From positions 4,311 through 68,310 of the forward strand of contig JBLMWC010000066.1 in the NCBI GenBank assembly GCA_050257015.1: DNA of 64,000 nucleotides. Reading direction: 5' to 3'. Below the pieces are notes generated by a model. That model worked only from the letters and a program-made list of their open reading frames with translations. It was not told the DNA's origin and did not search any database. The stretch is from Bacillota bacterium. Lineage in GTDB: Bacteria > Gemmatimonadota > Gemmatimonadetes > Gemmatimonadales > GWC2-71-9. A program made the position numbers and the translations under genes. Below are positions 1 to 64,000 of this stretch, piece after piece. Within the stretch, counting starts at the first letter, position 1, and each line of letters opens with the position of its first letter.

Positions 1-569
1 CGCTCCTCGACCGACAGCGTCTCGAGGAGCGCCTGGCGCTGACCCGGAGTGATGTCGATGTAGCCGGCGACGAGGTCGGCGAAGCGGCCCGGCTCGTTCA
101 CCCCGGCGAGGACCTGGTTGACGACTTCCTCCGGCAGGCCCGACTTCTGTCCCAGCTCGGCGGCGCGGGCCCGCGCCTCGCGGTGCAGCGCCACGAACGC
201 GGGATCCTCGGCGTTGATCGGGGACATCTCCTCGGCCTCGCGCACGACGGCCTGGAGATACCCGTCCTTCTCGGTGTAGTGGATGGCGATGCCCCGGTGC
301 TCGCCGTGCAGGAGGAGCTGCATGCCTGAAAGGCCGCGCTGCAGCTGCCCGATCCGGGCGACGGTGCCGATCGTGTAGAGCGTTTCCGGGGTGACGTTGT
401 CGAGGTTCTCCCGCTGCGACACGGCGAAGACGAGCTTCTCCGGCGTAGCCAGCGCGGCCTCGATGGCTCGCAGCGTGGCGGGACGGCCCGCACCGATCGG
501 CGCGGTCACACCGGGAAAGAGGACGACCTCGCGAAGCGGCAGCACGGGCAGCATCAGGCGTTCGGACAT
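1..569 (-). CDS. lon: Lon protease, N-terminal portion (gene continues beyond window start)
   Basis: Not in the ORF track because it runs off the window edge. My own translation of the minus strand from ATG 569-567 (AAGGAG 6 nt upstream) gives MSERLMLPVLPLREVVLFPGVTAPIGAGRPATLRAIEAAL...LYTIGTVARIGQLQRGLSGMQLLLHGEHRG. This is the Lon N-terminal substrate-binding domain pattern. The frame stays open to nt 1. Confidence 0.8.
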   Translation of the reverse strand, partial: MSERLMLPVLPLREVVLFPGVTAPIGAGRPATLRAIEAALATPEKLVFAVSQRENLDNVTPETLYTIGTVARIGQLQRGLSGMQLLLHGEHRGIAIHYTEKDGYLQAVVREAEEMSPINAEDPAFVALHREARARAAELGQKSGLPEEVVNQVLAGVNEPGRFADLVAGYIDITPGQRQALLETLSVEE

Positions 570-795
570 CGGGACTCCTTTAGCTCCGTTCCCGGAGCGG
601 ATGGACTGGCCAGCATCGAATCGTCCCGTCCTGTGCACCCGGCATGCCAGTCCCATCATGCCGAAAGGACCACTGCGGTGGGTCGCAGTCGCTCGAATTG
701 TCGTGCGCGTCCGGCGCGCCTGCCAATATGGCTCCGGAGCGTCCCAGCCTGAATCGAATGTTGCCGACGGCGCGCGGCAAGCGCAAATTGGTGCG

Positions 796-2724
796 ATGAC
801 CGAACCCACCGACGATAAGCCTCTTGCCGCCCGTCTGGCGGAGGCGCTGGGCGACGCCTACACGATCGAAGGTGAGATCGGCCGCGGCGGCATGGGCGTG
901 GTCTACCGCGCGCGTGACGAGCGGCTGCAGCGGCGCGTTGCGATCAAGGTGCTGCCGCCGGAGCTGGCATTTCAGAAGGACATCCGCCAGCGCTTCACGC
1001 GTGAGGCGCAGACCGCGGCGCGACTGTCCCATCCGCACATCGTTCCGATCCACACCGTCGGCGAGGGCCAGGGGCTCGTCTATTTCGTGATGGGCTACGT
1101 CGACGGCGAGAGTGTGGGCGGACGCATCAAGCGCCGCGGGCGGCTGCCGGTCGAGGAAGTCCGGCGGATCATGAAGGAGACGGCCGACGCGCTCAGCGCC
1201 GCCCACAACCTTTCGATCATCCATCGCGACATCAAGCCGGACAACATCCTGCTCGAGGGCACCCGCGGACGTGTCATGGTCACGGACTTCGGTATCGCGA
1301 AGGCGCTCTCGTCGAGCTCCGGTGCCACGCTCACCGGAGTTGGCGTCGCGATCGGCACACCGTCGTTCATGAGCCCGGAGCAGGCGGCGGGCGAGCGGGA
1401 GATCGACGGCCGGTCCGACGTCTACAGTCTCGGGATCGTCGCCTACCAGATGCTGACGGGCGAGCTGCCGTTCTCGGCGCCGACGGTGGCGGGGATCCTG
1501 ATGAAGCAGATCACCGAGCCGGCCCCCGACATTCGCGACGCGCGGAGCGACGTCCCCGAGGATCTGGCCCTCGCCGTGGCCCGCTGTCTGGAGAAGGATC
1601 CGGAGAACCGCTGGCCGACGGCCGATGCGCTGCGCCGGGCGCTGGAGAACCGGGTAGTCACCGGCTATCAGCCGACGGGGCTGGGCTGGAAGGCGGGGCG
1701 GGCGCAGGCGGCTCCGGCCGGGCGCCCGCCGACCGGCGCTCGGCGTCCGACGCGGGACAGTCCCCGCCCTGCCGGCGCCCGGCCACCGATCAGCCCGCGG
1801 CCGCTGCCGGCGCAACGCGGTGCCTTCGACCGACTCGACCGGCTCGACCGGCTGGAGCGGGGCCGGCAGTGGAGCCCGCGGAAGGGTGAGGATACGCCGC
1901 TCCCCGACACCGGGGAGCCGAAGATCGTCCAGAAGGTTCGCGCCCAGTTCGCCCGCTGGGCGGCGGTCTCGGGCGGACTGTTCCTCATCAATCTCGGCAC
2001 CGGCGGGATCGACCATCCGTGGTTCATCATCCCGGCGGCCGCGATGGGCTTCGGGGTCCTGACGAACTACGCGAAGCTCTGGCAGGCTGGTTATACCTGG
2101 CGGGACGTGCTGAGCCGGCCGCCGGCGCATGACGCGATCCAGGCCGGAACGGTCGGGAAGGGCGGGAAGCTGCCGCGCGTCCTGCCGCCGCCGAAGCCGG
2201 ACGAGTTCGGGGCGCAGTACGGCAGCGTGCTGCAGGTCCATGGCGACCGCGCCGCGATCCTGAAGGCGCTCGACCGGCTCGACCCCACCGAGCGGAAGCA
2301 GCTGCCGGCCGAGATCCAGGAGACGGCCGACGGTCTCTACAACAAGGCGATCGATCTGGCGCGCACCCTCCACTCGCTCGACACCGAGACGAATGCAGAC
2401 GCCCTGGTTCGGCTGGACGAGCGGATCGCGGCGCTCCACCGGGAGCCCGACGACGCGGAGCGGGCCCGACGGCTCAACCTCCTCGAGCGCCAGCGTGCGA
2501 CGTACGCGGAGCTGCTGACCCGGCGGGCCCAGGTGGCCACGCGGCTGGATGAGTGTGTGCTGGCGATGCAGAACATGCGGCTGGATCTGATGCGCCTGCG
2601 CTCGGCCGGGATCGCGAACGTCCTAGGCGATCTCACCATGGCGACCCAGCAGGCGCGGGCGCTGTCGCGCGATGTAGATCACGCGATCAGCGCCGCGGCC
2701 GAGATCCGGGAGGCGCTGCGCTAG
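796..2724 (+). CDS. Ser/Thr protein kinase with 2TM-like membrane segment and long helical C-terminal domain
   Basis: ORF 391..2724 trimmed to ATG 796, just upstream of kinase subdomain I (GRGGMGVVY, AIKVL). Kinase motifs HRDIKPDNILL, DFGIAK and GTPSFMSPEQ are present. A Pro/Arg-rich linker leads to two adjacent hydrophobic helices (GLFLINLGTGGIDHPWFIIPAAAMGFGVL). About 210 aa of helical tail follow. Confidence 0.85.
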   Translation: MTEPTDDKPLAARLAEALGDAYTIEGEIGRGGMGVVYRARDERLQRRVAIKVLPPELAFQKDIRQRFTREAQTAARLSHPHIVPIHTVGEGQGLVYFVMGYVDGESVGGRIKRRGRLPVEEVRRIMKETADALSAAHNLSIIHRDIKPDNILLEGTRGRVMVTDFGIAKALSSSSGATLTGVGVAIGTPSFMSPEQAAGEREIDGRSDVYSLGIVAYQMLTGELPFSAPTVAGILMKQITEPAPDIRDARSDVPEDLALAVARCLEKDPENRWPTADALRRALENRVVTGYQPTGLGWKAGRAQAAPAGRPPTGARRPTRDSPRPAGARPPISPRPLPAQRGAFDRLDRLDRLERGRQWSPRKGEDTPLPDTGEPKIVQKVRAQFARWAAVSGGLFLINLGTGGIDHPWFIIPAAAMGFGVLTNYAKLWQAGYTWRDVLSRPPAHDAIQAGTVGKGGKLPRVLPPPKPDEFGAQYGSVLQVHGDRAAILKALDRLDPTERKQLPAEIQETADGLYNKAIDLARTLHSLDTETNADALVRLDERIAALHREPDDAERARRLNLLERQRATYAELLTRRAQVATRLDECVLAMQNMRLDLMRLRSAGIANVLGDLTMATQQARALSRDVDHAISAAAEIREALR

Positions 2725-2734
2725 GCGGTCCCGC

Positions 2735-4867
<2,133 letters not shown>

Positions 4868-4926
4868 GGTCTCGAAAGCTCGGGTGACGCCGGACTGCGC
4901 TGACCCCGAAAGATAGCCCGGGGGGC

Positions 4927-7236
4927 TCAGTCGCTCCAGCCGACGGTCTGCACGTCCGCGAGCACGCCGTTGAGATCGTTGAACTTCAGATCCTTCGGCC
5001 TGGCCGGCATCAGCGGCAGCTCGAGATCGGTGCGCGGCCCCTGGATCTTGACTCGCACCCGCGCGACGCCGCCCTCGAGCGTCACCGTCACGGGCACGTA
5101 CATGAGGAAACTGTCGGGAACATCCTCCTGCAGCACGCGAAGGCGAACCCGGAACTTGCCGCCGTCCGCGGGCTCCGACTTCCAGGAAACCTTGTAGCTC
5201 GGCGTGGCGACGCCCTCGAACCACTCATCGAAGAACCACCGCATGCTGGTGCCGGTGTGACGCTCGATCACCCGCCTGAAGTCGTCGGTGGACGCGCGGC
5301 CGCCGCGGTACGACCCGTAGAACTCACGCATCGCGCTGGTGAAGCGATCCTCGTTCATCGTCTTCAGGTCGAGCATGAGGATTCGCAGCATGTGCAGCAC
5401 CCAGGCACCCTTGTCGTAGACGATCGCCTGATAGTCGTTGCCGTCGGTGCCGTCGCCGACGCGGCTGCCGAACGCGAGCGCCGCATCCTCCCCGCGATGG
5501 AGCATGATGTCGTTGTGCCAGCGGTCCAGCATGCTGAAGTACAGCTTGTTCTGCTTGCGCACGGTCTGCATGTACCACAGCCCCGAGAAGCTGGCGAATC
5601 CCTCGCTGAGCCACCGGTCGTGATACGTGGCGTAGTCGACGCCGATTCCCCACCACTGATGCGCCACCTCGTGGGCGCGGAAGAACTCGTCGAAGCCGTC
5701 ATCGGCGGTATTGACGAAGGTGCTCAGCGCCAGGTGCACCAGGCCCGGGAACGCTTCCCCGTGGGCATAGGGGATCTCGGTGGCGTAGAACTGCTTCACG
5801 GGCACGTCGCCGTAGACGTGCTGGAAGAACTGGAGGGCGCTCAGCACGTCCTGCCCCACGCGCTCCTTCGCGTATGCACCGGGAAGGAGTCCGGAGCGGT
5901 GCGCCTGCTCGGAATACAGCACCGTCACCGGCGGCAGTCCCGCCGAACGGGCCGAAAGGGTCTCGAACACACCCAGGTTGAACGAGGCATTGCGAATCGG
6001 CGCGGAGGTGACCCAGTGGGTCTGCACCATGCCGGCAGCGTCGGCGGTCGAGTCCACCTGATCGCCGACCGATGCGAAGCGGTAGGACGGCGGCGTGTGG
6101 AAGGTCATGTCGAAGACCGCCTTGGTCCGGCCCTCGAGGGTGAGCGGATACCACGAAATCGACGACTTGATGTACAGGAGGTCGTCGTAGCGGTCGATCA
6201 GATCGCCGTGATAGTAGAACGTCACCGGGCGCGTCTCACCGGCCGCCAGCGGGTGATCCAGGCGGAGCCAGAGCTCCCCGGCATCCTTCAGCTTCGCCGT
6301 GACCGCGACGGTGCCGTCGCCCCAGCGGGCGGAGTCGACCTGGAGCTTGGGAAACAGCTGGAAGGCGACCCACGGTCCGACCGGGACCGCGGCGGTGAGA
6401 TCGAGCCGGGCTGCGGTGATGAACTTCACTTCCCCGGCATTGTTGCGCGGAATGGTGACGTCGAGGGTGTAGCGGCTGACCTCGATCTGCGCCCGCCGTT
6501 CGCTCGTTTCCGGAGCCGAGTCGCCCTGGAGACGGGACTGGCTCACCACCTGGGTCATCCGGGTCCACCCGGTGCGTCGTGCCCGGCCCAGGAGGCGACT
6601 GCCCTCGACGGTGTAGGGGTCGAGCATGAACATCACGGGGTCGCCTCCGGTGCGGGCGACGTGGGCGTAGAACAGATCGCTCGGCGCCGCGTTCAGCAGA
6701 TCGCCCATCACGTCCGGATCGGGCGACTTGCTGTCCGGGTCGCTCAGGTAATCGATGAGCTCGCGGACCCGGCCCCGGATATCGCCCGGCATTGGTGCGG
6801 CTGCCGCCTGCGGCGAGAAGCTGACCGACCGTCCCAGCTCAGCGAGGGTGCTGTCCGAGAACACGAAGACCGCAGCGGTCAGCGGCGTGACGAGGGACGT
6901 GCTCTTGTAGGTGCGAACGAGCCGCCGCTGCTCGAGCCGGCTCGCCGGCGCATACCTGAAGCTTCCGCTGCCGCGGTACGCCACGGCCACTCCGCGCCCT
7001 CCGACGGGCGCGAGGAGGTACAGCGTCCCGCTCTCGAGGGTGAACTCGGCCGCGTCGCGGCGAAGCACCAGGTGCGTGACCGGGGCCGACCGCGCGGGGT
7101 GGTCGGGAAGCGTCGTCAGCTCGGCCAGCCGGTCGGCGAATGTGGCGGCGGGAACGCCGATCTGCGCCTGCGCCGGCAGCAGCGCGGCGGCGGACGCAGC
7201 GACGACCAATGCACCCGTACGGATGACTCGACGCAC
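4927..7236 (-). CDS. secreted M1-family zinc aminopeptidase
   Basis: Signal peptide [25 protein letters not shown]. Gluzincin motif HEVAHQWWG followed by WLSEGFASF 18 residues later. Confidence 0.85.
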
Positions 7237-7384
7237 GAATCCTCCAGGACGTGATCAGGGAACCGCCGCTGACGCGACGGCTGGCGGCACTGCTGACGGG
7301 AGATGGCGGGATGGGGGCGGCCGGGGCCGCATTGCCAAGGTGCAGCCCGCGGGGAATCCGGTCAATTGGCAGAAATCGCACAGC

Positions 7385-7410
7385 GGGGCGTGCCAGGATT
7401 GGCACGCCCC
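7385..7410 (-). terminator. GC-rich hairpin downstream of the amidohydrolase gene (terminator-like)
   Basis: GGGGCGTGCCA-GGAT-TGGCACGCCCC forms an 11-bp perfect stem with a 4-nt loop. It starts 11 nt past the stop at 7421-7423. Only a short T-run follows on the minus strand. Confidence 0.4.
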
Positions 7411-7420
7411 TGAGGGACTG

Positions 7421-9112
7421 CTACTGCGCCGGGAAGACCACCTTCCCGTTCACCACCGTCATCCGGACCTTGGCGTTCCGGATTTCCTCCGGCCGGATCG
7501 TCGTCAGGTCCTGATCGAGCACCACGAGGTCCGCTTTCATCCCCGGCCGCAGCACGCCGCGCACGCGCTCGCCGAAGGCGGCATACGCATCGCCGGCGGT
7601 GTAGGCACGAAGCGCCTCGTCCACGCTGATCTTCTGCTCCGGTATCCAGCCGCCCGGGTTCTTGTCGTCCAGCGTGCGCCGGGTGACGGCGGCGTAGATG
7701 CCAAGCAGCGGGTCGATCGGCGCCACCGTCCAGTCGGAGCCGAAGGCCAGATGGGTGTGATCGTCGAGCAGCGTCCGGAAGATGTACATGTTCCGGATCC
7801 GGTCGGGGCCGACCCGCTTCTCTGCCCACCGACCGTCGTCGATCGCGTGATACGGCTGCATCGAGGCGACCACGCCGATCCGGGCGAGGCGCGGCGCATC
7901 CACCGGCCTGAGGTGCTGCGCGTGCTCGATCCGGAAGCGGCGGTCGCGGGCGCCGTGCGCCTTCGCGACGCTGTCATAGATGTCGAGCACCAGGCCATTG
8001 GCCTTTTCTCCGATGGCATGCACCACCACCTGGAGTCCCGCCGAGTCGGCGCCGCCGATCCAGCGGCGAAGCGAATCCTCCGGCGTCACCAGCAGTCCGG
8101 ACGTGCTCGCATCGTCGGCGTAGGGCTCGTAGAAGAGCGCGGTGCGGGACCCCAGCGAGCCGTCCACGAATCCCTTCACGCCGGCCACCCGCAGGAAGTC
8201 GTCGCCCGGGCCGTCGGCCTTGAGGGTGTCGGCCATGCGGCGCCACGCCTCCAGCGGTACGTAGGCGGAGATCCGGGTGTGCAGGGTGCCGTTCCGATAG
8301 GCTCGCTTCATCGCGGCGAGCTCACCCCAGCCGACCGACACCGCGGAGACACCCGTAACGCCCTTCGATGCGGCCCACGCCGTGGCCCGCGCGATGGCGG
8401 AATCGGTCCGTTCCGGGGACGGATTGGGCATCGCACCGTAGACGAGATCCTGCGCGTTGTCCTTGAGGATGCCGGTCGGGGTGCCGTCCGGATCACGCAC
8501 GATCGTGCCGCCGGCGATGTCCTTCGTGGCCCGGCTGACCTTCGCGAGCCCGAGCGCCAGACTGTTCGCCACCCCCATGTGACCGTCGAGCCGGTTGACG
8601 AAGACCGGATTCTTCGGCGTCACCGAGTCGATCCAGTCCCGGCGGGGAAGCGGCGAGCCGGCCCACCGTTCATGATCCCAGTCGCCACCGACGATCCACT
8701 CGCCCGGCTTGAGGGTGGCGGCATACGCCTTGAGGCGGGCGATGAACTCCTGCGGCGTGTTCGCATCCCGGAGATCCACGCTCGTCAGCTGGAACCCGCC
8801 GCTGCCGAAGTGCACATGCGCATCGTTGAAGCCCGGCGCCACCATCGCCGCACCGTTGTTCACGACGCGCGTCCCGCTCCCCTGGTATGCCGCGACGGCC
8901 GAGCTGTCTCCGACGGCGACGATGGTGTCACCCGCGACGGCGACGGCGGCGGCCCACGGCCGGGCGGAGTCGCCGGTCCACACCCGGCCGTAGATCACGA
9001 GACTGGCGACGGGGGCGGGTTTGCCGGTGGCCCCGGGCGCGCCGTTGCCCTGACAGGCCGGCAGCGTGGCGGCAAGCGCGGCGGCGAGCGCAGCACGACG
9101 GACGAGCGTCAT
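7421..9112 (-). CDS. amidohydrolase-3 (YtcJ-like) metal-dependent hydrolase, lipoprotein
   Basis: ORF 7421..9178 trimmed to ATG 9112 (MTLVRRAALAAALAATLPAC, lipobox). HxH motif FNDAHVHF. Length and C-terminal pattern are typical of the amidohydrolase 3 family. Confidence 0.8.
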   Translation of the reverse strand: MTLVRRAALAAALAATLPACQGNGAPGATGKPAPVASLVIYGRVWTGDSARPWAAAVAVAGDTIVAVGDSSAVAAYQGSGTRVVNNGAAMVAPGFNDAHVHFGSGGFQLTSVDLRDANTPQEFIARLKAYAATLKPGEWIVGGDWDHERWAGSPLPRRDWIDSVTPKNPVFVNRLDGHMGVANSLALGLAKVSRATKDIAGGTIVRDPDGTPTGILKDNAQDLVYGAMPNPSPERTDSAIARATAWAASKGVTGVSAVSVGWGELAAMKRAYRNGTLHTRISAYVPLEAWRRMADTLKADGPGDDFLRVAGVKGFVDGSLGSRTALFYEPYADDASTSGLLVTPEDSLRRWIGGADSAGLQVVVHAIGEKANGLVLDIYDSVAKAHGARDRRFRIEHAQHLRPVDAPRLARIGVVASMQPYHAIDDGRWAEKRVGPDRIRNMYIFRTLLDDHTHLAFGSDWTVAPIDPLLGIYAAVTRRTLDDKNPGGWIPEQKISVDEALRAYTAGDAYAAFGERVRGVLRPGMKADLVVLDQDLTTIRPEEIRNAKVRMTVVNGKVVFPAQ

Positions 9113-9122
9113 CGCGAACCTT

Positions 9123-9389
9123 TCAGCGAAGCTTGGTGAGGCGGCGCAGCGACTCGAGTCGCTCGAGCGCGCTGCCACCGCTGGCGGCGGGGGCCACGGA
9201 GAAGAGATCGCGGATGTCGAGCAGGATCTCGAGCATCAGCTGGTCGCGCATGTAGGAGTTTTCGAGATCGGCCATCCGCGCCGCCGCGCCTTCGGCCTTG
9301 GCGCGGTCGTACGTCTCCCGGTAGATCGACTCGAGGTTGGCGAGGATGCGGTCACGCGGGCGCATGGGAATCCGCGAAGTGTGGGCCAT
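9123..9389 (-). CDS. small helical hypothetical protein (88 aa)
   Basis: ATG start and strongly GC3-biased codons. It ends 10 nt upstream of the amidohydrolase start. I recognise no domain. Confidence 0.5.
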   Translation of the reverse strand: MAHTSRIPMRPRDRILANLESIYRETYDRAKAEGAAARMADLENSYMRDQLMLEILLDIRDLFSVAPAASGGSALERLESLRRLTKLR

Positions 9390-9474
9390 TGGAATGTGAC
9401 GGAAGTGGCCGTAATCTACGTCCGTTCGCGTTCAGCCAATAGACGACCCCGCCTCCGCGAAGCGAGCCGCTCCG

Positions 9475-9795
9475 ATGAATGCCATGCAGCGCCGGGTCGA
9501 CGCCTGGGTCGGCCAGTTCCAGGAAGGATATTTCGACCCGCTCACCAATCTCGCCCGGCTCGCCGAGGAGGTGGGCGAGCTGGCGCGCGAGGTGAATCAT
9601 CGCTTCGGCCGCAAGACGAAGAAGGCCGGGGAGGCGGAGGGCGATCTCGCCATGGAGATGGCCGACATCCTCTTCGTGCTCTGCTGCATGGCCAACCGGG
9701 AGGGGATCGATCTCGATCAGGCGTTCGCCCGGATGATGGAGAAGGTGGAGCACCGCGACCGGGATCGCTGGACCCGGATCACTCCCAGTCCCTAG
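9475..9795 (+). CDS. MazG-like nucleotide pyrophosphohydrolase
   Basis: 106 aa. LARLAEEVGELAREV ... EMADILFVLCCMANREGIDLDQAF matches the small all-helical MazG/NTP-PPase pattern (EExGE ... E..AD). Confidence 0.75.
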   Translation: MNAMQRRVDAWVGQFQEGYFDPLTNLARLAEEVGELAREVNHRFGRKTKKAGEAEGDLAMEMADILFVLCCMANREGIDLDQAFARMMEKVEHRDRDRWTRITPSP

Positions 9796-10687
9796 GCTCG
9801 CCCTCGAGCTCGAGCAGCAGCGAGTGGTAGCTGGCGAGCCGGTCCGCTGCGATGTCGCCCCGGTCGACGGCGGCGCGGATCGCGCAGCCCGGCTCGGAGA
9901 CATGGCGGCAGTCGCCGTACTTGCAGTGGCCGATGAGCGGCCGCATCTCGGGGAAGCATGAGGCCAGCTCGCGCGGCTCGATCCCCCAGAGTCCCACCTC
10001 GCTGAAGCCCGGCGTGTCCACCAGGTAGCCGCCGGCGTCGAGCGGAATCATCACGGCGCCCACGGTGGTGTGCGTGCCGCGGCGGACCTTCCGGCTGATC
10101 TCCCCGACCCGCAGCATGATTCCCGGCTGGATCGCGTTCAGCAGACTCGACTTCCCCGCCCCCGACGGCCCGGTGACGACCGACGTGCCCCGGGTCAGCG
10201 CGTCGCGCAGCTCGGCGATGCCCTCGCCGCTCTTCACGCTGGTCCGGTAGACGACGTAACCCGCCGCGCGATACTGTGCCGCGAGCGCATCTCCCGGATC
10301 GAGGTCGGTCTTGTTGAGGACGAGCGCCGCCGGGATGCTGTTGGCTTCGGCTACGACGAGCAGGCGGTCGATGAGCTGGGGGATCGGGGCGGGATCGCGT
10401 GTGGCCGCGACGACGAAGACCTCGTCGATGTTGGCGGCGACCGGCCGGGCCCCGCGGCCCTCCGGCACCCGCCGCTCGAGGAGGGTGCGCCGCGGCGCGA
10501 CGCCGGTGATGCCGTAGAGCGAGCCGCCGGTCTCGGGCTCGAGGTCCACGAGATCACCGACGACGACCCGCGGCGTGTCGCGCTTGCTCTTCCCGCGGAG
10601 CACGGCGCGGAGCTCTCCCTCGCCGGTGCGGACGCGGTAGGTCGCGCCGTCCCGCTCCACCACGGTCCCCCTGAGCGGCGTCACCAT
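9779..10687 (-). CDS. rsgA: ribosome small-subunit-dependent GTPase A
   Basis: Circularly permuted GTPase: NKTDL, then GPSGAGKSSLLNAI. C-terminal zinc finger CKYGDCRHVSEPGCAI. Confidence 0.9.
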   Translation of the reverse strand: MVTPLRGTVVERDGATYRVRTGEGELRAVLRGKSKRDTPRVVVGDLVDLEPETGGSLYGITGVAPRRTLLERRVPEGRGARPVAANIDEVFVVAATRDPAPIPQLIDRLLVVAEANSIPAALVLNKTDLDPGDALAAQYRAAGYVVYRTSVKSGEGIAELRDALTRGTSVVTGPSGAGKSSLLNAIQPGIMLRVGEISRKVRRGTHTTVGAVMIPLDAGGYLVDTPGFSEVGLWGIEPRELASCFPEMRPLIGHCKYGDCRHVSEPGCAIRAAVDRGDIAADRLASYHSLLLELEGEPRDWE

Positions 10688-10995
10688 TCACCCGGCGATG
10701 CGGCGATCGCTTCGTCGAGCGCGGCCTTCACGTCGTAGAGCGACAGGACGAGCACCCGCTCCTCCGCGGCGGCCGGCGTCCGGCCCCACGCGAGCGGCGG
10801 CGTCTCGAGGTGGCCGACCGGCCGGTCGCCGGCAGGCGCCCAGCGCACGAACAGCAGCGCCGCGCCGTAGCGGCCGTTCGGGTCCGGCTCGTCGTCCACG
10901 TAGACGGCGACCGAATAGGGCTGGCCATCGCTGCCGGTGAATGCCGCGGCCCGCTCGTGCCTGGCCATGTATCCACCCAGCGTGAACTCGCTCAC
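10681..10995 (-). CDS. hypothetical protein (about 104 aa)
   Basis: ORF 10681..11088. GTG 10995 forms a GTGA overlap with the proline dehydrogenase stop, and the 3' end overlaps the rsgA start (ATGGTGA). GC3-rich. No domain recognised. The start is uncertain; ATG 10968 is the alternative. Confidence 0.5.
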   Translation of the reverse strand: MSEFTLGGYMARHERAAAFTGSDGQPYSVAVYVDDEPDPNGRYGAALLFVRWAPAGDRPVGHLETPPLAWGRTPAAAEERVLVLSLYDVKAALDEAIAASPGEW

Positions 10996-11924
10996 TTCCG
11001 TGACACCGACTCCCTGAGAACGTTCCCCAGCATGAAGGCGATATTCGCCGGCCGCTCGGCCAGCCGTCGCATGAGATAGGGGTACCACTGCGTCCCGAAC
11101 GGGACGTAGACCCGCATGTTGAACCCCGCCTGACGGAGCATCTCCTGGAAGTCGCGCCGGACGCCGTAGAGCATCTGGAACTCGAAGCGCGCCGCCGGAA
11201 TGTCGTGCAGCTGGACGAACTTCCGTGCCTGCGAGATGATCGCCTCGTCGTGCGTGGCGATCCCGGGATAATTCCCCTTCAGGAGGAGCCGCTCCATCAG
11301 GATCACGTAGTTGCGGTCCACGTCCGCCTTCTCGGCGAAGGCGACGGCCGGCGGCTCCAGATAGGCGCCCTTGCAGAGGCGCACCCGCGCCTTGCGCTCG
11401 ATCAGCTCGTCGACGTCCGCCTCGGAGCGGCGGAGAGCCGACTGGATCACGACGCCGCAGTGCGCGCCGTGGGTCGGGAAGAGACGATGGTAGAAGAAGT
11501 CGAGCGTGCGCTGGGTGTAGGCCGAGCTTTCCATGTCGAGCCGGACGAATCCGCCGAGCGCGCGGGCGCGGTCGAGGATCTCGAGCATGTTGCGGCCGCA
11601 GAGATCCTCGTCGATGTCGAGGCCCATCTGGGTGAGCTTGACCGACACGTTCACGTCGGCGCCGCTCGTCGCGAGCCGGTCGAGCATCAGCAGGTACTGG
11701 TCCTTGGCCGCGACCGCCTCGGCCGCCTGCGTGACGCTCTCACCGAGAAGGTCGAGCGACGTCCCGATGCCGCGGGCCTTCAGCTCCTTCGCCGCTGTGA
11801 CACCCTGCTCGATCGTTTCACCGGCGACGAACCGCGACGCGAAGTGGCGGGCGAGCCGGTTGGAGCTGATGAAGTGGAAGATGCCGTTCTGTCGCGACAG
11901 CCAGAGCAGACTTTGGCGCAGCAT
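10992..11924 (-). CDS. proline dehydrogenase (monofunctional)
   Basis: 310 aa. Family pattern seen in FVAGETIEQGVTAAKELKARGIGTSLDLLGE, VSVKLTQMG, IATHD and YGVRRD. Confidence 0.85.
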   Translation of the reverse strand: MLRQSLLWLSRQNGIFHFISSNRLARHFASRFVAGETIEQGVTAAKELKARGIGTSLDLLGESVTQAAEAVAAKDQYLLMLDRLATSGADVNVSVKLTQMGLDIDEDLCGRNMLEILDRARALGGFVRLDMESSAYTQRTLDFFYHRLFPTHGAHCGVVIQSALRRSEADVDELIERKARVRLCKGAYLEPPAVAFAEKADVDRNYVILMERLLLKGNYPGIATHDEAIISQARKFVQLHDIPAARFEFQMLYGVRRDFQEMLRQAGFNMRVYVPFGTQWYPYLMRRLAERPANIAFMLGNVLRESVSRK

Positions 11925-12083
11925 GCGGACCTGGTTCTCCTGGTGACGGGACCCGGCGGATGCCGGCCCGGGCGACCCGAAGCTAGCCAGCCGCTGGGGC
12001 CGCTACAAGCGCGTGTGAGCCCCCTCACCCCGCCGCGGCCGGTTTCCACCTAAGATCGGTCCAGCGCACCCGAAGGAGCGAGC

Positions 12084-13172
12084 GTGACGAGCACGAAGCG
12101 GAAGCGGCGCCCGGCAGCTGCGGCGAATCTCAGCATCGACCCGGCGGATTCGGCGGAGGCGGCGGGACTGATCTACGTGACCGACACCACCCCGGGGATC
12201 ACGCGGCGGAAATCCGGCAGCGGATTCCGCTACGTCGGCGCCGACGGGAAGCCGGTTCGTGACGCCGCCACGCTCGCGCGGATCCGCTCCCTGGCGATTC
12301 CGCCGGCGTACACCGACGTCTGGATCTGCCCCAGCCCGCGCGGCCACATCCAGGCAACCGGCCGCGACGCGCGCGGACGGAAGCAGTACCGCTACCACCC
12401 GAAGTGGCGCGACGTGCGGGACGAGACGAAGTTCGGCCGGATGCTCGCCTTCAGCGACGCGCTGCCGGCGATCCGCCGGCGGATCGCGCGCGACATGGCA
12501 CGTCCCGGCCTCCCGCGGGAGAAGGTGCTCGCCACCGTCGTGCGTCTGCTCGAGTGCACCCGCATCCGGGTCGGCAACGACGAGTATACCCGCGCGAATC
12601 GCTCGTTCGGCCTCACCACGCTTCGCGACCAGCACGTGGAGATCAACGGCGCGACCCTTCGCTTCGAATTCCGCGGCAAGAGCGGGAAGAAGCACACCGT
12701 CGGGCTCACCGACCGGGGGCTGGCCCGCATCGTCCGGCAGTGCCAGGCCATCCCCGGCGCGGAGCTCTTCCAGTACCTCGACGACGACGGTCAGCGGCAG
12801 ACGATCGGCTCCGGCGACGTGAACGGCTACATCCGCGAGATCACCGGACAGGAGTTCACCGCCAAGGATTTCCGCACCTGGGCGGGCACGATGCTGGCGG
12901 CGGAAGCCCTGGCCGGAATGGAGGCGGGGGATTCGGAGAGGGAGCGGAAGACGGCGATCGTCCAGGCGGTGGACGAGGTGGCGGGCCACCTCAACAACAC
13001 GCGCGCGATCTGCCGGAAGTACTACGTCCACCCGCTGATCTTCGAGAGCTTTCTGGCCGGCACGCTGGCCCGTCAGCTCGAGGCAAGCGGCAAACCGCCG
13101 GTGGGACTGACCTCGCACGAGGCCGCCGTCATCTCGCTCCTGAAGAAGGCGACGCGGGCTGCCGCCGCCTGA
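12084..13172 (+). CDS. DNA topoisomerase IB (poxvirus-like bacterial type)
   Basis: GTG start with GGAG upstream. Motifs IPPAYTDVWI, GRDARGRKQYRYHPKW and FRGKSGK are present. The tyrosine region ICRKYYVHP lies near the C-terminus. Confidence 0.85.
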   Translation: MTSTKRKRRPAAAANLSIDPADSAEAAGLIYVTDTTPGITRRKSGSGFRYVGADGKPVRDAATLARIRSLAIPPAYTDVWICPSPRGHIQATGRDARGRKQYRYHPKWRDVRDETKFGRMLAFSDALPAIRRRIARDMARPGLPREKVLATVVRLLECTRIRVGNDEYTRANRSFGLTTLRDQHVEINGATLRFEFRGKSGKKHTVGLTDRGLARIVRQCQAIPGAELFQYLDDDGQRQTIGSGDVNGYIREITGQEFTAKDFRTWAGTMLAAEALAGMEAGDSERERKTAIVQAVDEVAGHLNNTRAICRKYYVHPLIFESFLAGTLARQLEASGKPPVGLTSHEAAVISLLKKATRAAAA

Positions 13173-13173
13173 G

Positions 13174-13569
13174 TCAGAGCGGCAGCTTCTGCTGCTCGAC
13201 GCTGACCGGGCGGTCGGCGTCGTCGCGGGTTCCCCACGACACGTGCAGGGCAGGACGGATCTGGATGCGAAGCGGGCGGAGACCGGTCTGCTCATCGAAG
13301 TGGGCCACGAGCGATTCCCGCCCGCGGAACTTGTCGGCTTCGACACCGCGAACCCGGGTGAGATCGAGATAGAGGAGCTCGTAGCCGTCACGGGTCCAGC
13401 GAAGCGTCATCGTGCCGTAGACCGGCTCGATGAGACATTCGAGCTGGTCCTTGCCCTGCCGCGTCTCGAAGCTCAGCGCGTTCTCGCGCCAGGGCACGTT
13501 CGGATGCAGAAGCGACGGCTCGACACCAAAGAGCCCGCGGAGCTCGTCCTCGTCGGGAAACGGGTCCAT
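13174..13569 (-). CDS. hypothetical protein (131 aa)
   Basis: ORF 13174..13635 trimmed to ATG 13569 (MDPFPDEDEL). GC3-rich. No domain recognised. Confidence 0.5.
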   Translation of the reverse strand: MDPFPDEDELRGLFGVEPSLLHPNVPWRENALSFETRQGKDQLECLIEPVYGTMTLRWTRDGYELLYLDLTRVRGVEADKFRGRESLVAHFDEQTGLRPLRIQIRPALHVSWGTRDDADRPVSVEQQKLPL

Positions 13570-13696
13570 GTGGTCCTCGCTCGCGATGTGACCAGCCGTT
13601 CCACCAGCCAAGCATGCCTCACGATGTCCCCCCATATATCGAAGGAGAGGACGCTGCTGCGGGGTCCTGCGTCACACATGGCGGGGTTGGCAGGCG

Positions 13697-14581
13697 GTGA
13701 TACCTTTGGTGATGCCCCAGCCACTTCGTCTCTCCGCCGTCGCCGCCCTGCTGCTGCTCACCGCCTGCGGGCGTGATGCCGGCACGCCCCCCTCCCACCG
13801 CGGATTCGAGCCCGGGATGCCGGTCGCCCGGTTTCGCCAGACCGCCGCGGCGGTCGGTCCGCTCAATTGCGAGCCATTCGATGTCGAGGGGCTGGCCGCC
13901 AACCAGCTCTGCACCGCCACGAGCCCGGCCGGCGGCGTGCGGGTCGTCGGCGCGCTGGGCGGGGCGGACAGCACCGTTCCGTACGTCGTCGTACAGGAAG
14001 CCGATTCAGTCGGCGGCTACGCAGCGCTCACTCGCGAGTGGGGGGCCCCCGATACGCTGGTGGAGACCGGCCGGCGGTGGCGGCGCGGCCGATGGATCGC
14101 GGATGCCGATATCGAGGGTGACCGGCTCACCATCTGGATGACCGACACCGCGACCGAGGCCCGGATCGCCCGGCACACCCTCGCAGCGGCCCGGGCACTC
14201 GCCGACACGATGCCGGTGCGGAACGTCCTGAGCGCCGTGCTCGACACCATTCGCCGTACCTCGCCGCCCGGCGCACCGATTCCCGCGTCGCCGGAGGAGG
14301 TCGACGCGCCACCGCACGCCATCGCCTGCCGCCAATCCCCGGTGCCGGCCGCCCTCGCGGGGATCGACGGCGCGGTCTCCCTGCTGTACGTGGTGGACAC
14401 GACCGGCCGCGCCGAGCCGGCGAGCGTGCGGGTGCTGGAGGCCAGCCGGCGCGGGTTCGTCGACCCCGCCATCAGCACGATCGGCACCTGCACCTTCCGC
14501 CCGGGAATGCAGCACGGTGCGCCGGTGCGCGTCCTGGTGCGGCAGCAGATCGGGTTCCACCCGGAACCGGGAAAGAAGTGA
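13697..14581 (+). CDS. lipoprotein with TonB-C-terminal-like domain
   Basis: Lipobox LLLLTAC. The C-terminal ~80 aa (GAVSLLYVVDTTGRAEPASVRVLEAS...FRPGMQHGAPVRVLVRQQIGF) resemble the TonB C-terminal fold pattern. The start may instead be ATG 13712. Confidence 0.6.
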   Translation: MIPLVMPQPLRLSAVAALLLLTACGRDAGTPPSHRGFEPGMPVARFRQTAAAVGPLNCEPFDVEGLAANQLCTATSPAGGVRVVGALGGADSTVPYVVVQEADSVGGYAALTREWGAPDTLVETGRRWRRGRWIADADIEGDRLTIWMTDTATEARIARHTLAAARALADTMPVRNVLSAVLDTIRRTSPPGAPIPASPEEVDAPPHAIACRQSPVPAALAGIDGAVSLLYVVDTTGRAEPASVRVLEASRRGFVDPAISTIGTCTFRPGMQHGAPVRVLVRQQIGFHPEPGKK

Positions 14582-14666
14582 CGCACGTCGCGGCAGCCCG
14601 GGAGCCCGAAGGCCATGATGAGCGGACGATTGGCACGATCACACCAACCGGAAGGCGGGAGGAACC

Positions 14667-15260
14667 GTGACCCTCAAGAGCAAGATCGCCAAGGCCGCCG
14701 CAGTCGGGGCCGCCGCCGGGGTTGCCGCAGGAGCGGCGCTGCTCCTCCGGAACAAGAAGACGCGGAAGAAGACCAGGAAGCTGGTCGAGCGGGTGGCGGG
14801 AGAGGCACGGAAGCGCGGCGGGAAGCTCGCAGCTGCCGGCGAGAAGCAGGCGAAGGAGCTCGCCACCAGCGGGCGGAAGAAGGCGAAGAAGCTCGCTGCC
14901 GAAGGCAAGAAGCAGGCGAAGGCGGTCGCGCGCGACGGACGGAAGCAGGCCAAGGCTCTCGCCGCCGAGGGGCGGAAGACGGCCAGGAAGGCCGGCAAGG
15001 ACGCGCGGGCAACAACCGTCCGCATCGTTCGCGAGGTGAGCCGGAGCAGCCGGAAGAAGGGGACGGTGCGGGCGCTCGCCGGCGCGGCGGCCGGAGTCGC
15101 CGCACGGGCCGCGGGGCGTGCCGCGCTGGCGGCGATCGCGGACGCCACGTCTCGCAAGCAGGATTCCTCACGGACGACACGCCGCCCGCGCGCGCCGCGC
15201 GCGCAGGAGACCGGCGCGACACTCGGGCCCGACGGGATGCCCGGCCCCTTCGGCGTCTAG
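14667..15260 (+). CDS. YtxH-like basic protein with Lys/Ala-rich 11-residue repeats
   Basis: GTG start with GGAGG upstream. The N-terminal Gly/Ala zipper helix KAAAVGAAAGVAAGAALLLRNKKTRKK is YtxH-like. Five 11-mers follow. Confidence 0.6.
   Translation: MTLKSKIAKAAAVGAAAGVAAGAALLLRNKKTRKKTRKLVERVAGEARKRGGKLAAAGEKQAKELATSGRKKAKKLAAEGKKQAKAVARDGRKQAKALAAEGRKTARKAGKDARATTVRIVREVSRSSRKKGTVRALAGAAAGVAARAAGRAALAAIADATSRKQDSSRTTRRPRAPRAQETGATLGPDGMPGPFGV
14823..14987 (+). repeat. five tandem 33-nt (11-aa) coding repeats inside the YtxH-like gene
   Basis: KLAAAGEKQAK / ELATSGRKKAK / KLAAEGKKQAK / AVARDGRKQAK / ALAAEGRKTAR. Confidence 0.6.
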
Positions 15261-16405
15261 TCCCGGCTGAGGGCGGGCGGCGCGATACGCGCGCCGCCCG
15301 CGCCTTCGAGCCCCCGGCGGTACGCCGCCCGGAGCAGCTCCTGGAAGTGATGGACCCCCGCCTCGTATTTCACCGAGAACCGACCGCGATCATAGGCCCG
15401 GGAGCCGAGCCCCTGCTGCACCCGCGCGCAGATGGCGGCATCCTCCGCCTGAACGGCGTCGCTGTACGCCACATCCTCCTCGATCCGCGTCCGGGCTGCT
15501 GGTGACTCCACGTCGTCGTGGAAGTAGCGGAAAACGACTTCACAGCGGTCGTGAGCCAGCGGCCTCACGTGGTTCGTCTGCAGCCGCCCGGGAAGGATGT
15601 TGAGCATGAAGTTGGGGAACAGGCAGTAGTAGAAGGCGTCGCCGCCGCCGTCCCGCGAATAGAGACTGTTCTCGCCGGTGAGCGGCGAGTACTGGAGCGA
15701 GTACCAGTCGAAGACCTCGGTGACGTACTGCTGGTAGTCGTACAGCTTCACCAGCTCCGGATGGACGTAGGGGACGTGATACCCCTCGAGATAGTTGTCC
15801 ACGTACACCTTCCAGCCGGCCTGCACTTCGTAGCGCACCTCGCGGGAGAAGCGGAGCGCGTCGAGACGCATCGGCGCGATGCGCTCGGCGATCCCCGCCG
15901 TGAACGTCTCGAGCGGGGGCGCGGCCGGATCGAGATTCACGAAGACGAGTCCCTGCCAGGTCTCGACCCGGATCGGGACGAGACTGAAGTCGGCGCGGTC
16001 GAAGAGCTCGGTCCGGTCCATCGCCGGCACGCCGCGCAGCGTCCCGTCGAGGAGGTAGGTCCAGCCGTGATACTTGCACTGGAGCGCGCGGGCGCACCCG
16101 TCCTCCAGCGCGAGCGGGCCGCCGCGATGGCGGCAGACGTTGAAGAAGGCTCGAAGGACCCCATCCTTCCCGCGAACCACGATGACGGGGTCGTCGGCCA
16201 CCGTCGCGACGAGGTATTGCCCTTCGGCGGCGACCTGCGCCGCATGGCCCACGTTCTGCCAGGTCCGCGCGAAGACGAGCTCACTGTCGATCGCATGAAA
16301 CCGCGGGTCGGTATACCAGGCCGACGGGATCGTCTCCGCGCGTGCGAGCGGTTCGTTCGCAAGGGCCGTCGGGTCGATCGCCTGAAGGTCGGGAGGCTGG
16401 CGCAT
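15257..16405 (-). CDS. Rieske [2Fe-2S] non-haem-iron oxygenase alpha subunit, choline-monooxygenase-like
   Basis: ORF 15257..16861 trimmed to ATG 16405, which shares 1 nt with the upstream stop. Rieske motif CRHRGGPL...CKYHGW. Mononuclear iron motif WKVYVDNYLEGYHVPYVHP. Confidence 0.85.
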   Translation of the reverse strand: MRQPPDLQAIDPTALANEPLARAETIPSAWYTDPRFHAIDSELVFARTWQNVGHAAQVAAEGQYLVATVADDPVIVVRGKDGVLRAFFNVCRHRGGPLALEDGCARALQCKYHGWTYLLDGTLRGVPAMDRTELFDRADFSLVPIRVETWQGLVFVNLDPAAPPLETFTAGIAERIAPMRLDALRFSREVRYEVQAGWKVYVDNYLEGYHVPYVHPELVKLYDYQQYVTEVFDWYSLQYSPLTGENSLYSRDGGGDAFYYCLFPNFMLNILPGRLQTNHVRPLAHDRCEVVFRYFHDDVESPAARTRIEEDVAYSDAVQAEDAAICARVQQGLGSRAYDRGRFSVKYEAGVHHFQELLRAAYRRGLEGAGGARIAPPALSRD

Positions 16406-17898
16406 CAGCGTGACTCCTTCGGGATCCAGACCGTCATGTGCTCGAGCCGCGCGAGCGGCGCAAGACCGAGCACCGCGGCCAGGAAGCCGGGCGGGTCCAT
16501 CGGACGGTAGGCTTCGTCGAATCCGACGACCGCACCGTGCTGCTCCTCGAGCGTCCCGGCGAAGTCGCGCAGCGTCGTGGCGTCCGCCGTGTCGGGAAGC
16601 TCGCGCGATGGCCGCCCGGTGAGGAAGTAGACCAGCATCGGGTTGTTGGAGAAGAGCTGGTAGCGGTCGCCATCGGTCTGGAGCCACCGCTGCTCCGCCG
16701 ATGGCTGCCACTTCCGGCCGGAGTAGCCCCAGCCGTCCTCGCCCAGCCCCTCGAGCTGGTCGAGGTTCTCGAGCGTTCCGCCCACGGCCCAGGCGAGGAC
16801 GCCGGCCGCGACCGCGCCCCGCACCGGTGGGCTCCACGCGGACCAGCGGATGCGCAGACACGCCGCGGCGACCACGATCGCCAGCAGGAAGAGCGGCGAC
16901 AGCAGCCGCTCATCGAACGGAATCCCTCCTCCCACGAAGGCGCGCGAGAAGAGGAGCACGCCGGCGTAGCAGAGCGCGAGGAGACCGGCCGCGTTGAAGA
17001 GGCGCCGGCGGCCGGTCGCGCGGGCATCGCGCGGCATCCGCCGAAGGGTGCGCCGCACCAGCCAGACCGCCCCGATGAAGAGCGCGGCCGCAAGGAGCCA
17101 CCGGATCGTCGTGCCGCCGAGCGAAGGCGTGAGCCACTCCGCGGTCGTCCTCATCCCCTCGCGCAGCGTCGCGGGAAGGCCGCGCTGCAGATGCGTCACC
17201 GGCGGCGCTTCCGCCCCGACCGCGTGCAACCGCACCTTCCACCAGGTGTGCAGGACCACGACCGGAAGCGCCGCCTCGAGCGCGCGCTCCACGCGCTCCC
17301 GCCAGGGCCCGCTCCGGCGGAACGCCCACAGGACGGCGGCGATGCCGACCGCGATCCCCGCATAGCGGACCGACTCCGCCGCCGCCGCCGCGAGCCCCGC
17401 GAAGAACGGCCGCTCGGGCCGCCGCACCATCGCGGCGAGTGCGAGCGTCAGGCACATGAGAAAGAGCGGCTCGCTCAGGACTCTGATGTAGTTGTCGAAG
17501 AGCGCCGGCGTGGCGGCGAGGAGCAGCGCGGCGATGACGCCGGCCGGGGTGCCGGCGGTGGACTGCAGCAGGAGCACGATCGTGAGCACCATGACGAATG
17601 CGGCGATCGCCTCGACCCAGCGCGCCGCCTGGACCGGCGAGAGTCCCGCGCCGACGCCGACCGCGATCGCCGCCGGGAAGCCGGCCGGGAACTGGGCCAG
17701 CGCGGAAGTGCTGTCGGTGTCCCACCAGTCCGCGTCGGGAATGCGAAGGCGGCCGGTGCGTGCCAGCGACTCACCGGCGCCGGCGTACGACATCGCGTCG
17801 GGATCGAGGCCGGGCGCGGGCGGACGGCTGATGAACAGGACAGCGCCGCAGGCAAGGGCGCCGGCCACGAGCGCCGCGACGACGCGAGCCCGGATCAC
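16405..17898 (-). CDS. polytopic membrane protein, GT-C / ArnT-PMT-like glycosyltransferase (putative)
   Basis: The real gene is the C-terminal 497 codons of ORF 16405..19152, starting at GTG 17898 (GTGA overlap with the decarboxylase stop). There are more than 10 hydrophobic helices. The first loop, LDPDAMSYAGAGESLARTGRL, resembles the DExxYxxxA loop of GT39/PMT_2 enzymes. A soluble tail of ~110 aa follows. Confidence 0.6.
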   Translation of the reverse strand: MIRARVVAALVAGALACGAVLFISRPPAPGLDPDAMSYAGAGESLARTGRLRIPDADWWDTDSTSALAQFPAGFPAAIAVGVGAGLSPVQAARWVEAIAAFVMVLTIVLLLQSTAGTPAGVIAALLLAATPALFDNYIRVLSEPLFLMCLTLALAAMVRRPERPFFAGLAAAAAESVRYAGIAVGIAAVLWAFRRSGPWRERVERALEAALPVVVLHTWWKVRLHAVGAEAPPVTHLQRGLPATLREGMRTTAEWLTPSLGGTTIRWLLAAALFIGAVWLVRRTLRRMPRDARATGRRRLFNAAGLLALCYAGVLLFSRAFVGGGIPFDERLLSPLFLLAIVVAAACLRIRWSAWSPPVRGAVAAGVLAWAVGGTLENLDQLEGLGEDGWGYSGRKWQPSAEQRWLQTDGDRYQLFSNNPMLVYFLTGRPSRELPDTADATTLRDFAGTLEEQHGAVVGFDEAYRPMDPPGFLAAVLGLAPLARLEHMTVWIPKESR

Positions 17899-19358
17899 CC
17901 GGCGGGCGCGGCCGCGACGTCTCCTGCGGCAAGCAGGCCCCGCGCCGCTTCGGCCAGGCCGTCGAGCAGCGCGCTGGCATGGCTGGACGTCGTGCGCGGA
18001 TTCATGATCGTCACCCTGAGCACCCGCCGGCCGCCGAGTACGGTGGTGGTGATCCAGCCGGCGCCGGAGCGGTTGTACGCTTCGCGGAGCCGCCGGTTCA
18101 GCTCGTCGAGCTCCGGCTCGCCCACACCGGGCGCGACGTAGCGGAAGCAGAGGATGTTCGACTCCGGCTCGTGCATCGCCATGAAGTCGGGCCGCTCGCC
18201 GATCTCCTGCCACAGGCCGTGCGCCACGGCGCAGAGATGATCGTGCAGCGCCGCGAGGCCGCGGAGCCCGTAGCGCTGCAGCGCGACCCAGAGCTTGAGC
18301 ACGTCGACGGGCCGGGAGCAGAGGAAGCTCCGCACCCCCTGATCCCAGGTGTACCCGCCCGGCGCGTGGAAGAGATACGGCGCCCGCTGGGCAAAGGCGC
18401 GCTCCAGCTCCGCTTCGTCGCGGACGAGCAGCATGCCGGTGCCGAGCGGCATGAGGAGAAGCTTGTGCGGATCCCAGGCGATCGAGCGCGCGCGGTTGAT
18501 GCCGTGGACCCGGTGGCGGTGCGTCTCGGAGACGAGGGCGGAGGCGCCGTGCGCGCCGTCCACGTGCAGCCAGATGTCCCGCTGCTCGCAGAGCCGCCCG
18601 ATCGTCTCGAGGTCGTCGAACGAGCCTGTAGCCGTGGATCCGGCGGTGGCGACGACCGCCATGACGGAGAGCCCGTCGCGCGCGCAAGCGTCGAGACGCG
18701 CCGCGAGCGCTGCGGTATCCATGCGATAGTCGCGCGAGGGAACTGCGAGCGCCTGACGCCGCCCGAGTCCGAGCTGCGCGACGGCGCGGGTGACGGCGTA
18801 GTGCGCGTGCTCGCCGGCCAGCACGACGGGCGGCGATGCCCCGACGCCCTCCTCCCAGGCATCGGGGAGGGCGCGCGCGCGGGCCGCGAGGAGCGCGGTG
18901 AATGTCGCCTCGGTGCCACCGGAGGTGAACGTGCCTCCCGAGCCGGCGCCGAGCTTCGCGAGGTCGCACATCCAGCGGATGACCTGGCGCTCGACCAGCG
19001 TCCCCACCGGTGACATCTCGCGCACGGCGACGGAGTTGTTCACCGCGGCCTTGAGCGCCTCGGTCCAGATCGACGCGGCCAGCGGCGCCGAGACCTGGTG
19101 GCCCATGCACATGGGGTGCGAGAGGCGATTTACGTCGGGAAGGATGTCGCACTCGATCCGCGCGAGCACATCGCCCAGCGGCCGGCCGTCGAGGGGCACC
19201 GGTTCGTCGAACCGCGCGGCCAGCGTCTCCGGCTCGGCCGACGAGGAGACGGGACCGTCTCCTCGTCGGGTGGATTCGAGGTAGCCGGCGATCAGTCCGG
19301 CGAACGCGGCGCCGGATTCCGCGCCGGCGTCCTGTTCGAGCTCCGCAATGATCGCCAC
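17895..19358 (-). CDS. group II pyridoxal-phosphate-dependent amino-acid decarboxylase
   Basis: 487 aa. Motifs HPMCMGHQ, GTFTSGGTEA, HVDGAHGA and the PLP-lysine motif SIAWDPHKLL. GTG start 13 nt after the FadJ-like stop. Confidence 0.85.
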   Translation of the reverse strand: MAIIAELEQDAGAESGAAFAGLIAGYLESTRRGDGPVSSSAEPETLAARFDEPVPLDGRPLGDVLARIECDILPDVNRLSHPMCMGHQVSAPLAASIWTEALKAAVNNSVAVREMSPVGTLVERQVIRWMCDLAKLGAGSGGTFTSGGTEATFTALLAARARALPDAWEEGVGASPPVVLAGEHAHYAVTRAVAQLGLGRRQALAVPSRDYRMDTAALAARLDACARDGLSVMAVVATAGSTATGSFDDLETIGRLCEQRDIWLHVDGAHGASALVSETHRHRVHGINRARSIAWDPHKLLLMPLGTGMLLVRDEAELERAFAQRAPYLFHAPGGYTWDQGVRSFLCSRPVDVLKLWVALQRYGLRGLAALHDHLCAVAHGLWQEIGERPDFMAMHEPESNILCFRYVAPGVGEPELDELNRRLREAYNRSGAGWITTTVLGGRRVLRVTIMNPRTTSSHASALLDGLAEAARGLLAAGDVAAAPAG

Positions 19359-19371
19359 AAGGGGATCGGAC

Positions 19372-21504
19372 TCAGTCGGGATAGAACTTCCTCCCCTCGC
19401 TCGCCATCGCCGCCAGCGCGGGCGCCGGGGCGAACCGCTCGCCGTAGACCGAGGCGAGCTCGCTGAGGACCTCCGCCACCCGCCGGGGCCCGAGATCGTC
19501 GATCATCCGGAGCGGCCCGCCGCGAAACGGCGGGAAGCCGATGCCGAAGAGCGCGCCGATGTCGCCATCCCGCGGCGAGCGGATGACCCCTTCACTCGCG
19601 GCCATCGCCGCTTCGTTAAGCATCGCGTACACCAGGCGCTGCTCCACCATGGTGGGAGCCACGCCTTCGCGCGGCTTGATCCCGAGGAGCGCGTAGGCCG
19701 ACGGATCCACGCCGCTCTTCTTCCCGTTCTCGTACCGGTAGAATCCCCGCCCGCTCTTTCGGCCGAGCCGCCCGTCGGCCACCATCTTCGCGATGACGGG
19801 AGAGGGCGCGAGCCGGTCGCCGTACGCGTCGCGCATGACGCCGGCCGCCTTCTCGCCCACGTCGAGACCGACCTCGTCGAGGAGAGCGATGGGCCCGACC
19901 GGGAAGCCGAAGCGCGTCATCGTGCGGTCGATGAGCTCGACCGGCACCCCTTCACTCAGCAGCAACCCCGCCTCGTTGAGGTACGGCATGAGGATTCGGT
20001 TGACCCAGAACCCGGGGCGGTCGCCGACCACGATGACGGTCTTGCCCATCTTCCGGCCGAAGCGCACCGCGGTCACCGTCGCCACCGGAGAAGTGCCCGC
20101 GTGCGGGATGACCTCGAGGAGCGGCATCTTCGCGACCGGCGAGAAGAAGTGCATTCCCAGCACCCGCTCCGGTCGCTCGGCGCCGGACGCGATCTGCGCG
20201 ATCGGAATCGTCCAGGTGTTGGTGGCGCAGATCGCCTCCGGCCGGATCTCGCGCTCGACCTCCGCGAGCACCTGCCGCTTGACGCGGAGATCCTCGAAGA
20301 CCGCCTCGATCACGAGGTCGGCGCGGGTGAAGCCGCTGTAGTCGGCCGCGCCGCTCAGGAGGGCGCTCAGCCGCTGGTATTTCGGCTTCGTGAGCCGCCG
20401 GCGCTGGAGCCTTTCGTCGAGAATCGCCAGCGCCGCCTTCATCCCCTTCCCCACCCTCGGCAGCTCCGCGTCCTTGAGCCGCACTTCGACCTCGGCGTTG
20501 AGCACCGCGGTGCCGGCAATGCCGGAGCCCATGAAACCGGAGCCGACCACGCAGACACGCGTGACCGACGGCGCGGCGATGACCGTCCCGGGCGCGACTC
20601 CGTCATCCTTCTTGAGCGCCGTCGTCGCAAAGAAGATCTGCACCAGCTTCCGGGAGACGTCGCCCACGGCGAGCTGACCGAACCGACGGTGCTCCTCCTC
20701 GAGCCCCGCCCGCATGCCGTGCTCCAGCCCGACGCGCACGGCGTCGAGCGCGGCCAGCGGCGCCGGGAAGTGGCCGCCGGTCTTCCGGAGTACGCTCTTG
20801 TGCGCCTCCTTGTACACGATGCGCCGGCCGAACGGCGTCCGGTCGAGCAGCGCGCCGGCGACGCCGCCCCGCCCCGCGCGGAGCGGCACGCCTCGGCTGG
20901 CCATCCGATCCGCCGCGGCGACCGCGACCTGGCGCAGGATGCTCGCCGGCACCAGCTCGTCCACCATGCCGAGCCGATATGCCTTCTGCGCGCGCTCGCT
21001 CTTGCCCGCGAGGATGATGTCGAGTGCTGCGCGTACGCCGATAAGCCGGGGCAGCCGCTGGGTCCCGCCAGCGCCGGGCAACAGGCCGAGCTGCACCTCG
21101 GGAAGCCCGATCTGCGTCTTCGGGCTGTCGGTCGCGATCCGGTAGTGGCAGGCGAGCGCCAGCTCGAACCCGCCGCCCAGGCACGCACCGTTGATCGCCG
21201 CGATGACCGGCTTGGGGAAGTCGGCGACGCGGTTCATCGTCGCCTGGCCGTCGCGGCTCAGCGCCTCCGCGTCGGCCTGGGTACGGAGGCGGACGAACTC
21301 CTCGATGTCCGCCCCGGCGATGAAGGTGTCGGGCTTCCCCGAGATCAGCACCACCGCGCGCACCCCGCCATCGGTGGCGAGACGCTCGAGCAGTGCCTTG
21401 AATTCGTCGGAGACGGCGGCGTTCAGCTTGTTGACCGGCTCGCCCGGCAGATCGATCGTGACGACCGCGATCCCATTGTCGGTGGCGACGGTGAACGCGC
21501 TCAT
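19372..21504 (-). CDS. fatty-acid oxidation multifunctional alpha subunit (enoyl-CoA hydratase / 3-hydroxyacyl-CoA dehydrogenase), FadJ/FadB type
   Basis: ORF 19372..22518 trimmed to ATG 21504 (ATGA overlap with the thiolase stop). The N-terminus is crotonase-like (AVVLISGKPDTFIAGADI). Rossmann motif VCVVGSGFMGSGIA. Confidence 0.9.
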   Translation of the reverse strand: MSAFTVATDNGIAVVTIDLPGEPVNKLNAAVSDEFKALLERLATDGGVRAVVLISGKPDTFIAGADIEEFVRLRTQADAEALSRDGQATMNRVADFPKPVIAAINGACLGGGFELALACHYRIATDSPKTQIGLPEVQLGLLPGAGGTQRLPRLIGVRAALDIILAGKSERAQKAYRLGMVDELVPASILRQVAVAAADRMASRGVPLRAGRGGVAGALLDRTPFGRRIVYKEAHKSVLRKTGGHFPAPLAALDAVRVGLEHGMRAGLEEEHRRFGQLAVGDVSRKLVQIFFATTALKKDDGVAPGTVIAAPSVTRVCVVGSGFMGSGIAGTAVLNAEVEVRLKDAELPRVGKGMKAALAILDERLQRRRLTKPKYQRLSALLSGAADYSGFTRADLVIEAVFEDLRVKRQVLAEVEREIRPEAICATNTWTIPIAQIASGAERPERVLGMHFFSPVAKMPLLEVIPHAGTSPVATVTAVRFGRKMGKTVIVVGDRPGFWVNRILMPYLNEAGLLLSEGVPVELIDRTMTRFGFPVGPIALLDEVGLDVGEKAAGVMRDAYGDRLAPSPVIAKMVADGRLGRKSGRGFYRYENGKKSGVDPSAYALLGIKPREGVAPTMVEQRLVYAMLNEAAMAASEGVIRSPRDGDIGALFGIGFPPFRGGPLRMIDDLGPRRVAEVLSELASVYGERFAPAPALAAMASEGRKFYPD

Positions 21505-22796
21505 GTCCGCTCCAGCACCATCGCGTATCCCATGCCGCCCTGCGCGCAGATTGAGATGAGGCCGAACTGGACATCCCGCCGGCGCATCTCGTTGGCGAGC
21601 TGGGTGGTGAGCCGGGCGCCGGTGGCGGCGAACGGATGGCCCACCGCGATCGAGCCCCCCATCACGTTGGTGCGGTTCCAGTCCACCTCGCCCACCGGAC
21701 CGGAGAGGCCGAGTCGCTCGGCCCACGCCGGCGAGGCCCAGGCCTGCACGTTGGAGAGCACCTGCGCGGCGAACGCTTCGTGGATCTCGACCAGACCGAG
21801 CTCGGACCAGCCGATCCCCGCGCGCGAGAGCGCCTTCGGCACCGCGGTGGCCGGGCCCATGAGGAGCTGCCACGCCGGGTCCACCGCCGTGACGGCGTAG
21901 CTCCGGATGTACGCAAGCGGCTCGTACCCCAGCGCGCGGGCCTTCTCGTCCGACATGACCAGCACCGCCGCCGCGCCGTCGGTGAGCGGTGAGGAGTTGC
22001 CGGCGGTGACCGTTCCGTAGCGCCGGTCGAAGACCGGCCGGAGGTTCGCGAGCGCTTCGAGCGAGGTGTCGGTGCGGATGCCGTTGTCGCTGGTGACGAC
22101 TTCGTCCATCCCGCGTCCCCCGAACCACGGGATGATCTCCGCCGTCATCCGGCCGTCGGCGGTGGCGGCCGCGGCCCGCTGATGGCTCATCAGGGCGAAC
22201 CGGTCCTGCGCGTCGCGGCTGATGCCGTTCTCCTTCGCCATCTTCTCGGCCGATTGACCCATGCTCTCGCCGGTGGACGGCTCCGCGATGGCGGGGGTGA
22301 CGGGGATCAGGTCGCGGGGGCGGACCCGGCTGAACGCGGACAGGCGCGCACCGAAGGACTTTGCCTTGCTGGCGTCGACCAGCGTGCGGCTGAAGCGGCG
22401 CGAATGCAGGACCGGGATGTCCGAGAGCGACTCGACACCGCCGGCGAGGATGACGTCGGCGTTGCCGCGCTCGATCTGGTCGGCGGCGTTGGTGATCGCC
22501 TGGGCGCCGGACGCGCACGCGCGGTTGAGCGAATAGCCCGGAACGGTGAACGGGAGCTGGGGAAGGAGACTGACTTCGCGGCCGACGTTGGGGGTGAGGA
22601 CCGAGACCACGACCTGGCCCCAGATGACCTCGTCCACCGCGCGGCCATCGAGCTCCGCCCGGTAGAGCAGCTCCTTCGCGGCCTCGCGCGCGAGCGCCAC
22701 GGCGGGCACGTCGCGGAAGATGGTGCCGCTGCGGGCGAACGGTGTGCGCACCCCCGCGACGATCGCAGCGCGGCGGGATGGCGGGACAGTCGACAT
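21501..22796 (-). CDS. acetyl-CoA C-acyltransferase (3-ketoacyl-CoA thiolase)
   Basis: Active-site region NRACASGAQAI. C-terminal ISICAQGGMG. 431 aa. Confidence 0.9.
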   Translation of the reverse strand: MSTVPPSRRAAIVAGVRTPFARSGTIFRDVPAVALAREAAKELLYRAELDGRAVDEVIWGQVVVSVLTPNVGREVSLLPQLPFTVPGYSLNRACASGAQAITNAADQIERGNADVILAGGVESLSDIPVLHSRRFSRTLVDASKAKSFGARLSAFSRVRPRDLIPVTPAIAEPSTGESMGQSAEKMAKENGISRDAQDRFALMSHQRAAAATADGRMTAEIIPWFGGRGMDEVVTSDNGIRTDTSLEALANLRPVFDRRYGTVTAGNSSPLTDGAAAVLVMSDEKARALGYEPLAYIRSYAVTAVDPAWQLLMGPATAVPKALSRAGIGWSELGLVEIHEAFAAQVLSNVQAWASPAWAERLGLSGPVGEVDWNRTNVMGGSIAVGHPFAATGARLTTQLANEMRRRDVQFGLISICAQGGMGYAMVLERT

Positions 22797-22869
22797 GTCA
22801 CCCTTTCGCGGTATACTCTTCTATACTCGCACCGTCCAAAGGAAGCATTTGCGCGCCCGGGCAAGATAA

Positions 22870-24507
22870 TTGAACGCTCCCCACGGCGTGATCGCATCGA
22901 AACGCGCGGAGCTCACGGCGCTCGCCGCCGAGCCGGTTGATCTGCTGATCATCGGCGGCGGCATTACCGGCGCCGGCATCGCCCGGGACGCCGCGATGCG
23001 CGGGATGTCGGTCGCACTGGTGGAGCAGCGGGACCTCGCCTCCGGTACCAGCTCCCGCTCGAGCCGGCTGATCCACGGCGGGCTCCGCTATCTCGAGCAG
23101 CGCCATCTCCGGCTCGTCTTCGAGGCCGCGCGCGAGCGGCGGATCCTGCTCGAAACCGCCTCCCACCTCGTCTGGCCGCTCGAATTCCTCTTTCCCATTC
23201 ACCGCGGTGACCGGGTTCCGCTCTGGAAGCTCGCGGCCGGCATCTGGCTGTACGATCTGCTCGCGCTCTTCCGGAATGCGCGGCGTCATCGCATGGTCGG
23301 GAAGCGCGGCGCGCTCGCGGCGGAGCCGATGCTCCGCGAGCGGGGCCTCACCGGCGCCGCCTTCTACGCCGACGCGCAGTGCGACGACGCCCGCCTCGTG
23401 ATCGCCACCGCGCGCTCCGCGATCCAGTACGGCGCGCAGGTCGCCAACTACATGGCGGCGCGCTCGCTGATCATGGCAGACGGTGCGGTGGTCGGCGCGG
23501 AGGTCGAGGACACGCTCACCGGCGAGCGGGGGCGCATACTCGCATCCGCGGTGATCAACGCCGCAGGCCCGTGGAGCGACGCCGTCCGCCGGATGGAGGA
23601 CCCCCGCGCACGGCCGCTCCTCCGGACGACGAAGGGAGCGCATATCGTCGTACCCCGGGATCGGATCGGCCACCGCCACGCCATCACCTTCCTGAGCCCG
23701 ATCGATGGGCGCGTGATGTTCATCCTTCCCTGGGGCGAGCTCTCCTACATCGGCACCACCGACACCGAGACCGCGGAGCCGCCCGAGGCCGCGACCGCGA
23801 GCGAGGAGGACGCGCGCTACCTCCTTCGCTCGGCCAACGCGCGCTTTCCCGGCGCGCATCTGTCGGAGGAGGACATCGTCTCGAGCTGGGCCGGGCTCCG
23901 GCCTCTCGTCCGCGACGATTCGGGGGCCGCGTCGGACAACTCGCGCGAGCACGTGATCGTCGACGGCCCCGGCGGCCTCATCACCGTCACCGGCGGCAAG
24001 CTCACGACCTATCGCTCGATGGCAGCCGAAACGGTGGACCACGCCATCCGCACCCTCCCGCCGCGCCGGCGGGGCGGGTGGCCCCGCGAGTCGGGCACGG
24101 CGCGGGAGCCGCTCCCGGGAAGCGAGGCCCACGATCTCGCCGCGTTCCGGACGCGGGCGCTCAGCGTCGGGCTCAAGACCGAGACGGTCGAGCACCTGCT
24201 GCGGGCCTACGGCACGGAATCGGCGGGGATCATCAATCTCGGCATGGCCGACCGCACGCTGTTCCAGCGAATCCACGTGCGGCACCCCGCCATCGCGGCC
24301 GAGGTGGTGCACGCCGCACGGCGCGAGCTGGCCCGCACGGTGGAGGACGTGCTCGTCCGCCGCCTGCACCTCTACTACGAGCTGGCCGACCACGGCCTGC
24401 CGGCCGCCGGGCGGGTAGCCGGACTGCTGGCGTGCGAGCTGGGATGGGATGCGGAGCGTGCGAGCCGCGAGGCGGCTCGCTACGCTGATTTCCTCGGCGG
24501 GAACTAG
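22870..24507 (+). CDS. glpD: FAD-dependent glycerol-3-phosphate dehydrogenase
   Basis: DLLIIGGGITGAGIARDAAMRG...LASGTSSRSSRLIHGGLRYLEQ. TTG start as given by the ORF track. Confidence 0.9.
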   Translation: MNAPHGVIASKRAELTALAAEPVDLLIIGGGITGAGIARDAAMRGMSVALVEQRDLASGTSSRSSRLIHGGLRYLEQRHLRLVFEAARERRILLETASHLVWPLEFLFPIHRGDRVPLWKLAAGIWLYDLLALFRNARRHRMVGKRGALAAEPMLRERGLTGAAFYADAQCDDARLVIATARSAIQYGAQVANYMAARSLIMADGAVVGAEVEDTLTGERGRILASAVINAAGPWSDAVRRMEDPRARPLLRTTKGAHIVVPRDRIGHRHAITFLSPIDGRVMFILPWGELSYIGTTDTETAEPPEAATASEEDARYLLRSANARFPGAHLSEEDIVSSWAGLRPLVRDDSGAASDNSREHVIVDGPGGLITVTGGKLTTYRSMAAETVDHAIRTLPPRRRGGWPRESGTAREPLPGSEAHDLAAFRTRALSVGLKTETVEHLLRAYGTESAGIINLGMADRTLFQRIHVRHPAIAAEVVHAARRELARTVEDVLVRRLHLYYELADHGLPAAGRVAGLLACELGWDAERASREAARYADFLGGN

Positions 24508-24959
24508 TCCTCGACCTTGACGTGGCCCTTCATCCCCAGCGCCGCGTGGGGATCGCACTGGAAGTAGAAGGTCCCTTCACCGAACGTGAGCGGGATATCG
24601 ACCGTCTGCCCGGGGAGCTGGAGGAGGTCGCTCGCCGGCGGCAGGTTCGACCGGCCCGGATTCGAGTCCGCCAGGAAGTGCACGTTGTGCACGCCGACCT
24701 GGAGCGTGAACCGCAGGATGTCACCCTTCTTCGCCTCGATCTCGGCGGGCGAGAAATAGTTGCCCTTCTCGTCGGTGATCAGGTTGATGACGATCACCTT
24801 CCCGGCCGGGGCGGCTTCGTGCTCCTCGTGCTGCTCCTCCTGCTTCGCCTCTCCCTTTTCATGCTCGGCGCCCTCTTTGCCGCCGCAGGCGGCCAGGCCG
24901 AGCGTGGAAAGCGTACCGGCCACGAACAGGAAGCGCCGGGCGATGGATCGCGATGTCAT
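24504..24959 (-). CDS. cupredoxin (plastocyanin/pseudoazurin-like type-1 copper) lipoprotein
   Basis: ORF 24504..25292 trimmed to ATG 24959. Lipobox LGLAAC. Glu/His-rich linker. T1Cu ligand pattern VHNVHF...FQCDPHAALGM (C-x2-H-x4-M). Confidence 0.8.
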   Translation of the reverse strand: MTSRSIARRFLFVAGTLSTLGLAACGGKEGAEHEKGEAKQEEQHEEHEAAPAGKVIVINLITDEKGNYFSPAEIEAKKGDILRFTLQVGVHNVHFLADSNPGRSNLPPASDLLQLPGQTVDIPLTFGEGTFYFQCDPHAALGMKGHVKVED

Positions 24960-24994
24960 GTGGTTCCTCGTGAAGGTGAAATAGGTCCTGCGTA

Positions 24995-25792
24995 TCAGAA
25001 ATCCTTGCGGGCAAAGGCGCGCGCCGCCAGTCCCAGAGGCGCCACCACCCAGACCAGCAGTGCCCCGACCGCGATCGCCGTCCCCCGCGCGCTTCCGAAG
25101 AACTGCTGGAAGACGGCCCCGGTGTACCCGAGGAGCGCCGCCACGTCGAAGCGGAGGAGCAGCACCACCCGGGCCAGGTCCACCGGATTGGCCAGCATCG
25201 CGCCCAGCATCGGACGCTCGAGCGGATAGTCGGCGAAGGTGGAGACGAGGAGGAGCACCACCGCGTCGTAGACCACGGCGGTGAGGAGCCACACGCCGAT
25301 CGCCACCCCCAGTCCCTTGAGCCGGTCATCGGCGCGCACCGCAATGAGCAGCGCGATCGCCCCGAAGACGAGCGTCAGCAGCGTGCCGATCCCCAGCACG
25401 GCGAGGAGGGTGCCGGCGGCGTCGGTGGCGCCGTGCACCGCGAACGGAATCGCCACGCCCGCCACGAATCCGAGCGCCAGCGGGCCGACCAGTCCGGCGT
25501 AGAGCCCGCCGAAGACGGCGCGCCGGCGGACCGGCTGCGCGAGGATCAGCTCCACGAACTCCCGGGCGTTGTAGAGGTACATCGTGCCGAAGACGATGGT
25601 GACCAGCGGGACGATGAAGAGGACGACGTCCACGAGACTCAGAAGCGCGCGGCTCCCGCCGCCGCCGAAGCGGAAGAGGGCGTCGGTCAGCACGAGGAAG
25701 AAGAGCGCGTAGGCGATGAGCCAGCGGCTCCGCGCCACGTCGCGCATCTGGTAGCCCGCCACCCGCCGCATCGCGGCGGCACCCCCGATCAT
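24995..25792 (-). CDS. nosY: NosY, ABC-2 type permease of the nos cluster
   Basis: Six-helix hydrophobic protein. ATGA overlap with the nosF stop. Position and order in the nos cluster support the call. Confidence 0.8.
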   Translation of the reverse strand: MIGGAAAMRRVAGYQMRDVARSRWLIAYALFFLVLTDALFRFGGGGSRALLSLVDVVLFIVPLVTIVFGTMYLYNAREFVELILAQPVRRRAVFGGLYAGLVGPLALGFVAGVAIPFAVHGATDAAGTLLAVLGIGTLLTLVFGAIALLIAVRADDRLKGLGVAIGVWLLTAVVYDAVVLLLVSTFADYPLERPMLGAMLANPVDLARVVLLLRFDVAALLGYTGAVFQQFFGSARGTAIAVGALLVWVVAPLGLAARAFARKDF

Positions 25793-26499
25793 GCAGCCTC
25801 CCGGATCATGAGCTGCGCGATGGCGCGCTCCAGGTTGACCTGATGGGTGCGCCGCTTGAGCTCGTCGAGCGGCCCCGCGAAACGAATCTTGCCGTCCAGC
25901 AGCACGGCGACGTCGTCGGCCAGCTCCTCGAGCTCGCTCATGATGTGCGACGCGATCACCACGGTGCGGCCGCCGGCGCGCTCGAGCGTGATCTTGTCCT
26001 TCAGGATGCTGCTCGAGATCGGATCGAGCCCGGCGGTCGGCTCGTCGAGAATCATCAGGTCCGGCGCGAAGAGGAATGCCATCACGGCGTTCACCTTCTG
26101 GCGCGTGCCGCCGGAGAGGGTCCGGAGCGGCTTGTCGAGCTGCGGCTCGAGGCCCAGCAGATGGATCAGCGTCTCGTCGGGCGCCGCGCCAGCGCCGCGA
26201 AGTCTGGTCAGCAGCTCCAGCAGATGCCGGGCCGAGAGATTCTCGGGGAATCGCGCGATCTGGGGCATGTATCCTATGCGGGCGCGCCAGGCGCCGTCGG
26301 GCGTCGTCGGCCGGCCGTCCAGCATGATCCGCCCGCGGTCGGGATGGGTGAGGCCGAGCATGATCTTGATCAGCGTCGTCTTGCCGGCGGCGTTGGGGCC
26401 GACGACCGCCGTGACCCGCCCTGGCCGGACGCTCAGATCGAGCCCGTCGAGGACGGTGAGACTCCCGAACGTCTTGGAGACCCCGACGACGTCGATCAT
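25789..26499 (-). CDS. nosF: NosF, ABC transporter ATP-binding protein
   Basis: Walker A GPNAAGKTT, signature LSGGTRQK and Walker B LMILDEPT. ATGA overlaps on both sides. Confidence 0.85.
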   Translation of the reverse strand: MIDVVGVSKTFGSLTVLDGLDLSVRPGRVTAVVGPNAAGKTTLIKIMLGLTHPDRGRIMLDGRPTTPDGAWRARIGYMPQIARFPENLSARHLLELLTRLRGAGAAPDETLIHLLGLEPQLDKPLRTLSGGTRQKVNAVMAFLFAPDLMILDEPTAGLDPISSSILKDKITLERAGGRTVVIASHIMSELEELADDVAVLLDGKIRFAGPLDELKRRTHQVNLERAIAQLMIREAA

Positions 26500-27743
26500 C
26501 GGCCGCCCTCCGGTCGGGGACGGACGAACGGGCGCATCGCCGGCCGCTCGTCGGCCAGCGTCTCCGGCGTCAGGACCGGGAGCGCGCGCTCCGCGACGTC
26601 CAGCACGCGGACGAACACGCTCCGGAGCAGGAGCAGCGACGGCTCGTTGTGCTCCACGATGAGCGAGAAGAGCCGGACGGGACGGTGCGGCACATCCCCG
26701 TAGCCGTCCCGGCCGAGATCGTAGCCGTGGTACTGGTCCCAGTAGTTGCCGGCGAAGATGCTGGAGGTCTCGCGGCTGTTCGTGGTCACGTCGAAGGTAT
26801 TCCCGATGAAGTTGTTGCCGCTGAAGCGCGCGTCGGCCGAGCTGGCGGTGAGCCGGACGGCCCAGCCGTCCTCGATGAAATCGTTGTCGCGCGCCTCGAG
26901 GCGGTTGGCCCCTTCGGCCACGAGCCCGATGGTGTTCCGCGCGAACCGGTTCCCGATCACGCGGCTGTCGCTCATCTCCTTGAGGAGGAGCCCGTACGCC
27001 GCGCTGCCCCAGCTCTCCTCGAAGCGGTTCGCGACCATCTCGACGTGGCTCGAGTACATCACCGCGACGCCCGACCCGTTGGCGCGGAAGAGGTTGCTCC
27101 GGTAGTGGCAGCCGTCGGAATACATGAAGTGGAGGCCATAGCGCAGGTTCCGCTCGCTGGTGTTGCCGCGGATCTCGCTCCCCCGCACGAACTCGAAGTA
27201 GATCCCGTCACGAAAGCCGGTGATCGTGTTGCTCTCGATGGTGACCGAATCCGACGACCAGAGGTGGATCCCGTTGCCCGAGCCGATCTCGGTGCGGCCC
27301 GCCGCGCTCAGCACGTTCCGCGCGATGCGGCAGTGGGTGCTCCGGGCGAGGTAGATCCCGAAGAACCCGTTCTCGACCCGGTTGTCCTCGATCACGCATC
27401 CCCGTACACCGACCGCCTTGACCGCCGCCCGGTCCTGCGTAAAGCTCGCCCCGACGTTGCGGAAGACGAGGCCGCGCACCGTCACGTCGTCGGCCGTGAT
27501 CGTCATGAGCTGCCGCCCGCCCTCGCCGTCGAGGATCGCGCCGCTGTCCCCCGCGATTTCGACCGCACGAGTCACCTGGATCGTCGGCTCGCGGTAGACA
27601 CCGGCCCGCACGACGATCCGGCCGCCGGCCGGCGCGAGCGCGAGCCCCTCGGTGATCGTGCGCACCGGTCCCGACGGCGAGACCACGACGGCCGGCCTCC
27701 CGGACACCTGAAGCAGCGCGAGGATCGGGACGAGTGCCATCAT
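26496..27743 (-). CDS. nosD: NosD, periplasmic right-handed beta-helix copper-processing protein
   Basis: ORF 26496..28073 trimmed to ATGATG 27743 (ATGA overlap with the nosL stop). It has a signal peptide. The repetitive N-x-I/V-x-x-N beta-helix pattern is present (IEDNRVENGFFGIYL, IESNTITGFRDGIYF ...). Confidence 0.85.
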   Translation of the reverse strand: MMALVPILALLQVSGRPAVVVSPSGPVRTITEGLALAPAGGRIVVRAGVYREPTIQVTRAVEIAGDSGAILDGEGGRQLMTITADDVTVRGLVFRNVGASFTQDRAAVKAVGVRGCVIEDNRVENGFFGIYLARSTHCRIARNVLSAAGRTEIGSGNGIHLWSSDSVTIESNTITGFRDGIYFEFVRGSEIRGNTSERNLRYGLHFMYSDGCHYRSNLFRANGSGVAVMYSSHVEMVANRFEESWGSAAYGLLLKEMSDSRVIGNRFARNTIGLVAEGANRLEARDNDFIEDGWAVRLTASSADARFSGNNFIGNTFDVTTNSRETSSIFAGNYWDQYHGYDLGRDGYGDVPHRPVRLFSLIVEHNEPSLLLLRSVFVRVLDVAERALPVLTPETLADERPAMRPFVRPRPEGGR

Positions 27744-28186
27744 GGCGTGCGCGCCCCCGGCGCCGGAAGCCCCTCGCGCTGCACCATCGCCAGCACGTCG
27801 GACCAGCCGAGGGTGCCGTCGGCCGCGGCGCTGAGGCCGAGTCCCATCGGGCTGTTGCCTTCGGCATCCGGCGCGGCGCGGCGGAAGCGCGCGCGCTCCG
27901 CCGGCACCAGCCGGTCGTCCTGGGTCACCCAGAGGGACCGGGTGGCGGCGCGGTTCGCCAGATGGTAGGAGGCCAGGCATTCGATCGAGTCGAACGCGTA
28001 CACCTTGCCCTTCACCGTGATCAGCTCCGCTCCGTAGCGGGGATCGCTCACCGTCATGCTGCAGAACGCGCAAACGTCCCGGTCATAGGCGATCGGCCGG
28101 GGGCCCGGCGCGGCACAGGCCCCCAATAGCAGCGCGGCCGCGCACCGTCCGCGGCCGGCCACCGTACGGAACGCCGAGCGTGTCAT
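27740..28186 (-). CDS. nosL: NosL copper chaperone lipoprotein
   Basis: ORF 27740..28531 trimmed to ATG 28186 (ATGA overlap with the upstream stop). Lipobox LLLGAC. DVCAFCSMTVSDPRYGAELI is a typical NosL core. Confidence 0.8.
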   Translation of the reverse strand: MTRSAFRTVAGRGRCAAALLLGACAAPGPRPIAYDRDVCAFCSMTVSDPRYGAELITVKGKVYAFDSIECLASYHLANRAATRSLWVTQDDRLVPAERARFRRAAPDAEGNSPMGLGLSAAADGTLGWSDVLAMVQREGLPAPGARTP

Positions 28187-28821
28187 CCGTGCCCCGTCAC
28201 GCGACGCCGGCGGAAGGCGAGCACGACCGCCACCACCACGAGCGCGAGCGACGCTCCCGCGGCCCAGCCGCCAAGCCCGGGCCAGGACGACGCGGTGAAG
28301 TTGAGCAGCTGCTTCGACCCGATGAGCGGCGGCTGGTAGCTCATGCCGGGAATCTTGATGATCGCCTGCGTCATGTCGAGGTTGTGCCCGTAGTCGTACT
28401 CCCATTTCCAGAAGTCCACGAGCCCCGCCACCGCGGTCGCCACGTACGCCACCGCCCACAGTACCAGCAGCCGGCGGCGGCCCGCCAGCGCGGTGATCAG
28501 CCCTCCCGCGATCAGCGCCGCCACAATCCACGGCATGTAGCGCAGCTCGGGAATCGTGTCGGGATGGATCGTCTTCATCCCGATGTAGTGATTGAGGCCG
28601 TTGATGTTGTCGATGTCGGTCGGCGTCACGCCCGTGACGGTGTTCACCCGGATGTGCATGCCGAGCCCCTCGGGGTACTGGGGCGCGACCAGACGGACAT
28701 TCCAGAGCGGCGATACGTACACCACGGCGAGCAGGAGCGCTGCGAGGGCCGCGAGGAGTCTCGGGCCGCGCCCGAGGCGGGTGCGTACCTGCACCGCCTC
28801 GCGCGCGTCCGCCCGCTCCAT
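28183..28821 (-). CDS. integral membrane protein in the position of clade II NosB
   Basis: ORF 28183..29043 trimmed to ATG 28821, 17 nt after the nosZ stop. There are 4 hydrophobic helices with a large loop. The call is made from synteny with published clade II nos clusters, not from motifs. Confidence 0.55.
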   Translation of the reverse strand: MERADAREAVQVRTRLGRGPRLLAALAALLLAVVYVSPLWNVRLVAPQYPEGLGMHIRVNTVTGVTPTDIDNINGLNHYIGMKTIHPDTIPELRYMPWIVAALIAGGLITALAGRRRLLVLWAVAYVATAVAGLVDFWKWEYDYGHNLDMTQAIIKIPGMSYQPPLIGSKQLLNFTASSWPGLGGWAAGASLALVVVAVVLAFRRRRVTGHG

Positions 28822-28838
28822 GCCCAGCGGGACCGTGG

Positions 28839-30872
28839 TCACTGCGGCGCTCCGTTGCCGGGCGCGGTCGGGATGTGCTGCATCCGGGCCACCTGGCTCG
28901 CCGCGCGCGCGCTCACGTTGGCGGTCAGCGGGACATTGGAGCCCGCCGGCGACACTCGCGCATACCCCGCCATCTCCTGGTGCAGCGCCGAGCAGAAGTC
29001 GGTGCAGTAGAAGGGATAGACTGCCGGCGTCTGGGGCACCCACTTGATGGTGCGCGTCTCACCCGGCGGGATCACCATGTTGGAGTTCTGCGCGCCCATC
29101 ACCGCGAACCCGTGCACGATATCCCAGTCCTGATCGATGTTGGTCACGTGGAAGTACACCGTGTCACCGACCTGGATCCCGGCAAGGTTGTCCGGCGCGA
29201 AGTGACTGCGGATCGCGATCATCTTCACGTCCACCCGATGTCCCTTCCGGGTGATGCCGCCGTCGGACTCCGCCTTCGTCACATACGGCGTCGTCGCCTC
29301 GGACAGCTTGAAGAACTTCACCTGGCGCTCCTTGATGATGCTCGCCGGGATCGCCTGGGCGTAGTGCGGCTCGCCGGCGGTCGGGAAGTCGAGGAGCATC
29401 TTCATCTTGTCGCCGCTGATGTCGATCAGCTGCGCCGACTGCGCGAGCTCGGGGCCGGTCGGGAGGTAGCGATCCTTCGTGATCTTGTTGAGCGCGACCA
29501 CGTACTGGCCCCACGGCTTCCGGCTGTCGCCGCCCGGTATCATCAGGTGGCCGACCGAGTAGTACACCGGGATCCGGTCCACGACCTCCCAGGTGCCCAG
29601 CTTCCACTTCACGATCTCGGACGAGATGAACATCGAGGTGTAGGCGTAGCCCTTGCCGTCGAACTCGGTGTGCAGCGGGCCGAGCCCCGGCTTCTGCACC
29701 TCGCCGGCGATGGTAGCCGCATACTTGAGGACCGGAATGCCGTCCACGATCGTGTCGATCTGCTTCGCCTCGATCGCCTTCAGCATCTTCGAGAACGAGT
29801 GCACCGGAATGACCGTCGCGAGCTTGCCGCTGGCCACGATGTATTCGCCGGTCGGATCGACGTCCACGCCGTGCGGGGACTTCGGGGTCGGCATGTAGTA
29901 GACCACCCCTTCACAATCCTTCGGATCGATCATCCGGACGCTCGTCTTCCGCTCGGTGCTCGCGATCCGCGTCGAGGGATCGGTGTAGTTGTGCGTGTAG
30001 TTCACCGGCACCGTCTTCGCCTTCCCCTCGTTGAGACACGCCTCCGCACGGCGGTAGTTGACCGCCGCGACGTAGTCCTTGTCGTTCTGCGAGGAGTTGA
30101 GCTCCTGCTTGGTGTAGGCCTGCTCGGTGTTGTACGAGCTGAAGAAGAACCAGCCGTCCGACGGCCCCTTGCCGGCATGGCCGAGATCGTAGTTGTAACC
30201 CGGCATCAGGATCTGGAACGCGATGTCCATCTTGCCGGGCTGATCGGCGGTGATGAACGACAGCGTGCCGCGGAAGTTCTGCTTGTAGCTCTCGATCGGC
30301 ACGTCGGTGTTGGGCACCGGCACGCTGAACCGCGTCGCCGAGACGATGTACTTGGTGTTCGGCGTCGTGAACGGAGACGCATGGCCGCCGGCCGAGTTGG
30401 GGATCTCGAGGATCTCGTCGGTCTCGAAGCGGGTCAGGTCGATCCGCGCGACTCGCGGCGTATTGTTGCCGTTGATGAACAGCCAGCGCCCGTCGGGAAC
30501 GCCGTCGGTCTGCGACAGCTCGGCGTGGTGACTGTCATCCCAGGGGACGAAGCCGCGCGTCGTCTCCAGCATCGGCTTCGTCTCTTCCGTGTAGCCGTAG
30601 CCGTTCTCGGGGAACTGCGAGAAGACCGGGATCGTCTTGAGCAGCCGCCCCGAGGGGAGGCCGTAGACGGTCACCTGGCCGCTGAAGCCGCCCGACAGGA
30701 AGGCGTAATAGGCGTCGTACGAACCCGGCGCGACGTAGACCTTCGACGCCGCGTCTCCCATGACGAGATTGGGCTGCGGCCCGCCGGCGCGGCAGGCGAA
30801 GAGCAACCCGGCGGCCACCAGGGTGGAGGCCAGACCGACGGTGACCGTGCGAGTCAGCTTGTTTCGTGGCAT
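28839..30872 (-). CDS. nosZ: nitrous-oxide reductase, clade II (Sec-type)
   Basis: 677 aa. CuA site FYCTDFCSALHQEM (C-x3-C-x3-H-x2-M) lies at the C-terminus. WDDSHH CuZ-type histidines sit in the propeller. The N-terminus has no twin-arginine. Confidence 0.95.
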   Translation of the reverse strand: MPRNKLTRTVTVGLASTLVAAGLLFACRAGGPQPNLVMGDAASKVYVAPGSYDAYYAFLSGGFSGQVTVYGLPSGRLLKTIPVFSQFPENGYGYTEETKPMLETTRGFVPWDDSHHAELSQTDGVPDGRWLFINGNNTPRVARIDLTRFETDEILEIPNSAGGHASPFTTPNTKYIVSATRFSVPVPNTDVPIESYKQNFRGTLSFITADQPGKMDIAFQILMPGYNYDLGHAGKGPSDGWFFFSSYNTEQAYTKQELNSSQNDKDYVAAVNYRRAEACLNEGKAKTVPVNYTHNYTDPSTRIASTERKTSVRMIDPKDCEGVVYYMPTPKSPHGVDVDPTGEYIVASGKLATVIPVHSFSKMLKAIEAKQIDTIVDGIPVLKYAATIAGEVQKPGLGPLHTEFDGKGYAYTSMFISSEIVKWKLGTWEVVDRIPVYYSVGHLMIPGGDSRKPWGQYVVALNKITKDRYLPTGPELAQSAQLIDISGDKMKMLLDFPTAGEPHYAQAIPASIIKERQVKFFKLSEATTPYVTKAESDGGITRKGHRVDVKMIAIRSHFAPDNLAGIQVGDTVYFHVTNIDQDWDIVHGFAVMGAQNSNMVIPPGETRTIKWVPQTPAVYPFYCTDFCSALHQEMAGYARVSPAGSNVPLTANVSARAASQVARMQHIPTAPGNGAPQ

Positions 30873-30981
30873 GTGAGTTCGGCGTGACGCCGCGTTGAGT
30901 GATTTCGCATCCGCGTATGATCAATTGTATCGGCGGCACCATGAAGGAATTCTGAAAATCCTCACAGGATGCCTTGAATCC

Positions 30982-31938
30982 TCAGGCCCGATGCACCGCC
31001 ATCGCGCGGCGCGCCGAAGCGGGCCGCTGCTCCGCCGGCGGCCGGCAGACGAGCACGGGGACTTCGGCGCCGCGCACCAGCTTGTCCACCACGCTGCCCA
31101 GCAGGAACCGGCGGAATCCGCCGACGCCATGGCTGGTCACCACGATTGCGTCCACCCGCTCGCGCCGGGCCTCTTCCAGGATCTCGATGGCCGGGTTGCT
31201 CGCGATCCGCACCGCCGTGCGGGCCCGGGCGCCCAGGCGCCGGACGTGTCGGGCCACCCGCTCGAGGTACGCGCGGGTGGTGTCCTGCAGCTCGTTGTCG
31301 ACCGCGACGTCCGGAATCAGCCCGAACGGCAGCGGCGCCACTTTCATTAGAGGACTGGGATCGATCACGCTGACCAGGAGGCACTCGCCTTCCTCCTCCA
31401 GCAACTCCCGCGCGGCGAGCACCGCGTGCTCCGCCACCGGCGACTGGTCGAGCGGGACGAGGACCCGGCGGAAGTGCACCGGATGCGCGCCCGGCTCATC
31501 GCTCGCGCGAAGCATGAGCACCGGCGTGGCGACGGTGCGCACGAGCCCGTCCGCCACGCTCCCGAGCCAGAGCCGTCCCACCGCGCCGCGGCCGTGCGTC
31601 GTCATCACCACGAGGTCGACGTGCGCCCCGTGGATGTGCGCCGCGAGGGTGTCCACCACGGGCCCGGACAGGTGATGCGACGCGACCCGGAGGTCGTGGT
31701 CGGCGTGCACCCGCTCGGTGACGCGGCGGAGATAGACCGTTTCATCTTCCAGCTGGACCTTGTCGAGCTCGCCGAAATCGACGGCGGCCGGCGCCGCGGC
31801 GAGCGCGGAGGCGACGGAGACATGCACCAGCGCGAGCTCGAGATCGGCGCCCGTCCGCTGGGCGATGGCGACGGCCACCGGCAGCGCCTCTTCGGCGGCG
31901 AGCGAGCCGTCGAGCGGCACGAGGATGCGGTTGTACAT
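30982..31938 (-). CDS. tandem universal stress protein (two UspA domains)
   Basis: ORF 30982..32400 trimmed to ATG 31938 (MYNRILVPLDGS). Two repeats of the USP pattern end in G..G..R...GSV......PVL. Confidence 0.85.
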   Translation of the reverse strand: MYNRILVPLDGSLAAEEALPVAVAIAQRTGADLELALVHVSVASALAAAPAAVDFGELDKVQLEDETVYLRRVTERVHADHDLRVASHHLSGPVVDTLAAHIHGAHVDLVVMTTHGRGAVGRLWLGSVADGLVRTVATPVLMLRASDEPGAHPVHFRRVLVPLDQSPVAEHAVLAARELLEEEGECLLVSVIDPSPLMKVAPLPFGLIPDVAVDNELQDTTRAYLERVARHVRRLGARARTAVRIASNPAIEILEEARRERVDAIVVTSHGVGGFRRFLLGSVVDKLVRGAEVPVLVCRPPAEQRPASARRAMAVHRA

Positions 31939-31952
31939 GGATCCTCCCTGGA

Positions 31953-32816
31953 TCAGAACGGGACGGTCAGCACCGAACAGGCGGCGCTGTGCGTGAGACG
32001 GCGGGCGATGCTCCCTGCCTCGATGACTCCGGGCGGGCCGCCGCGATGGAATCCGAGCACGATCGCGTCGGACCCCGTCTCGGCGGCGGCGGTGATCAGC
32101 GAGTCGACGATCGGGCCGCGCCGAACCATCAGCGCGTCGGGTACGTGGCCCGCCGGCTCGCAATCGGCGAGCTGGGCGATCGTCTCCCGGAGGGCGTCGC
32201 TCCGGCCGGACGGGATCAGCTCGGCGAGCTCGGGCGGCTCGTCGGGACGCACCGGCTCGACGGTGACCGCGCGGAGCGTCGCCGACACCGCCTTGGCGAA
32301 GTCGCACGCCGCCCGGAGGACGGTGAGTCCCCGGCGCGACCCGTCGAGGGCGACGAGGACGTGCTCGGGCGCGGGACTCCCGAGCGGGACGAAGAGGCAC
32401 GGCGTCCGGCTCCGGCGCGCGACCGCATCGGCGGTGTCGCCGACCAGGAGCCGCGTCGCCTGCGAGCGCTGCTTCCGGCCCACCACGATGAGGTCAACCT
32501 GGTGATCATCGGCAAAGCGGCAGATCTCGACGCCCGGGATCCCGAAGGTCACGCCCAGACCGACCGAATGGACCGGCGGCGCCGCGCGGACCTCGGGGTC
32601 CATCCACTGCTCCAGCCGGGCGAGCACCGGCCCGCTGCTCGCGGCCGGATCGCCGCTCACCAGGGCGGGCACCGGAGAGGTGGCGTGCTGCGCCGGGATG
32701 GTGGTCATGACGGTGACGCGCGCGCCGGCCCGGTTGGCCAGCGTCAACGCAACGCGGAGAGCACTCCGCGCCGTATCGGATTGATCGGTCGCTACCAGGA
32801 CATGCCGCAGTTGCAT
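31953..32816 (-). CDS. tandem universal stress protein (two UspA domains)
   Basis: MQLRHVLVATDQS...VVGRKQRSQATRLLVGDTADAVARRSRTPCLFV, then a second USP half ending GSIARRLTHSAACSVLTV. Confidence 0.85.
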   Translation of the reverse strand: MQLRHVLVATDQSDTARSALRVALTLANRAGARVTVMTTIPAQHATSPVPALVSGDPAASSGPVLARLEQWMDPEVRAAPPVHSVGLGVTFGIPGVEICRFADDHQVDLIVVGRKQRSQATRLLVGDTADAVARRSRTPCLFVPLGSPAPEHVLVALDGSRRGLTVLRAACDFAKAVSATLRAVTVEPVRPDEPPELAELIPSGRSDALRETIAQLADCEPAGHVPDALMVRRGPIVDSLITAAAETGSDAIVLGFHRGGPPGVIEAGSIARRLTHSAACSVLTVPF

Positions 32817-32909
32817 GGGGTCTCCTTCGATGACACGAGGATGGCCCCACCGGCGTGAAGGAAGAATGAAGAGGTACCGAAGGTTTCTTGGTGAGCGTAG
32901 ACTTGAGGC

Positions 32910-34148
32910 ATGCCGACTGCATTGGAGAGGCCGAACACGCCGCAGTGGCGGCTGGAGCAGCTGGTTACCGCCGGGACGCTCCTGGCCTCCGAGCTCTCAC
33001 TCGAAGGGGTGCTCCAGCGTGTAGTCGAGATCGCGGTCGACGTGATCGGCGCCAGGTACGCGGCGATCGGCGTGCTCGGGCCCGATGGCCGGACGCTCGA
33101 GAGCTTCACCACCATGGGGCTGTCGGAGGAGGAACAGGCCGCGATCGGCCCGCCGCCGCGGGGCCACGGCATCCTCGGCCTGGTGATCCGCGTCGGGAAG
33201 CCGATCCGCCTGGCCAACCTCGGCGAGCACCCCGACTCGTACGGTTTCCCCCCCAACCATCCGCCCATGACCTCGTTCCTCGGCGTGCCCATCACGGGAC
33301 GGCGGGGCACCTTCGGGAACCTCTATCTCACCGAGAAGATCGGCGGGCCGGAGTTCACCGACGTGGACGAGTACGTGGCCCGGCTGCTGGCCGCCCAGAC
33401 GGCGGCGGCGGTGGAGAACGCGCGGCTCCACGAGGAAAGCGCCCGGCTGCTGGAGGAGGTGCAGCAGCTCCAGCGCACCCGGGAGCGGTTCTTTGCGATG
33501 GTCAACCACGAGCTCAGGAACGCACTGGCCGGGGTCTATGGCTGGGCCGAGATGCTGGTACGGAAGAAGGACCCGGCGAGCGTGCCCCGTGCCGCCTTCG
33601 AAGTGCTCGATTCAGCCGAGCAGGCGATCGGGCTGATCAACGATCTCCTCGACCTGAGCCGGCTCGACGAAGACCGGCTGAAGCCGGCGATGCGCGCGGT
33701 CGAGCCGGCTGGCGTCGTCCGGCGCTCGATCGGCCGCGTCACCCCGGCCGCGCAGGCACGGAACGTCACCATCCGGGCCGACCTGCCGCCGGGCCTCCCG
33801 AGCTGCCAGACCGACGCGAGCCGCGTCGAGCAGATCCTGATCAACCTGACGGTGAACGCCGTGCGTCACACCCCCGAGAACAGTGAGGTGTGCATCAGCG
33901 TACGGCACCAGGACAAGCGGCTGCTCTTTCAGGTGGACGACCAGGGGCCGGGAATCTCGGAGAGCGAGATCGAGCGCATCTTCGACATCTACGTCACCAA
34001 GGCGGGCGAAGCGCAGGAGGGAGTGGGACTTGGCCTTCCGTTGTCGCGTCGGCTGGCCCGGCTCCTGGGCGGAGAGCTCCGGGCCGTCGCGAACCCCGGA
34101 GGCGGTGGCCGGTTCCTCCTCGAGCTGCCAGCCGCCGACACAGGATAA
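32910..34148 (+). CDS. soluble GAF-domain sensor histidine kinase (DevS/DosT-like GAF + HisKA + HATPase_c)
   Basis: No TM segment. The GAF carries ARYAAIGV, EHPDSYGFPPNHPPMTSFLGVP and FGNLYLTEK. H-box FFAMVNHELRNAL. The N and G boxes are LINLTVNAVRHT, DDQGPGI and GVGLGL. Confidence 0.85.
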   Translation: MPTALERPNTPQWRLEQLVTAGTLLASELSLEGVLQRVVEIAVDVIGARYAAIGVLGPDGRTLESFTTMGLSEEEQAAIGPPPRGHGILGLVIRVGKPIRLANLGEHPDSYGFPPNHPPMTSFLGVPITGRRGTFGNLYLTEKIGGPEFTDVDEYVARLLAAQTAAAVENARLHEESARLLEEVQQLQRTRERFFAMVNHELRNALAGVYGWAEMLVRKKDPASVPRAAFEVLDSAEQAIGLINDLLDLSRLDEDRLKPAMRAVEPAGVVRRSIGRVTPAAQARNVTIRADLPPGLPSCQTDASRVEQILINLTVNAVRHTPENSEVCISVRHQDKRLLFQVDDQGPGISESEIERIFDIYVTKAGEAQEGVGLGLPLSRRLARLLGGELRAVANPGGGGRFLLELPAADTG

Positions 34149-34204
34149 AGACGCCTTCACGATCGCTTGCAGTCGCCTTCAACAGTGCACGATAGGTTGG
34201 TGAC

Positions 34205-34897
34205 ATGCGGATACTCGTCGTCGAAGACGACCGGAAGGTCGCGGGCTTCATTGAACAGGGATTGAAGGAGGAAGGACACGCGGTGGACGTCGCCCCCGAC
34301 GGGGACGAGGCCACGATGTTGGCGCATGTCTACGACTACGACGTCATCCTGCTCGACGTCGTGCTGCCGAAGAAGAACGGCTTCCAGATCGCCGCCGAGC
34401 TGCGCCGGGAGGGCCGGGCGACCCCGATCCTCATGCTCACCTCGCTCGACTCCCCCGAGGATGTCGTGCGGGGCCTCGACGCCGGCGCGGATGATTACCT
34501 CGCCAAGCCCTTCCGCTTCGACGAGTTGCTGGCGAGGATCCGCGCGCTCCACCGCCGGGGCGGCGCCGCCCGGCTCGACGTGCTGCGCTACGGACAGCTC
34601 ACCCTCGACCGGCTCCGCCACATCGCCGCGATCGACGGGCACACCCTCGATCTGACGCCACGCGAATTCCAGCTCCTCGAGTACTTCCTCCTTCATCCCG
34701 ACGAGGTCGTCCGCCGCACCACGCTGCTCGAGAAGGTGTGGGACATGCACTTCGATCCCGAGAGCAACGTGGTGGACGTCCATGTCGGGAACCTGAGGCG
34801 CAAGCTCGAGCGCGCCGCTGGCGGTCCCGTTATCGCGACTGTCCGCGGCGTCGGGTTTACGCTGCGGGGCGGGGCCACGGCCGCAGGCAGCGCATGA
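34205..34897 (+). CDS. OmpR/PhoB-family response regulator
   Basis: Receiver domain MRILVVEDD...DVILLDVVLP...LMLTS..GADDYLAKPF. C-terminal winged-helix LTPREFQLLEYFL...VDVHVGNLRRKL. Confidence 0.9.
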   Translation: MRILVVEDDRKVAGFIEQGLKEEGHAVDVAPDGDEATMLAHVYDYDVILLDVVLPKKNGFQIAAELRREGRATPILMLTSLDSPEDVVRGLDAGADDYLAKPFRFDELLARIRALHRRGGAARLDVLRYGQLTLDRLRHIAAIDGHTLDLTPREFQLLEYFLLHPDEVVRRTTLLEKVWDMHFDPESNVVDVHVGNLRRKLERAAGGPVIATVRGVGFTLRGGATAAGSA

Positions 34898-36813
34898 CCC
34901 GCCGCGTGCCGGCGGCCGTGCTCCCGACCGGCGCGGCACTCGCCATCCTCGCCGGCCTCGTCGCCCAGCTCGGCTTCCGGGACGCGGCCGCCGCGCACGC
35001 CATCTGGCGGGTCAGTCTCTTCATCACCGCGGCACCGCTCCTCTGGCGCCTCGCCCGCTCGGTGCGGGGCGGTCAGTTCGCCACCGACATCGTGGCGTCG
35101 CTCGCCATCGTCGGCGCCATCCTCCTCGATCATCCCCTCGCGGGTCTCGTCATCGTCCTCATGCAGTCGGGCGGCGAGTTCCTGGAGGTCTACGCCGCCG
35201 GCCGCGCCTCCCGCGCGGTGCGCGCCCTGGAGGAAGCGGCGCCCCGCATCGCGCACCGCCTCACCGCGGGCCGCGCCGAGGACATCACCGTCGACGCGAT
35301 CGTCCCGGGCGACGAACTGGTCGTCCGCCCCGGCGAGATGGTTCCCTGCGACGGGATCGTCGTCGCGGGCGAGTCGCATGTCGATACGTCGAGCATCACC
35401 GGCGAGCCGACACCGGTCCGGACGATCGCGGGGGCCGCCTTCCCCAGCGGCAGTCTCAACCTCGAAGGGCCGTTCACCCTGCGCGCCACCGCCGCGGCCG
35501 CCGAGAGCCAGTATGCCCGGATCGTAGACCTGGTGCGATCGGCGCAGGAGCAGAAGGCGCCGATGCAGCGGCTGGCCGACCGGTACGCGGTCTGGTTCAC
35601 GCCGGTCACCCTCGCCGTCTGCCTCCTCACCTGGCTCGTCTCGCACGATCCGGTGCGCGTGCTCGCCGTGCTGGTGGTCGCCACGCCGTGCCCCCTCATC
35701 CTCGCCACGCCGGTGGCGCTGATCGGCGGGATCAATCTCGCCGCGCGCCGGGGGATCATCTTCCGCTCGGGCACCGCGCTCGAGCACCTGGGCCAGGTGA
35801 CGGCGGCGATTTTCGACAAGACGGGCACGCTGACCGTTGGTCATCCGAAGGTGAAGACGGTCCGCGCTGTGGCGCCGTGGACCGAGCCGGAGGTCCTGCG
35901 CTTCGCGGCGTCGGTCGAACAGGGCTCGGGGCATCTGCTCGCGCGCACGGTGGTGGACGCGGGCCATGGCGCCGGGCTGGAACTGAGTGAGCCGCGCGGC
36001 GTGGTCGAGGAGCCGGGTCGGGGGGTGTCGGGGCAGGTCGACGGGCGGACGGTCAGCGTCGGCGCGCGGTCGTTCATTACCGAGTATCATCCGCAAAGCC
36101 GGGCCGCGGTCCAGGAGATGTCGGCCGATCACGGCACCAACCTTCGCGCCTACGTCGCGATAGACGGCGACCTCGCGGGAGCGGTGGACTATGCCGATCG
36201 CCTGCGGCCCAACCTCGACGTGCTGCTGGCGGAGCTCCGCGCCGCGGGGGTCGGCCGGATGTTCCTGCTGTCGGGGGACATTCAGGCCAACGCGGACGCG
36301 GTGGCCGAAGCGGTCGGCATCCCCATCGCGCGCGGCGACCTGAAGCCGGCGGACAAGGTCGCCACGGTGCGGTCGCTGCTGGCCGAGGGCGAGCGCGTGC
36401 TGATGGTCGGTGACGGGACCAACGACGCCCCCGCCCTGAGCGCCGCGACGGTCGGCGTCGTGCTCGCCGCGCACGGCGGAGGCATCGCCGCAGAGGCGGC
36501 GGACGTCGTGCTGCTGGCCGACGATCCGGCGCTGGTCGCCACCGGCATCGCCATCAGCCGCCGGTCGATCCGGATCGCCCGGCTCAGCATCTGGGTCGGG
36601 CTGGGCCTCAGCGGCGCCGCGATGGCGGCCGCCGCGGCCGGCTACGTGCCGCCGACCCTTGGCGCGATACTTCAGGAAGCGATCGACATCGCCGCAATCT
36701 TCAACGCACTCCGCGCGGCCGCGCCGTACCGCGGCCTCGCCCGTGCGATCGGCGCCGTACCGCATGTGCCGCAGCCTGAGCTGTTCCACGCCCAGACGGA
36801 GACGCCGGCCTGA
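34894..36813 (+). CDS. P1B-type heavy-metal-translocating ATPase without N-terminal metal-binding domain, TPCP transmembrane motif
   Basis: ORF 34738..36813 trimmed to ATG 34894 (ATGA overlap with the regulator stop). Motifs TGEP, ATPCPLILATP, DKTGTLT and GDGTNDAP are present. There is no CxxC domain. Confidence 0.9.
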   Translation: MTRRVPAAVLPTGAALAILAGLVAQLGFRDAAAAHAIWRVSLFITAAPLLWRLARSVRGGQFATDIVASLAIVGAILLDHPLAGLVIVLMQSGGEFLEVYAAGRASRAVRALEEAAPRIAHRLTAGRAEDITVDAIVPGDELVVRPGEMVPCDGIVVAGESHVDTSSITGEPTPVRTIAGAAFPSGSLNLEGPFTLRATAAAAESQYARIVDLVRSAQEQKAPMQRLADRYAVWFTPVTLAVCLLTWLVSHDPVRVLAVLVVATPCPLILATPVALIGGINLAARRGIIFRSGTALEHLGQVTAAIFDKTGTLTVGHPKVKTVRAVAPWTEPEVLRFAASVEQGSGHLLARTVVDAGHGAGLELSEPRGVVEEPGRGVSGQVDGRTVSVGARSFITEYHPQSRAAVQEMSADHGTNLRAYVAIDGDLAGAVDYADRLRPNLDVLLAELRAAGVGRMFLLSGDIQANADAVAEAVGIPIARGDLKPADKVATVRSLLAEGERVLMVGDGTNDAPALSAATVGVVLAAHGGGIAAEAADVVLLADDPALVATGIAISRRSIRIARLSIWVGLGLSGAAMAAAAAGYVPPTLGAILQEAIDIAAIFNALRAAAPYRGLARAIGAVPHVPQPELFHAQTETPA

Positions 36814-37253
36814 TGCCCCGACCCTATCCCCACTTCCGTGAGCTGACCCGCGCCGAGGCGGAAGAGGTGCTCGCCCGCAACCACGTGGGCCGTCTGGCAT
36901 TCGTGGACCACGAGCAGGTCGACATCGAGCCGATCCACTACGTCTTCGCCAACGGCGCGATCCACGGCCGCACCGCGGCCGGCACCAAGCTCCACGCGCT
37001 CGCCCATCAGCCGTGGGTGGCACTGGAGACCGACGAGATCGAAGGGCTGTTCAACTGGCGGAGTGTGGTGGTCCGGGGGACCGTCTACAAGCTCGACCCC
37101 GCGCTGGACGAGAAGGATTACGCCGAGAGCGTTGAGATCATCCGCGGTCTCGTTCCGGAAGCACTCGCAGCCGAGGACCCGACACCGAGCCGTGACATCG
37201 TCTTCCGCATCTACCTCGGCGAGATCAACGGCCGCGCGGCCGACGACCGCTGA
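36813..37253 (+). CDS. pyridoxamine 5'-phosphate oxidase-family (FMN-binding split-barrel) protein
   Basis: 146 aa. EAEEVLARNHVGRLAFVDHEQVDIEPIHYVFANGAIHGRT...WRSVVVRGTV is the typical family pattern. The start shares 1 nt with the ATPase stop. Confidence 0.7.
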   Translation: MPRPYPHFRELTRAEAEEVLARNHVGRLAFVDHEQVDIEPIHYVFANGAIHGRTAAGTKLHALAHQPWVALETDEIEGLFNWRSVVVRGTVYKLDPALDEKDYAESVEIIRGLVPEALAAEDPTPSRDIVFRIYLGEINGRAADDR

Positions 37254-37271
37254 GACCCACACGGAGGCATC

Positions 37272-37766
37272 ATGGACTACTTCTTCTCTGCGACGCACCT
37301 CCATCTGATGCTCAACCACGTGCCGGTCCTGGGCACGATCTTCGTCTTCATCCTGCTCGTGTGGGGGCTGGTGCGGCGTTCCCGGGAGATCACGTCGCTG
37401 GGACTCCTCTTCACGGTGATCCTGGCGCTCGTCACGATCCCGATCTATCTCACCGGTGAGCCGACCGAGGAGGCGCAGGAGCACGCGCCGTGGTTCGACA
37501 AGAAGCGGGGGAACGAGCACGAGGAGAAGGCGGAACGGGGACTGATCGCGGTGCTGGTGACCGGGGCGGTGGCGCTCGGCGCGCTCTGGCTCCGGCGCGG
37601 GGGGCGGCCGGGCAACGGGGCCGTCACCGGTGTTGCGGTCGCGGCGCTGGGCGTGAGCGCGGCGCTTTTCGCGCTCGCCGCGCTCGAAGGCGGGCAGATT
37701 CACCACGAGGAGCTTCGCCCGGGCGCGGCCGTCACGGCGCCGGGACCGGAGGGCGATTCGGATTGA
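37272..37766 (+). CDS. four-helix membrane protein of unknown function (possibly DUF2231-like)
   Basis: ATG start. Helices are THLHLMLNHVPVLGTIFVFILLVWGLV, LGLLFTVILALVTIPIYL, IAVLVTGAVALGALWL and VAVAALGVSAALFALAAL. GC3-rich. Confidence 0.6.
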   Translation: MDYFFSATHLHLMLNHVPVLGTIFVFILLVWGLVRRSREITSLGLLFTVILALVTIPIYLTGEPTEEAQEHAPWFDKKRGNEHEEKAERGLIAVLVTGAVALGALWLRRGGRPGNGAVTGVAVAALGVSAALFALAALEGGQIHHEELRPGAAVTAPGPEGDSD

Positions 37767-37774
37767 GGTGTTCC

Positions 37775-38200
37775 ATGCGTAGCGCAGTCATGATCGGCGT
37801 GCTGGCGCTGCTCGCGCCGGTCCCGGCGGTGGCGCAGGCGACGGCTGACGTTCCCAGCCGGCTCGAGCTTGCCGACTCGTCGCTGGCACTGGGAAAGCGG
37901 CTCTACGACGGCGCAGGCAACTGCGCCTTCTGCCACGGCGCCGCGGGCGTGGGCACGAGCCGCGGCTCCGACCTGACCGACGACGTCTGGCGGCACGGCG
38001 ACGGCGGTTACCTCTCGATAGTCGAGCAGATCGTCCACGGCGTCGGCCACCCGACCGGCGGTCCGGTGACGCCGATGCCGAGCCGCGGGATGGGACCGCT
38101 CACCTATACCCAGATGCGGGCAGTGGCGGCGTACGTCTGGAGCCTGAGCCACCGCGTCCCTCGGGACAGCGTGACCCCCGCGCCCCGCCGGCGCCGCTGA
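37775..38200 (+). CDS. periplasmic mono-haem c-type cytochrome
   Basis: ORF 37490..38200 trimmed to ATG 37775. Signal peptide MRSAVMIGVLALLAPVPAVAQA. Haem motif CAFCHG, with a distal Met candidate in PVTPMPS. Confidence 0.75.
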   Translation: MRSAVMIGVLALLAPVPAVAQATADVPSRLELADSSLALGKRLYDGAGNCAFCHGAAGVGTSRGSDLTDDVWRHGDGGYLSIVEQIVHGVGHPTGGPVTPMPSRGMGPLTYTQMRAVAAYVWSLSHRVPRDSVTPAPRRRR

Positions 38201-38222
38201 CGCGCGCCGGCGGAGCGCACGC

Positions 38223-39290
38223 CTAGGCGACCGGCGAGCCCTTCTCCACGATCAGCACCGTCACCATCCCGAACATCCCGTGGTCCGTCTCGGCATGGGC
38301 CAGGATGTGGCAGTGGAACGCCCAGGTACCGGGGTTGGTCGCCTTCACCAGAACATCCCACCGCTCGCCCGGCGCGATGTTGAGCGTGTCGCACTTCCAG
38401 GGTGCCGGCTGATCCCATCCGTCCTTCGCGATCACCGTCATGTGCATCCCGTGGAGGTGCATCGGGTGGATCATCATCCCCTCGTTCATGAAGCGGATGC
38501 GCACCGTCTGACCCTGCTTCGCCACGATCGGCTCGGTGGCGGGAAACCCCTTGCCGTTGAGCGTGAAGCCGTGCGGGCCGTCGTTCAGCACCATCACGTA
38601 GTCCACATCCACCTTCGGCTCGCGCGAGCGGTCCTTCGGCTCGACGATGAAGGCACCGAGCAGACCCTTCGACACCTGGGTGGTGGAGTTGTGATGCGAG
38701 TGGTACATGTGGGAGCCGGCGTTCGGCACGGTGAACTCGTAGGTGTACGTCTCGCCCGGCTTGATCGGCGGCTGCGTGATGAACGGCACCCCGTCCTGGT
38801 CGTTGGGCAGCTCGAGGCCGTGGAAGTGGATCGCGGTGGACTGCTCCAGCCGGTTGGTGAGGTTCACGCGCACCCGGTCGCCCTCGCGGACCCGGATCTG
38901 CGGGCCGGGCACCTGCCCGTTGTACGCCCATGCCTTGGCATGCTGACCCGGCGCGTATTCCCAGTCGATCTCGGTCGCGGTGAGGTCGAACACCTTGACA
39001 CCTCGCTCCATCCGCGGCGCCATCGGCAGGTTCCCCCGCCCCGCCGTCTTCGCCGGAAACGCCTTGATTCCCTTCTCGTGCATCGCGTCCATCGCGTCAG
39101 CCCGCTCACGGACCGTCAGGATGGGCGCGGCCGGCCGGGCTGGAGCCGACGGGGGCGTGGCGGCGACCGCCTTGTTGTCGGTGCAGGCTGAGAGCGCCGA
39201 GACCACGGGGAGCGTGAGTGCGGCGGCGGCCCCTTTCGCGAGAAAGTCGCGGCGGGACCGGGCGGCGGTGATCAGGGTGTTGTCGGACAA
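38223..39290 (-). CDS. small (about 355 aa) Tat-exported multicopper oxidase
   Basis: All four Cu motifs are present: IHFHG, HMYHSHH, HPMHLHG and HCHILAHAETDHGM. Tat motif SRRDFL. Preferred start is TTG 39290, with AGGAG 8 nt upstream. The ORF track start at 39347 is also TTG. Confidence 0.85.
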   Translation of the reverse strand: MSDNTLITAARSRRDFLAKGAAAALTLPVVSALSACTDNKAVAATPPSAPARPAAPILTVRERADAMDAMHEKGIKAFPAKTAGRGNLPMAPRMERGVKVFDLTATEIDWEYAPGQHAKAWAYNGQVPGPQIRVREGDRVRVNLTNRLEQSTAIHFHGLELPNDQDGVPFITQPPIKPGETYTYEFTVPNAGSHMYHSHHNSTTQVSKGLLGAFIVEPKDRSREPKVDVDYVMVLNDGPHGFTLNGKGFPATEPIVAKQGQTVRIRFMNEGMMIHPMHLHGMHMTVIAKDGWDQPAPWKCDTLNIAPGERWDVLVKATNPGTWAFHCHILAHAETDHGMFGMVTVLIVEKGSPVA

Positions 39291-39488
39291 GGGGATCTCT
39301 CCTCTGCGTGCGATGAAGGGCTGACGGTCGCCGGGGAGTCTATCCAAAGCCGGATGAAGGGCGGGTTTAGGTGCCGTGAAGCATTCTTCATAACTGTCAG
39401 GGCAGGCGCGGACGCACTATCTTTCCCGGTCGCGCGCGGCGCATCGGAGAGCGCGCACGGTCAGTCCCCGAGTCGCTCGGAGTGGTCC

Positions 39489-43205
<3,717 letters not shown>

Positions 43206-43481
43206 CTCCGCACGACCACCAGCCGCTCGGTCTTTCTCGATCCCACGGGCCGCCGCTGGCGGCGGCTCCGCCGGGCCGCTCTCGCCACCGGCGTCCTGAC
43301 GACGCTTCTCGCCGCCGGCGTCGTCGCCAGCATCTTCATACCTCCGCTCCTCCCCTCCTGGCGCGCCGAGCGGAGCGTTGCGCGCCTCCCGACGCTGCTC
43401 ACGACCCGCCAGGCCCGCGAGCGTCTCGCCGCGCGGCGCCGCCTCTACGCCGCGCTCGGCCGCCGCCGCGAGCCGGCGGCG

Positions 43482-46400
43482 GTGCGCCCCTCGCGGCTGC
43501 CGCTGGTGCGGCCATCGGGACCGCCCCGACGCCACAGTGATTCGGCGCAGTCGCTGACCGCCGGGTTCTACGTCAACTGGGACGACAACTCCTACGCCTC
43601 GTTCGCCGCGCATGCCGCGGAGATGGACTGGGTGATCTGCGAGTGGAGCTTCGTCGCGACGGGCGGCGACTCGCTCCGCTTCGCGCTTGACCCGCGCATC
43701 CCCTACGTCGTCCAGCGGCTCCCCGAGGCCGACCGGCCCCTCATCTTCGCGATGGTGAGCAACTTCGATTCGGGCGGCAAGCGCTTCGAGTCGCGCGATC
43801 TCCGCCGGCTGCTCGCGACCCCCGACAGCCGGGCCCGCGCCGTCGCCCAGCTGGACGGCTTCGTGCGCCGCTACGGCCTGGGCGGCGTCACGGTGGACTT
43901 CGAGAGCGTGCCGGCCGATCTGGACGACGAGGTCCTCGCGTTCGTGCGCGCGCTCCGCGCGGCGCTGACCGAGCACGGGGCCCTCACCACCCAGGCGATC
44001 GGCACCGACGTCGACGACGGCTGGCTCCGTCGCTACGGCGCCGCGAACGACGCGGTCATCCTGATGCTCTACGACGAGCACTATGGCAGCGGCGACGCGG
44101 GACCGGTGGCGAGCCAGGAGTGGTACGCCGACCGCGTGCGCCACGCCATGCGCGTGCTCGATCCGGCGCACACGATCCTGGCGATCGGCGCCTACGGCTA
44201 CGACTGGAACGACGCCGGGCCGGATGCGTCCGGCGGCGAGCTCACCTTCCAGGATGTCATGGCGGCGGCGCGCGAGCATGCGGTGCGGGTCGGCTTCGAT
44301 TCGGTGGCGCTCAATCCGTGGATCAGCTGGACCGATCCCGACTCGACCGATCACGTCGCGTGGTACCTCGACGCGGTGACGGCGTACAACCAGGCGCTGG
44401 TGGGCGACGCCGCAGGTGCCAGGGGACGGGCCGTTTGGCGGCTCGGCTCGGAGGATCCGGCGCTCTGGCGGGTGATCGGGCGGCGACCCAACGAGCCGCC
44501 CGCCATCGGGCTGGCGACGATTCCGCCCGGGTACGACGTCGAGTTCGACGGCGACGGTGAGATCCTGCGCCTCACCGCCCATCCCACCTCGGGCCGGCGG
44601 CTGATCGGCGTCGATTCCGTGAGCGGGCTGGTTCGGCGGGAAGTGGTGACGGCGTATCCCTCACCGTGGGTCGTCCGCCGGGACGGCCGGAGCGCGCACC
44701 GGGTCGCCCTGACTTTCGACGACGGGCCCGACGGCACCTGGACGCCGGTCATCCTCGACACCCTCCTCGCGTACCACGCCCCGGCCACGTTCTTCGTGAT
44801 CGGCGAGAACGTCGAGCGCCACATCCCTATCATGCGGCGGCTGGTGGCGGAGGGACACGAGTTCGGGAATCACACCTTCACGCATCCGAACCTCGCCCTC
44901 ACCTCCGCCTTCGTCACGCGGCTTCAGCTCGATGCGACCGAGCGGCTCCTCGAAGCGGTGACCGGCCGCCGGTCGGCCTTCTTCCGGCCCCCCTACTTCG
45001 GCGATGCCGAGCCGACCGACAGCAGCGAGCTGGTGCCGGTGAGCGTAGCGAGCGAGCTGGGCTACGTGACCGCCGGCCTGCATATCGATGCCGAGGACTG
45101 GGAGGAGCCCGGTGTGCAGACGATCGTGGACACCGTGCTGGCCCAGCGGCGGGCCGTCACCAGTGAGCGGTCGGGCAACGTCATCCTGCTGCACGACGGC
45201 GGCGGCGACCGGAGCCAGACCGTCGCGGCCCTCGGTCCGCTGATCGATTCGCTCCGGAGCCGCGGCGATACCCTCGTGCTGCTGTCGGAGCTCGCCGGTA
45301 TTCCCCGCGATCAGGCGATGGCAAAGCTTCCGGTGCGCGGCGCCATGACCCGCGTGGTGGAGTTCGCCACCTTCGGCGTGGTGGGCGCCGTCGAGTGGCT
45401 GCTCCACTGGATCTTCCTGCTCGCCGTCGTCCTCGGCATCGCTCGGCTGGTGGTCGTGCTGGCGATGGCGATCCTCCAGCGCGCCGTCCGGCGGGCACGG
45501 CCCGACCCGGCGTTCGCCCCCGCCGTGAGCGTGATCGTCCCGGCGTTCAACGAGGCGCGGGTGATCAACGCGACGATCGGGAGCCTCCTGGCGCAGAGCT
45601 ATCCGGGTCCACTCGAGATCGTGGTGGTGGACGACGGATCGCCCGACGACACCGCCGGCGTCGCGCGGGCAGCGTTCGGCGCGCACCCGCAGGTGGCGAT
45701 CCACCGGAAGCCGAACGGCGGCAAGGCGAGCGCGCTCAACTACGGCATCGCCCACGCGCGCGGCGAGATCGTCGTGGGGCTCGATGCCGACACCGTCTTT
45801 CCGCCGACGACGCTCGCGGCGCTGATCGCACCCCTCCGCGATCCGGCGGTGGGGGCGGTGGCGGGAAACGCCAAGGTCGGCAACCGGGTGAACCTGGTCA
45901 CCCGGTGGCAGGCGCTGGAATACGTCACCAGCCAGAATCTCGACCGGCGGGCGCTCTCGCTGTTCAACGCGATCACGGTCGTGCCCGGCGCCGTCGGCGC
46001 CTGGCGGAAGTCGGTGGTCGAATCGCTGGGCGGGTTCAGCAACGACACCCTGGCGGAGGACCAGGACCTGACGATCGCGGTGCGGAGGGCGGGCCACGTC
46101 ATCGCGTACGCCGACCAGGCGGTCGCGTACACCGAAGCGCCCGACACGCTGCGCGCGCTGGCGCGGCAGCGCTTCCGCTGGTCATTCGGCACGCTGCAGT
46201 GCATGTGGAAGCACCGCGACGCGCTGCTCCGGCCACGATACGGATCGCTGGGGCTCATCGCGATGCCGAACACCTGGATCTTCCAGCTGCTCTTCCCCGC
46301 GATCTCGCCGGTCGCCGATCTGATGTTCCTGTGGAGTCTCGTGTCGGTGTGGCTGGTGCGGCAGCAGCACGGGGCGACGTACGCGGTGACCGATCTGGTG

Positions 46401-46637
46401 CAGGTGGTCACCTTCTATGCCGTGTTCCTGCTGGTCGACTGGCTGGCGGCGGTGGTGGCGTTCGTCATCGAGCCGGGGGAGGACCGGAGTCTCACCTGGC
46501 TCGTCTTCCTCCAGCGATTCGCCTACCGGCAGGTGATGTACTGGGTCGTGGTGCGGTCGTTCATGGTCGCGATCCGCGGACGACTGGTCGGCTGGGGCAA
46601 GCTCGAGCGCAAGGCGACGGTGCGGGTGCCGGCGTAG
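43482..46637 (+). CDS. three-domain exopolysaccharide enzyme: GH18-like domain + NodB polysaccharide deacetylase + family-2 glycosyltransferase (PNAG-synthase-like)
   Basis: GH18-like GLGGVTVDFESV. NodB motifs TFDDGP, FFVIGENV and HEFGNHTFTHP. GT2 motifs VIVPAFNE, VVDDGSPD, GLDADT and QRFRWSFG, followed by C-terminal TM helices. The coordinates use the first canonical start; the true start may lie upstream (see findings). Confidence 0.85.
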   Translation: MRPSRLPLVRPSGPPRRHSDSAQSLTAGFYVNWDDNSYASFAAHAAEMDWVICEWSFVATGGDSLRFALDPRIPYVVQRLPEADRPLIFAMVSNFDSGGKRFESRDLRRLLATPDSRARAVAQLDGFVRRYGLGGVTVDFESVPADLDDEVLAFVRALRAALTEHGALTTQAIGTDVDDGWLRRYGAANDAVILMLYDEHYGSGDAGPVASQEWYADRVRHAMRVLDPAHTILAIGAYGYDWNDAGPDASGGELTFQDVMAAAREHAVRVGFDSVALNPWISWTDPDSTDHVAWYLDAVTAYNQALVGDAAGARGRAVWRLGSEDPALWRVIGRRPNEPPAIGLATIPPGYDVEFDGDGEILRLTAHPTSGRRLIGVDSVSGLVRREVVTAYPSPWVVRRDGRSAHRVALTFDDGPDGTWTPVILDTLLAYHAPATFFVIGENVERHIPIMRRLVAEGHEFGNHTFTHPNLALTSAFVTRLQLDATERLLEAVTGRRSAFFRPPYFGDAEPTDSSELVPVSVASELGYVTAGLHIDAEDWEEPGVQTIVDTVLAQRRAVTSERSGNVILLHDGGGDRSQTVAALGPLIDSLRSRGDTLVLLSELAGIPRDQAMAKLPVRGAMTRVVEFATFGVVGAVEWLLHWIFLLAVVLGIARLVVVLAMAILQRAVRRARPDPAFAPAVSVIVPAFNEARVINATIGSLLAQSYPGPLEIVVVDDGSPDDTAGVARAAFGAHPQVAIHRKPNGGKASALNYGIAHARGEIVVGLDADTVFPPTTLAALIAPLRDPAVGAVAGNAKVGNRVNLVTRWQALEYVTSQNLDRRALSLFNAITVVPGAVGAWRKSVVESLGGFSNDTLAEDQDLTIAVRRAGHVIAYADQAVAYTEAPDTLRALARQRFRWSFGTLQCMWKHRDALLRPRYGSLGLIAMPNTWIFQLLFPAISPVADLMFLWSLVSVWLVRQQHGATYAVTDLVQVVTFYAVFLLVDWLAAVVAFVIEPGEDRSLTWLVFLQRFAYRQVMYWVVVRSFMVAIRGRLVGWGKLERKATVRVPA

Positions 46638-46693
46638 GCGGTCAGGCAGCGCCGGAGTCATCCCGGTGAAGTCCAGAGGTCCGCCCCTCCGAT

Positions 46694-46723
46694 GTCATTG
46701 CGAGGAGCGACGCGACGAAGCAA
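46694..46723. repeat. degenerate copy of a palindromic REP-like element
   Basis: gtcattgcgaggagcgaCgcgacgaagcaa matches 29 of 30 nt of the core at 58571..58600. The right arm is decayed. The copy is intergenic. Confidence 0.5.
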
Positions 46724-46822
46724 ACGGGTCGCCTGCGTTGCCTCCATTGACGCCGACCCCTCGCGCGCGATCTTCCACCAGCTCCATCCCGCTCTTCATT
46801 CCTCATTCCGGTCTCCACACTC

Positions 46823-48415
46823 ATGTCCCCAACCAGACGCGAAGCCCTGGCCCAGCTCGCCGCCATCGCCGCGGTCGCGGCGCTGCCCCGTTCGACCTGG
46901 GCCTTCAGCGGATCCGACCCGCTCGACGGCACCATCGCCGAGCTCCAGGCCGGCTTCCATCGCCGCGCGTGGACCTCGGTCGAGGTGACAAGACGCGCGC
47001 TCGACCGCTGCCGGACCGACGGCGCCGCCTGGCGTGCCATCGATGTCCTGGCCGACACCGCGCTCCGCGACGCGCGTGCGGCGGACGCCCGCCGGCGAGC
47101 CGGCCGCCCGCGCGGCCCGCTCGACGGCGTTCCCGTCTTCGCCAAGGCGATCTACGACATGAAGGGGCTGCCGACGACCGGCTCGAATGCCGAATGGGCG
47201 CGCCTCTTTCCAGAGCCGGTGCGGCGTGACGCGCTCGAGGTGGCGCGGCTTCGCGCCGCGGGTGCCGTCGTCCTCGGCAAGACCGCAGCCGATGATTTCG
47301 CCTATCATGGCAACGGCACCAGCAGCCACACCGGCCAGGTGCTCAACCCGTACGACCGTACCGGCACCCGCACACCCGGCGGGTCGAGCGCGGGCTCGGC
47401 GGCCGCGGTCGCGGGCGGGATGGCGTTCGCGGCGCTCGGCACCGATGACGGCGGCTCCAACCGGATCCCGGCGCAGTTCACCGGCGTGGTGGGGATGAAG
47501 CCGACGTTCGGGCTCGTGCCGCGCACCGGGGTGATCCCGACGTGGCCGTACCTCGATACGCATGGGCCGCTCGCCCGCACGGTGGCCGACGCCGCGCTCT
47601 ATCTCGCGGCGATCGCGGGCGCCGACCCGTCCGACCCGCTTGCGCTCGCCGGTCCCTGGAACGGCGCGCCGCTCGGGGCACTCCGTGACGGTGCGCTCGC
47701 CGGCGTCCGGGTCGGCCTGGTGGACGCACATGTTCCGCGTGCGCAGATGACGGCGGAGGCGGTAGCCATGTGGGACCGCGCGGTGGCGGACCTGCGCTCG
47801 GCGGGCGCCACGGTCGATTCATTCGCGCCGCCGGTGACGCTCCAGAACTACCGGGACGCCTTTGCCGCCGCGTCCCGCGCGCGCGGCGACGCGGTGCCGA
47901 ACCCGAAATCCCCGGCCCCGACTGCCAACGCTCTCCTCCACTATTTCGCCGGGCGCACGGCCGATGCGCGCGCGGCGGTGCGCCGCGGCTATCCGGCCTA
48001 CCGCGCCTTCTATGATGCGCTTCCGGCCACGTTCGAGGAGTGCGAGCCGCTCCTCGACCTGCCGATGACGGAGGATCCCGCCGGACGGTCGTTCGCCCGC
48101 TCGCGCGCCGAGGTCGTGGCGGCGCTGTCGACGTCGATGCGGGCGGCCGGAATCGCGGCGATGGTGTATCCCACGATGCCCTTCAATGCACCCCGCGCGG
48201 TCGACGAATGGCCCGACATCCGCACCACCCTCGGTTACGGCAACTGGCTGGGCCTGCCGGAGGTATCGGTGCCGGCCGGGCTCGGCGCGGACGGGATGCC
48301 GGCGCTCAACCTGTCGGTCGTCGGGCTGCCGGGTGAGGATGCGCGGGTGCTCGCGCTGGCGCATGCGTACGAGCGGCAGTCGCGGCGGTTCCGGTCGCCG
48401 CCGCGGGCGGGGTGA
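46823..48415 (+). CDS. amidase-signature family hydrolase, probably exported
   Basis: N-terminal RR-containing signal MSPTRREALAQLAAIAAVAALP. Amidase signature GGSSAGSAAAVAGGMAFAALGTDDGGSNRIP. Confidence 0.85.
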   Translation: MSPTRREALAQLAAIAAVAALPRSTWAFSGSDPLDGTIAELQAGFHRRAWTSVEVTRRALDRCRTDGAAWRAIDVLADTALRDARAADARRRAGRPRGPLDGVPVFAKAIYDMKGLPTTGSNAEWARLFPEPVRRDALEVARLRAAGAVVLGKTAADDFAYHGNGTSSHTGQVLNPYDRTGTRTPGGSSAGSAAAVAGGMAFAALGTDDGGSNRIPAQFTGVVGMKPTFGLVPRTGVIPTWPYLDTHGPLARTVADAALYLAAIAGADPSDPLALAGPWNGAPLGALRDGALAGVRVGLVDAHVPRAQMTAEAVAMWDRAVADLRSAGATVDSFAPPVTLQNYRDAFAAASRARGDAVPNPKSPAPTANALLHYFAGRTADARAAVRRGYPAYRAFYDALPATFEECEPLLDLPMTEDPAGRSFARSRAEVVAALSTSMRAAGIAAMVYPTMPFNAPRAVDEWPDIRTTLGYGNWLGLPEVSVPAGLGADGMPALNLSVVGLPGEDARVLALAHAYERQSRRFRSPPRAG

Positions 48416-48434
48416 GCGGCGCCCGCGTACGAGC

Positions 48435-48466
48435 AAGCGGGGCGGCCATCCTCGGCCGCCCCGCTT
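48435..48466. terminator. bidirectional terminator-like hairpin between convergent amidase and DoxX genes
   Basis: AAGCGGGGCGGCC-ATCCTC-GGCCGCCCCGCTT forms a 13-bp stem. The 24-nt core is identical to the hairpin at 49750..49777. Confidence 0.55.
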
Positions 48467-48521
48467 CTGTTGCATCCCTCGGAGCGCTCGGCCGCCATGA
48501 GAGCTGCGGTCGAGTTCCGCT

Positions 48522-48998
48522 CTACGGCTGCATGGTGCGGCGGCGGGCCCGCTGCCGCCAGCCCCCCGCGGACCACGGACCCGCCCCCAGCAGCGCCAGC
48601 GCGACGAGGCTCGCGATGTACAGCAGGTTGATCTCATAGCCCGGCGGGCCGAACAGCGGGCCCGACGGGGTGAGGCCGATCGTGTTGACGGAGCTGAACC
48701 CGTACCGCAGCTGCACCGTGAGCATGGCGACCAGCATCGACACGATCAGCGGGATGCTGACGATCGCCACGAAGATGCCCAGAACGATCGCGAGTCCGCC
48801 GAACAGCTCGAGGAGCGTGACGATCCAGGCGGCGGCCGCCGGCATCGGCACGCCGATCTGCTGCAGCAGCTGGCCGAAATGCTCCGGCCCCCGGGTCAGC
48901 TTGGCGTAGCCGTGTGCCATGAAGCCGTATCCGACGATCAGGCGGAGCGGAAGGAGGGCCCACCGACGCGAGGATGCTTCGTACCATGCTTCAGCCAC
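48522..48998 (-). CDS. DoxX-family membrane protein
   Basis: LPLRLIVGYGFMAHGYAKL...LLELFGGLAIVLG is a typical DoxX pattern. Four helices. Confidence 0.8.
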   Translation of the reverse strand: MAEAWYEASSRRWALLPLRLIVGYGFMAHGYAKLTRGPEHFGQLLQQIGVPMPAAAAWIVTLLELFGGLAIVLGIFVAIVSIPLIVSMLVAMLTVQLRYGFSSVNTIGLTPSGPLFGPPGYEINLLYIASLVALALLGAGPWSAGGWRQRARRRTMQP

Positions 48999-49089
48999 CG
49001 GCGAACCTCCGGCACAATGTGGATTGGGTGATCCACTCTAGTGAGACGGAACTGGATTGTCCAGTCCATTTTCACTATTGTTGGGTCCG

Positions 49090-49746
49090 ATGACTGCCGC
49101 CACCCCTCGCGCCCCCGCGCTCACGCCGAAGGGCCGCGCGACCCGCACCCGCATCGTCACCGCCGCCGCCGAGCTCATGTTCGCGCACGGCGTGGCGCGG
49201 ACGAGCCTGGACGAGGTGAAGGCGGCGGCCGGTGTGAGCAGCTCCCAACTGTATCACTACTTCGAAGACAAGCACGCGCTGGTGAGCGCCGTCATCGAGC
49301 ATCAGACCGAGGCGGTCCTCGCGGGACAGCAGCCGCTGCTGGCCGCCCTGGACAGCGTGGCGGCGTTCCGGGCCTGGCGCGACGTGCTGGTCGGATTTCG
49401 CCGCGACTCCCGTTGCCGGGGAGGGTGCCCCATGGGATCGCTCGGCAGCGAGCTCTCGGATACCGATGCGCATGCACGCCGGGAGCTGGCAGCCGGGTTC
49501 CGGCGATGGGAAACGAGCATCGCAAACGGATTGCGCGAGATGCGCTCCCGCGGTGAGCTCCTGCCGGGCGCCCGGCCGGACGACCTCGCGCTCGCGGTGC
49601 TGGCGGCGGCGCAGGGAGGGATCCTGCTCGCGCAGATCCATCGTGAGACCAGGCCCCTGGAGACTGCGCTCGACACGATCATCGACCACATCGAATCACT
49701 GGTGGTACGACCGCCGCGGCCGCCGAAGTCGCCGCGACGCCGATGA
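49090..49746 (+). CDS. TetR/AcrR-family transcriptional regulator
   Basis: HTH region TRIVTAAAELMFAHGVARTSLDEVKAAAGVSSSQLYHYFEDKHAL. ATG 49090 is preferred over TTG 49057. Divergent from the DoxX gene. Confidence 0.85.
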   Translation: MTAATPRAPALTPKGRATRTRIVTAAAELMFAHGVARTSLDEVKAAAGVSSSQLYHYFEDKHALVSAVIEHQTEAVLAGQQPLLAALDSVAAFRAWRDVLVGFRRDSRCRGGCPMGSLGSELSDTDAHARRELAAGFRRWETSIANGLREMRSRGELLPGARPDDLALAVLAAAQGGILLAQIHRETRPLETALDTIIDHIESLVVRPPRPPKSPRRR

Positions 49747-49749
49747 CAA

Positions 49750-49777
49750 AAGGGGCGGCCATCCTCGGCCGCCCCTT
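49750..49777. terminator. bidirectional terminator-like hairpin between convergent TetR and HNH genes
   Basis: AAGGGGCGGCC-ATCCTC-GGCCGCCCCTT forms an 11-bp stem followed by a CT-rich tract. It starts 4 nt after the TetR stop. Confidence 0.55.
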
Positions 49778-49802
49778 CCTTCCGTCCTTCTGCCCTTGCG
49801 TC

Positions 49803-50126
49803 CTACCGCTCGTCCTTCGGCAGGATCGGCCGCTCCGACGCCTGCTTCGCCAGCTCCTTGAGCGGCTCCGACAGGTGATCGCCGTAGTGCAGGAGGAACA
49901 CCCCGCGCGCCCGCTTCTGCATCAGGAACGCCACGAGCGGCGTATCCGCCTTCGCGGCGTTGCACTCGCGGCAGGCCAGGACGAGATTGTCCGGGCGGTC
50001 ATACGCGGTCTGTCCGCGTCGCGGGCGCACATGATCGAGCGTAATCGTCTCGGGGGGCGTCTCGGTGCCGCAGTAGGCGCAAATGGAGCCGTGGAGCGAG
50101 AGGAGCCAGTCTCTGTGTGACTGCAT
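49803..50126 (-). CDS. small stand-alone HNH endonuclease (107 aa)
   Basis: ORF 49803..50498 trimmed to ATG 50126. CAYCG...LDHVRPRRGQTAYDRPDNLVLACRECNAAK gives the Cys4 and H-N-N pattern. Confidence 0.75.
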   Translation of the reverse strand: MQSHRDWLLSLHGSICAYCGTETPPETITLDHVRPRRGQTAYDRPDNLVLACRECNAAKADTPLVAFLMQKRARGVFLLHYGDHLSEPLKELAKQASERPILPKDER

Positions 50127-50262
50127 GCTGCGTCCGGCTGACCGGCGGAAGGCGGACGGAGGTACTGCACCTGCTGAATGCCTGCGTGATCGTCGTGCCA
50201 CAAAATACCAATTCAGGGGTTGAACATGGGGCCGGCACCCGCCGACCCGGGAACGTACAAGC

Positions 50263-50763
50263 GTGAAATATAGCAACTTAGGGGCCAGAATGGCAGGTGC
50301 CGTGGCTGTCACCCTCCTGGCCGCATGCCACCGGGGGCCCGGCGAGGCGGGCGAAACCCGGCGTGCCATCGCCGCCTCGACCGCCCGGTACGTGGAGGCC
50401 TCGCGGGCCGGCGACGCCCACGGGCTGGCCCAGCTGTACGACGAGCATGCCATCCTCCTGCCGCCCGACGGGGAGCCGGTCGAGGGCCGCGACTCCATCG
50501 AGGCCTACTGGAAGCGCGGGCTCGAGAGCGGATTCGAGCTGCACACCACCCGCATGGAAGCGTCGGGCGGCGTGGCGTATTCCATCGGCCGCTGGTCGCT
50601 GCCGGCTACCGACGAGGAATCCGCCGATTCCGGCAAGCTCGTCCTCTGCTGGAAGTGGATCGATGGCGCATGGCGGCTCACCGCCGACATCTGGAACAGC
50701 AGCGTCCCGGCCGACTCGGCCGATGACACCGCTCCCGAGACCGACGCGATCCCGGTCACCTGA
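50263..50763 (+). CDS. NTF2-fold (SnoaL/DUF4440-like) lipoprotein
   Basis: Lipobox LLAAC. YVEASRAGDAHGLAQLYDEHAILLPPDGEPVEGRDSIEAYW...GAWRLTADIWN. Start is GTG 50263 or ATG 50290. Confidence 0.65.
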   Translation: MKYSNLGARMAGAVAVTLLAACHRGPGEAGETRRAIAASTARYVEASRAGDAHGLAQLYDEHAILLPPDGEPVEGRDSIEAYWKRGLESGFELHTTRMEASGGVAYSIGRWSLPATDEESADSGKLVLCWKWIDGAWRLTADIWNSSVPADSADDTAPETDAIPVT

Positions 50764-50786
50764 CCGACCCCCGAGCCGGAGACACC

Positions 50787-52100
50787 ATGGCGTTTCGCCG
50801 CGTTCGCATTTCCCTGCTGCTTGCCGTGATGGCCCTCCCGGCAGGCGCCGCGTCAGCTGCGCAGACCCCGCGCGATACGGCGCCGACGCTGATCCACGCC
50901 GGCCGCCTCTTCGACAGTGAGCGCGGCGCTTTCGTCGGCGCCACCGACATCCTGGTCCGGAACGGCCGGATCGACTCCGTGGCCCCGGCGATAGCCCTCC
51001 CGGCGGGCGCGCGCGAGATCGACCTGCGGCGCTACACCGTCCTCCCCGGCCTCATCGACGCTCATACCCATCTCCTGACGCTGGTGGCGCCGAAGATCGG
51101 CGACGTCATGGAGGGGCTGCGGATGAACACGATGGAGGGAACGCCGCTCCGCGCGCTCCACGGTGCCGCGCGAGCCCGCACCTTCCTCGCCGCCGGCATC
51201 ACCACCGTGCGCGATCTGGGCAACGCCGGCCAGTTCGGCGATGTCGCGCTGCGGAATGCCATCCGGGACGGCAGCGTGGACGGCCCGCGCATGTTCGTCT
51301 CGGGGCCGGGGCTGAGCCCGGTCGGCGGGCAGTATCCGGGACTGCAGCAGGGATTCCTGTCGGTCGCCGCGGACGAGTATCGCATCGTTCACGACCCCGA
51401 CGACGCCGCCGACGCGGTGCGGGAGAACGTCACCCTCGGCGCCGACGTCATCAAGATCTACTCCAACAACACCCCCAACCGCGCCACCCTCTCGAGTGAG
51501 GAGATCCGTGCCATCGTCGCCGCGGCGAAGCGGATGGGCGTGCGCGTGGCCGCCCACGCGACGAGCGACGACGCGGTGTGGCGCGCCGCGGAAGCCGGCG
51601 TCACCTCGATCGAGCACGGCTACACCGTCGCCGACTCGACCCTCGCCCTGATGGCTCGCAAGGGTGTGATGCTGGTGCCGACTGACATCGACAGCCTAAG
51701 CGCGGTGCAGTATCTGAAGCAGACCGGGGAGCCGGGCGAGCCGGCCGGAATGCAGTCGTTCCTCAGTCGCGAGCGGGACCGGCTTCGCCGGGCGGTAAAG
51801 GCCGGCGTCACCATCGCGGCCGGCTCCGACAACTACATCGACATGGGCTGGCCCCAGGGCTACAGCGCGCGGCGCGTCCTCTTCTCCTACATCGAGGCCG
51901 GACTCACGCCGGTGCAGGTCCTCCAGGCCGCGACGATCAATGATGCGCGCCTGCTGGGCCAGGAGGGCCGGCTGGGTGTCATCAAGCGGGGGGCGTTCGC
52001 CGACATCATCGCCGTCGATGGCGACCCGGCGGCCGATTTCAGCGCGATCGAGCGGGTGCGCTTCGTCATGAAGGCGGGAACGGTCTACGTGGGCCGGTAG
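50787..52100 (+). CDS. secreted amidohydrolase-family metallohydrolase
   Basis: Signal peptide. Motifs VLPGLIDAHTHL, ADVIKIY, VAAHA, SIEHG and GSDN are the imidazolonepropionase/prolidase-like amidohydrolase_1 pattern. Confidence 0.85.
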   Translation: MAFRRVRISLLLAVMALPAGAASAAQTPRDTAPTLIHAGRLFDSERGAFVGATDILVRNGRIDSVAPAIALPAGAREIDLRRYTVLPGLIDAHTHLLTLVAPKIGDVMEGLRMNTMEGTPLRALHGAARARTFLAAGITTVRDLGNAGQFGDVALRNAIRDGSVDGPRMFVSGPGLSPVGGQYPGLQQGFLSVAADEYRIVHDPDDAADAVRENVTLGADVIKIYSNNTPNRATLSSEEIRAIVAAAKRMGVRVAAHATSDDAVWRAAEAGVTSIEHGYTVADSTLALMARKGVMLVPTDIDSLSAVQYLKQTGEPGEPAGMQSFLSRERDRLRRAVKAGVTIAAGSDNYIDMGWPQGYSARRVLFSYIEAGLTPVQVLQAATINDARLLGQEGRLGVIKRGAFADIIAVDGDPAADFSAIERVRFVMKAGTVYVGR

Positions 52101-52262
52101 CGCCGAATTACCTTTCCGGGGACCGAGCCTGTTCCACACCGCTCTGGAAGGAGCCCCCCGCTGACCGCCGAACCGACTACCGCCACCGCCCCCCCCAGTG
52201 CCGCCGCCGGCGATGACGGCGCGCTGGCATGGCGCAGCATCAACACGATCCGCGCACTGGCC

Positions 52263-54227
52263 ATGGACGCCGTGCAGGCGGCCGAATCCGGGCACCCCGG
52301 CACGCCGATGTCGCTGGCCCCCGCGGCCTACGTGCTCTGGCATCACTTCCTGCGCCACAACCCGCACAATCCGCATTGGGACGACCGCGACCGTTTCGTG
52401 CTCTCCTGCGGTCACGCCTCGATGCTGCTGTATTCGCTGCTCTACCTCACCGGCTACGACCTGTCCCTCGACGAAATCCGGAACTTCAGGCAGTGGGGCT
52501 CGAAGACGCCGGGCCATCCCGAGCGCGGCCACACCGCCGGCGTAGAGACCACCACCGGCCCCCTCGGCCAGGGCGTCGGCAATGCCGTCGGCATGGCGAT
52601 CGCCGAGCGGTTCCTGGCTCGGTACTTCAACCGGCCCGACTTCGAGATCGTCAACCATCTGGTGTGGGCCTTCGCCAGCGACGGCGACATCATGGAAGGC
52701 GTCTCGAGCGAGGCGTCATCGATCGCCGGACATCTCCAGCTGGGCAACCTCTGCCTGATCTACGACAACAACCACATCACGATTGACGGCCGGACCGATC
52801 TCTCGTTCAGCGAGGACGTGGGCAAGCGGTACGAAGCATACGGTTGGCACGTCCAGCACGTGGAGAGCGGCAACGACCTCGACGCAATCGCGCGGGCGCT
52901 CACCGCCGCCCGGGACGAGACGGCGCGACCGTCGATGATCGTGCTCCATACGGTGATCGGCGATCCGGCCCCGACCAAGAAGGACAGCAACGAGGCCCAC
53001 GGCTCACCGCTCGGCCCCGACGAAGTGCGGAAGACGAAGGGGATCATCGGCTGGCCGGAGGAGCCGCCATTCTTCGTGCCACCCGAGGCGCTGGCACACT
53101 GGCGGGAAGCGGTGCCCCGCGGCGAGGCGCTGGAACGCGACTGGAACGCGCTCTTCGATCGATACGCCGCGAAGTACCCCGACCTCGCCCAGGAGTACCG
53201 CCGGTGGATGACCGGTGAGCTGCCGAAGGACTGGGACCGGTTCCTGCCGGCGTTCACCGCCCAGCAGGGGGCGTTCGCGACGCGGCAGGCGTCGGGCAAG
53301 TCGCTCGAGGCGCTCGCGAAGACGATGCCCAACCTCATCGGTGGTTCGGCCGACCTCGGCACCAGCACCGGCGTGACGCTCACCGATGGCGGCGAGTTCG
53401 GTCCGGGGCGCACCGGGCGGATCCTGCACTGGGGGATCCGCGAGCACGGGATGGGCGCCTGCATGAACGGCATCGCCGCGCACGGCGGGCTCCGGCCCTT
53501 CGGCAGCACCTTTTTCGTGTTCACCGACTACATGAAGCCCGCGATCCGCCTCGCGGCCATCATGAAGCTCCCGACGATCTACATCTGCACCCACGACTCC
53601 ATCGGCCTCGGCGAGGACGGTCCGACGCACCAGCCGATCGCTCAGCTCGCGATGCTCCGGGCGCTGCCCGGTCTCCGGCTGTTCCGGCCGGCGGATGCGA
53701 CCGAAACCGTCGAGGCGTGGCGCTACGTCGTGAGCCATCCCGACAAGCCGTCGATGCTGGTCCTCACCCGTCAGAAGGTGCCGACGATCGACCGGACGAA
53801 GTTCCGGCCGGTTGACGGGCTTCGCCGCGGGGCGTACATCCTCTCCGAGCCCGACGGCGGCGCCGAGGCGATCCTGATCGGGACCGGCTCGGAGGTGGGG
53901 ATCGCGATCGCGGCGGCCGATCAGCTCGCGCGCGAGGGGATCCGTGCGCGGGTGGTGTCGATGCCGTCCTGGGACGTGTTCGCGGATCAGTCGCAGGAAT
54001 ACCGGGACGAGGTGCTGCCCCCGGCGATACGCGCCCGTGTCGCGATCGAGGCGGCCGCCACGATGGGGTGGCTCCGGTGGGTCACCGACGAGGGTGTCGT
54101 CATCGGCATCGATCACTTCGGCGCGTCGGCACCGGCCGAGCGCATCTACCAGGAATTCGGGCTGACGCCCGAGGCCGCTGCGACGGCGGTCAGGCGTCTC
54201 CTGCAACAGAAGAAGAGGCCCGCATGA
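52263..54227 (+). CDS. tkt: transketolase (the true start is probably upstream at a CTG, see findings)
   Basis: [20 protein letters not shown]...[25 protein letters not shown]...GPLGQG...ASDGDIMEG. Its stop forms an ATGA overlap with the tal start. Confidence 0.9.
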
Positions 54228-55330
54228 CCAATCCCCTCCTCCGACTGGGGGAGCTCGGCCAGAGCCCCTGGTTCGACAACATCACGCACGATCTCATCAC
54301 GTCGGGGAAGCTGGCCCGGCTGATCCGGGACGACGGCCTGCGCGGCATGACGTCGAATCCCACCATCTTCGAGAAGGCGATCGCCGGAACGCCGGTGTAT
54401 GACGACCTCATCCGCCGTCTGGCCGACGAAGGCCGGGACGGCCCCGGAATCTTCGAGGGCATCGCCGTCGAGGACGTCCGGCTCGCGTGCGACGTCTTCC
54501 GCCCCACCTACGAGGCGACGGGCGGCGTGGACGGCACCGTCTCGATCGAGGTCTCCCCGACGCTGGGGAACGACACCGCAGGCACGATCGCCGAGGCCGA
54601 GCGACTCTGGCACTCGGTCAACCGGCCCAACGTGATGGTGAAGATTCCCGGCACGGCGGAAGGGCTTCCGGCGATCGAGCACTGCCTCACCGAGGGAATC
54701 AACATCAACATCACCCTGCTGTTCGCGGTCGAGCGCTACGCCGAGGTGATCGAGGCGTTCCTGAGGGCGCTGGAGGCGCGGGCGGCGAAGGGCGAGCCAA
54801 TCGACCGGATGTGCTCCGTGGCGAGCTTCTTCGTGAGCCGGGTGGACACCAAGGTGGACCCGCAGCTCGACCGGATCGGCGACCCGAAGGGGATTCGCGG
54901 CAAGACCGCGATCGCCAACGCCGCGATGGCCTATCAGCTCTTCGAGCGGACGGTGGCGAGCGACCGGTGGCAGAAGCTCGCGGCGAAGGGCGCCCGCCCT
55001 CAGCGGCCCCTCTGGGCCTCGACCAGCACGAAGGACCCGAAGTACCCGGACATCTACTACGTGGAGGCGCTGATCGCCCCTCACACCGTGGACACCATGC
55101 CGCCGGAGACCTTCGAGGCGTATCGTGACCACGGGAAGCCCGAGGTGCGCATCCACCAGGCGATCGCGGAGGCGCCGGCCCAGCTCGCGGCGCTGGAGGC
55201 CTCGGGGATCTCGCTCCGGCAGGTGACGCAGGAGCTCGAGGTGGAGGGGGTGCAGAAGTTCGGCGCTTCGTTCGCCTCGCTAGTCAAGGGCGTCGAGGCC
55301 AAGGTGGGCGAGCTGGCAGGCAGCCGCTGA
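54224..55330 (+). CDS. tal: transaldolase
   Basis: ORF 54068..55330 trimmed to ATG 54224. GQSPWFDNI...[13 protein letters not shown]...VSIEVSP...VMVKIPGT...INITLLF. Confidence 0.9.
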
Positions 55331-56625
55331 TGTGGCGCTTCCTGCGCGGGATCTCGCTCTCGTGGTGGATCGTCATCGCCACGGTGCTGGGGGCCTTTGT
55401 CGGCTATCTCGATCACGACGTCTGGCTCAGCGCCAACGTCGGGGCGGCGCTCAATCCGCTGTCCACGATCTTCCTGCGCATGATCAAGTCGATCGTGGTG
55501 CCGCTCGTGTTCGGCGCCCTCGTGATCGGCATCGCGGGCCACGGCGACGACCTGAAGCGGGTCGGCCGGCTCGCCCTCAAGTCGCTCGTCTACTTCGAGA
55601 TCGTCACGAGCATCGCGCTCTTCATCGGTCTCGCCGCCGTGAACCTCTTCAAGCCCGGCGTCGGTGTCACGCTGTCCGGCTCCGCGGCGGACGCGGAGAA
55701 GCTGGCGAGCACGCCGACGACGCTGGCCGGCGTGCTGGAGCACACCGTACCCCAGAGCTTCTTCGAGGCGGCGTCCCGGAACGAGGTGCTCCAGATCGTC
55801 TTCTTCGCGGTGCTCTTCGCGGCCGCGCTGACGCAGGTGAAGGGCCGGCCCAAGGAGGCGATGCTCGGCTTCTGCGAGGGGCTGGCGGAGGTGATGTTCA
55901 AGTTCACCGGCATCGTCATGAAGTTCGCGCCGATCGGCATCTTCGCCGCCATCGCCAATACGATCGGCAAGAACGGCATCGAGGTGATCTGGAGTCTGGG
56001 CAAGCTGGTGGGGACGCTGTATCTCGCGCTGATCGTCTTCATCCTGCTCGTGCTGGTGCCGGTGGCGCTGATCGCGCGGATTCCGCTCCGGAGCTTCTGG
56101 AAGTGGGTCAAGGAGCCATGGCTCCTGGCGTTCACGACGGCGTCGTCGGAGGCGGCCCTGCCGCTCGCCATGGAGAACATGGAGAGCTTCGGCGTGCCGC
56201 GGCGGATCGTGTCGTTCGTGATTCCGACCGGCTACTCGTTCAACCTCGACGGCTCGACGCTCTATCTGGCGGTCGCATCGATCTTCGTAGCCCAGGCGGC
56301 GGGGATCCATCTCGATCTGGGGCAGCAGCTCCTGATGATGCTGACGCTCATGCTCACGAGCAAAGGCGTCGCCGCCGTACCGCGCGCCTCCCTCGTCATC
56401 CTCTCGGGCACCCTGGTCACCTTCGGGCTCCCGCTCGAGGGGGTGGCCGTGATCCTCGGCGTGGACGCCTTCATGGACATGGCGCGTACCTCGGTGAATC
56501 TCGTCGGCAACTGCCTGGCCTCGGCGGTGATGGCGCGCTGGGAGGGCGAGTTCAACCCCGACGCGCTGGAACTCGGCGTGTATCCCGTACCGGAAACGGT
56601 GAGCGCGGCGACCGCCGCCGACTAG
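55330..56625 (+). CDS. dicarboxylate/amino acid:cation symporter (DAACS family)
   Basis: 431 aa. IFLRMIKSIVVPLVFGALVIGIAG, SSEAALP and PTGYSFNLDGS are hallmark DAACS segments. The start shares 1 nt with the tal stop. Confidence 0.9.
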   Translation: MWRFLRGISLSWWIVIATVLGAFVGYLDHDVWLSANVGAALNPLSTIFLRMIKSIVVPLVFGALVIGIAGHGDDLKRVGRLALKSLVYFEIVTSIALFIGLAAVNLFKPGVGVTLSGSAADAEKLASTPTTLAGVLEHTVPQSFFEAASRNEVLQIVFFAVLFAAALTQVKGRPKEAMLGFCEGLAEVMFKFTGIVMKFAPIGIFAAIANTIGKNGIEVIWSLGKLVGTLYLALIVFILLVLVPVALIARIPLRSFWKWVKEPWLLAFTTASSEAALPLAMENMESFGVPRRIVSFVIPTGYSFNLDGSTLYLAVASIFVAQAAGIHLDLGQQLLMMLTLMLTSKGVAAVPRASLVILSGTLVTFGLPLEGVAVILGVDAFMDMARTSVNLVGNCLASAVMARWEGEFNPDALELGVYPVPETVSAATAAD

Positions 56626-56702
56626 CCCGCCCGGCAGCGCCCGGCAGAACTTTTTTCGCGTCGGTTCCGTCCGGGCTTCGGACCTTCTTCCCTGGACGGA
56701 TC

Positions 56703-58547
56703 ATGCCCGTGCACAAGCTTGTCGTGGCCGGCGTCGCGTTCGCCGCGGCCGCCCCCGCCCTCGGCGCGCAGCGCCCCACCCGCTCGGCCCTCAGCCTGAT
56801 CACGCCGGCCACCCAGTCGGCCCCCATCGCGAACGTCCGCTACGGCGTGACCTTCGACTCGAGCACCGCCCCACGCCGGTTGCTCAAGGTGACCATGGCG
56901 TTCGACGTGACCGGCAGCGGACCGGTGCTCCTCTCACTGCCGGTGTGGACCCCGGGCGCGTACGAGGTCAGCGATTTCGCGAAGAACGTCTCCGGCTTCA
57001 CGCCGACCGCGGGCACCACCACCCTCAAGTGGGACAAGCTCGATTACGACACGTGGCGGATCCAGCCGGGCGGGGCGCGGTCGGTGAGCGTCGCGTTCGA
57101 CTACACCGCCGACTCGCTCGACAACGCGATGGCGTGGACCCGGCCCGATTTCGCCCTCTTCAACGGCACCAACGTCTTCCTCTATCCCGAGGGCCGGAGC
57201 CTCGACTTCCCGGCTACCGTGACGATCACCACGCAACCCGGATGGCAGGTCGTCACCAGCATGCACCCCGCGGGCGCAGCGCGGACGTATCGCGAGAACA
57301 ACTATCACGACCTGGTCGACATGCCCTTCTTCATCGGCCGGGTCGACCTGGACAGCACCCAGATCAGCGGCAAGTGGACCCGGTTCGCGACCTATCCGAT
57401 GGGCGCCTTCGGCGGTGCGCTGCGCGATTCGCTCGAGCGCCGCATCGCGCGGGTGATTCCGGCCGAGTCAGCGGTCCTCGGCGAGACGCCGTGGGACAGC
57501 TACAGCGTCATGATGATCTTCGATTCGACGTTCCAGGGCGGGAGCGCGCTCGAGCACCAGGCCTCGCACGTCGGCGTCTACACTCCGGCCCTCGGCCGGC
57601 CGGAGCTCGACACCGTGCTCACTGCCATCACGGCGCACGAGATCTTCCACGCATGGAACGTGAAGCGACTGCGTCCGGCGGACATGGTCCCCTACCGCTA
57701 CTCGGCGGCGCAGCCGACCCCCTGGCTCTGGGTCAGTGAAGGGATCACCGACTACTACGCGTCGGTCGCACTGGCACGGGCGGGAGTGTACGACACCGCC
57801 GCCTTTGCCCGGCAGATGATGTCCAACCTGGATGCGGTGACCAACGCGCCACCGACGGCGCTGGAGGATGCGTCGCTTTCCACCTGGATCCATCCCAGGG
57901 ACGGCAGCGGCTACGTCTACTATCCGAAGGGCGCGCTGGCGGGCTTCATGCTCGACATCATCATCCGTGACGCGAGCGGCAACCAGCACTCGCTCGACGG
58001 CGTGATGCGCTCGCTCTATCAGACCACCTACAAGCGGGGTCGCGGGTTCACGGGAGAGGACTGGTGGAACGCGGTGCGGCAGGCGGCCGGCGGCAAGGGA
58101 TTCGACGACTTCAATGCGCGCTACGTGGATGGCCGCGATCCGTTCCCGATGGAGTCGGTGCTCCGGACCGCCGGCTTCCTGCTCAGGACCGACAGCGGCC
58201 GCGTCGCCCGCGTGGGCGTCAGCACCACCACCGACAGCCTCGGCGTCCGTGTGATGCAGACGGCCCCGGGAAGCGCGGCGGCGAAGGCCGGTGTGCAGCC
58301 GGGCGACCGCCTGGTGTCGGTCGGCGGCATCGCCGCGAGCGATCCGGAGTGGGCCGAGCAGTTCCGGGCCCAGTACAACACCCGCGAAGGGGCCGACCTC
58401 GCGATCGTGGTGCAGCGGGGCGGGCAGACCCTGACGCTTCACGGCCCGGTCACGACGGCTCCCGTCGTGACGCAGCAGATCACCTTCGACCCGAATGCGA
58501 CGCCGGCGGCGGTCCGCATCCGCAACGGGATCATGCGGGGGATGTGA
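56703..58547 (+). CDS. M61-family (glycyl aminopeptidase-like) metallopeptidase with C-terminal PDZ domain
   Basis: ORF 55332..58547 trimmed to ATG 56703, which begins a signal peptide. Zinc motif HEIFHAWNVKRLRP...SEGITDYY. PDZ segment GVRVMQTAPGSAAAKAGVQPGDRLVSVGG. Confidence 0.85.
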   Translation: MPVHKLVVAGVAFAAAAPALGAQRPTRSALSLITPATQSAPIANVRYGVTFDSSTAPRRLLKVTMAFDVTGSGPVLLSLPVWTPGAYEVSDFAKNVSGFTPTAGTTTLKWDKLDYDTWRIQPGGARSVSVAFDYTADSLDNAMAWTRPDFALFNGTNVFLYPEGRSLDFPATVTITTQPGWQVVTSMHPAGAARTYRENNYHDLVDMPFFIGRVDLDSTQISGKWTRFATYPMGAFGGALRDSLERRIARVIPAESAVLGETPWDSYSVMMIFDSTFQGGSALEHQASHVGVYTPALGRPELDTVLTAITAHEIFHAWNVKRLRPADMVPYRYSAAQPTPWLWVSEGITDYYASVALARAGVYDTAAFARQMMSNLDAVTNAPPTALEDASLSTWIHPRDGSGYVYYPKGALAGFMLDIIIRDASGNQHSLDGVMRSLYQTTYKRGRGFTGEDWWNAVRQAAGGKGFDDFNARYVDGRDPFPMESVLRTAGFLLRTDSGRVARVGVSTTTDSLGVRVMQTAPGSAAAKAGVQPGDRLVSVGGIAASDPEWAEQFRAQYNTREGADLAIVVQRGGQTLTLHGPVTTAPVVTQQITFDPNATPAAVRIRNGIMRGM

Positions 58548-58566
58548 CGGCGGCCCGGCGCGGCCT

Positions 58567-58608
58567 CAGGGTCATTGCGAGGAGCGAAGCGACGAAGCAA
58601 TGACCCTG
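58567..58608. repeat. perfect palindromic REP-like element between convergent genes
   Basis: CAGGGTCATTGC-(18 nt gaggagcgaagcgacgaa)-GCAATGACCCTG has 12-bp perfect inverted arms. The core recurs at 46694..46723. Confidence 0.6.
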
Positions 58609-58630
58609 GGGCCGCGCCGACTGCAATCGT

Positions 58631-59503
58631 TCAGCCTCCGCCTGCCGCGTCCATTACCTCCGGCGGGACCCGTCCCAGCCGCCCCGCCTCCCGTCGAACC
58701 TCCGCCGGCACAGCCCCCGCTGAGCGGAGCTCACGCACCCCCGAGTCCCCCGCCGCCTTGCTGAGCTTCGCCCCGTCAGCCTTGATGATGAGCGGGTGAT
58801 GCAGGAACACCGGCGGCTCCGCCCGCCCCAGCATCCGGCCGAGCCGGATCTGGCGGCCGGTGGACTGCATGAGGTCCTCCCCGCGGATCACCAGATCGAT
58901 TCCCTGTCTCAGGTCGTCCACCGTCACCGCGAACTGATAGGTCCACTGGCCCAGCCGGTCGCGGAGGAGGAGATCGCCGCACTGGCGGTCGGGCTCCTGC
59001 ACCTGCGGGCCCAGAAGCAGGTCGTCGAACCGCTCGGGGCCCGGTGCGAACTCGACGCGCGTCCCGAGGCCGGGCCCGGGCATCAATCCCAGATGGCGGC
59101 AGTGACCGGGATAGCGCGACTCCTCGCCGAAGACGTCGTCCACCGTCCGGGCGATCGTCCGCCGCGAGCACCCGCAGCCGTAGACATGATGGGTGGCGGC
59201 GAGCTGCTCGACGGCCGCGGCGTAGGCGCCGCCGCTGTCGCTCTGGCGCCCGGCGGCGATGTCGGGCGCGAAGCCGAGCCAGGCGAGATCCTCGAGGAGC
59301 GCGCGCTCATATTCCGGACGGCACCGGGTGGCGTCGTGATCCTCGATGCGGAGGAGCACTCGCCCGCCCAGCGCGCGGGCCAGGCCCCAGGCCCAGAGCG
59401 CGTTGACGACGTGGCCGAGGTGGAGGTAGCCGGTGGGACTGGGTGCGAAGCGGGTGAGCGGGCGCGGCGGCAGCCGCCCCGCGAGGCTGGCGAAGTCGAG
59501 CAT
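58631..59503 (-). CDS. gluQRS: tRNA glutamyl-Q(34) synthetase
   Basis: 290 aa truncated GluRS paralogue. RFAPSPTGYLHLGH (HIGH motif) and KLSK are present. No anticodon-binding domain. Confidence 0.85.
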   Translation of the reverse strand: MLDFASLAGRLPPRPLTRFAPSPTGYLHLGHVVNALWAWGLARALGGRVLLRIEDHDATRCRPEYERALLEDLAWLGFAPDIAAGRQSDSGGAYAAAVEQLAATHHVYGCGCSRRTIARTVDDVFGEESRYPGHCRHLGLMPGPGLGTRVEFAPGPERFDDLLLGPQVQEPDRQCGDLLLRDRLGQWTYQFAVTVDDLRQGIDLVIRGEDLMQSTGRQIRLGRMLGRAEPPVFLHHPLIIKADGAKLSKAAGDSGVRELRSAGAVPAEVRREAGRLGRVPPEVMDAAGGG

Positions 59504-59507
59504 CGGC

Positions 59508-60704
59508 TCAGCGGAAGAGAGCGAACACCCGCTGCATCAGCCGGTCGCGGATATCGCGCAGCAGCCACGCGGCGTCTGCATCAGGGCCGGCATCGGCCGG
59601 CCCCGAGCCCGAGGTGTTGACGACGCCGATCGCCGCGGTGTGCGTCTCCGGCTGAACGTAGAAGAACGAGCGGTAGCCGGCCTGACTGCCGGTCTTCCCG
59701 ATGTAGCGGCGGCCGCCCGAGTGGAGGGAGAAGAACCCGGCGGTGACCGAGTCGCCCTCGTCGGTGCTGCCGGTCGGCAGGACGGGCCGCCACATCTCCT
59801 CGAGCGAGGCCCGCTTCAGCACGCCGTCGTAGAGCGCCTCGTGTCCCGGCGCGCCGATCAGAAACGCGAGATAGCGTGCCATGTCGGGGAGCGGGGCGTT
59901 GAGGCCGCTGTTCGACGTGGTGATCCCGGTGTCGAAGTCGAGCCCCACAGCCGTCGCCTTTCCGTCGGCGACCTCGTACCCGTTCGAGCGATCCTTCAGC
60001 AGATGGTACGGCGTCACGTCGAAGTAGCTGTGCTGCATGCCGAGGGGCATGAGAATATTCTTGGTGACGTAGACCTCGTAGTCGTCGCCGGTCAGCCGCT
60101 CGATCACCTGGCCCAGATAGATGATCCCCGGATTGGAGTAGCCGTACCGCGAGCCGGGCCGGAACAGAACCTCGGTGTACGGCATCATCGCCACGAGCTG
60201 GCTCCACTTCGTCGGCTCGAAGGGATACCATGCCTTGTCGCCGCTCCAGGGCCAGGTTCCGTTCCGGAAGCCCGCCGAATGGCTCATGAGCTGGCGGATG
60301 GTGATCTCGCCGACATCCCCGAAGGAGTCGTGCACCTGACGCAGCTCGGGCACATACTTCACGATCGGATCGTCGAGGCTGAGCTTGCCCCGGTCGCGCA
60401 GCTGCATGATGCCGATCGCCGTGAGCGTCTTGGTGATCGACGCCCAGTGGAAGATCGTGCTGTCGGTGACGACACGACCGGACGCGGCGTCGGCCAGGCC
60501 GTAGTTCGCGTGCGCCAGCACGCGGTCGCCCTGGAGGAACCAGAGGGTCCCGCCAACCGTTCGGTGCTGCCGGAGTGTCGAATCGAAGGCGGTGTGTACG
60601 CCGGACCAGGCGCCGTCGAATCCGCGGGGCTTCTGGGCCCGCGCGGGAAGGGGCGCGCCAAGGGCGGCGAGGATGAGCGCCGAGGCCAGGAATCGAGCGG
60701 GCAT
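59508..60704 (-). CDS. serine hydrolase of the beta-lactamase/PBP (class C-like) family, secreted
   Basis: ORF 59508..62600 trimmed to ATG 60704, which begins a signal peptide. The motif ASITK provides SxxK, and YSN is present. Confidence 0.85.
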   Translation of the reverse strand: MPARFLASALILAALGAPLPARAQKPRGFDGAWSGVHTAFDSTLRQHRTVGGTLWFLQGDRVLAHANYGLADAASGRVVTDSTIFHWASITKTLTAIGIMQLRDRGKLSLDDPIVKYVPELRQVHDSFGDVGEITIRQLMSHSAGFRNGTWPWSGDKAWYPFEPTKWSQLVAMMPYTEVLFRPGSRYGYSNPGIIYLGQVIERLTGDDYEVYVTKNILMPLGMQHSYFDVTPYHLLKDRSNGYEVADGKATAVGLDFDTGITTSNSGLNAPLPDMARYLAFLIGAPGHEALYDGVLKRASLEEMWRPVLPTGSTDEGDSVTAGFFSLHSGGRRYIGKTGSQAGYRSFFYVQPETHTAAIGVVNTSGSGPADAGPDADAAWLLRDIRDRLMQRVFALFR

Positions 60705-60770
60705 GCAGTAAGGTAATGCGCCTGCAACCTCCTTCGGGGGCAGGGCGTAGGAGATATATTCGAGAGACCC

Positions 60771-62597
60771 ATGACCACGTTCATCGAGCACCTCCGCGAC
60801 GCGCTGGCTCCGGCCTACGAGCTCGGCCCCGAACTTCAGGGGGCCGGGATGAGCCGCGTCTTCGTCGCCAACGACGTGGCGCTGGGCCGGAAGGTCGTGG
60901 TGAAGGTCCTGCCGCCGGACCTCGCGGCCGGCGTCAATCGCGACCGCTTCCGCCGGGAGATCCAGCTCGCGGCTCAGCTGCAGCATCCGCACATCGTCCC
61001 GCTCCTCTCCGCCGGCGAGCACGGCGAGCTCCTCTACTACACGATGCCGTTCATCGAGGGGGAGTCGCTTCGCTCGCGCCTCGAGCGGAAGGCGCGGCTG
61101 AGCGTGCGCGAAGTGATGCGCATGCTGCACGACGTGGTTGACGCGCTGGACTACGCGCACGCCCGCGGGGTAGTGCACCGCGACATCAAGCCCGGCAACA
61201 TCCTGACGCAGGGGCAGCATGCGCTGGTCACCGACTTCGGCGTGGCCAAGGCGCTGAGTGCGGCCCTGCCGGTATCGGGGATGACGTCGTCCGGCATGGC
61301 GATCGGCACGCCGGCCTACATGGCGCCGGAGCAGCTTGCGGCCGATCCGGCCGCGGATCAGCGCGTGGACATCTACGCCGTCGGGCTCCTCGCGTACGAG
61401 CTCCTGAGCGGGGAGTCGCCGTTCGTGGGTCCGTCGCCGACGGCGACGATGGCCGCGCAGCTGACCCGGGATCCGGCGCCGATCGACACGATCCGCGGCG
61501 ACGTGCCGCCGGCACTCTCCGCCGTCATCATGCGGTGCCTGGCCAAGGCGCCGGAGCTCCGCCCTCAGACCGCCTCCGATCTGCTGGCCGAGCTGGAGCT
61601 GATCCCGATGCCGTCGGGCCCGAGCACGCCGACGCAGACGATGCCGATGCAGGCGGTGCGGCGGCGGGTAAGCCCGACGCTCATGACCGCTGGCGCCGGC
61701 CTCCTGCTGCTGGGGGCTGCGGCGCTCTTCGCGTCGCGTGGCCGGACGGCCCCGCCGGCGGCGGACTCCGCGTCGACGACGGCCGCTGCCGTTCCTGCAG
61801 CCCCCGCCGCCCCGGAGCCCGCTCCGGCCGGAACCACATCCCAGGCGGCCCGGGCGGTACTCACCCGCGACGACTCGCTGGCCATCGCGCAGGCGGTGCG
61901 CGCGCAGCTCGCCGCGCCGGCTGCGCGCGGCACCACTCGCAGCCCGACCGCGGCCGAGAAGCAGGCGGCGGTCGCTGACCGCCGCGTCATCGATTCCATA
62001 GTCCGGGCCTCGCTGGCGGAGTGGAGCCGCCCCGGCGCGGTGGGGCCCGCTCTCAGGGATCTTCCGCGCTACATGGAACGGGTCGGTCGCATGCGCCTCG
62101 ACACCCTCCAGCTGCCCGGCGTTGCGAGCCGGAGCGGCCCGCGCCGCGTGGTCATCACGGAGCCGCAGGCCTCCCCGGCGCATCCCGAGCTCTCGGCGAT
62201 CGGCGCATCGGTGGTGGGGAGCCTTCGCAGCGCCCTGAGCCACCGGAAGGAATATCAGCTGGTGGACCAGAACACGGTCCGCGGCGTGCTGTCCCAGACG
62301 CGCGAGGCGTCGCAGGTCGCGGCCCGGCTCGGCGCGGACGTGATCGCATCGGTGGACCTCATACCCGTGCCGGGTGATTCCGTGGTTCTGCTGGTGAAGA
62401 TCCGGGACCTGTCGGCCCAGCCCCAGTATTCGTACCGCGTCGCGGGCGGACGGACGATGGCGGCTTCCGAGCTGCCCGCCGGTGCCGGGCCGATGGTCGA
62501 TGCCGCGCTCGGCTACATCGACGAGATGACCGGCGCGCCGCGACGGAGCACCCGCATCGTCGTGGTACCGGAGCCTCCGGCAACCCCTGACCGGTAG
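60771..62597 (+). CDS. Ser/Thr protein kinase with single TM helix and about 290 aa extracytoplasmic domain of unknown function
   Basis: VVVKVL, HRDIKPGNIL, DFGVAK and GTPAYMAPEQ. TM helix LMTAGAGLLLLGAAALFA. A Pro/Ala-rich linker precedes the uncharacterised domain. Confidence 0.85.
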   Translation: MTTFIEHLRDALAPAYELGPELQGAGMSRVFVANDVALGRKVVVKVLPPDLAAGVNRDRFRREIQLAAQLQHPHIVPLLSAGEHGELLYYTMPFIEGESLRSRLERKARLSVREVMRMLHDVVDALDYAHARGVVHRDIKPGNILTQGQHALVTDFGVAKALSAALPVSGMTSSGMAIGTPAYMAPEQLAADPAADQRVDIYAVGLLAYELLSGESPFVGPSPTATMAAQLTRDPAPIDTIRGDVPPALSAVIMRCLAKAPELRPQTASDLLAELELIPMPSGPSTPTQTMPMQAVRRRVSPTLMTAGAGLLLLGAAALFASRGRTAPPAADSASTTAAAVPAAPAAPEPAPAGTTSQAARAVLTRDDSLAIAQAVRAQLAAPAARGTTRSPTAAEKQAAVADRRVIDSIVRASLAEWSRPGAVGPALRDLPRYMERVGRMRLDTLQLPGVASRSGPRRVVITEPQASPAHPELSAIGASVVGSLRSALSHRKEYQLVDQNTVRGVLSQTREASQVAARLGADVIASVDLIPVPGDSVVLLVKIRDLSAQPQYSYRVAGGRTMAASELPAGAGPMVDAALGYIDEMTGAPRRSTRIVVVPEPPATPDR

Positions 62598-62875
62598 CAC
62601 GCCCGGGGGCTATCGGGGCGATCACTTGCGGTATGCCACGCCTCCGCCGACAATGTGACCCCTTCGCGCAGCAGCTTGCAGTCCCTTCCCCGCTGGAATC
62701 TGCCGTTCAAATCCCCACCAAGAAACGCCTTACGCCGATGCCGCGCGTTCCTCGGCCATTCCGGCCCGCGGTGCAGTATTCTGTCATGGAATTTGCCAAC
62801 GAATGGGCGCCGCGATGTGTTCTGCGCCGGACGAGCCGTTCACCAGCGAGGCGTCGTTGATCCTGGTTCCAGCCC

Positions 62876-63985
62876 ATGCCTGACGTGCGTTTCGTGGACG
62901 CGCGCATCCTCATCGTGGACGACGAGGACGCGAACCTGCGAACCCTGAGTCGCATCCTTCGCGCAGCGGGCTATCACGCCATCACGACGACGGCGGATCC
63001 GACGACGGTGCCGGACCTGCACCGCGAATGCGATCCCGACCTCGTGCTGCTCGACCTGCACATGGAGGTGCTCGACGGCATGGCGGTGCTGGAGCAGCTC
63101 CGCGCCGCGGCCGCTCCGGCGGGGTACGTCCCGGTTCTCATGCTCACCGGCGACTCCTCCCCGGACGCACGCCGCCGCGCGCTCGCGGCCGGGGCCACCG
63201 ACTTCGTCACCAAGCCGTTCGAAATGGACGAAGTGCTCCTCCGGATCCATAATCTGCTCGAGATTCGCTTCCTCCATCGGAAGATCACCGCCCACAACCA
63301 GCTGCTCGAGACCCGTGTGGCCGAGCGCACGGCGGAGCTCGACGACGCTCATCTCGACACCCTCGAACGGCTCGCCCTCGCCGCGGAATTCCGCGACGAC
63401 GAGACCGGCTGGCATACCGAGCGCGTCGGCGAGGCCGCTGCCGTGCTCGGAACGGCGCTGGGGCTTCCCGAGGAGGATGTGTTCCTCATCCGCCGTGCAG
63501 CACCGCTGCACGATGTCGGCAAGATCGGCATTCCGGACTCGATCCTGCGGAAGCCGGGCGCGCTGACGGAGGCGGAGTGGCGGACGATGAAGCAGCATAC
63601 GACGATCGGCGCGCGGATCCTGTCGGGCGGGCGCTCGCGCGTCATCCGGCTGGCGGAGCAGATCGCTCTCTACCATCACGAGCACTGGAACGGCGGGGGC
63701 TATCCGCGCGGGCTGGCGGGAGAATCGATTCCGCTGGTCGGACGCCTGGTGATGGTGGCCGACGTCTTCGACGCGCTGCTGTCGGATCGCGTCTACCGGA
63801 CCGCATGGCCGGCCGACCAGGTACTCAACTACATCCGGGATCACGCGGGCCGGCGGTTCGACCCGCGCATCGCCAGGTTGTGCGAGGACCCGGCGGTCCG
63901 CCGGTCCCTGCTGGCGATTCGAGGACACGGAGGAGTCGGGTCCTCTCTGGCGCGGCTCGCGCTCGCCCGCGCCGCCGCGTCCTGA
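62876..63985 (+). CDS. response regulator with HD-GYP phosphodiesterase output (RpfG-like)
   Basis: Receiver domain ILIVDDE...LVLLDLHM...LTGD...ATDFVTKPF. HD-GYP motifs HDVGKIGIPD and HHEHWNGGGYPRGL. Confidence 0.9.
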   Translation: MPDVRFVDARILIVDDEDANLRTLSRILRAAGYHAITTTADPTTVPDLHRECDPDLVLLDLHMEVLDGMAVLEQLRAAAAPAGYVPVLMLTGDSSPDARRRALAAGATDFVTKPFEMDEVLLRIHNLLEIRFLHRKITAHNQLLETRVAERTAELDDAHLDTLERLALAAEFRDDETGWHTERVGEAAAVLGTALGLPEEDVFLIRRAAPLHDVGKIGIPDSILRKPGALTEAEWRTMKQHTTIGARILSGGRSRVIRLAEQIALYHHEHWNGGGYPRGLAGESIPLVGRLVMVADVFDALLSDRVYRTAWPADQVLNYIRDHAGRRFDPRIARLCEDPAVRRSLLAIRGHGGVGSSLARLALARAAAS

Positions 63986-64000
63986 ACCCTCACGAACTGC

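Follow-up and report, generated by a model that had tools for sequence, protein, structure and literature searches.

Organization of the locus

The window analyzed here, a 64,000-nucleotide stretch of DNA, comes from a soil Gemmatimonadales bacterium. On its minus strand, which was read directly, three genes that we designate D, M, and R begin 13 nt past the end of the gene pair fadI-fadJ (Table 1). The fadI-like product scored 547 bits against the NCBIfam FadI profile (PRK08963), slightly below the cut-off of 560, and the fadJ product scored 908.7 bits against FadJ (PRK11154; cut-off, 869). A codon-usage gene caller placed a 4-nt overlap between the 3' end of fadI and the start of fadJ.

Table 1. 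Features of the fadI-fadJ-D-M-R locus (positions are those of the window)
Feature	Position	Strand	Basis and remarks
Convergent gene, 197 aa	14667..15260	+	Gene calls; limits the unit at its 3' end
R, group Va-like Rieske non-haem iron oxygenase alpha subunit, 382 aa	15257..16405	-	Rieske and Ring_hydroxyl_A domains
M, GT-C fold membrane glycosyltransferase (ArnT/PMT-like), 497 aa	16405..17898	-	AlphaFold2 model, Foldseek, PMT_2
D, group II PLP-dependent amino-acid decarboxylase, 487 aa	17895..19358	-	Pyridoxal_deC, full length
fadJ, enoyl-CoA hydratase/3-hydroxyacyl-CoA dehydrogenase, 710 aa	19372..21504	-	NCBIfam FadJ PRK11154, gene calls
fadI-like 3-ketoacyl-CoA thiolase	21501..22796	-	Thiolase_N and Thiolase_C; first in the co-directional run
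Divergent intergenic region upstream of fadI	22797..22869		Sole promoter-like site of the scanned stretch

A preliminary description of this DNA had the three genes translationally chained behind fadJ, and inspection of the minus strand confirmed this. The fadJ stop codon (TGA, 19374-19372) and the GTG start of D (19358-19356) flank the 13-nt gap, the D stop and the M start share the tetranucleotide GTGA (17898-17895), and TGATG is common to the M stop (TGA, 16407-16405) and the R start (ATG, 16405-16403). R ends in a TAG codon (15259-15257) that overlaps the stop of the convergent gene, for which no Pfam family is on record in the JGI contig annotation. When trained on these loci, an independent gene caller based on codon usage gave the same coordinates for D, M, and R, as did the public annotation of a JGI contig whose M protein is identical. 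A congener (G005) has overlaps of the same lengths, 4 nt and 1 nt. Flags reporting a TGA inside the D gene of congeners proved to mark the normal stop codon, past which the alignment merely extends.

A promoter scan of the stretch returned a single sigma-70-like match (22790-22817, plus strand), located at the divergent region upstream of fadI, and no promoter-like site within D, M, or R, at the junctions joining them, or in the fadJ-D gap. Scanning for promoters and terminators inside the unit yielded nothing above chance. The genes fadI-fadJ-D-M-R form a co-directional unit and are probably cotranscribed.

Sequence analysis of D

Pfam analysis of D revealed a Pyridoxal_deC domain (PF00282; 230.7 bits against a cut-off of 27) in which residues 43 to 407 correspond to positions 1 to 374 of the 375-position profile, bearing out its earlier description as a group II PLP decarboxylase. 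The translation contains AWDPHKLL and LHVDGAHGA, which include the PLP-lysine motif DPHK and the motif HVDGAHGA; from knowledge of the family, we take these to provide the PLP-binding lysine and the Asp that pairs with the pyridine nitrogen. D reached no NCBIfam equivalog and missed all cut-offs widely, scoring 234.6 against L-2,4-diaminobutyrate decarboxylase (NF052646; cut-off, 900) and 152.7 against PanP (TIGR03799; cut-off, 606.1). Its closest solved relatives are DesA (5o5c), 4rit, GADL1, CSAD, and DABA decarboxylase (E values from 2e-61 to 1e-53). Like DesA, RhbB/Ddc, and GADL1/CSAD, D has a full-length Pyridoxal_deC domain and the PLP-lysine motif, but unlike in those decarboxylase systems, no Dat aminotransferase, IucA/IucC synthetase, or N-hydroxylase is encoded nearby. 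The orthologs of D likewise have no Dat aminotransferase or N-hydroxylase gene beside them. A siderophore or polyamine pathway was considered for D and rejected; none lies nearby, and the IucA/IucC domain was not found in the genome. Homologs of D carry the JGI name "L-2,4-diaminobutyrate decarboxylase," which is the source's own label and not an assayed function.

Structure and conservation of M

M had been described as a GT-C protein of the ArnT/PMT type with a soluble tail, and both its domain content and its modeled structure agree with this. The protein scores 28.4 bits against Pfam PMT_2 (cut-off, 26.1) and comprises about 11 transmembrane helices and a C-terminal alpha/beta domain of about 100 aa. 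The AlphaFold2 model (pLDDT, 94.3; pTM, 0.93) was searched with Foldseek, in which the best matches were to ArnT (5f15/5ezm; E value, 5.6e-8). By VIA-align, ArnT was the best full-length match (Z, 20.9; residues 1 to 497, 425 of them aligned), and Pmt4 and Pmt1/2 gave Z values of 21.5 to 23.3 over residues 1 to 388. Overall, Z was 17 to 23 for Pmt, ArnT, STT3/PglB, ALG9/12, and AftA/B, and 6.9 for the first match outside GT-C. As modeled, M has the GT-C fold, and its first outer loop contains juxtamembrane helices. A sequence search of the PDB with M gave no E value below 0.09, and M matched no NCBIfam family; at the sequence level it does not group with ArnT (GT83) orthologs.

The loop after the first transmembrane helix reads PGLDPDxxSY, and its PGLDPD motif is nearly invariant; in a set of 44 family members, at least 90% keep D34 and every one keeps Y38. 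Further inspection revealed that S142-E143-P144, R178-Y179, R319, D329, and R331 are, like Y38, invariant in the family. From the helix count, we infer that the first loop lies on the periplasmic side. M resembles ArnT (Cupriavidus metallidurans, 5ezm/5f15), Pmt1/2, and Pmt4 in having the GT-C fold throughout, an acidic first-loop motif followed by Tyr, and a match to PMT_2, and it shares the C-terminal soluble domain with ArnT; it differs from them in its number of transmembrane helices and is just 14 to 16% identical. Unlike ArnT, M has no arn-like or dolichol/undecaprenyl-sugar synthesis genes nearby, and arn-like genes (Ara4N synthesis) were found in none of 13 M neighborhoods examined. 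An ArnT-type operon was rejected for M; genes for sugar nucleotides or polyprenyl-phosphate sugars are not conserved beside it.

Sequence analysis of R

R contains a Rieske domain (67.3 bits) and a Ring_hydroxyl_A domain (125.1 bits). It aligns with CntA (6y8j) over residues 23 to 351 (E value, 6.7e-48), and the motif WKVYVDNYLEGYHVPYVHP is present at residues 198 to 216, in accord with the earlier view of R as a choline-monooxygenase/CntA-like enzyme. The metal ligands (the Rieske CxH...CxxH and the His-His-Asp iron site) and the bridging Glu align with those of CntA, and C91/H93/C110/H113, E207, H210, H215, and D322 are invariant among 16 family members. Tyr205 of R (in DNYLEGYH) aligns with CntA Tyr203, and the position is occupied by Tyr or Phe across the family. 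The roles of the ligands and substrate-pocket residues were established for CntA, where the Tyr203 position makes a pi-cation contact (PMC7948474). Four of the CntA pocket residues (Y203, Y225, N270, and Y315) are identical in R, F258 is replaced by Tyr, and Y295 is replaced by Phe. By alignment, R is related to CntA over its full length and retains every metal ligand as well as the aromatic residue of group Va.

Like CntA from Acinetobacter baumannii, choline monooxygenase, and OxyBAC, R has no beta subunit. It differs from CntA in lacking the Cys-X-X-Cys pair that some group V enzymes carry near the iron (PMC10952381), with Gly208 and Val211 replacing CntA Cys206 and Cys209, and in having Val where CntA has Phe319. 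Its neighbors differ too: R is usually encoded with an APC permease and not with cnt genes, and in the window it adjoins M and D. Against GbcA (NF058607), R scored 168.9 (cut-off, 670), with coverage of residues 24 to 220 only. No CntB-type reductase gene lies near R, and the PF00175 domain was not found in the genome, which is 83% complete.

Distribution and genomic context of D, M, and R

The distribution of the three genes was assessed in a phylum sample of 401 Gemmatimonadota genomes, in which M was present in 54, R orthologs in 74, and D orthologs in 74. D, M, and R are adjacent in all six genomes of the window's genus, and this is the only genus of the sample in which M adjoins D or R. 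In two neighboring genera (G137 and G203), D and R are adjacent, with a gap of 14 to 16 nt and without M between them; their R proteins are 77% and 72% identical to that of the window, respectively. A single protein query of these draft genomes (100% and 98% complete, respectively) found no M homolog. The D-R pair lies away from fadIJ in G137, and two opposite-strand genes separate it from fadJ in G203. Another genus (G410) has the order fadI-fadJ-M-proline dehydrogenase, without D or R, and in G096, G098, G100, G226, and G270 the three genes are scattered over different contigs or separated by more than 80 kb. The synteny that the preliminary description led one to expect in related genomes is thus absent outside one genus, and D-M-R fails as a conserved one-pathway cluster because adjacency is not kept across lineages.

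In the Gemmatimonadota survey, the M family was found almost solely in one order, Gemmatimonadales. M homologs elsewhere occur singly and in unrelated surroundings, beside genes for an ECF sigma factor, an S46 peptidase, DinB, a PEMT-like protein, or a SAM synthetase. The M proteins of the window's genus form a long branch, being at most 45% identical to other M proteins and 67 to 73% identical within the genus; the tree places the genus on a long stem whose position does not settle whether M was inserted or lost. D orthologs elsewhere are mostly singletons in unrelated contexts. In a D tree rooted on a paralog, whose outgroup branch is much too long to be reliable, the R-linked sequences do not form a clade.

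R loci were then compared across Gemmatimonadota, Bacteroidota, Gammaproteobacteria, Chloroflexota, Acidobacteriota, and others (79 loci). An APC amino-acid permease gene lies directly downstream on the same strand in 37 of the 79. D is next to R at one locus and M at none; a decarboxylase gene occurs within 6 kb at a single one of these other-species loci (L054, a Gemmatimonadales MAG). Five Acidobacteriota loci have an aldehyde dehydrogenase gene directly upstream of R, and no reductase gene is conserved beside R in the 79. The orthologous family, permease-linked members included, is 45 to 64% identical across phyla, returns at least about 600 matches, and has cultured carriers in Dyella, Rhodanobacter, Lysobacter, Pseudoxanthomonas, and Microbulbifer. 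In G037, a paralogous decarboxylase (32% identical) is encoded beside a permease and an R homolog (45%). Compared with the uncharacterized two-gene cassette of Rieske oxygenase and APC permease, the genera of the window, G137, and G203 have no permease and have the decarboxylase upstream, and in the window's genus alone the GT-C gene lies between D and R.

Interpretation of the locus

We favor, with a probability of about 0.5, a composite operon in which separately inherited D, M, and R were packed downstream of fadIJ in one genus. Because the three occur together in that genus only, the arrangement looks like the ordinary packing of separately inherited genes into an operon. The slot 3' of fadIJ would be rearrangement-prone in one Gemmatimonadales genus, and the stop-start overlaps would reflect compaction rather than a shared pathway. 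D would decarboxylate an amino acid to an amine, a chemistry that follows from its family. M, facing the periplasm, would take a sugar from a polyprenyl-phosphate donor and pass it to an acceptor in the envelope, as its fold and conserved residues suggest. The acidic first loop (LDPD) and the Arg and Glu residues, all conserved, would serve in this transfer, and M would have no part in whatever D and R do. R would be an alpha3-type Rieske monooxygenase of the CntA/choline-monooxygenase group that in most lineages acts with the adjoining APC permease on an imported ammonium-bearing compound. Against the composite operon, the short overlaps are kept within the genus, and tight translational coupling is commoner among functionally linked genes. 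The long M branch of the genus is compatible with a new role, and the lack of M in G137 and G203 comes from one query of draft genomes.

The D-R adjacency in three genera could also mean that these two enzymes cooperate. It is possible, and we hold it tentatively, that they make up a two-enzyme amine module with M as a passenger. D would make an amine or omega-amino acid in the cell, R would oxidize it beside the nitrogen to yield an aldehyde, as CntA does with carnitine, and decarboxylation would replace permease import as the source of substrate in this clade. D neighbors R in the genera of G000, G137, and G203 and at L054, in each case without the usual permease of R; the gene set of G037, the good alignment of the CntA pocket residues with R, and the aldehyde dehydrogenase genes of the Acidobacteriota loci are all consistent with such a module. 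It is at odds with the near absence of decarboxylase genes from the other-species R loci, the mostly solitary D orthologs, and the failure of R-linked D sequences to form a clade. Moreover, the three genera are close relatives, so their adjacency may be one historical event. A more specific proposal, which we consider rather unlikely, is that R and its widespread permease-linked orthologs are a new group V Rieske type that oxidatively removes nitrogen from a small omega-ammonium carboxylate to leave an aldehyde, with D replacing import in the clade of the window; GABA, beta-alanine, or their betaines would be candidate substrates.

The preliminary description had offered, as one reading, that all three genes belong to one envelope pathway, with D making an amine, R tailoring it, and M attaching it to an envelope lipid or glycan; in a variant, M would attach a sugar bearing the amine. 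The overlaps chaining the genes, conserved in the genus, the likeness of M to ArnT, an amino-sugar transferase, and the strong divergence of M in this genus fit this scheme, which we nevertheless regard as quite improbable: the adjacent trio occurs in one genus alone, D-R is found without M, M without D-R in many cases, and all three dispersed, and the unit has no sugar-activation or polyprenyl-phosphate glycosyltransferase gene. What GT-C enzymes take from their polyprenyl-phosphate donors is a glycosyl group, and transfer of free amines is not known for them. The description had also named no described pathway combining these three activities; we found none in the literature, nor anything relevant on a cluster of Rieske and PLP-decarboxylase genes. 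Finally, D, M, and R might extend fadIJ beta-oxidation, for example in the breakdown of an acyl-amine or amino-lipid, with D and R acting on its head group. The 13-nt spacing with no promoter-like site between fadJ and D, the nearness of fadJ to D-R in G203, and its position directly before M in G410 point this way. The separation of D-R from fadIJ in G137 and the intervening opposite-strand genes in G203 do not, and in many bacteria the fadIJ pair is complete and sufficient by itself; we consider this extension highly improbable.

Read as a composite operon, D-M-R would be one more case of tight overlap in a compact high-GC genome without a shared pathway. R represents a very widespread, well-conserved, and still uncharacterized family of CntA-like oxygenases; since some carriers are cultured, its substrate is directly testable, and the D-R variant hints at the nature of that substrate. 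If R does remove nitrogen oxidatively from what D makes, the two would convert an amino acid to a semialdehyde by a route that needs no transaminase. M belongs to a well-conserved GT-C family with a clear motif set, which could mark a lineage-specific envelope glycan.

Gene organization of the fadI-fadJ-D-M-R run

The window comes from a Gemmatimonadales metagenome-assembled genome and has a G+C content of 70%. Its minus strand carries five consecutive genes in the same orientation: fadI, fadJ, and the genes for a predicted group II PLP decarboxylase (D), a GT-C membrane protein (M), and a Rieske oxygenase (R). The same genes were obtained from a codon-usage gene caller and from the public gene call for a JGI contig whose M protein is identical. 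When the junctions were read in the sequence, the spacings reported in the preliminary description held: 13 nt separate fadJ from D, a GTGA is common to D and M (17898-17895), and the A of a TGATG at 16405 is common to M and R. The R stop is the end point of a convergent gene, and the single sigma-70-like site in the scanned stretch lies in the divergent region 5' of fadI. From the gene layout, the convergent gene, and this sole upstream site, we infer as the simplest reading a single transcript from fadI to R. That convergent gene encodes 197 aa, and its stop shares 4 nt (15257-15260) with the R stop, so a terminator would not fit between the two.

Coordinates of the five-gene run and of an example of R with a downstream permease
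Feature	Position	Strand	Remarks
fadI, 3-ketoacyl-CoA thiolase	22796-21501	minus	
fadJ, 710 aa	21504-19372	minus	
D, 487 aa	19358-17895	minus	
M, 497 aa	17898-16405	minus	
R, 382 aa	16405-15257	minus	
R + APC permease (example)	L056:1870-4448	same strand	among loci L056-L133

Predicted products of D, M, and R

The enzyme roles of all three proteins are predictions from family and fold. D is predicted to be a full-length group II PLP decarboxylase; Pfam Pyridoxal_deC matches it over its full length (230.7 bits), and a DPHK lysine motif is seen in its translation. It reached no curated equivalog cutoff (234.6 versus 900 for DABA decarboxylase and 152.7 versus 606 for PanP) and is roughly equidistant from DesA, an uncharacterized Sphaerobacter enzyme, GADL1, CSAD, and DABA decarboxylase. 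The name "L-2,4-diaminobutyrate decarboxylase" carried by many D homologues is JGI's own label, which does not establish function.

For M, the Pfam PMT_2 match was marginal (28.4 bits), and a PDB sequence search returned no match. An AlphaFold2 model built from 44 family members was very confident (pLDDT 94.3, pTM 0.93), and Foldseek with this model placed ArnT at the top (E = 5.6e-8). With VIA-align, the membrane part matched Pmt4 and Pmt1/2 at Z 21.5 to 23.3, and the whole 497 residues matched ArnT at Z 20.9 (425 residues aligned, rmsd 4.3). Conserved in the family are a first loop of the form PGLDPDxxSY and the motifs SEP, RY, and IPFDERxLSP, all of which would face the periplasm by helix count. 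Because of these model matches and kept motifs, the GT-C fold, the ArnT/PMT-like first-loop motif, and the soluble tail originally proposed for M are all borne out.

The alignment of R to the carnitine monooxygenase CntA is full length (E = 6.7e-48). R has the Rieske ligands, the bridging Glu207, the iron ligands His210, His215, and Asp322, and a tyrosine (Tyr205) where CntA has Tyr203; all are conserved across 16 family members. An aromatic residue at that position divides group Va (CntA, choline monooxygenase, and OxyBAC) from group Vb (Stc2 and GbcA/BmoA) (PMC7948474). R is thus predicted to be group Va-like, in agreement with the earlier choline-monooxygenase-like label. PMC7948474 names seven pocket residues of CntA; R retains four of them unchanged, has conservative replacements at two, and differs at one, with Val in place of Phe319. 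R lacks the Cys-X-X-Cys pair treated in PMC10952381.

Distribution of D, M, and R in Gemmatimonadota

D, M, and R are adjacent in all five other genomes of the window's genus, and the 4-nt and 1-nt overlaps recur in one congener (G005). We surveyed 401 sampled Gemmatimonadota genomes, all drafts (the window's own is 83% complete), with absences scored by single-protein queries. M was found in 54 genomes, nearly all of one order, and R orthologues (E ≤ 1e-80) in 74, both tallies including the unpublished genomes G019 and G177, on which no individual claim depends; D orthologues (E ≤ 1e-120) also were found in 74. Coordinate comparison across the 401 genomes showed M next to either D or R in the window's genus alone, so the conserved three-gene synteny looked for in related genomes does not extend beyond it. 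In G137 and G203 (R 77% and 72% identical), D and R lie 14 to 16 nt apart without M between them, and a single-protein query found no M match in either genome (100% and 98% complete). Outside the genus, the nearest M (45%) is that of G410, where fadI, fadJ, M, proline dehydrogenase, a small open reading frame, and rsgA share one strand (L047:1-6665); neither D nor R was found in that genome. Five genomes (G096, G098, G100, G226, and G270) carry D, M, and R in dispersed form, on separate contigs or at distances above 80 kb.

M homologues adjoin genes for an ECF sigma factor, an S46 peptidase, DinB, a PEMT-like protein, and SAM synthetase, among others, with no recurring sugar-donor partner among the neighborhoods examined. 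In the vicinity of M, two genera encode a 1,146- to 1,149-aa fusion of GH18, polysaccharide deacetylase, and GT2 domains (L048:914-4354 and L049:1203-4652).

Elsewhere, D orthologues stand alone, with neighbors such as efflux pumps, two-component systems, PAP2/PLD genes, carotenoid genes, or BNR proteins. In G027 and G039, of one genus, PAP2 phosphatase and PLD-like genes lie 3' of D on its strand (L015:6998-11078 and L019), a lipid head-group-like setting. In G027 these genes are preceded by one for a 2'-5' RNA ligase-like protein, and such a gene also lies 3' of D in G037 (L016).

Genomic company of R across phyla

Scanning one genome per species gave at least 599 R relatives, the best 80 of which (43 to 72% identity) span Gemmatimonadota, Bacteroidota, Ignavibacteria, Rhodothermales, Gammaproteobacteria, Chloroflexota, Acidobacteriota, and Armatimonadota. 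Among the cultured carriers of this very widespread family are Dyella, Rhodanobacter, Lysobacter, Pseudoxanthomonas, and Microbulbifer. Among 79 loci of the best matches, 37 have an APC amino-acid permease gene 3' of R on the same strand, one (from a Gemmatimonadales MAG) has D, and none has M. Further neighbors encode an S58 aminopeptidase, penicillin amidase, gamma-glutamyltranspeptidase, and a DcuC carrier. Five Acidobacteriota loci (L108:4349-5794, L112, L128, L130, and L132) carry an aldehyde dehydrogenase gene directly 5' of R on the same strand, which fits a CntA-like, aldehyde-releasing reaction for R.

Several other R contexts were recorded. In G245 (Gemmatimonadales), overlaps of 4 nt and 1 nt chain the gene for a DmpA/BapA-type S58 aminopeptidase to R and to an APC permease gene (L040:5775-9411). 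The context in G015 is quite unlike the others: R (63% identical) has 4-nt overlaps with its two neighbors, which encode a chorismate-binding enzyme and an aldo/keto reductase (L023:5811-9039). G021 holds on two contigs (L020 and L021) a duplicate block of an isocitrate/isopropylmalate dehydrogenase-family gene, R (67 to 68% identical to the window's in both copies), YceI, and neighbors. G037 groups an R homologue (45% identical) with a paralogous group II decarboxylase, an APC permease on the opposite strand, and an LPG_synthase_TM membrane protein (L024:1703-6789); this is a second, independent decarboxylase near R.

Functional relationship of D, M, and R

We read M as separate in function from D and R, since complete genomes and many lineages carry one without the other, and since we know of no GT-C chemistry in which free amines are transferred. 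A three-step envelope pathway uniting D, R, and M, as first proposed, is for this reason improbable. That D and R cooperate is a tentative possibility, rather less probable than their acting separately. The two are adjacent in three genera, where R is without its permease; the paralogous decarboxylase-permease-R arrangement in G037 and the CntA-like pocket of R also favor cooperation. However, these genera are closely related, so their D-R adjacency may represent one event, D is a singleton elsewhere, and the D tree does not unite the R-linked sequences in a clade.

M may have entered a D-R pair or have been lost from a D-M-R arrangement; the M tree favors neither. The proline dehydrogenase-rsgA block of G410 is the same block that lies a few kilobases away in the window. 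Because the gene sets differ among G137/G203, G410, and the window's genus, the slot between fadJ and this block is a variable region, occupied by D, M, and R, by D and R, or by M according to genus.

Follow-up and report, generated by a model that had tools for sequence, protein, structure and literature searches.

The closest described counterparts of the locus analysed here are the histidine kinases DosT (Rv2027c) and DevS (Rv3132c) of Mycobacterium tuberculosis with their response regulator DosR. Both kinases are soluble and combine two GAF domains, GAF-A and GAF-B, with a DHp domain of the HisKA_3 type, and DosR is a NarL/LuxR-type protein that recognizes a palindrome. Roles have been assigned to the proximal histidine, the distal tyrosine and the residue at the Glu87/Gly85 position of GAF-A, glycine at the Glu87 position being the DosT state, which is tied to a stable oxy complex; NO and CO also activate both kinases, and a case has been made that DevS senses redox state and not O2 (PMC4082495). 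Hypoxia-induced genes of M. tuberculosis include hspX, ctpF, Rv2623 and Rv2626c. In the PhoR/PhoB system, a HisKA kinase is paired with a regulator made of Response_reg and Trans_reg_C domains (OmpR/PhoB class II activation), and the direct repeats of the pho box, with a period of 11 bp, take the place of the -35 element, their end lying about 12 nt before the -10 element. In Proteobacteria, systems that are haem-based (FixL) or respond to O2 or NO (FNR, NNR, NosR) turn on N2O reduction as O2 falls; FixL/FixJ combines a haem-PAS sensor with a NarL-type FixJ, and FNR and NNR belong to the CRP family and have boxes that are palindromic. As for Gemmatimonadota, G. aurantiaca begins N2O reduction after O2 depletion (PMC9530729), and it has been proposed that N2O aids the survival of Gemmatimonas during temporary anoxia (PMC10581226).

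Here we analysed a 64-kb stretch of DNA (the window) from a soil bacterium of the Gemmatimonadales, in which a sensor histidine kinase gene (32910..34148, plus strand) lies near nosZ. We consider it probable that the kinase and the regulator next to it form a haem-based gas-sensing two-component system that drives a hypoxia-survival regulon, and that nosZ was recruited to this regulon in the present lineage. The more specific proposal, that this is the Gemmatimonadota equivalent of the DosR regulon, with a haem O2 sensor re-coupled to HisKA and OmpR-type partners and a box of its own, through which one soil lineage switches on its clade II nosZ upon O2 loss, is put forward tentatively, as a good possibility. 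New here are the conservation of the module, the direct-repeat box, the set of genes that the box precedes and the restricted occurrence of the box before nosZ. Two publications, PMC12154584 and PMC11537054, have no bearing on a wiring of haem-GAF, HisKA and OmpR-type components.

A HisKA kinase with a GAF domain that aligns with DosT and DevS

The kinase comprises 412 residues. A Pfam scan placed GAF_2 at residues 29-169 (2.7e-20; 32994..33416, plus strand), HisKA (PF00512) at residues 191-254 (4.8e-14, 52.6 bits against a cut-off of 26.9; 33480..33671, plus strand) and HATPase_c at residues 302-409 (4.5e-23), and returned neither a second GAF domain nor a match to HisKA_3 (PF07730). The AF2 model shows a single GAF fold, one long helix and a kinase core and nothing else, the helix running unbroken from residue 151 to 219, from the end of the GAF domain into the DHp domain; as modelled, the kinase is cytoplasmic and soluble, as are DosT and DevS. 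The H-box, FFAMVNHELRNAL, contains the phosphoacceptor His200 (33507..33509), which is invariant in 30 family members picked regardless of motif. With both domains above their Pfam cut-offs and a conserved phosphoacceptor histidine, the kinase is of the HisKA class (HK853/EnvZ-like). The single N-terminal GAF domain and the HisKA-type transmitter had both been read from the sequence in the preliminary description of this DNA, and the domain scan bears them out. The kinase therefore differs from DosT and DevS in having one GAF domain instead of GAF-A plus GAF-B, and a HisKA instead of a HisKA_3 DHp domain. A Foldseek search with the full-length model retrieved the cores of HK853, ZraS, DivL and RetS (target-normalised TM-scores of 0.66-0.75) as well as bacteriophytochrome; since kinase cores and phytochromes dominate its matches, the full-length fold search gave nothing on the haem pocket.

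The GAF domain itself was compared with proteins of known structure by phmmer. The top PDB match is DosT GAF-A (2vzw, E 3.8e-38), followed by DevS GAF-A (2w3d, 2y8h, 2y79 and 4ynr) at E values of about 1e-34 (1.5e-33 for 2w3d), the matches spanning kinase residues 29-177. By BLASTP, the identity over 147 residues with one gap is 50% to DosT GAF-A and 45% to DevS GAF-A. The blocks of similarity to DevS that had been pointed out earlier align as claimed: ARYAAIGV with ARYGAMEV, GHGILGLVIRVGKPIRL with GLGVIGLLIEDPKPLRL, EHPDSYGFPPNHPPMTSFLGVP with a DevS block of 22 letters, and FGNLYLTEK with FGTLYLTDK, and both domains end in NARL (ENARL here, ANARL in DevS). Pairwise and PDB alignments also agree with the proposed haem ligands. 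His117 of NHPPM (33258..33260), the predicted proximal residue, aligns with the histidine of YHPPM/HHPPM in DevS and DosT (DevS His149, DosT His147), and Tyr139 of GNLYLTEK (33324..33326), the predicted distal residue, with the tyrosine of GTLYLTDK/GNLYLTEK (DevS Tyr171, DosT Tyr169). Because the two residues share the DevS/DosT columns, the non-equivalence that would have spoken against the assignment is not seen; their spacing of 22 residues is identical to that in DevS. The column of DevS Glu87 and DosT Gly85 is occupied by Gly54 (33069..33071), and Gly54, His117 and Tyr139 are all invariant in the 30 motif-blind family members. Judged by these alignments, the domain belongs to the DevS/DosT type and has the gate glycine of DosT, and it is predicted to hold a b-type haem on His117.

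An OmpR-type regulator and a P1B-type ATPase follow the kinase

The kinase gene is followed by a regulator gene (34205..34897, plus strand; 230 residues), which lies directly 3' of the kinase in all 45 evaluable species-level loci among the matches listed. Its product is a response regulator of the OmpR/PhoB family, as the Pfam matches to Response_reg (1.8e-28) and Trans_reg_C (5.1e-26), both above cut-offs, support the winged-helix partner described earlier; by reading of the sequence, Asp51 of the receiver sits in the motif ILLDVVLP. The nearest NCBIfam model is TIGR01387 (cztR_silR_copR; 2.7e-65), which the regulator matches with 220.1 bits and thus below the cut-off of 279.2. Kinase and regulator resemble PhoR/PhoB in this architecture and differ from that pair in the cytoplasmic haem-type GAF input; no link to phosphate is apparent here. 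They differ likewise from DosR, which is NarL/LuxR-type where the present regulator has an OmpR-type winged helix.

The translational coupling reported for the regulator and the ATPase downstream was verified: in the ATGA at 34894..34897 the stop codon TGA of the regulator overlaps the ATG of a P1B-type heavy-metal ATPase (34894..36813, plus strand; 639 residues). The ATPase scores 502.8 bits against a cut-off of 346 with TIGR01525, and 25 of 38 loci among the matches listed have it downstream of the regulator. Its TM4 motif ATPCPLILATP, about 40 residues ahead of DKTGT, contains PCP, which a review links to the P1B-5 type and to Ni/Fe (PMC13460109); the Pfam scan found no HMA domain, and the best PDB match is 7qbz, the best solved relative being a P1B-4 pump. 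By its motif the protein is a P1B-5 pump rather than a copper pump. It had been suggested that the ATPase supplies metal for N2O respiration, but provision of copper to NosZ is not supported given PCP in place of CPC, the lack of an HMA domain and the P1B-4 pump as best solved relative. P1B-5 ATPases with a C-terminal hemerythrin domain, as in Acidothermus cellulolyticus and Sinorhizobium meliloti (Nia), share PCP in TM4 and the absence of an N-terminal HMA domain, and they too tie the pump to an O2-binding module. Here, however, the pump and the predicted O2 module are separate proteins, the latter a haem kinase that would control transcription of the former; the hemerythrin domain, which only some P1B-5 members carry, is absent from the ATPase.

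Further downstream lies a gene for a PNPOx-like protein (36813..37253, plus strand; Pfam Pyridox_ox_2, 9.6e-19), whose start and the stop of the ATPase gene have one base in common. Although it is also found in L001 and L005, it was discarded as a conserved member of the operon, as only 1 of 35 species-level loci among the matches listed contains it. It is followed by a small membrane protein (37272..37766, plus strand), which has a 75% identical counterpart in L005, and by a c-type cytochrome (about 37775..38200, plus strand; Pfam Cytochrom_C); to judge from strand and spacing, both may belong to the kinase operon. On the opposite strand, a Tat-exported two-domain multicopper oxidase (MCO; 38223..39290, minus strand; Pfam Cu-oxidase_3/_2) probably starts with TTG at 39290, preceded by GGAGAG. 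An MCO also occurs in or near the kinase operon in L005, L011, L017, L026, L031, L042, L044 and L051, and related MCOs adjoin DevS-like kinases in the Actinomycetota/Chloroflexota loci L066, L069, L074 and L086.

Tandem universal-stress-protein genes lead from the kinase to a clade II nosZ

Divergent from the kinase lies USPa (31953..32816, minus strand), a tandem universal-stress protein with two Usp stretches (Pfam, 1.9e-43), and a second such gene, USPb (about 30982 to 31935, minus strand; likewise with two Usp stretches), separates USPa from nosZ (28839..30872, minus strand). This arrangement, noted before, is in agreement with Pfam and NCBIfam and recalls the mycobacterial system, which a USP gene also adjoins. 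NosZ is of clade II, that is Sec-dependent, scoring 920.7 bits with TIGR04246 (cut-off 625) and only 378 bits with the Tat-type model (cut-off 625). A domain search confirmed that no NosR domain is encoded in the nos cluster, which, together with the clade of its nosZ, sets it apart from NosR-controlled nos clusters. The reported lack of an FNR/NNR box holds as well for the spacer upstream of nosZ (30873..30981), and the number of FNR-type boxes in the entire 64-kb window is within chance.

A direct-repeat box precedes USPa, nosZ and the multicopper oxidase

The 93-nt spacer between USPa and the kinase contains three direct TGAAG repeats with an 11-bp period at the -35 position (box 1; 32855..32882, plus strand; GTGAAGGAAGAATGAAGAGGTACCGAAG). 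About 37 orthologous USP/kinase spacers share this box, always 12 nt from a TAnnnT; in the window, TAGACT (32898..32903), 6 nt ahead of the kinase ATG, is the likely -10 element of the kinase, and the -10 element of USPa is poor (CATCCT). We infer from the position of the box and its direct-repeat form that it is probably the binding site of the adjacent OmpR-type regulator. In its direct repeats, their period and their placement relative to the promoter it resembles the pho box, from which it differs in its sequence of three TGAAG repeats; the palindrome of DosR is of a different build.

To score further sites, a 28-nt matrix was used, which for the window was trained without the window sequence. 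Only three matches in the window exceed 8 bits, and all of them are intergenic and correctly oriented, before USPa, nosZ and the MCO. Box 1 scores 30.9 bits. The second-best match in the window is box 2 (30941..30968, plus strand; 21.2 bits) in the 109-nt spacer between USPb and nosZ, which an exact-pattern search also finds and which has a chance probability of about 1e-4 in shuffles of local composition; on the nosZ strand it reads TTTCA-N6-CTTCA, followed after 12 nt by a perfect TACAAT -10 element (30929..30924). The third, box 3 (39354..39381, plus strand; 17.6 bits), lies upstream of the MCO and is weaker, reading CTTCA-N6-CTAAA-N6-CTTCA on the minus strand, then TAGACT after 12 nt; MCO upstream regions of eight other loci contain sub-threshold matches of 5-13 bits of the form TGAAG-N17-TGAAG. 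In the loci of relatives, 88 matches reach at least 18 bits, including roughly 40-50 sites used to train the matrix, and none does in 868 kb of the same loci after shuffling. Control nosZ loci (760 kb) gave two matches, both in a single locus that also carries the kinase.

Module and box in relatives

Relatives were represented by at least 80 matching loci, which we counted at the species level with evaluable loci as denominators. The module of a divergent USP gene and the kinase, regulator and ATPase genes is kept in at least about 50 species of Gemmatimonadota, the divergent USP gene being present in 34 of 46 loci among the matches listed. USPb-like genes with a box of their own occur in L019, L023, L029, L030, L035, L040, L052, L054, L057 and L078. 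The box in relatives precedes, with confirmation by Pfam, USP, Hsp20, paired CBS, BON and phosphoribosyltransferase genes and also those for the small subunit of a NiFe hydrogenase, a HAD protein with trehalose phosphatase, and OmpW; no NO-detoxifying gene was found among the box-associated genes. As the box thus marks a dormancy-like set of genes, we read the regulon as DosR-like and as serving survival of hypoxia. Its predicted richness in USPs, Hsp20, CBS proteins, P-type ATPase and trehalose phosphatase parallels the DosR regulon, going by the protein families to which the Rv genes belong; the likeness is that of a functional analogue and not of homologous wiring. The neighbourhoods of the module include a cbb3 oxidase in L003, and phosphoketolase and acetate kinase in L006.

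The connection to nosZ is of narrower distribution. nosZ adjoins the module in 4 of 37 species-level loci among the matches listed, and a box before nosZ was found in six loci, namely the window, L008, L091, L011, L013 and L018, each with a shuffle P of at most 1e-4; these represent two sub-clades, with weaker boxes, in AT-rich surroundings, in L011, L013 and L018. For comparison, we scanned nosZ upstream regions in 80 metagenomic nosZ loci with 67-90% identity. Among the other Gemmatimonadota-like nosZ loci, 73 of 74 lack the box, most best scores being negative, and the sole exception, L091, has a layout identical to that of the window; the nosZ link is therefore specific to a lineage. A general membership of nosZ in the regulon was rejected, because the box precedes nosZ only where nosZ adjoins the module. 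The close relative L005 shows the same layout without any nos cluster, L001 has the nos cluster on the opposite side in convergent orientation, and in L089 nosZ follows the USP gene after about 49 nt without a box. Of the proposal that the kinase regulates nos, the recurrence of the box before nosZ, 12 nt from TACAAT, speaks in favour; a system dedicated to nos does not emerge. Rather, the system looks like a general regulon of the hypoxia/dormancy type with USP, kinase, regulator and ATPase as its core.

Coupling of the GAF domain to HisKA is not unique to this locus, since 15 of 75 representative proteins with a DevS/DosT-type GAF domain carry HisKA. At least three classes of transmitter and regulator occur with this GAF domain: HisKA_3 with NarL, HisKA with OmpR and HisKA with NtrC. 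Matches in Gaiellales/Actinomycetota spanning query residues 9-407 had been suspected of the same rewiring. Of these, L070 (Gaiellaceae) has the canonical GAF-GAF-HisKA_3 build, the H-box ELHDETGQAL and a LuxR-type regulator, and L059, L069, L082 and L086 have a single GAF domain and H-boxes that resemble HisKA_3, as judged by regular expression only; all five were set aside.

Proposed circuit and alternative explanations

In the circuit that we propose, the GAF domain would bind haem on His117, Tyr139 would form the hydrogen bond on the distal side, the channel position is taken by a glycine as in DosT, and the last GAF helix would continue straight into the first DHp helix of HisKA. By analogy to DosT, the kinase would be off with O2 bound and on in the deoxy state, possibly also with NO or CO bound; His200 would then be phosphorylated and the phosphate passed on to Asp51 of the adjacent OmpR-type regulator. 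The phosphorylated regulator would bind the three TGAAG repeats head-to-tail, 11 bp apart, in place of the -35 element and 12 nt ahead of the -10 element, and activate transcription in the manner of a pho box. Predicted targets in the window are the divergent USP gene or genes, primarily USPa, the operon of kinase, regulator, ATPase and PNPOx-like protein itself, nosZ via its own box and, more weakly, the MCO. Beyond the different phylum, Gemmatimonadota, it is this inclusion of nosZ that distinguishes the prediction from the mycobacterial system.

It is conceivable, if unlikely, that sensor and regulon are real and nosZ lies outside their control, the nos cluster having landed beside a mobile USP/two-component module and the match near nosZ being a remnant or a site of the USP genes. 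The layouts of L005, L001 and L089 and the lack of the box in nearly all other nosZ loci would fit such an accidental neighbourhood. It is harder to reconcile with the orientation of the nosZ box and its 12-nt gap to a perfect TACAAT, which match the training promoters, and with its recurrence before nosZ in six loci of two sub-clades; in addition, the 760 kb of control sequence contain no false positives, and the frequency with which nosZ adjoins the module is far above chance for a single-copy cluster. A metal-related output is a possibility, since the regulator comes near the CopR/CusR/CzcR group and the operon contains a metal pump. That the system as a whole serves metal homeostasis in the way of CopRS, CusRS or CzcRS, with a cytoplasmic GAF domain in place of the periplasmic sensor, the P1B ATPase and the MCO as output and metal or haem/iron status instead of gases as the cue, seems to us very unlikely. 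The best NCBIfam match of the regulator, the conserved and translationally coupled ATPase, and the MCOs that repeatedly lie within or beside the operon and next to DevS-like kinases of other phyla all point in that direction, but the regulator falls short of the cztR_silR_copR cut-off, the GAF domain shares half of its residues, including all key ones, with a haem O2 sensor of known structure, the genes with a box are mostly related to stress and dormancy rather than metals, and the pump has PCP, not CPC, and no metal-binding domain.

The ligand is a separate matter. A haem sensor might respond to NO (or CO) or to the Fe(II)/Fe(III) redox state instead of O2, so that NO from neighbouring denitrifiers would turn on N2O reduction and stress protection. 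The activation of DevS and DosT by NO and CO, the case made for DevS as a redox sensor (PMC4082495) and the presence of the terminal enzyme of denitrification in the regulon lend this some plausibility. We nevertheless give it only a small chance, as the invariant glycine at the Glu87 position corresponds to the DosT state with its stable oxy complex (PMC4082495), the cbb3 oxidase of L003 and the phosphoketolase and acetate kinase of L006 fit O2 limitation, and the box-associated genes include none for NO detoxification.

Implications for N2O-reducing Gemmatimonadota

Organisms with clade II nosZ, Gemmatimonadota among them, are regarded as a major soil sink of the greenhouse gas N2O. To our knowledge, they possess neither NosR nor the FNR/NNR circuitry of model denitrifiers. 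The locus described here offers a testable circuit, leading from a haem O2 sensor via an OmpR-type regulator and a 28-bp box to the nosZ promoter, with named residues and sites for mutation; the nosZ link in it is specific to a lineage, and what goes beyond the sequence is what we infer from it. For the sensor family, the findings suggest that the DevS/DosT haem-GAF domain is a portable module, in use far outside Actinobacteria, and that a DosR-like set of dormancy genes can form under another type of regulator. If the proposed circuit is true, abundant N2O sinks that do not themselves denitrify would switch on N2O reduction directly through the loss of O2 at a haem iron.

The kinase combines a DevS/DosT-type GAF with a HisKA transmitter

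The open reading frame at 32910..34148 (+) is confirmed as real and encodes a sensor kinase of 412 amino acids, in which Pfam identifies a GAF domain (GAF_2, residues 29-169, 2.7e-20), a HisKA transmitter (PF00512, residues 191-254, scoring 52.6 bits where the cut-off is 26.9) and, after it, HATPase_c (residues 302-409). The same scan of the protein returned neither a second GAF nor HisKA_3, in agreement with the single GAF and HisKA transmitter given in the preliminary description. Compared with all PDB sequences, the kinase matches best the haem domain GAF-A of the M. tuberculosis haem kinase DosT (Rv2027c; 2vzw, E 3.8e-38), with GAF-A of DevS (Rv3132c; 2w3d, 2y8h, 2y79, 4ynr) also among the top matches at E about 1e-34 and ordinary HisKA kinase cores ranking after both. 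Over 147 residues, BLASTP finds the GAF 50% identical to DosT and 45% identical to DevS, with just one gap, one residue long, and every DevS block quoted earlier aligns as stated. The His and Tyr then proposed as haem-proximal and distal residues do fall into these columns in the DevS and DosT alignments: His117 (NHPPM) aligns with DevS His149/DosT His147, the proximal ligand, and Tyr139 (NLYLTEK), with the 22-residue spacing kept, aligns with Tyr171/169, the distal hydrogen-bond partner required for ligand discrimination (PMC4082495). The position at which Glu87 in DevS versus Gly85 in DosT sets an autoxidising versus a stable oxy form (PMC4082495) is Gly54 in the kinase. All of 30 family members, picked without regard to these motifs, keep G54, H117, Y139 and H200, the phosphoacceptor. 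All sequence-level tests point to membership of the GAF in the DevS/DosT haem-GAF family.

In an AF2 model (pLDDT 77.8), residues 151-219 form a single unbroken helix, which extends out of the GAF and becomes the H200-bearing DHp helix. Its Foldseek matches, namely bacteriophytochrome kinases and the cores of HK853, ZraS and DivL, fit a design of GAF, signalling helix and HisKA and are uninformative on the haem pocket. As a TAGACT -10 element (32898..32903) lies only 6 nt 5' of the kinase ATG, the transcript may be leaderless; orthologues carry TACAAT or TAGAAT about 8 nt before the ATG.

HisKA coupling is a sizeable minority state of the GAF type

More than 7,000 proteins are related to the full-length kinase, and the best 120 of them all consist of GAF, HisKA and HATPase_c in about 410 aa, the named proteins among these 120 belonging to Gemmatimonadales. 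The matches listed from a species-level genome collection include about 50 Gemmatimonadota MAG loci, whose full-length identity is 60-81%. The GAF alone yields 1,381 clusters (50% identity) at E 1e-30 or better, with up to 13 stretches of the GAF type in one protein. Six proteins from this search (P0143, P0150, P0163, P0166, P0207 and P0249) are giants of 2,700-3,500 aa with 10-13 such stretches in tandem; the strict HPPM...Y motif is missing from most of these giants. Where this motif is present (75 representatives), HisKA_3 occurs in 43 and HisKA in 15, and because of the latter count HisKA coupling is a sizeable minority state of the GAF type, not a locus-specific oddity. The canonical wiring occurs in a Gaiellaceae locus (L070), where a GAF-GAF-HisKA_3 kinase is paired with a LuxR-type regulator. 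In Methylomirabilota (L058:204-3279), a kinase that has a DevS-type GAF and a HisKA-like H-box precedes a regulator of 427 aa and NtrC-type look; assigned from an H-box regular expression and the terminal sequences of the regulator, this pair would give the GAF a third transmitter/regulator class.

The conserved core comprises USP, kinase, regulator and ATPase genes

The partner gene at 34205..34897 (+) encodes an OmpR/PhoB-type regulator (Response_reg and Trans_reg_C in Pfam), whose stop codon overlaps the ATPase start in ATGA (34894..34897), just as had been described for an OmpR winged-helix regulator coupled to a P-type ATPase. The ATPase is of the P1B heavy-metal type (TIGR01525, 502.8 bits, cut-off 346), without an HMA domain in the Pfam/NCBIfam scan, and its TM4 motif reads ATPCPLILATP; PCP marks the P1B-5 subgroup, which is tied to Ni/Fe (PMC13460109). 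Unlike some P1B-5 members, which possess a C-terminal O2-binding hemerythrin domain (PMC9388753), it lacks such a domain. Next come a Pyridox_ox_2 gene, whose start overlaps the ATPase stop by 1 base, and genes for a small membrane protein and a c-type cytochrome; a Tat-exported two-domain multicopper oxidase (MCO; 38223..39290, -) is encoded opposite to the operon strand.

Upstream of the kinase and divergent from it, two tandem-USP genes (31953..32816 and 30982..31935, -) lead into a Sec-dependent, clade II nosZ (28839..30872, -; TIGR04246, 920.7 bits), followed by a NosL-like gene, nosD, nosF, nosY and a cupredoxin gene. Pfam and NCBIfam uphold the earlier account of this USP-nosZ arrangement, and a NosR domain was not found in the nos cluster of the window, matching the reported lack of nosR. 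Within the nos accessory set (24504..28531), the NosL-like protein bears a CxxC-x-M motif and the cupredoxin is of the plastocyanin/azurin type; a membrane ORF (28183..29043) overlaps the nosZ 3' end. Elsewhere in the window, AT skew reaches 0.18-0.19 at 14001..18000 versus 0.1 or less in the rest.

Synteny was assessed by tblastn of the window proteins against 51 species-level Gemmatimonadota loci. Among evaluable loci, the regulator lies directly 3' of the kinase in 45/45, a divergent USP gene 5' of it in 34/46 and a PCP-type ATPase after the regulator in 25/38; an MCO within 10 kb of the kinase (6/41), nosZ straight behind USP (4/37; L008, L011, L013, L018) and a PNPOx-like gene near the kinase (1/35) are rarer. 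One locus (L005, 79% identity) reproduces the window layout exactly without the nos cluster. From these counts and this layout, the conserved core is USP / kinase, regulator, ATPase. In L001 the nos cluster lies on the opposite side, convergent. A cbb3 oxidase cluster (ccoNOQP, ccoG, copper ATPase) follows the module in L003 (14658-21245), and phosphoketolase and acetate kinase genes precede it in L006 (3603-7292) and L007; these neighbours are low-oxygen themes.

In several loci the MCO is inside the kinase operon. Two-domain oxidases 48-56% identical to the window MCO also occur about 3 kb or less from DevS-like GAF kinases in Actinomycetota and Limnocylindrales loci (L066, L069, L074, L086; the kinases of L069 and L086 have a HisKA_3-like H-box), which suggests a cross-phylum link of this oxidase type with haem-GAF sensors.

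A direct-repeat box marks the promoters of the module

Alignment of USP/kinase spacers from 37 loci revealed a strongly conserved box, [A/G]TGAAG-N5-[A/G]TGAA[G/A]-N6/7-GAA, made of three direct repeats with an 11-bp period. On the USP strand it ends 12 nt 5' of a TAnnnT hexamer and therefore sits at the -35 position. This placement is pho box geometry, and direct repeats are what a dimer or trimer of the OmpR/PhoB family should recognise; the box is a predicted site of the adjacent regulator. A 28-nt matrix, trained on sites outside the window, exceeded 8 bits at only three sites across the 64 kb, all intergenic and correctly oriented. They lie in the spacer between the kinase and the adjacent USP gene (32855..32882, 30.9 bits), in the 109-nt spacer 5' of nosZ (30941..30968, 21.2 bits; on the nosZ strand TTTCA-N6-CTTCA, 12 nt, TACAAT) and just 5' of the MCO (39354..39381, 17.6 bits; on the minus strand CTTCA-N6-CTAAA-N6-CTTCA, 12 nt, TAGACT). 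Given the last arrangement, the MCO likely starts at TTG (39290), behind GGAGAG. A Kgd-like fused 2-oxoglutarate dehydrogenase (39354..43205; E2 acyltransferase and E1 domains, as in its L005 orthologue) has a mechanical ORF start, 39354, that overlaps this box, so that translation probably begins further downstream. Eight other MCO 5' regions have sub-threshold matches (5-13 bits) that keep the outer repeats (TGAAG-N17-TGAAG).

Across 868 kb of Gemmatimonadota loci, 88 hits reach at least 18 bits, roughly 40-50 of them training sites, as against none in shuffled sequence of these loci. In relatives, boxes accompany many additional USP genes, Hsp20/alpha-crystallin (L047, L050), CBS-pair proteins (L045, L050, L053), a BON protein (L021), a phosphoribosyltransferase (L016), a NiFe-hydrogenase small subunit (L039), a HAD and trehalose-phosphatase protein (L053), a GH63-like hydrolase (L028), OmpW (L003), YgaP-like membrane proteins and DUF4142. 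By analogy, the set appears to resemble the mycobacterial hypoxia/DosR set with hspX, ctpF, Rv2623, Rv2626c and the USP gene Rv3134c adjoining devRS (table in PMC4082495). Small proteins of 137-164 aa in or near the operon (L011:14300-16200, L001:13835-14681) have zero Pfam matches; the two in L011 share a WxxEAR...W..W..VR pattern, the boxes of their genes are strong (33.2 and 26.1 bits), and they may be a new regulon family.

A proposed oxygen-responsive pathway and its alternatives

Domains, residue columns, synteny, the motif and its positions are established directly; haem binding, the ligand, the sign of signalling, the box-binding protein and activation are what we infer from here on. 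We propose a cytoplasmic haem sensor that would be kinase-off with O2 bound and kinase-on in the deoxy form, in which His200 would be phosphorylated and pass its phosphate to Asp51 of the regulator. Bound to the triple repeat at -35, the regulator would activate the USP genes and its own operon including the PCP-type pump and, in the window lineage, also nosZ and, more weakly, the MCO. We regard this chain as a whole as reasonably probable. Relative to DevS and DosT, the kinase lacks three defining features, GAF-B, HisKA_3 and a NarL-type partner; the input end would work like DosT and the output end like PhoR/PhoB.

It is unlikely that nosZ is a mere neighbour of the module, outside its control. 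The nos adjacency is far above chance for a single-copy cluster, yet a minority state, and boxes 5' of nosZ are present in the window, L008, L011, L013, L018 and a metagenomic nosZ locus, L091 (P 1e-4 or less each in shuffles keeping local composition). Only 2 hits of at least 17 bits occur in 80 independent metagenomic nosZ loci (760 kb), both in L091, the only one with the kinase-USP-USP-nosZ layout. The box is absent in 73/74 evaluable nosZ loci elsewhere. From these results together, the link appears real but confined to lineages with nosZ adjoining the module. In one sub-clade, the nosZ promoters of L011 (8571-8598), L013 (8365-8392) and L018 (6331-6358) share an AT-rich TTAATCATAT element overlapping a weaker box, a possible second regulator site.

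A system mainly for metal homeostasis would accord with the metal pump as fixed cargo of the module and with CopR/CusR/CzcR as the regulator's nearest named subfamily, but the regulator scores below the cut-off of that subfamily (220 versus 279 bits), and we consider this reading very improbable. There is also a small chance that NO, CO or redox state is the true signal instead of O2. The proposed O2-responsive pathway agrees with the physiology of the group, as N2O reduction by G. aurantiaca starts once O2 is depleted (PMC9530729) and Gemmatimonas species are proposed to survive temporary anoxia using N2O (PMC10581226).

In the literature covered, which was incomplete, we found no published description of the HisKA/OmpR wiring, the box or any Gemmatimonadota nosZ regulator. 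For one sub-lineage, and from sequence evidence, the proposed nosZ switch would open the question of what turns on clade II nosZ in non-denitrifiers to direct experiments.
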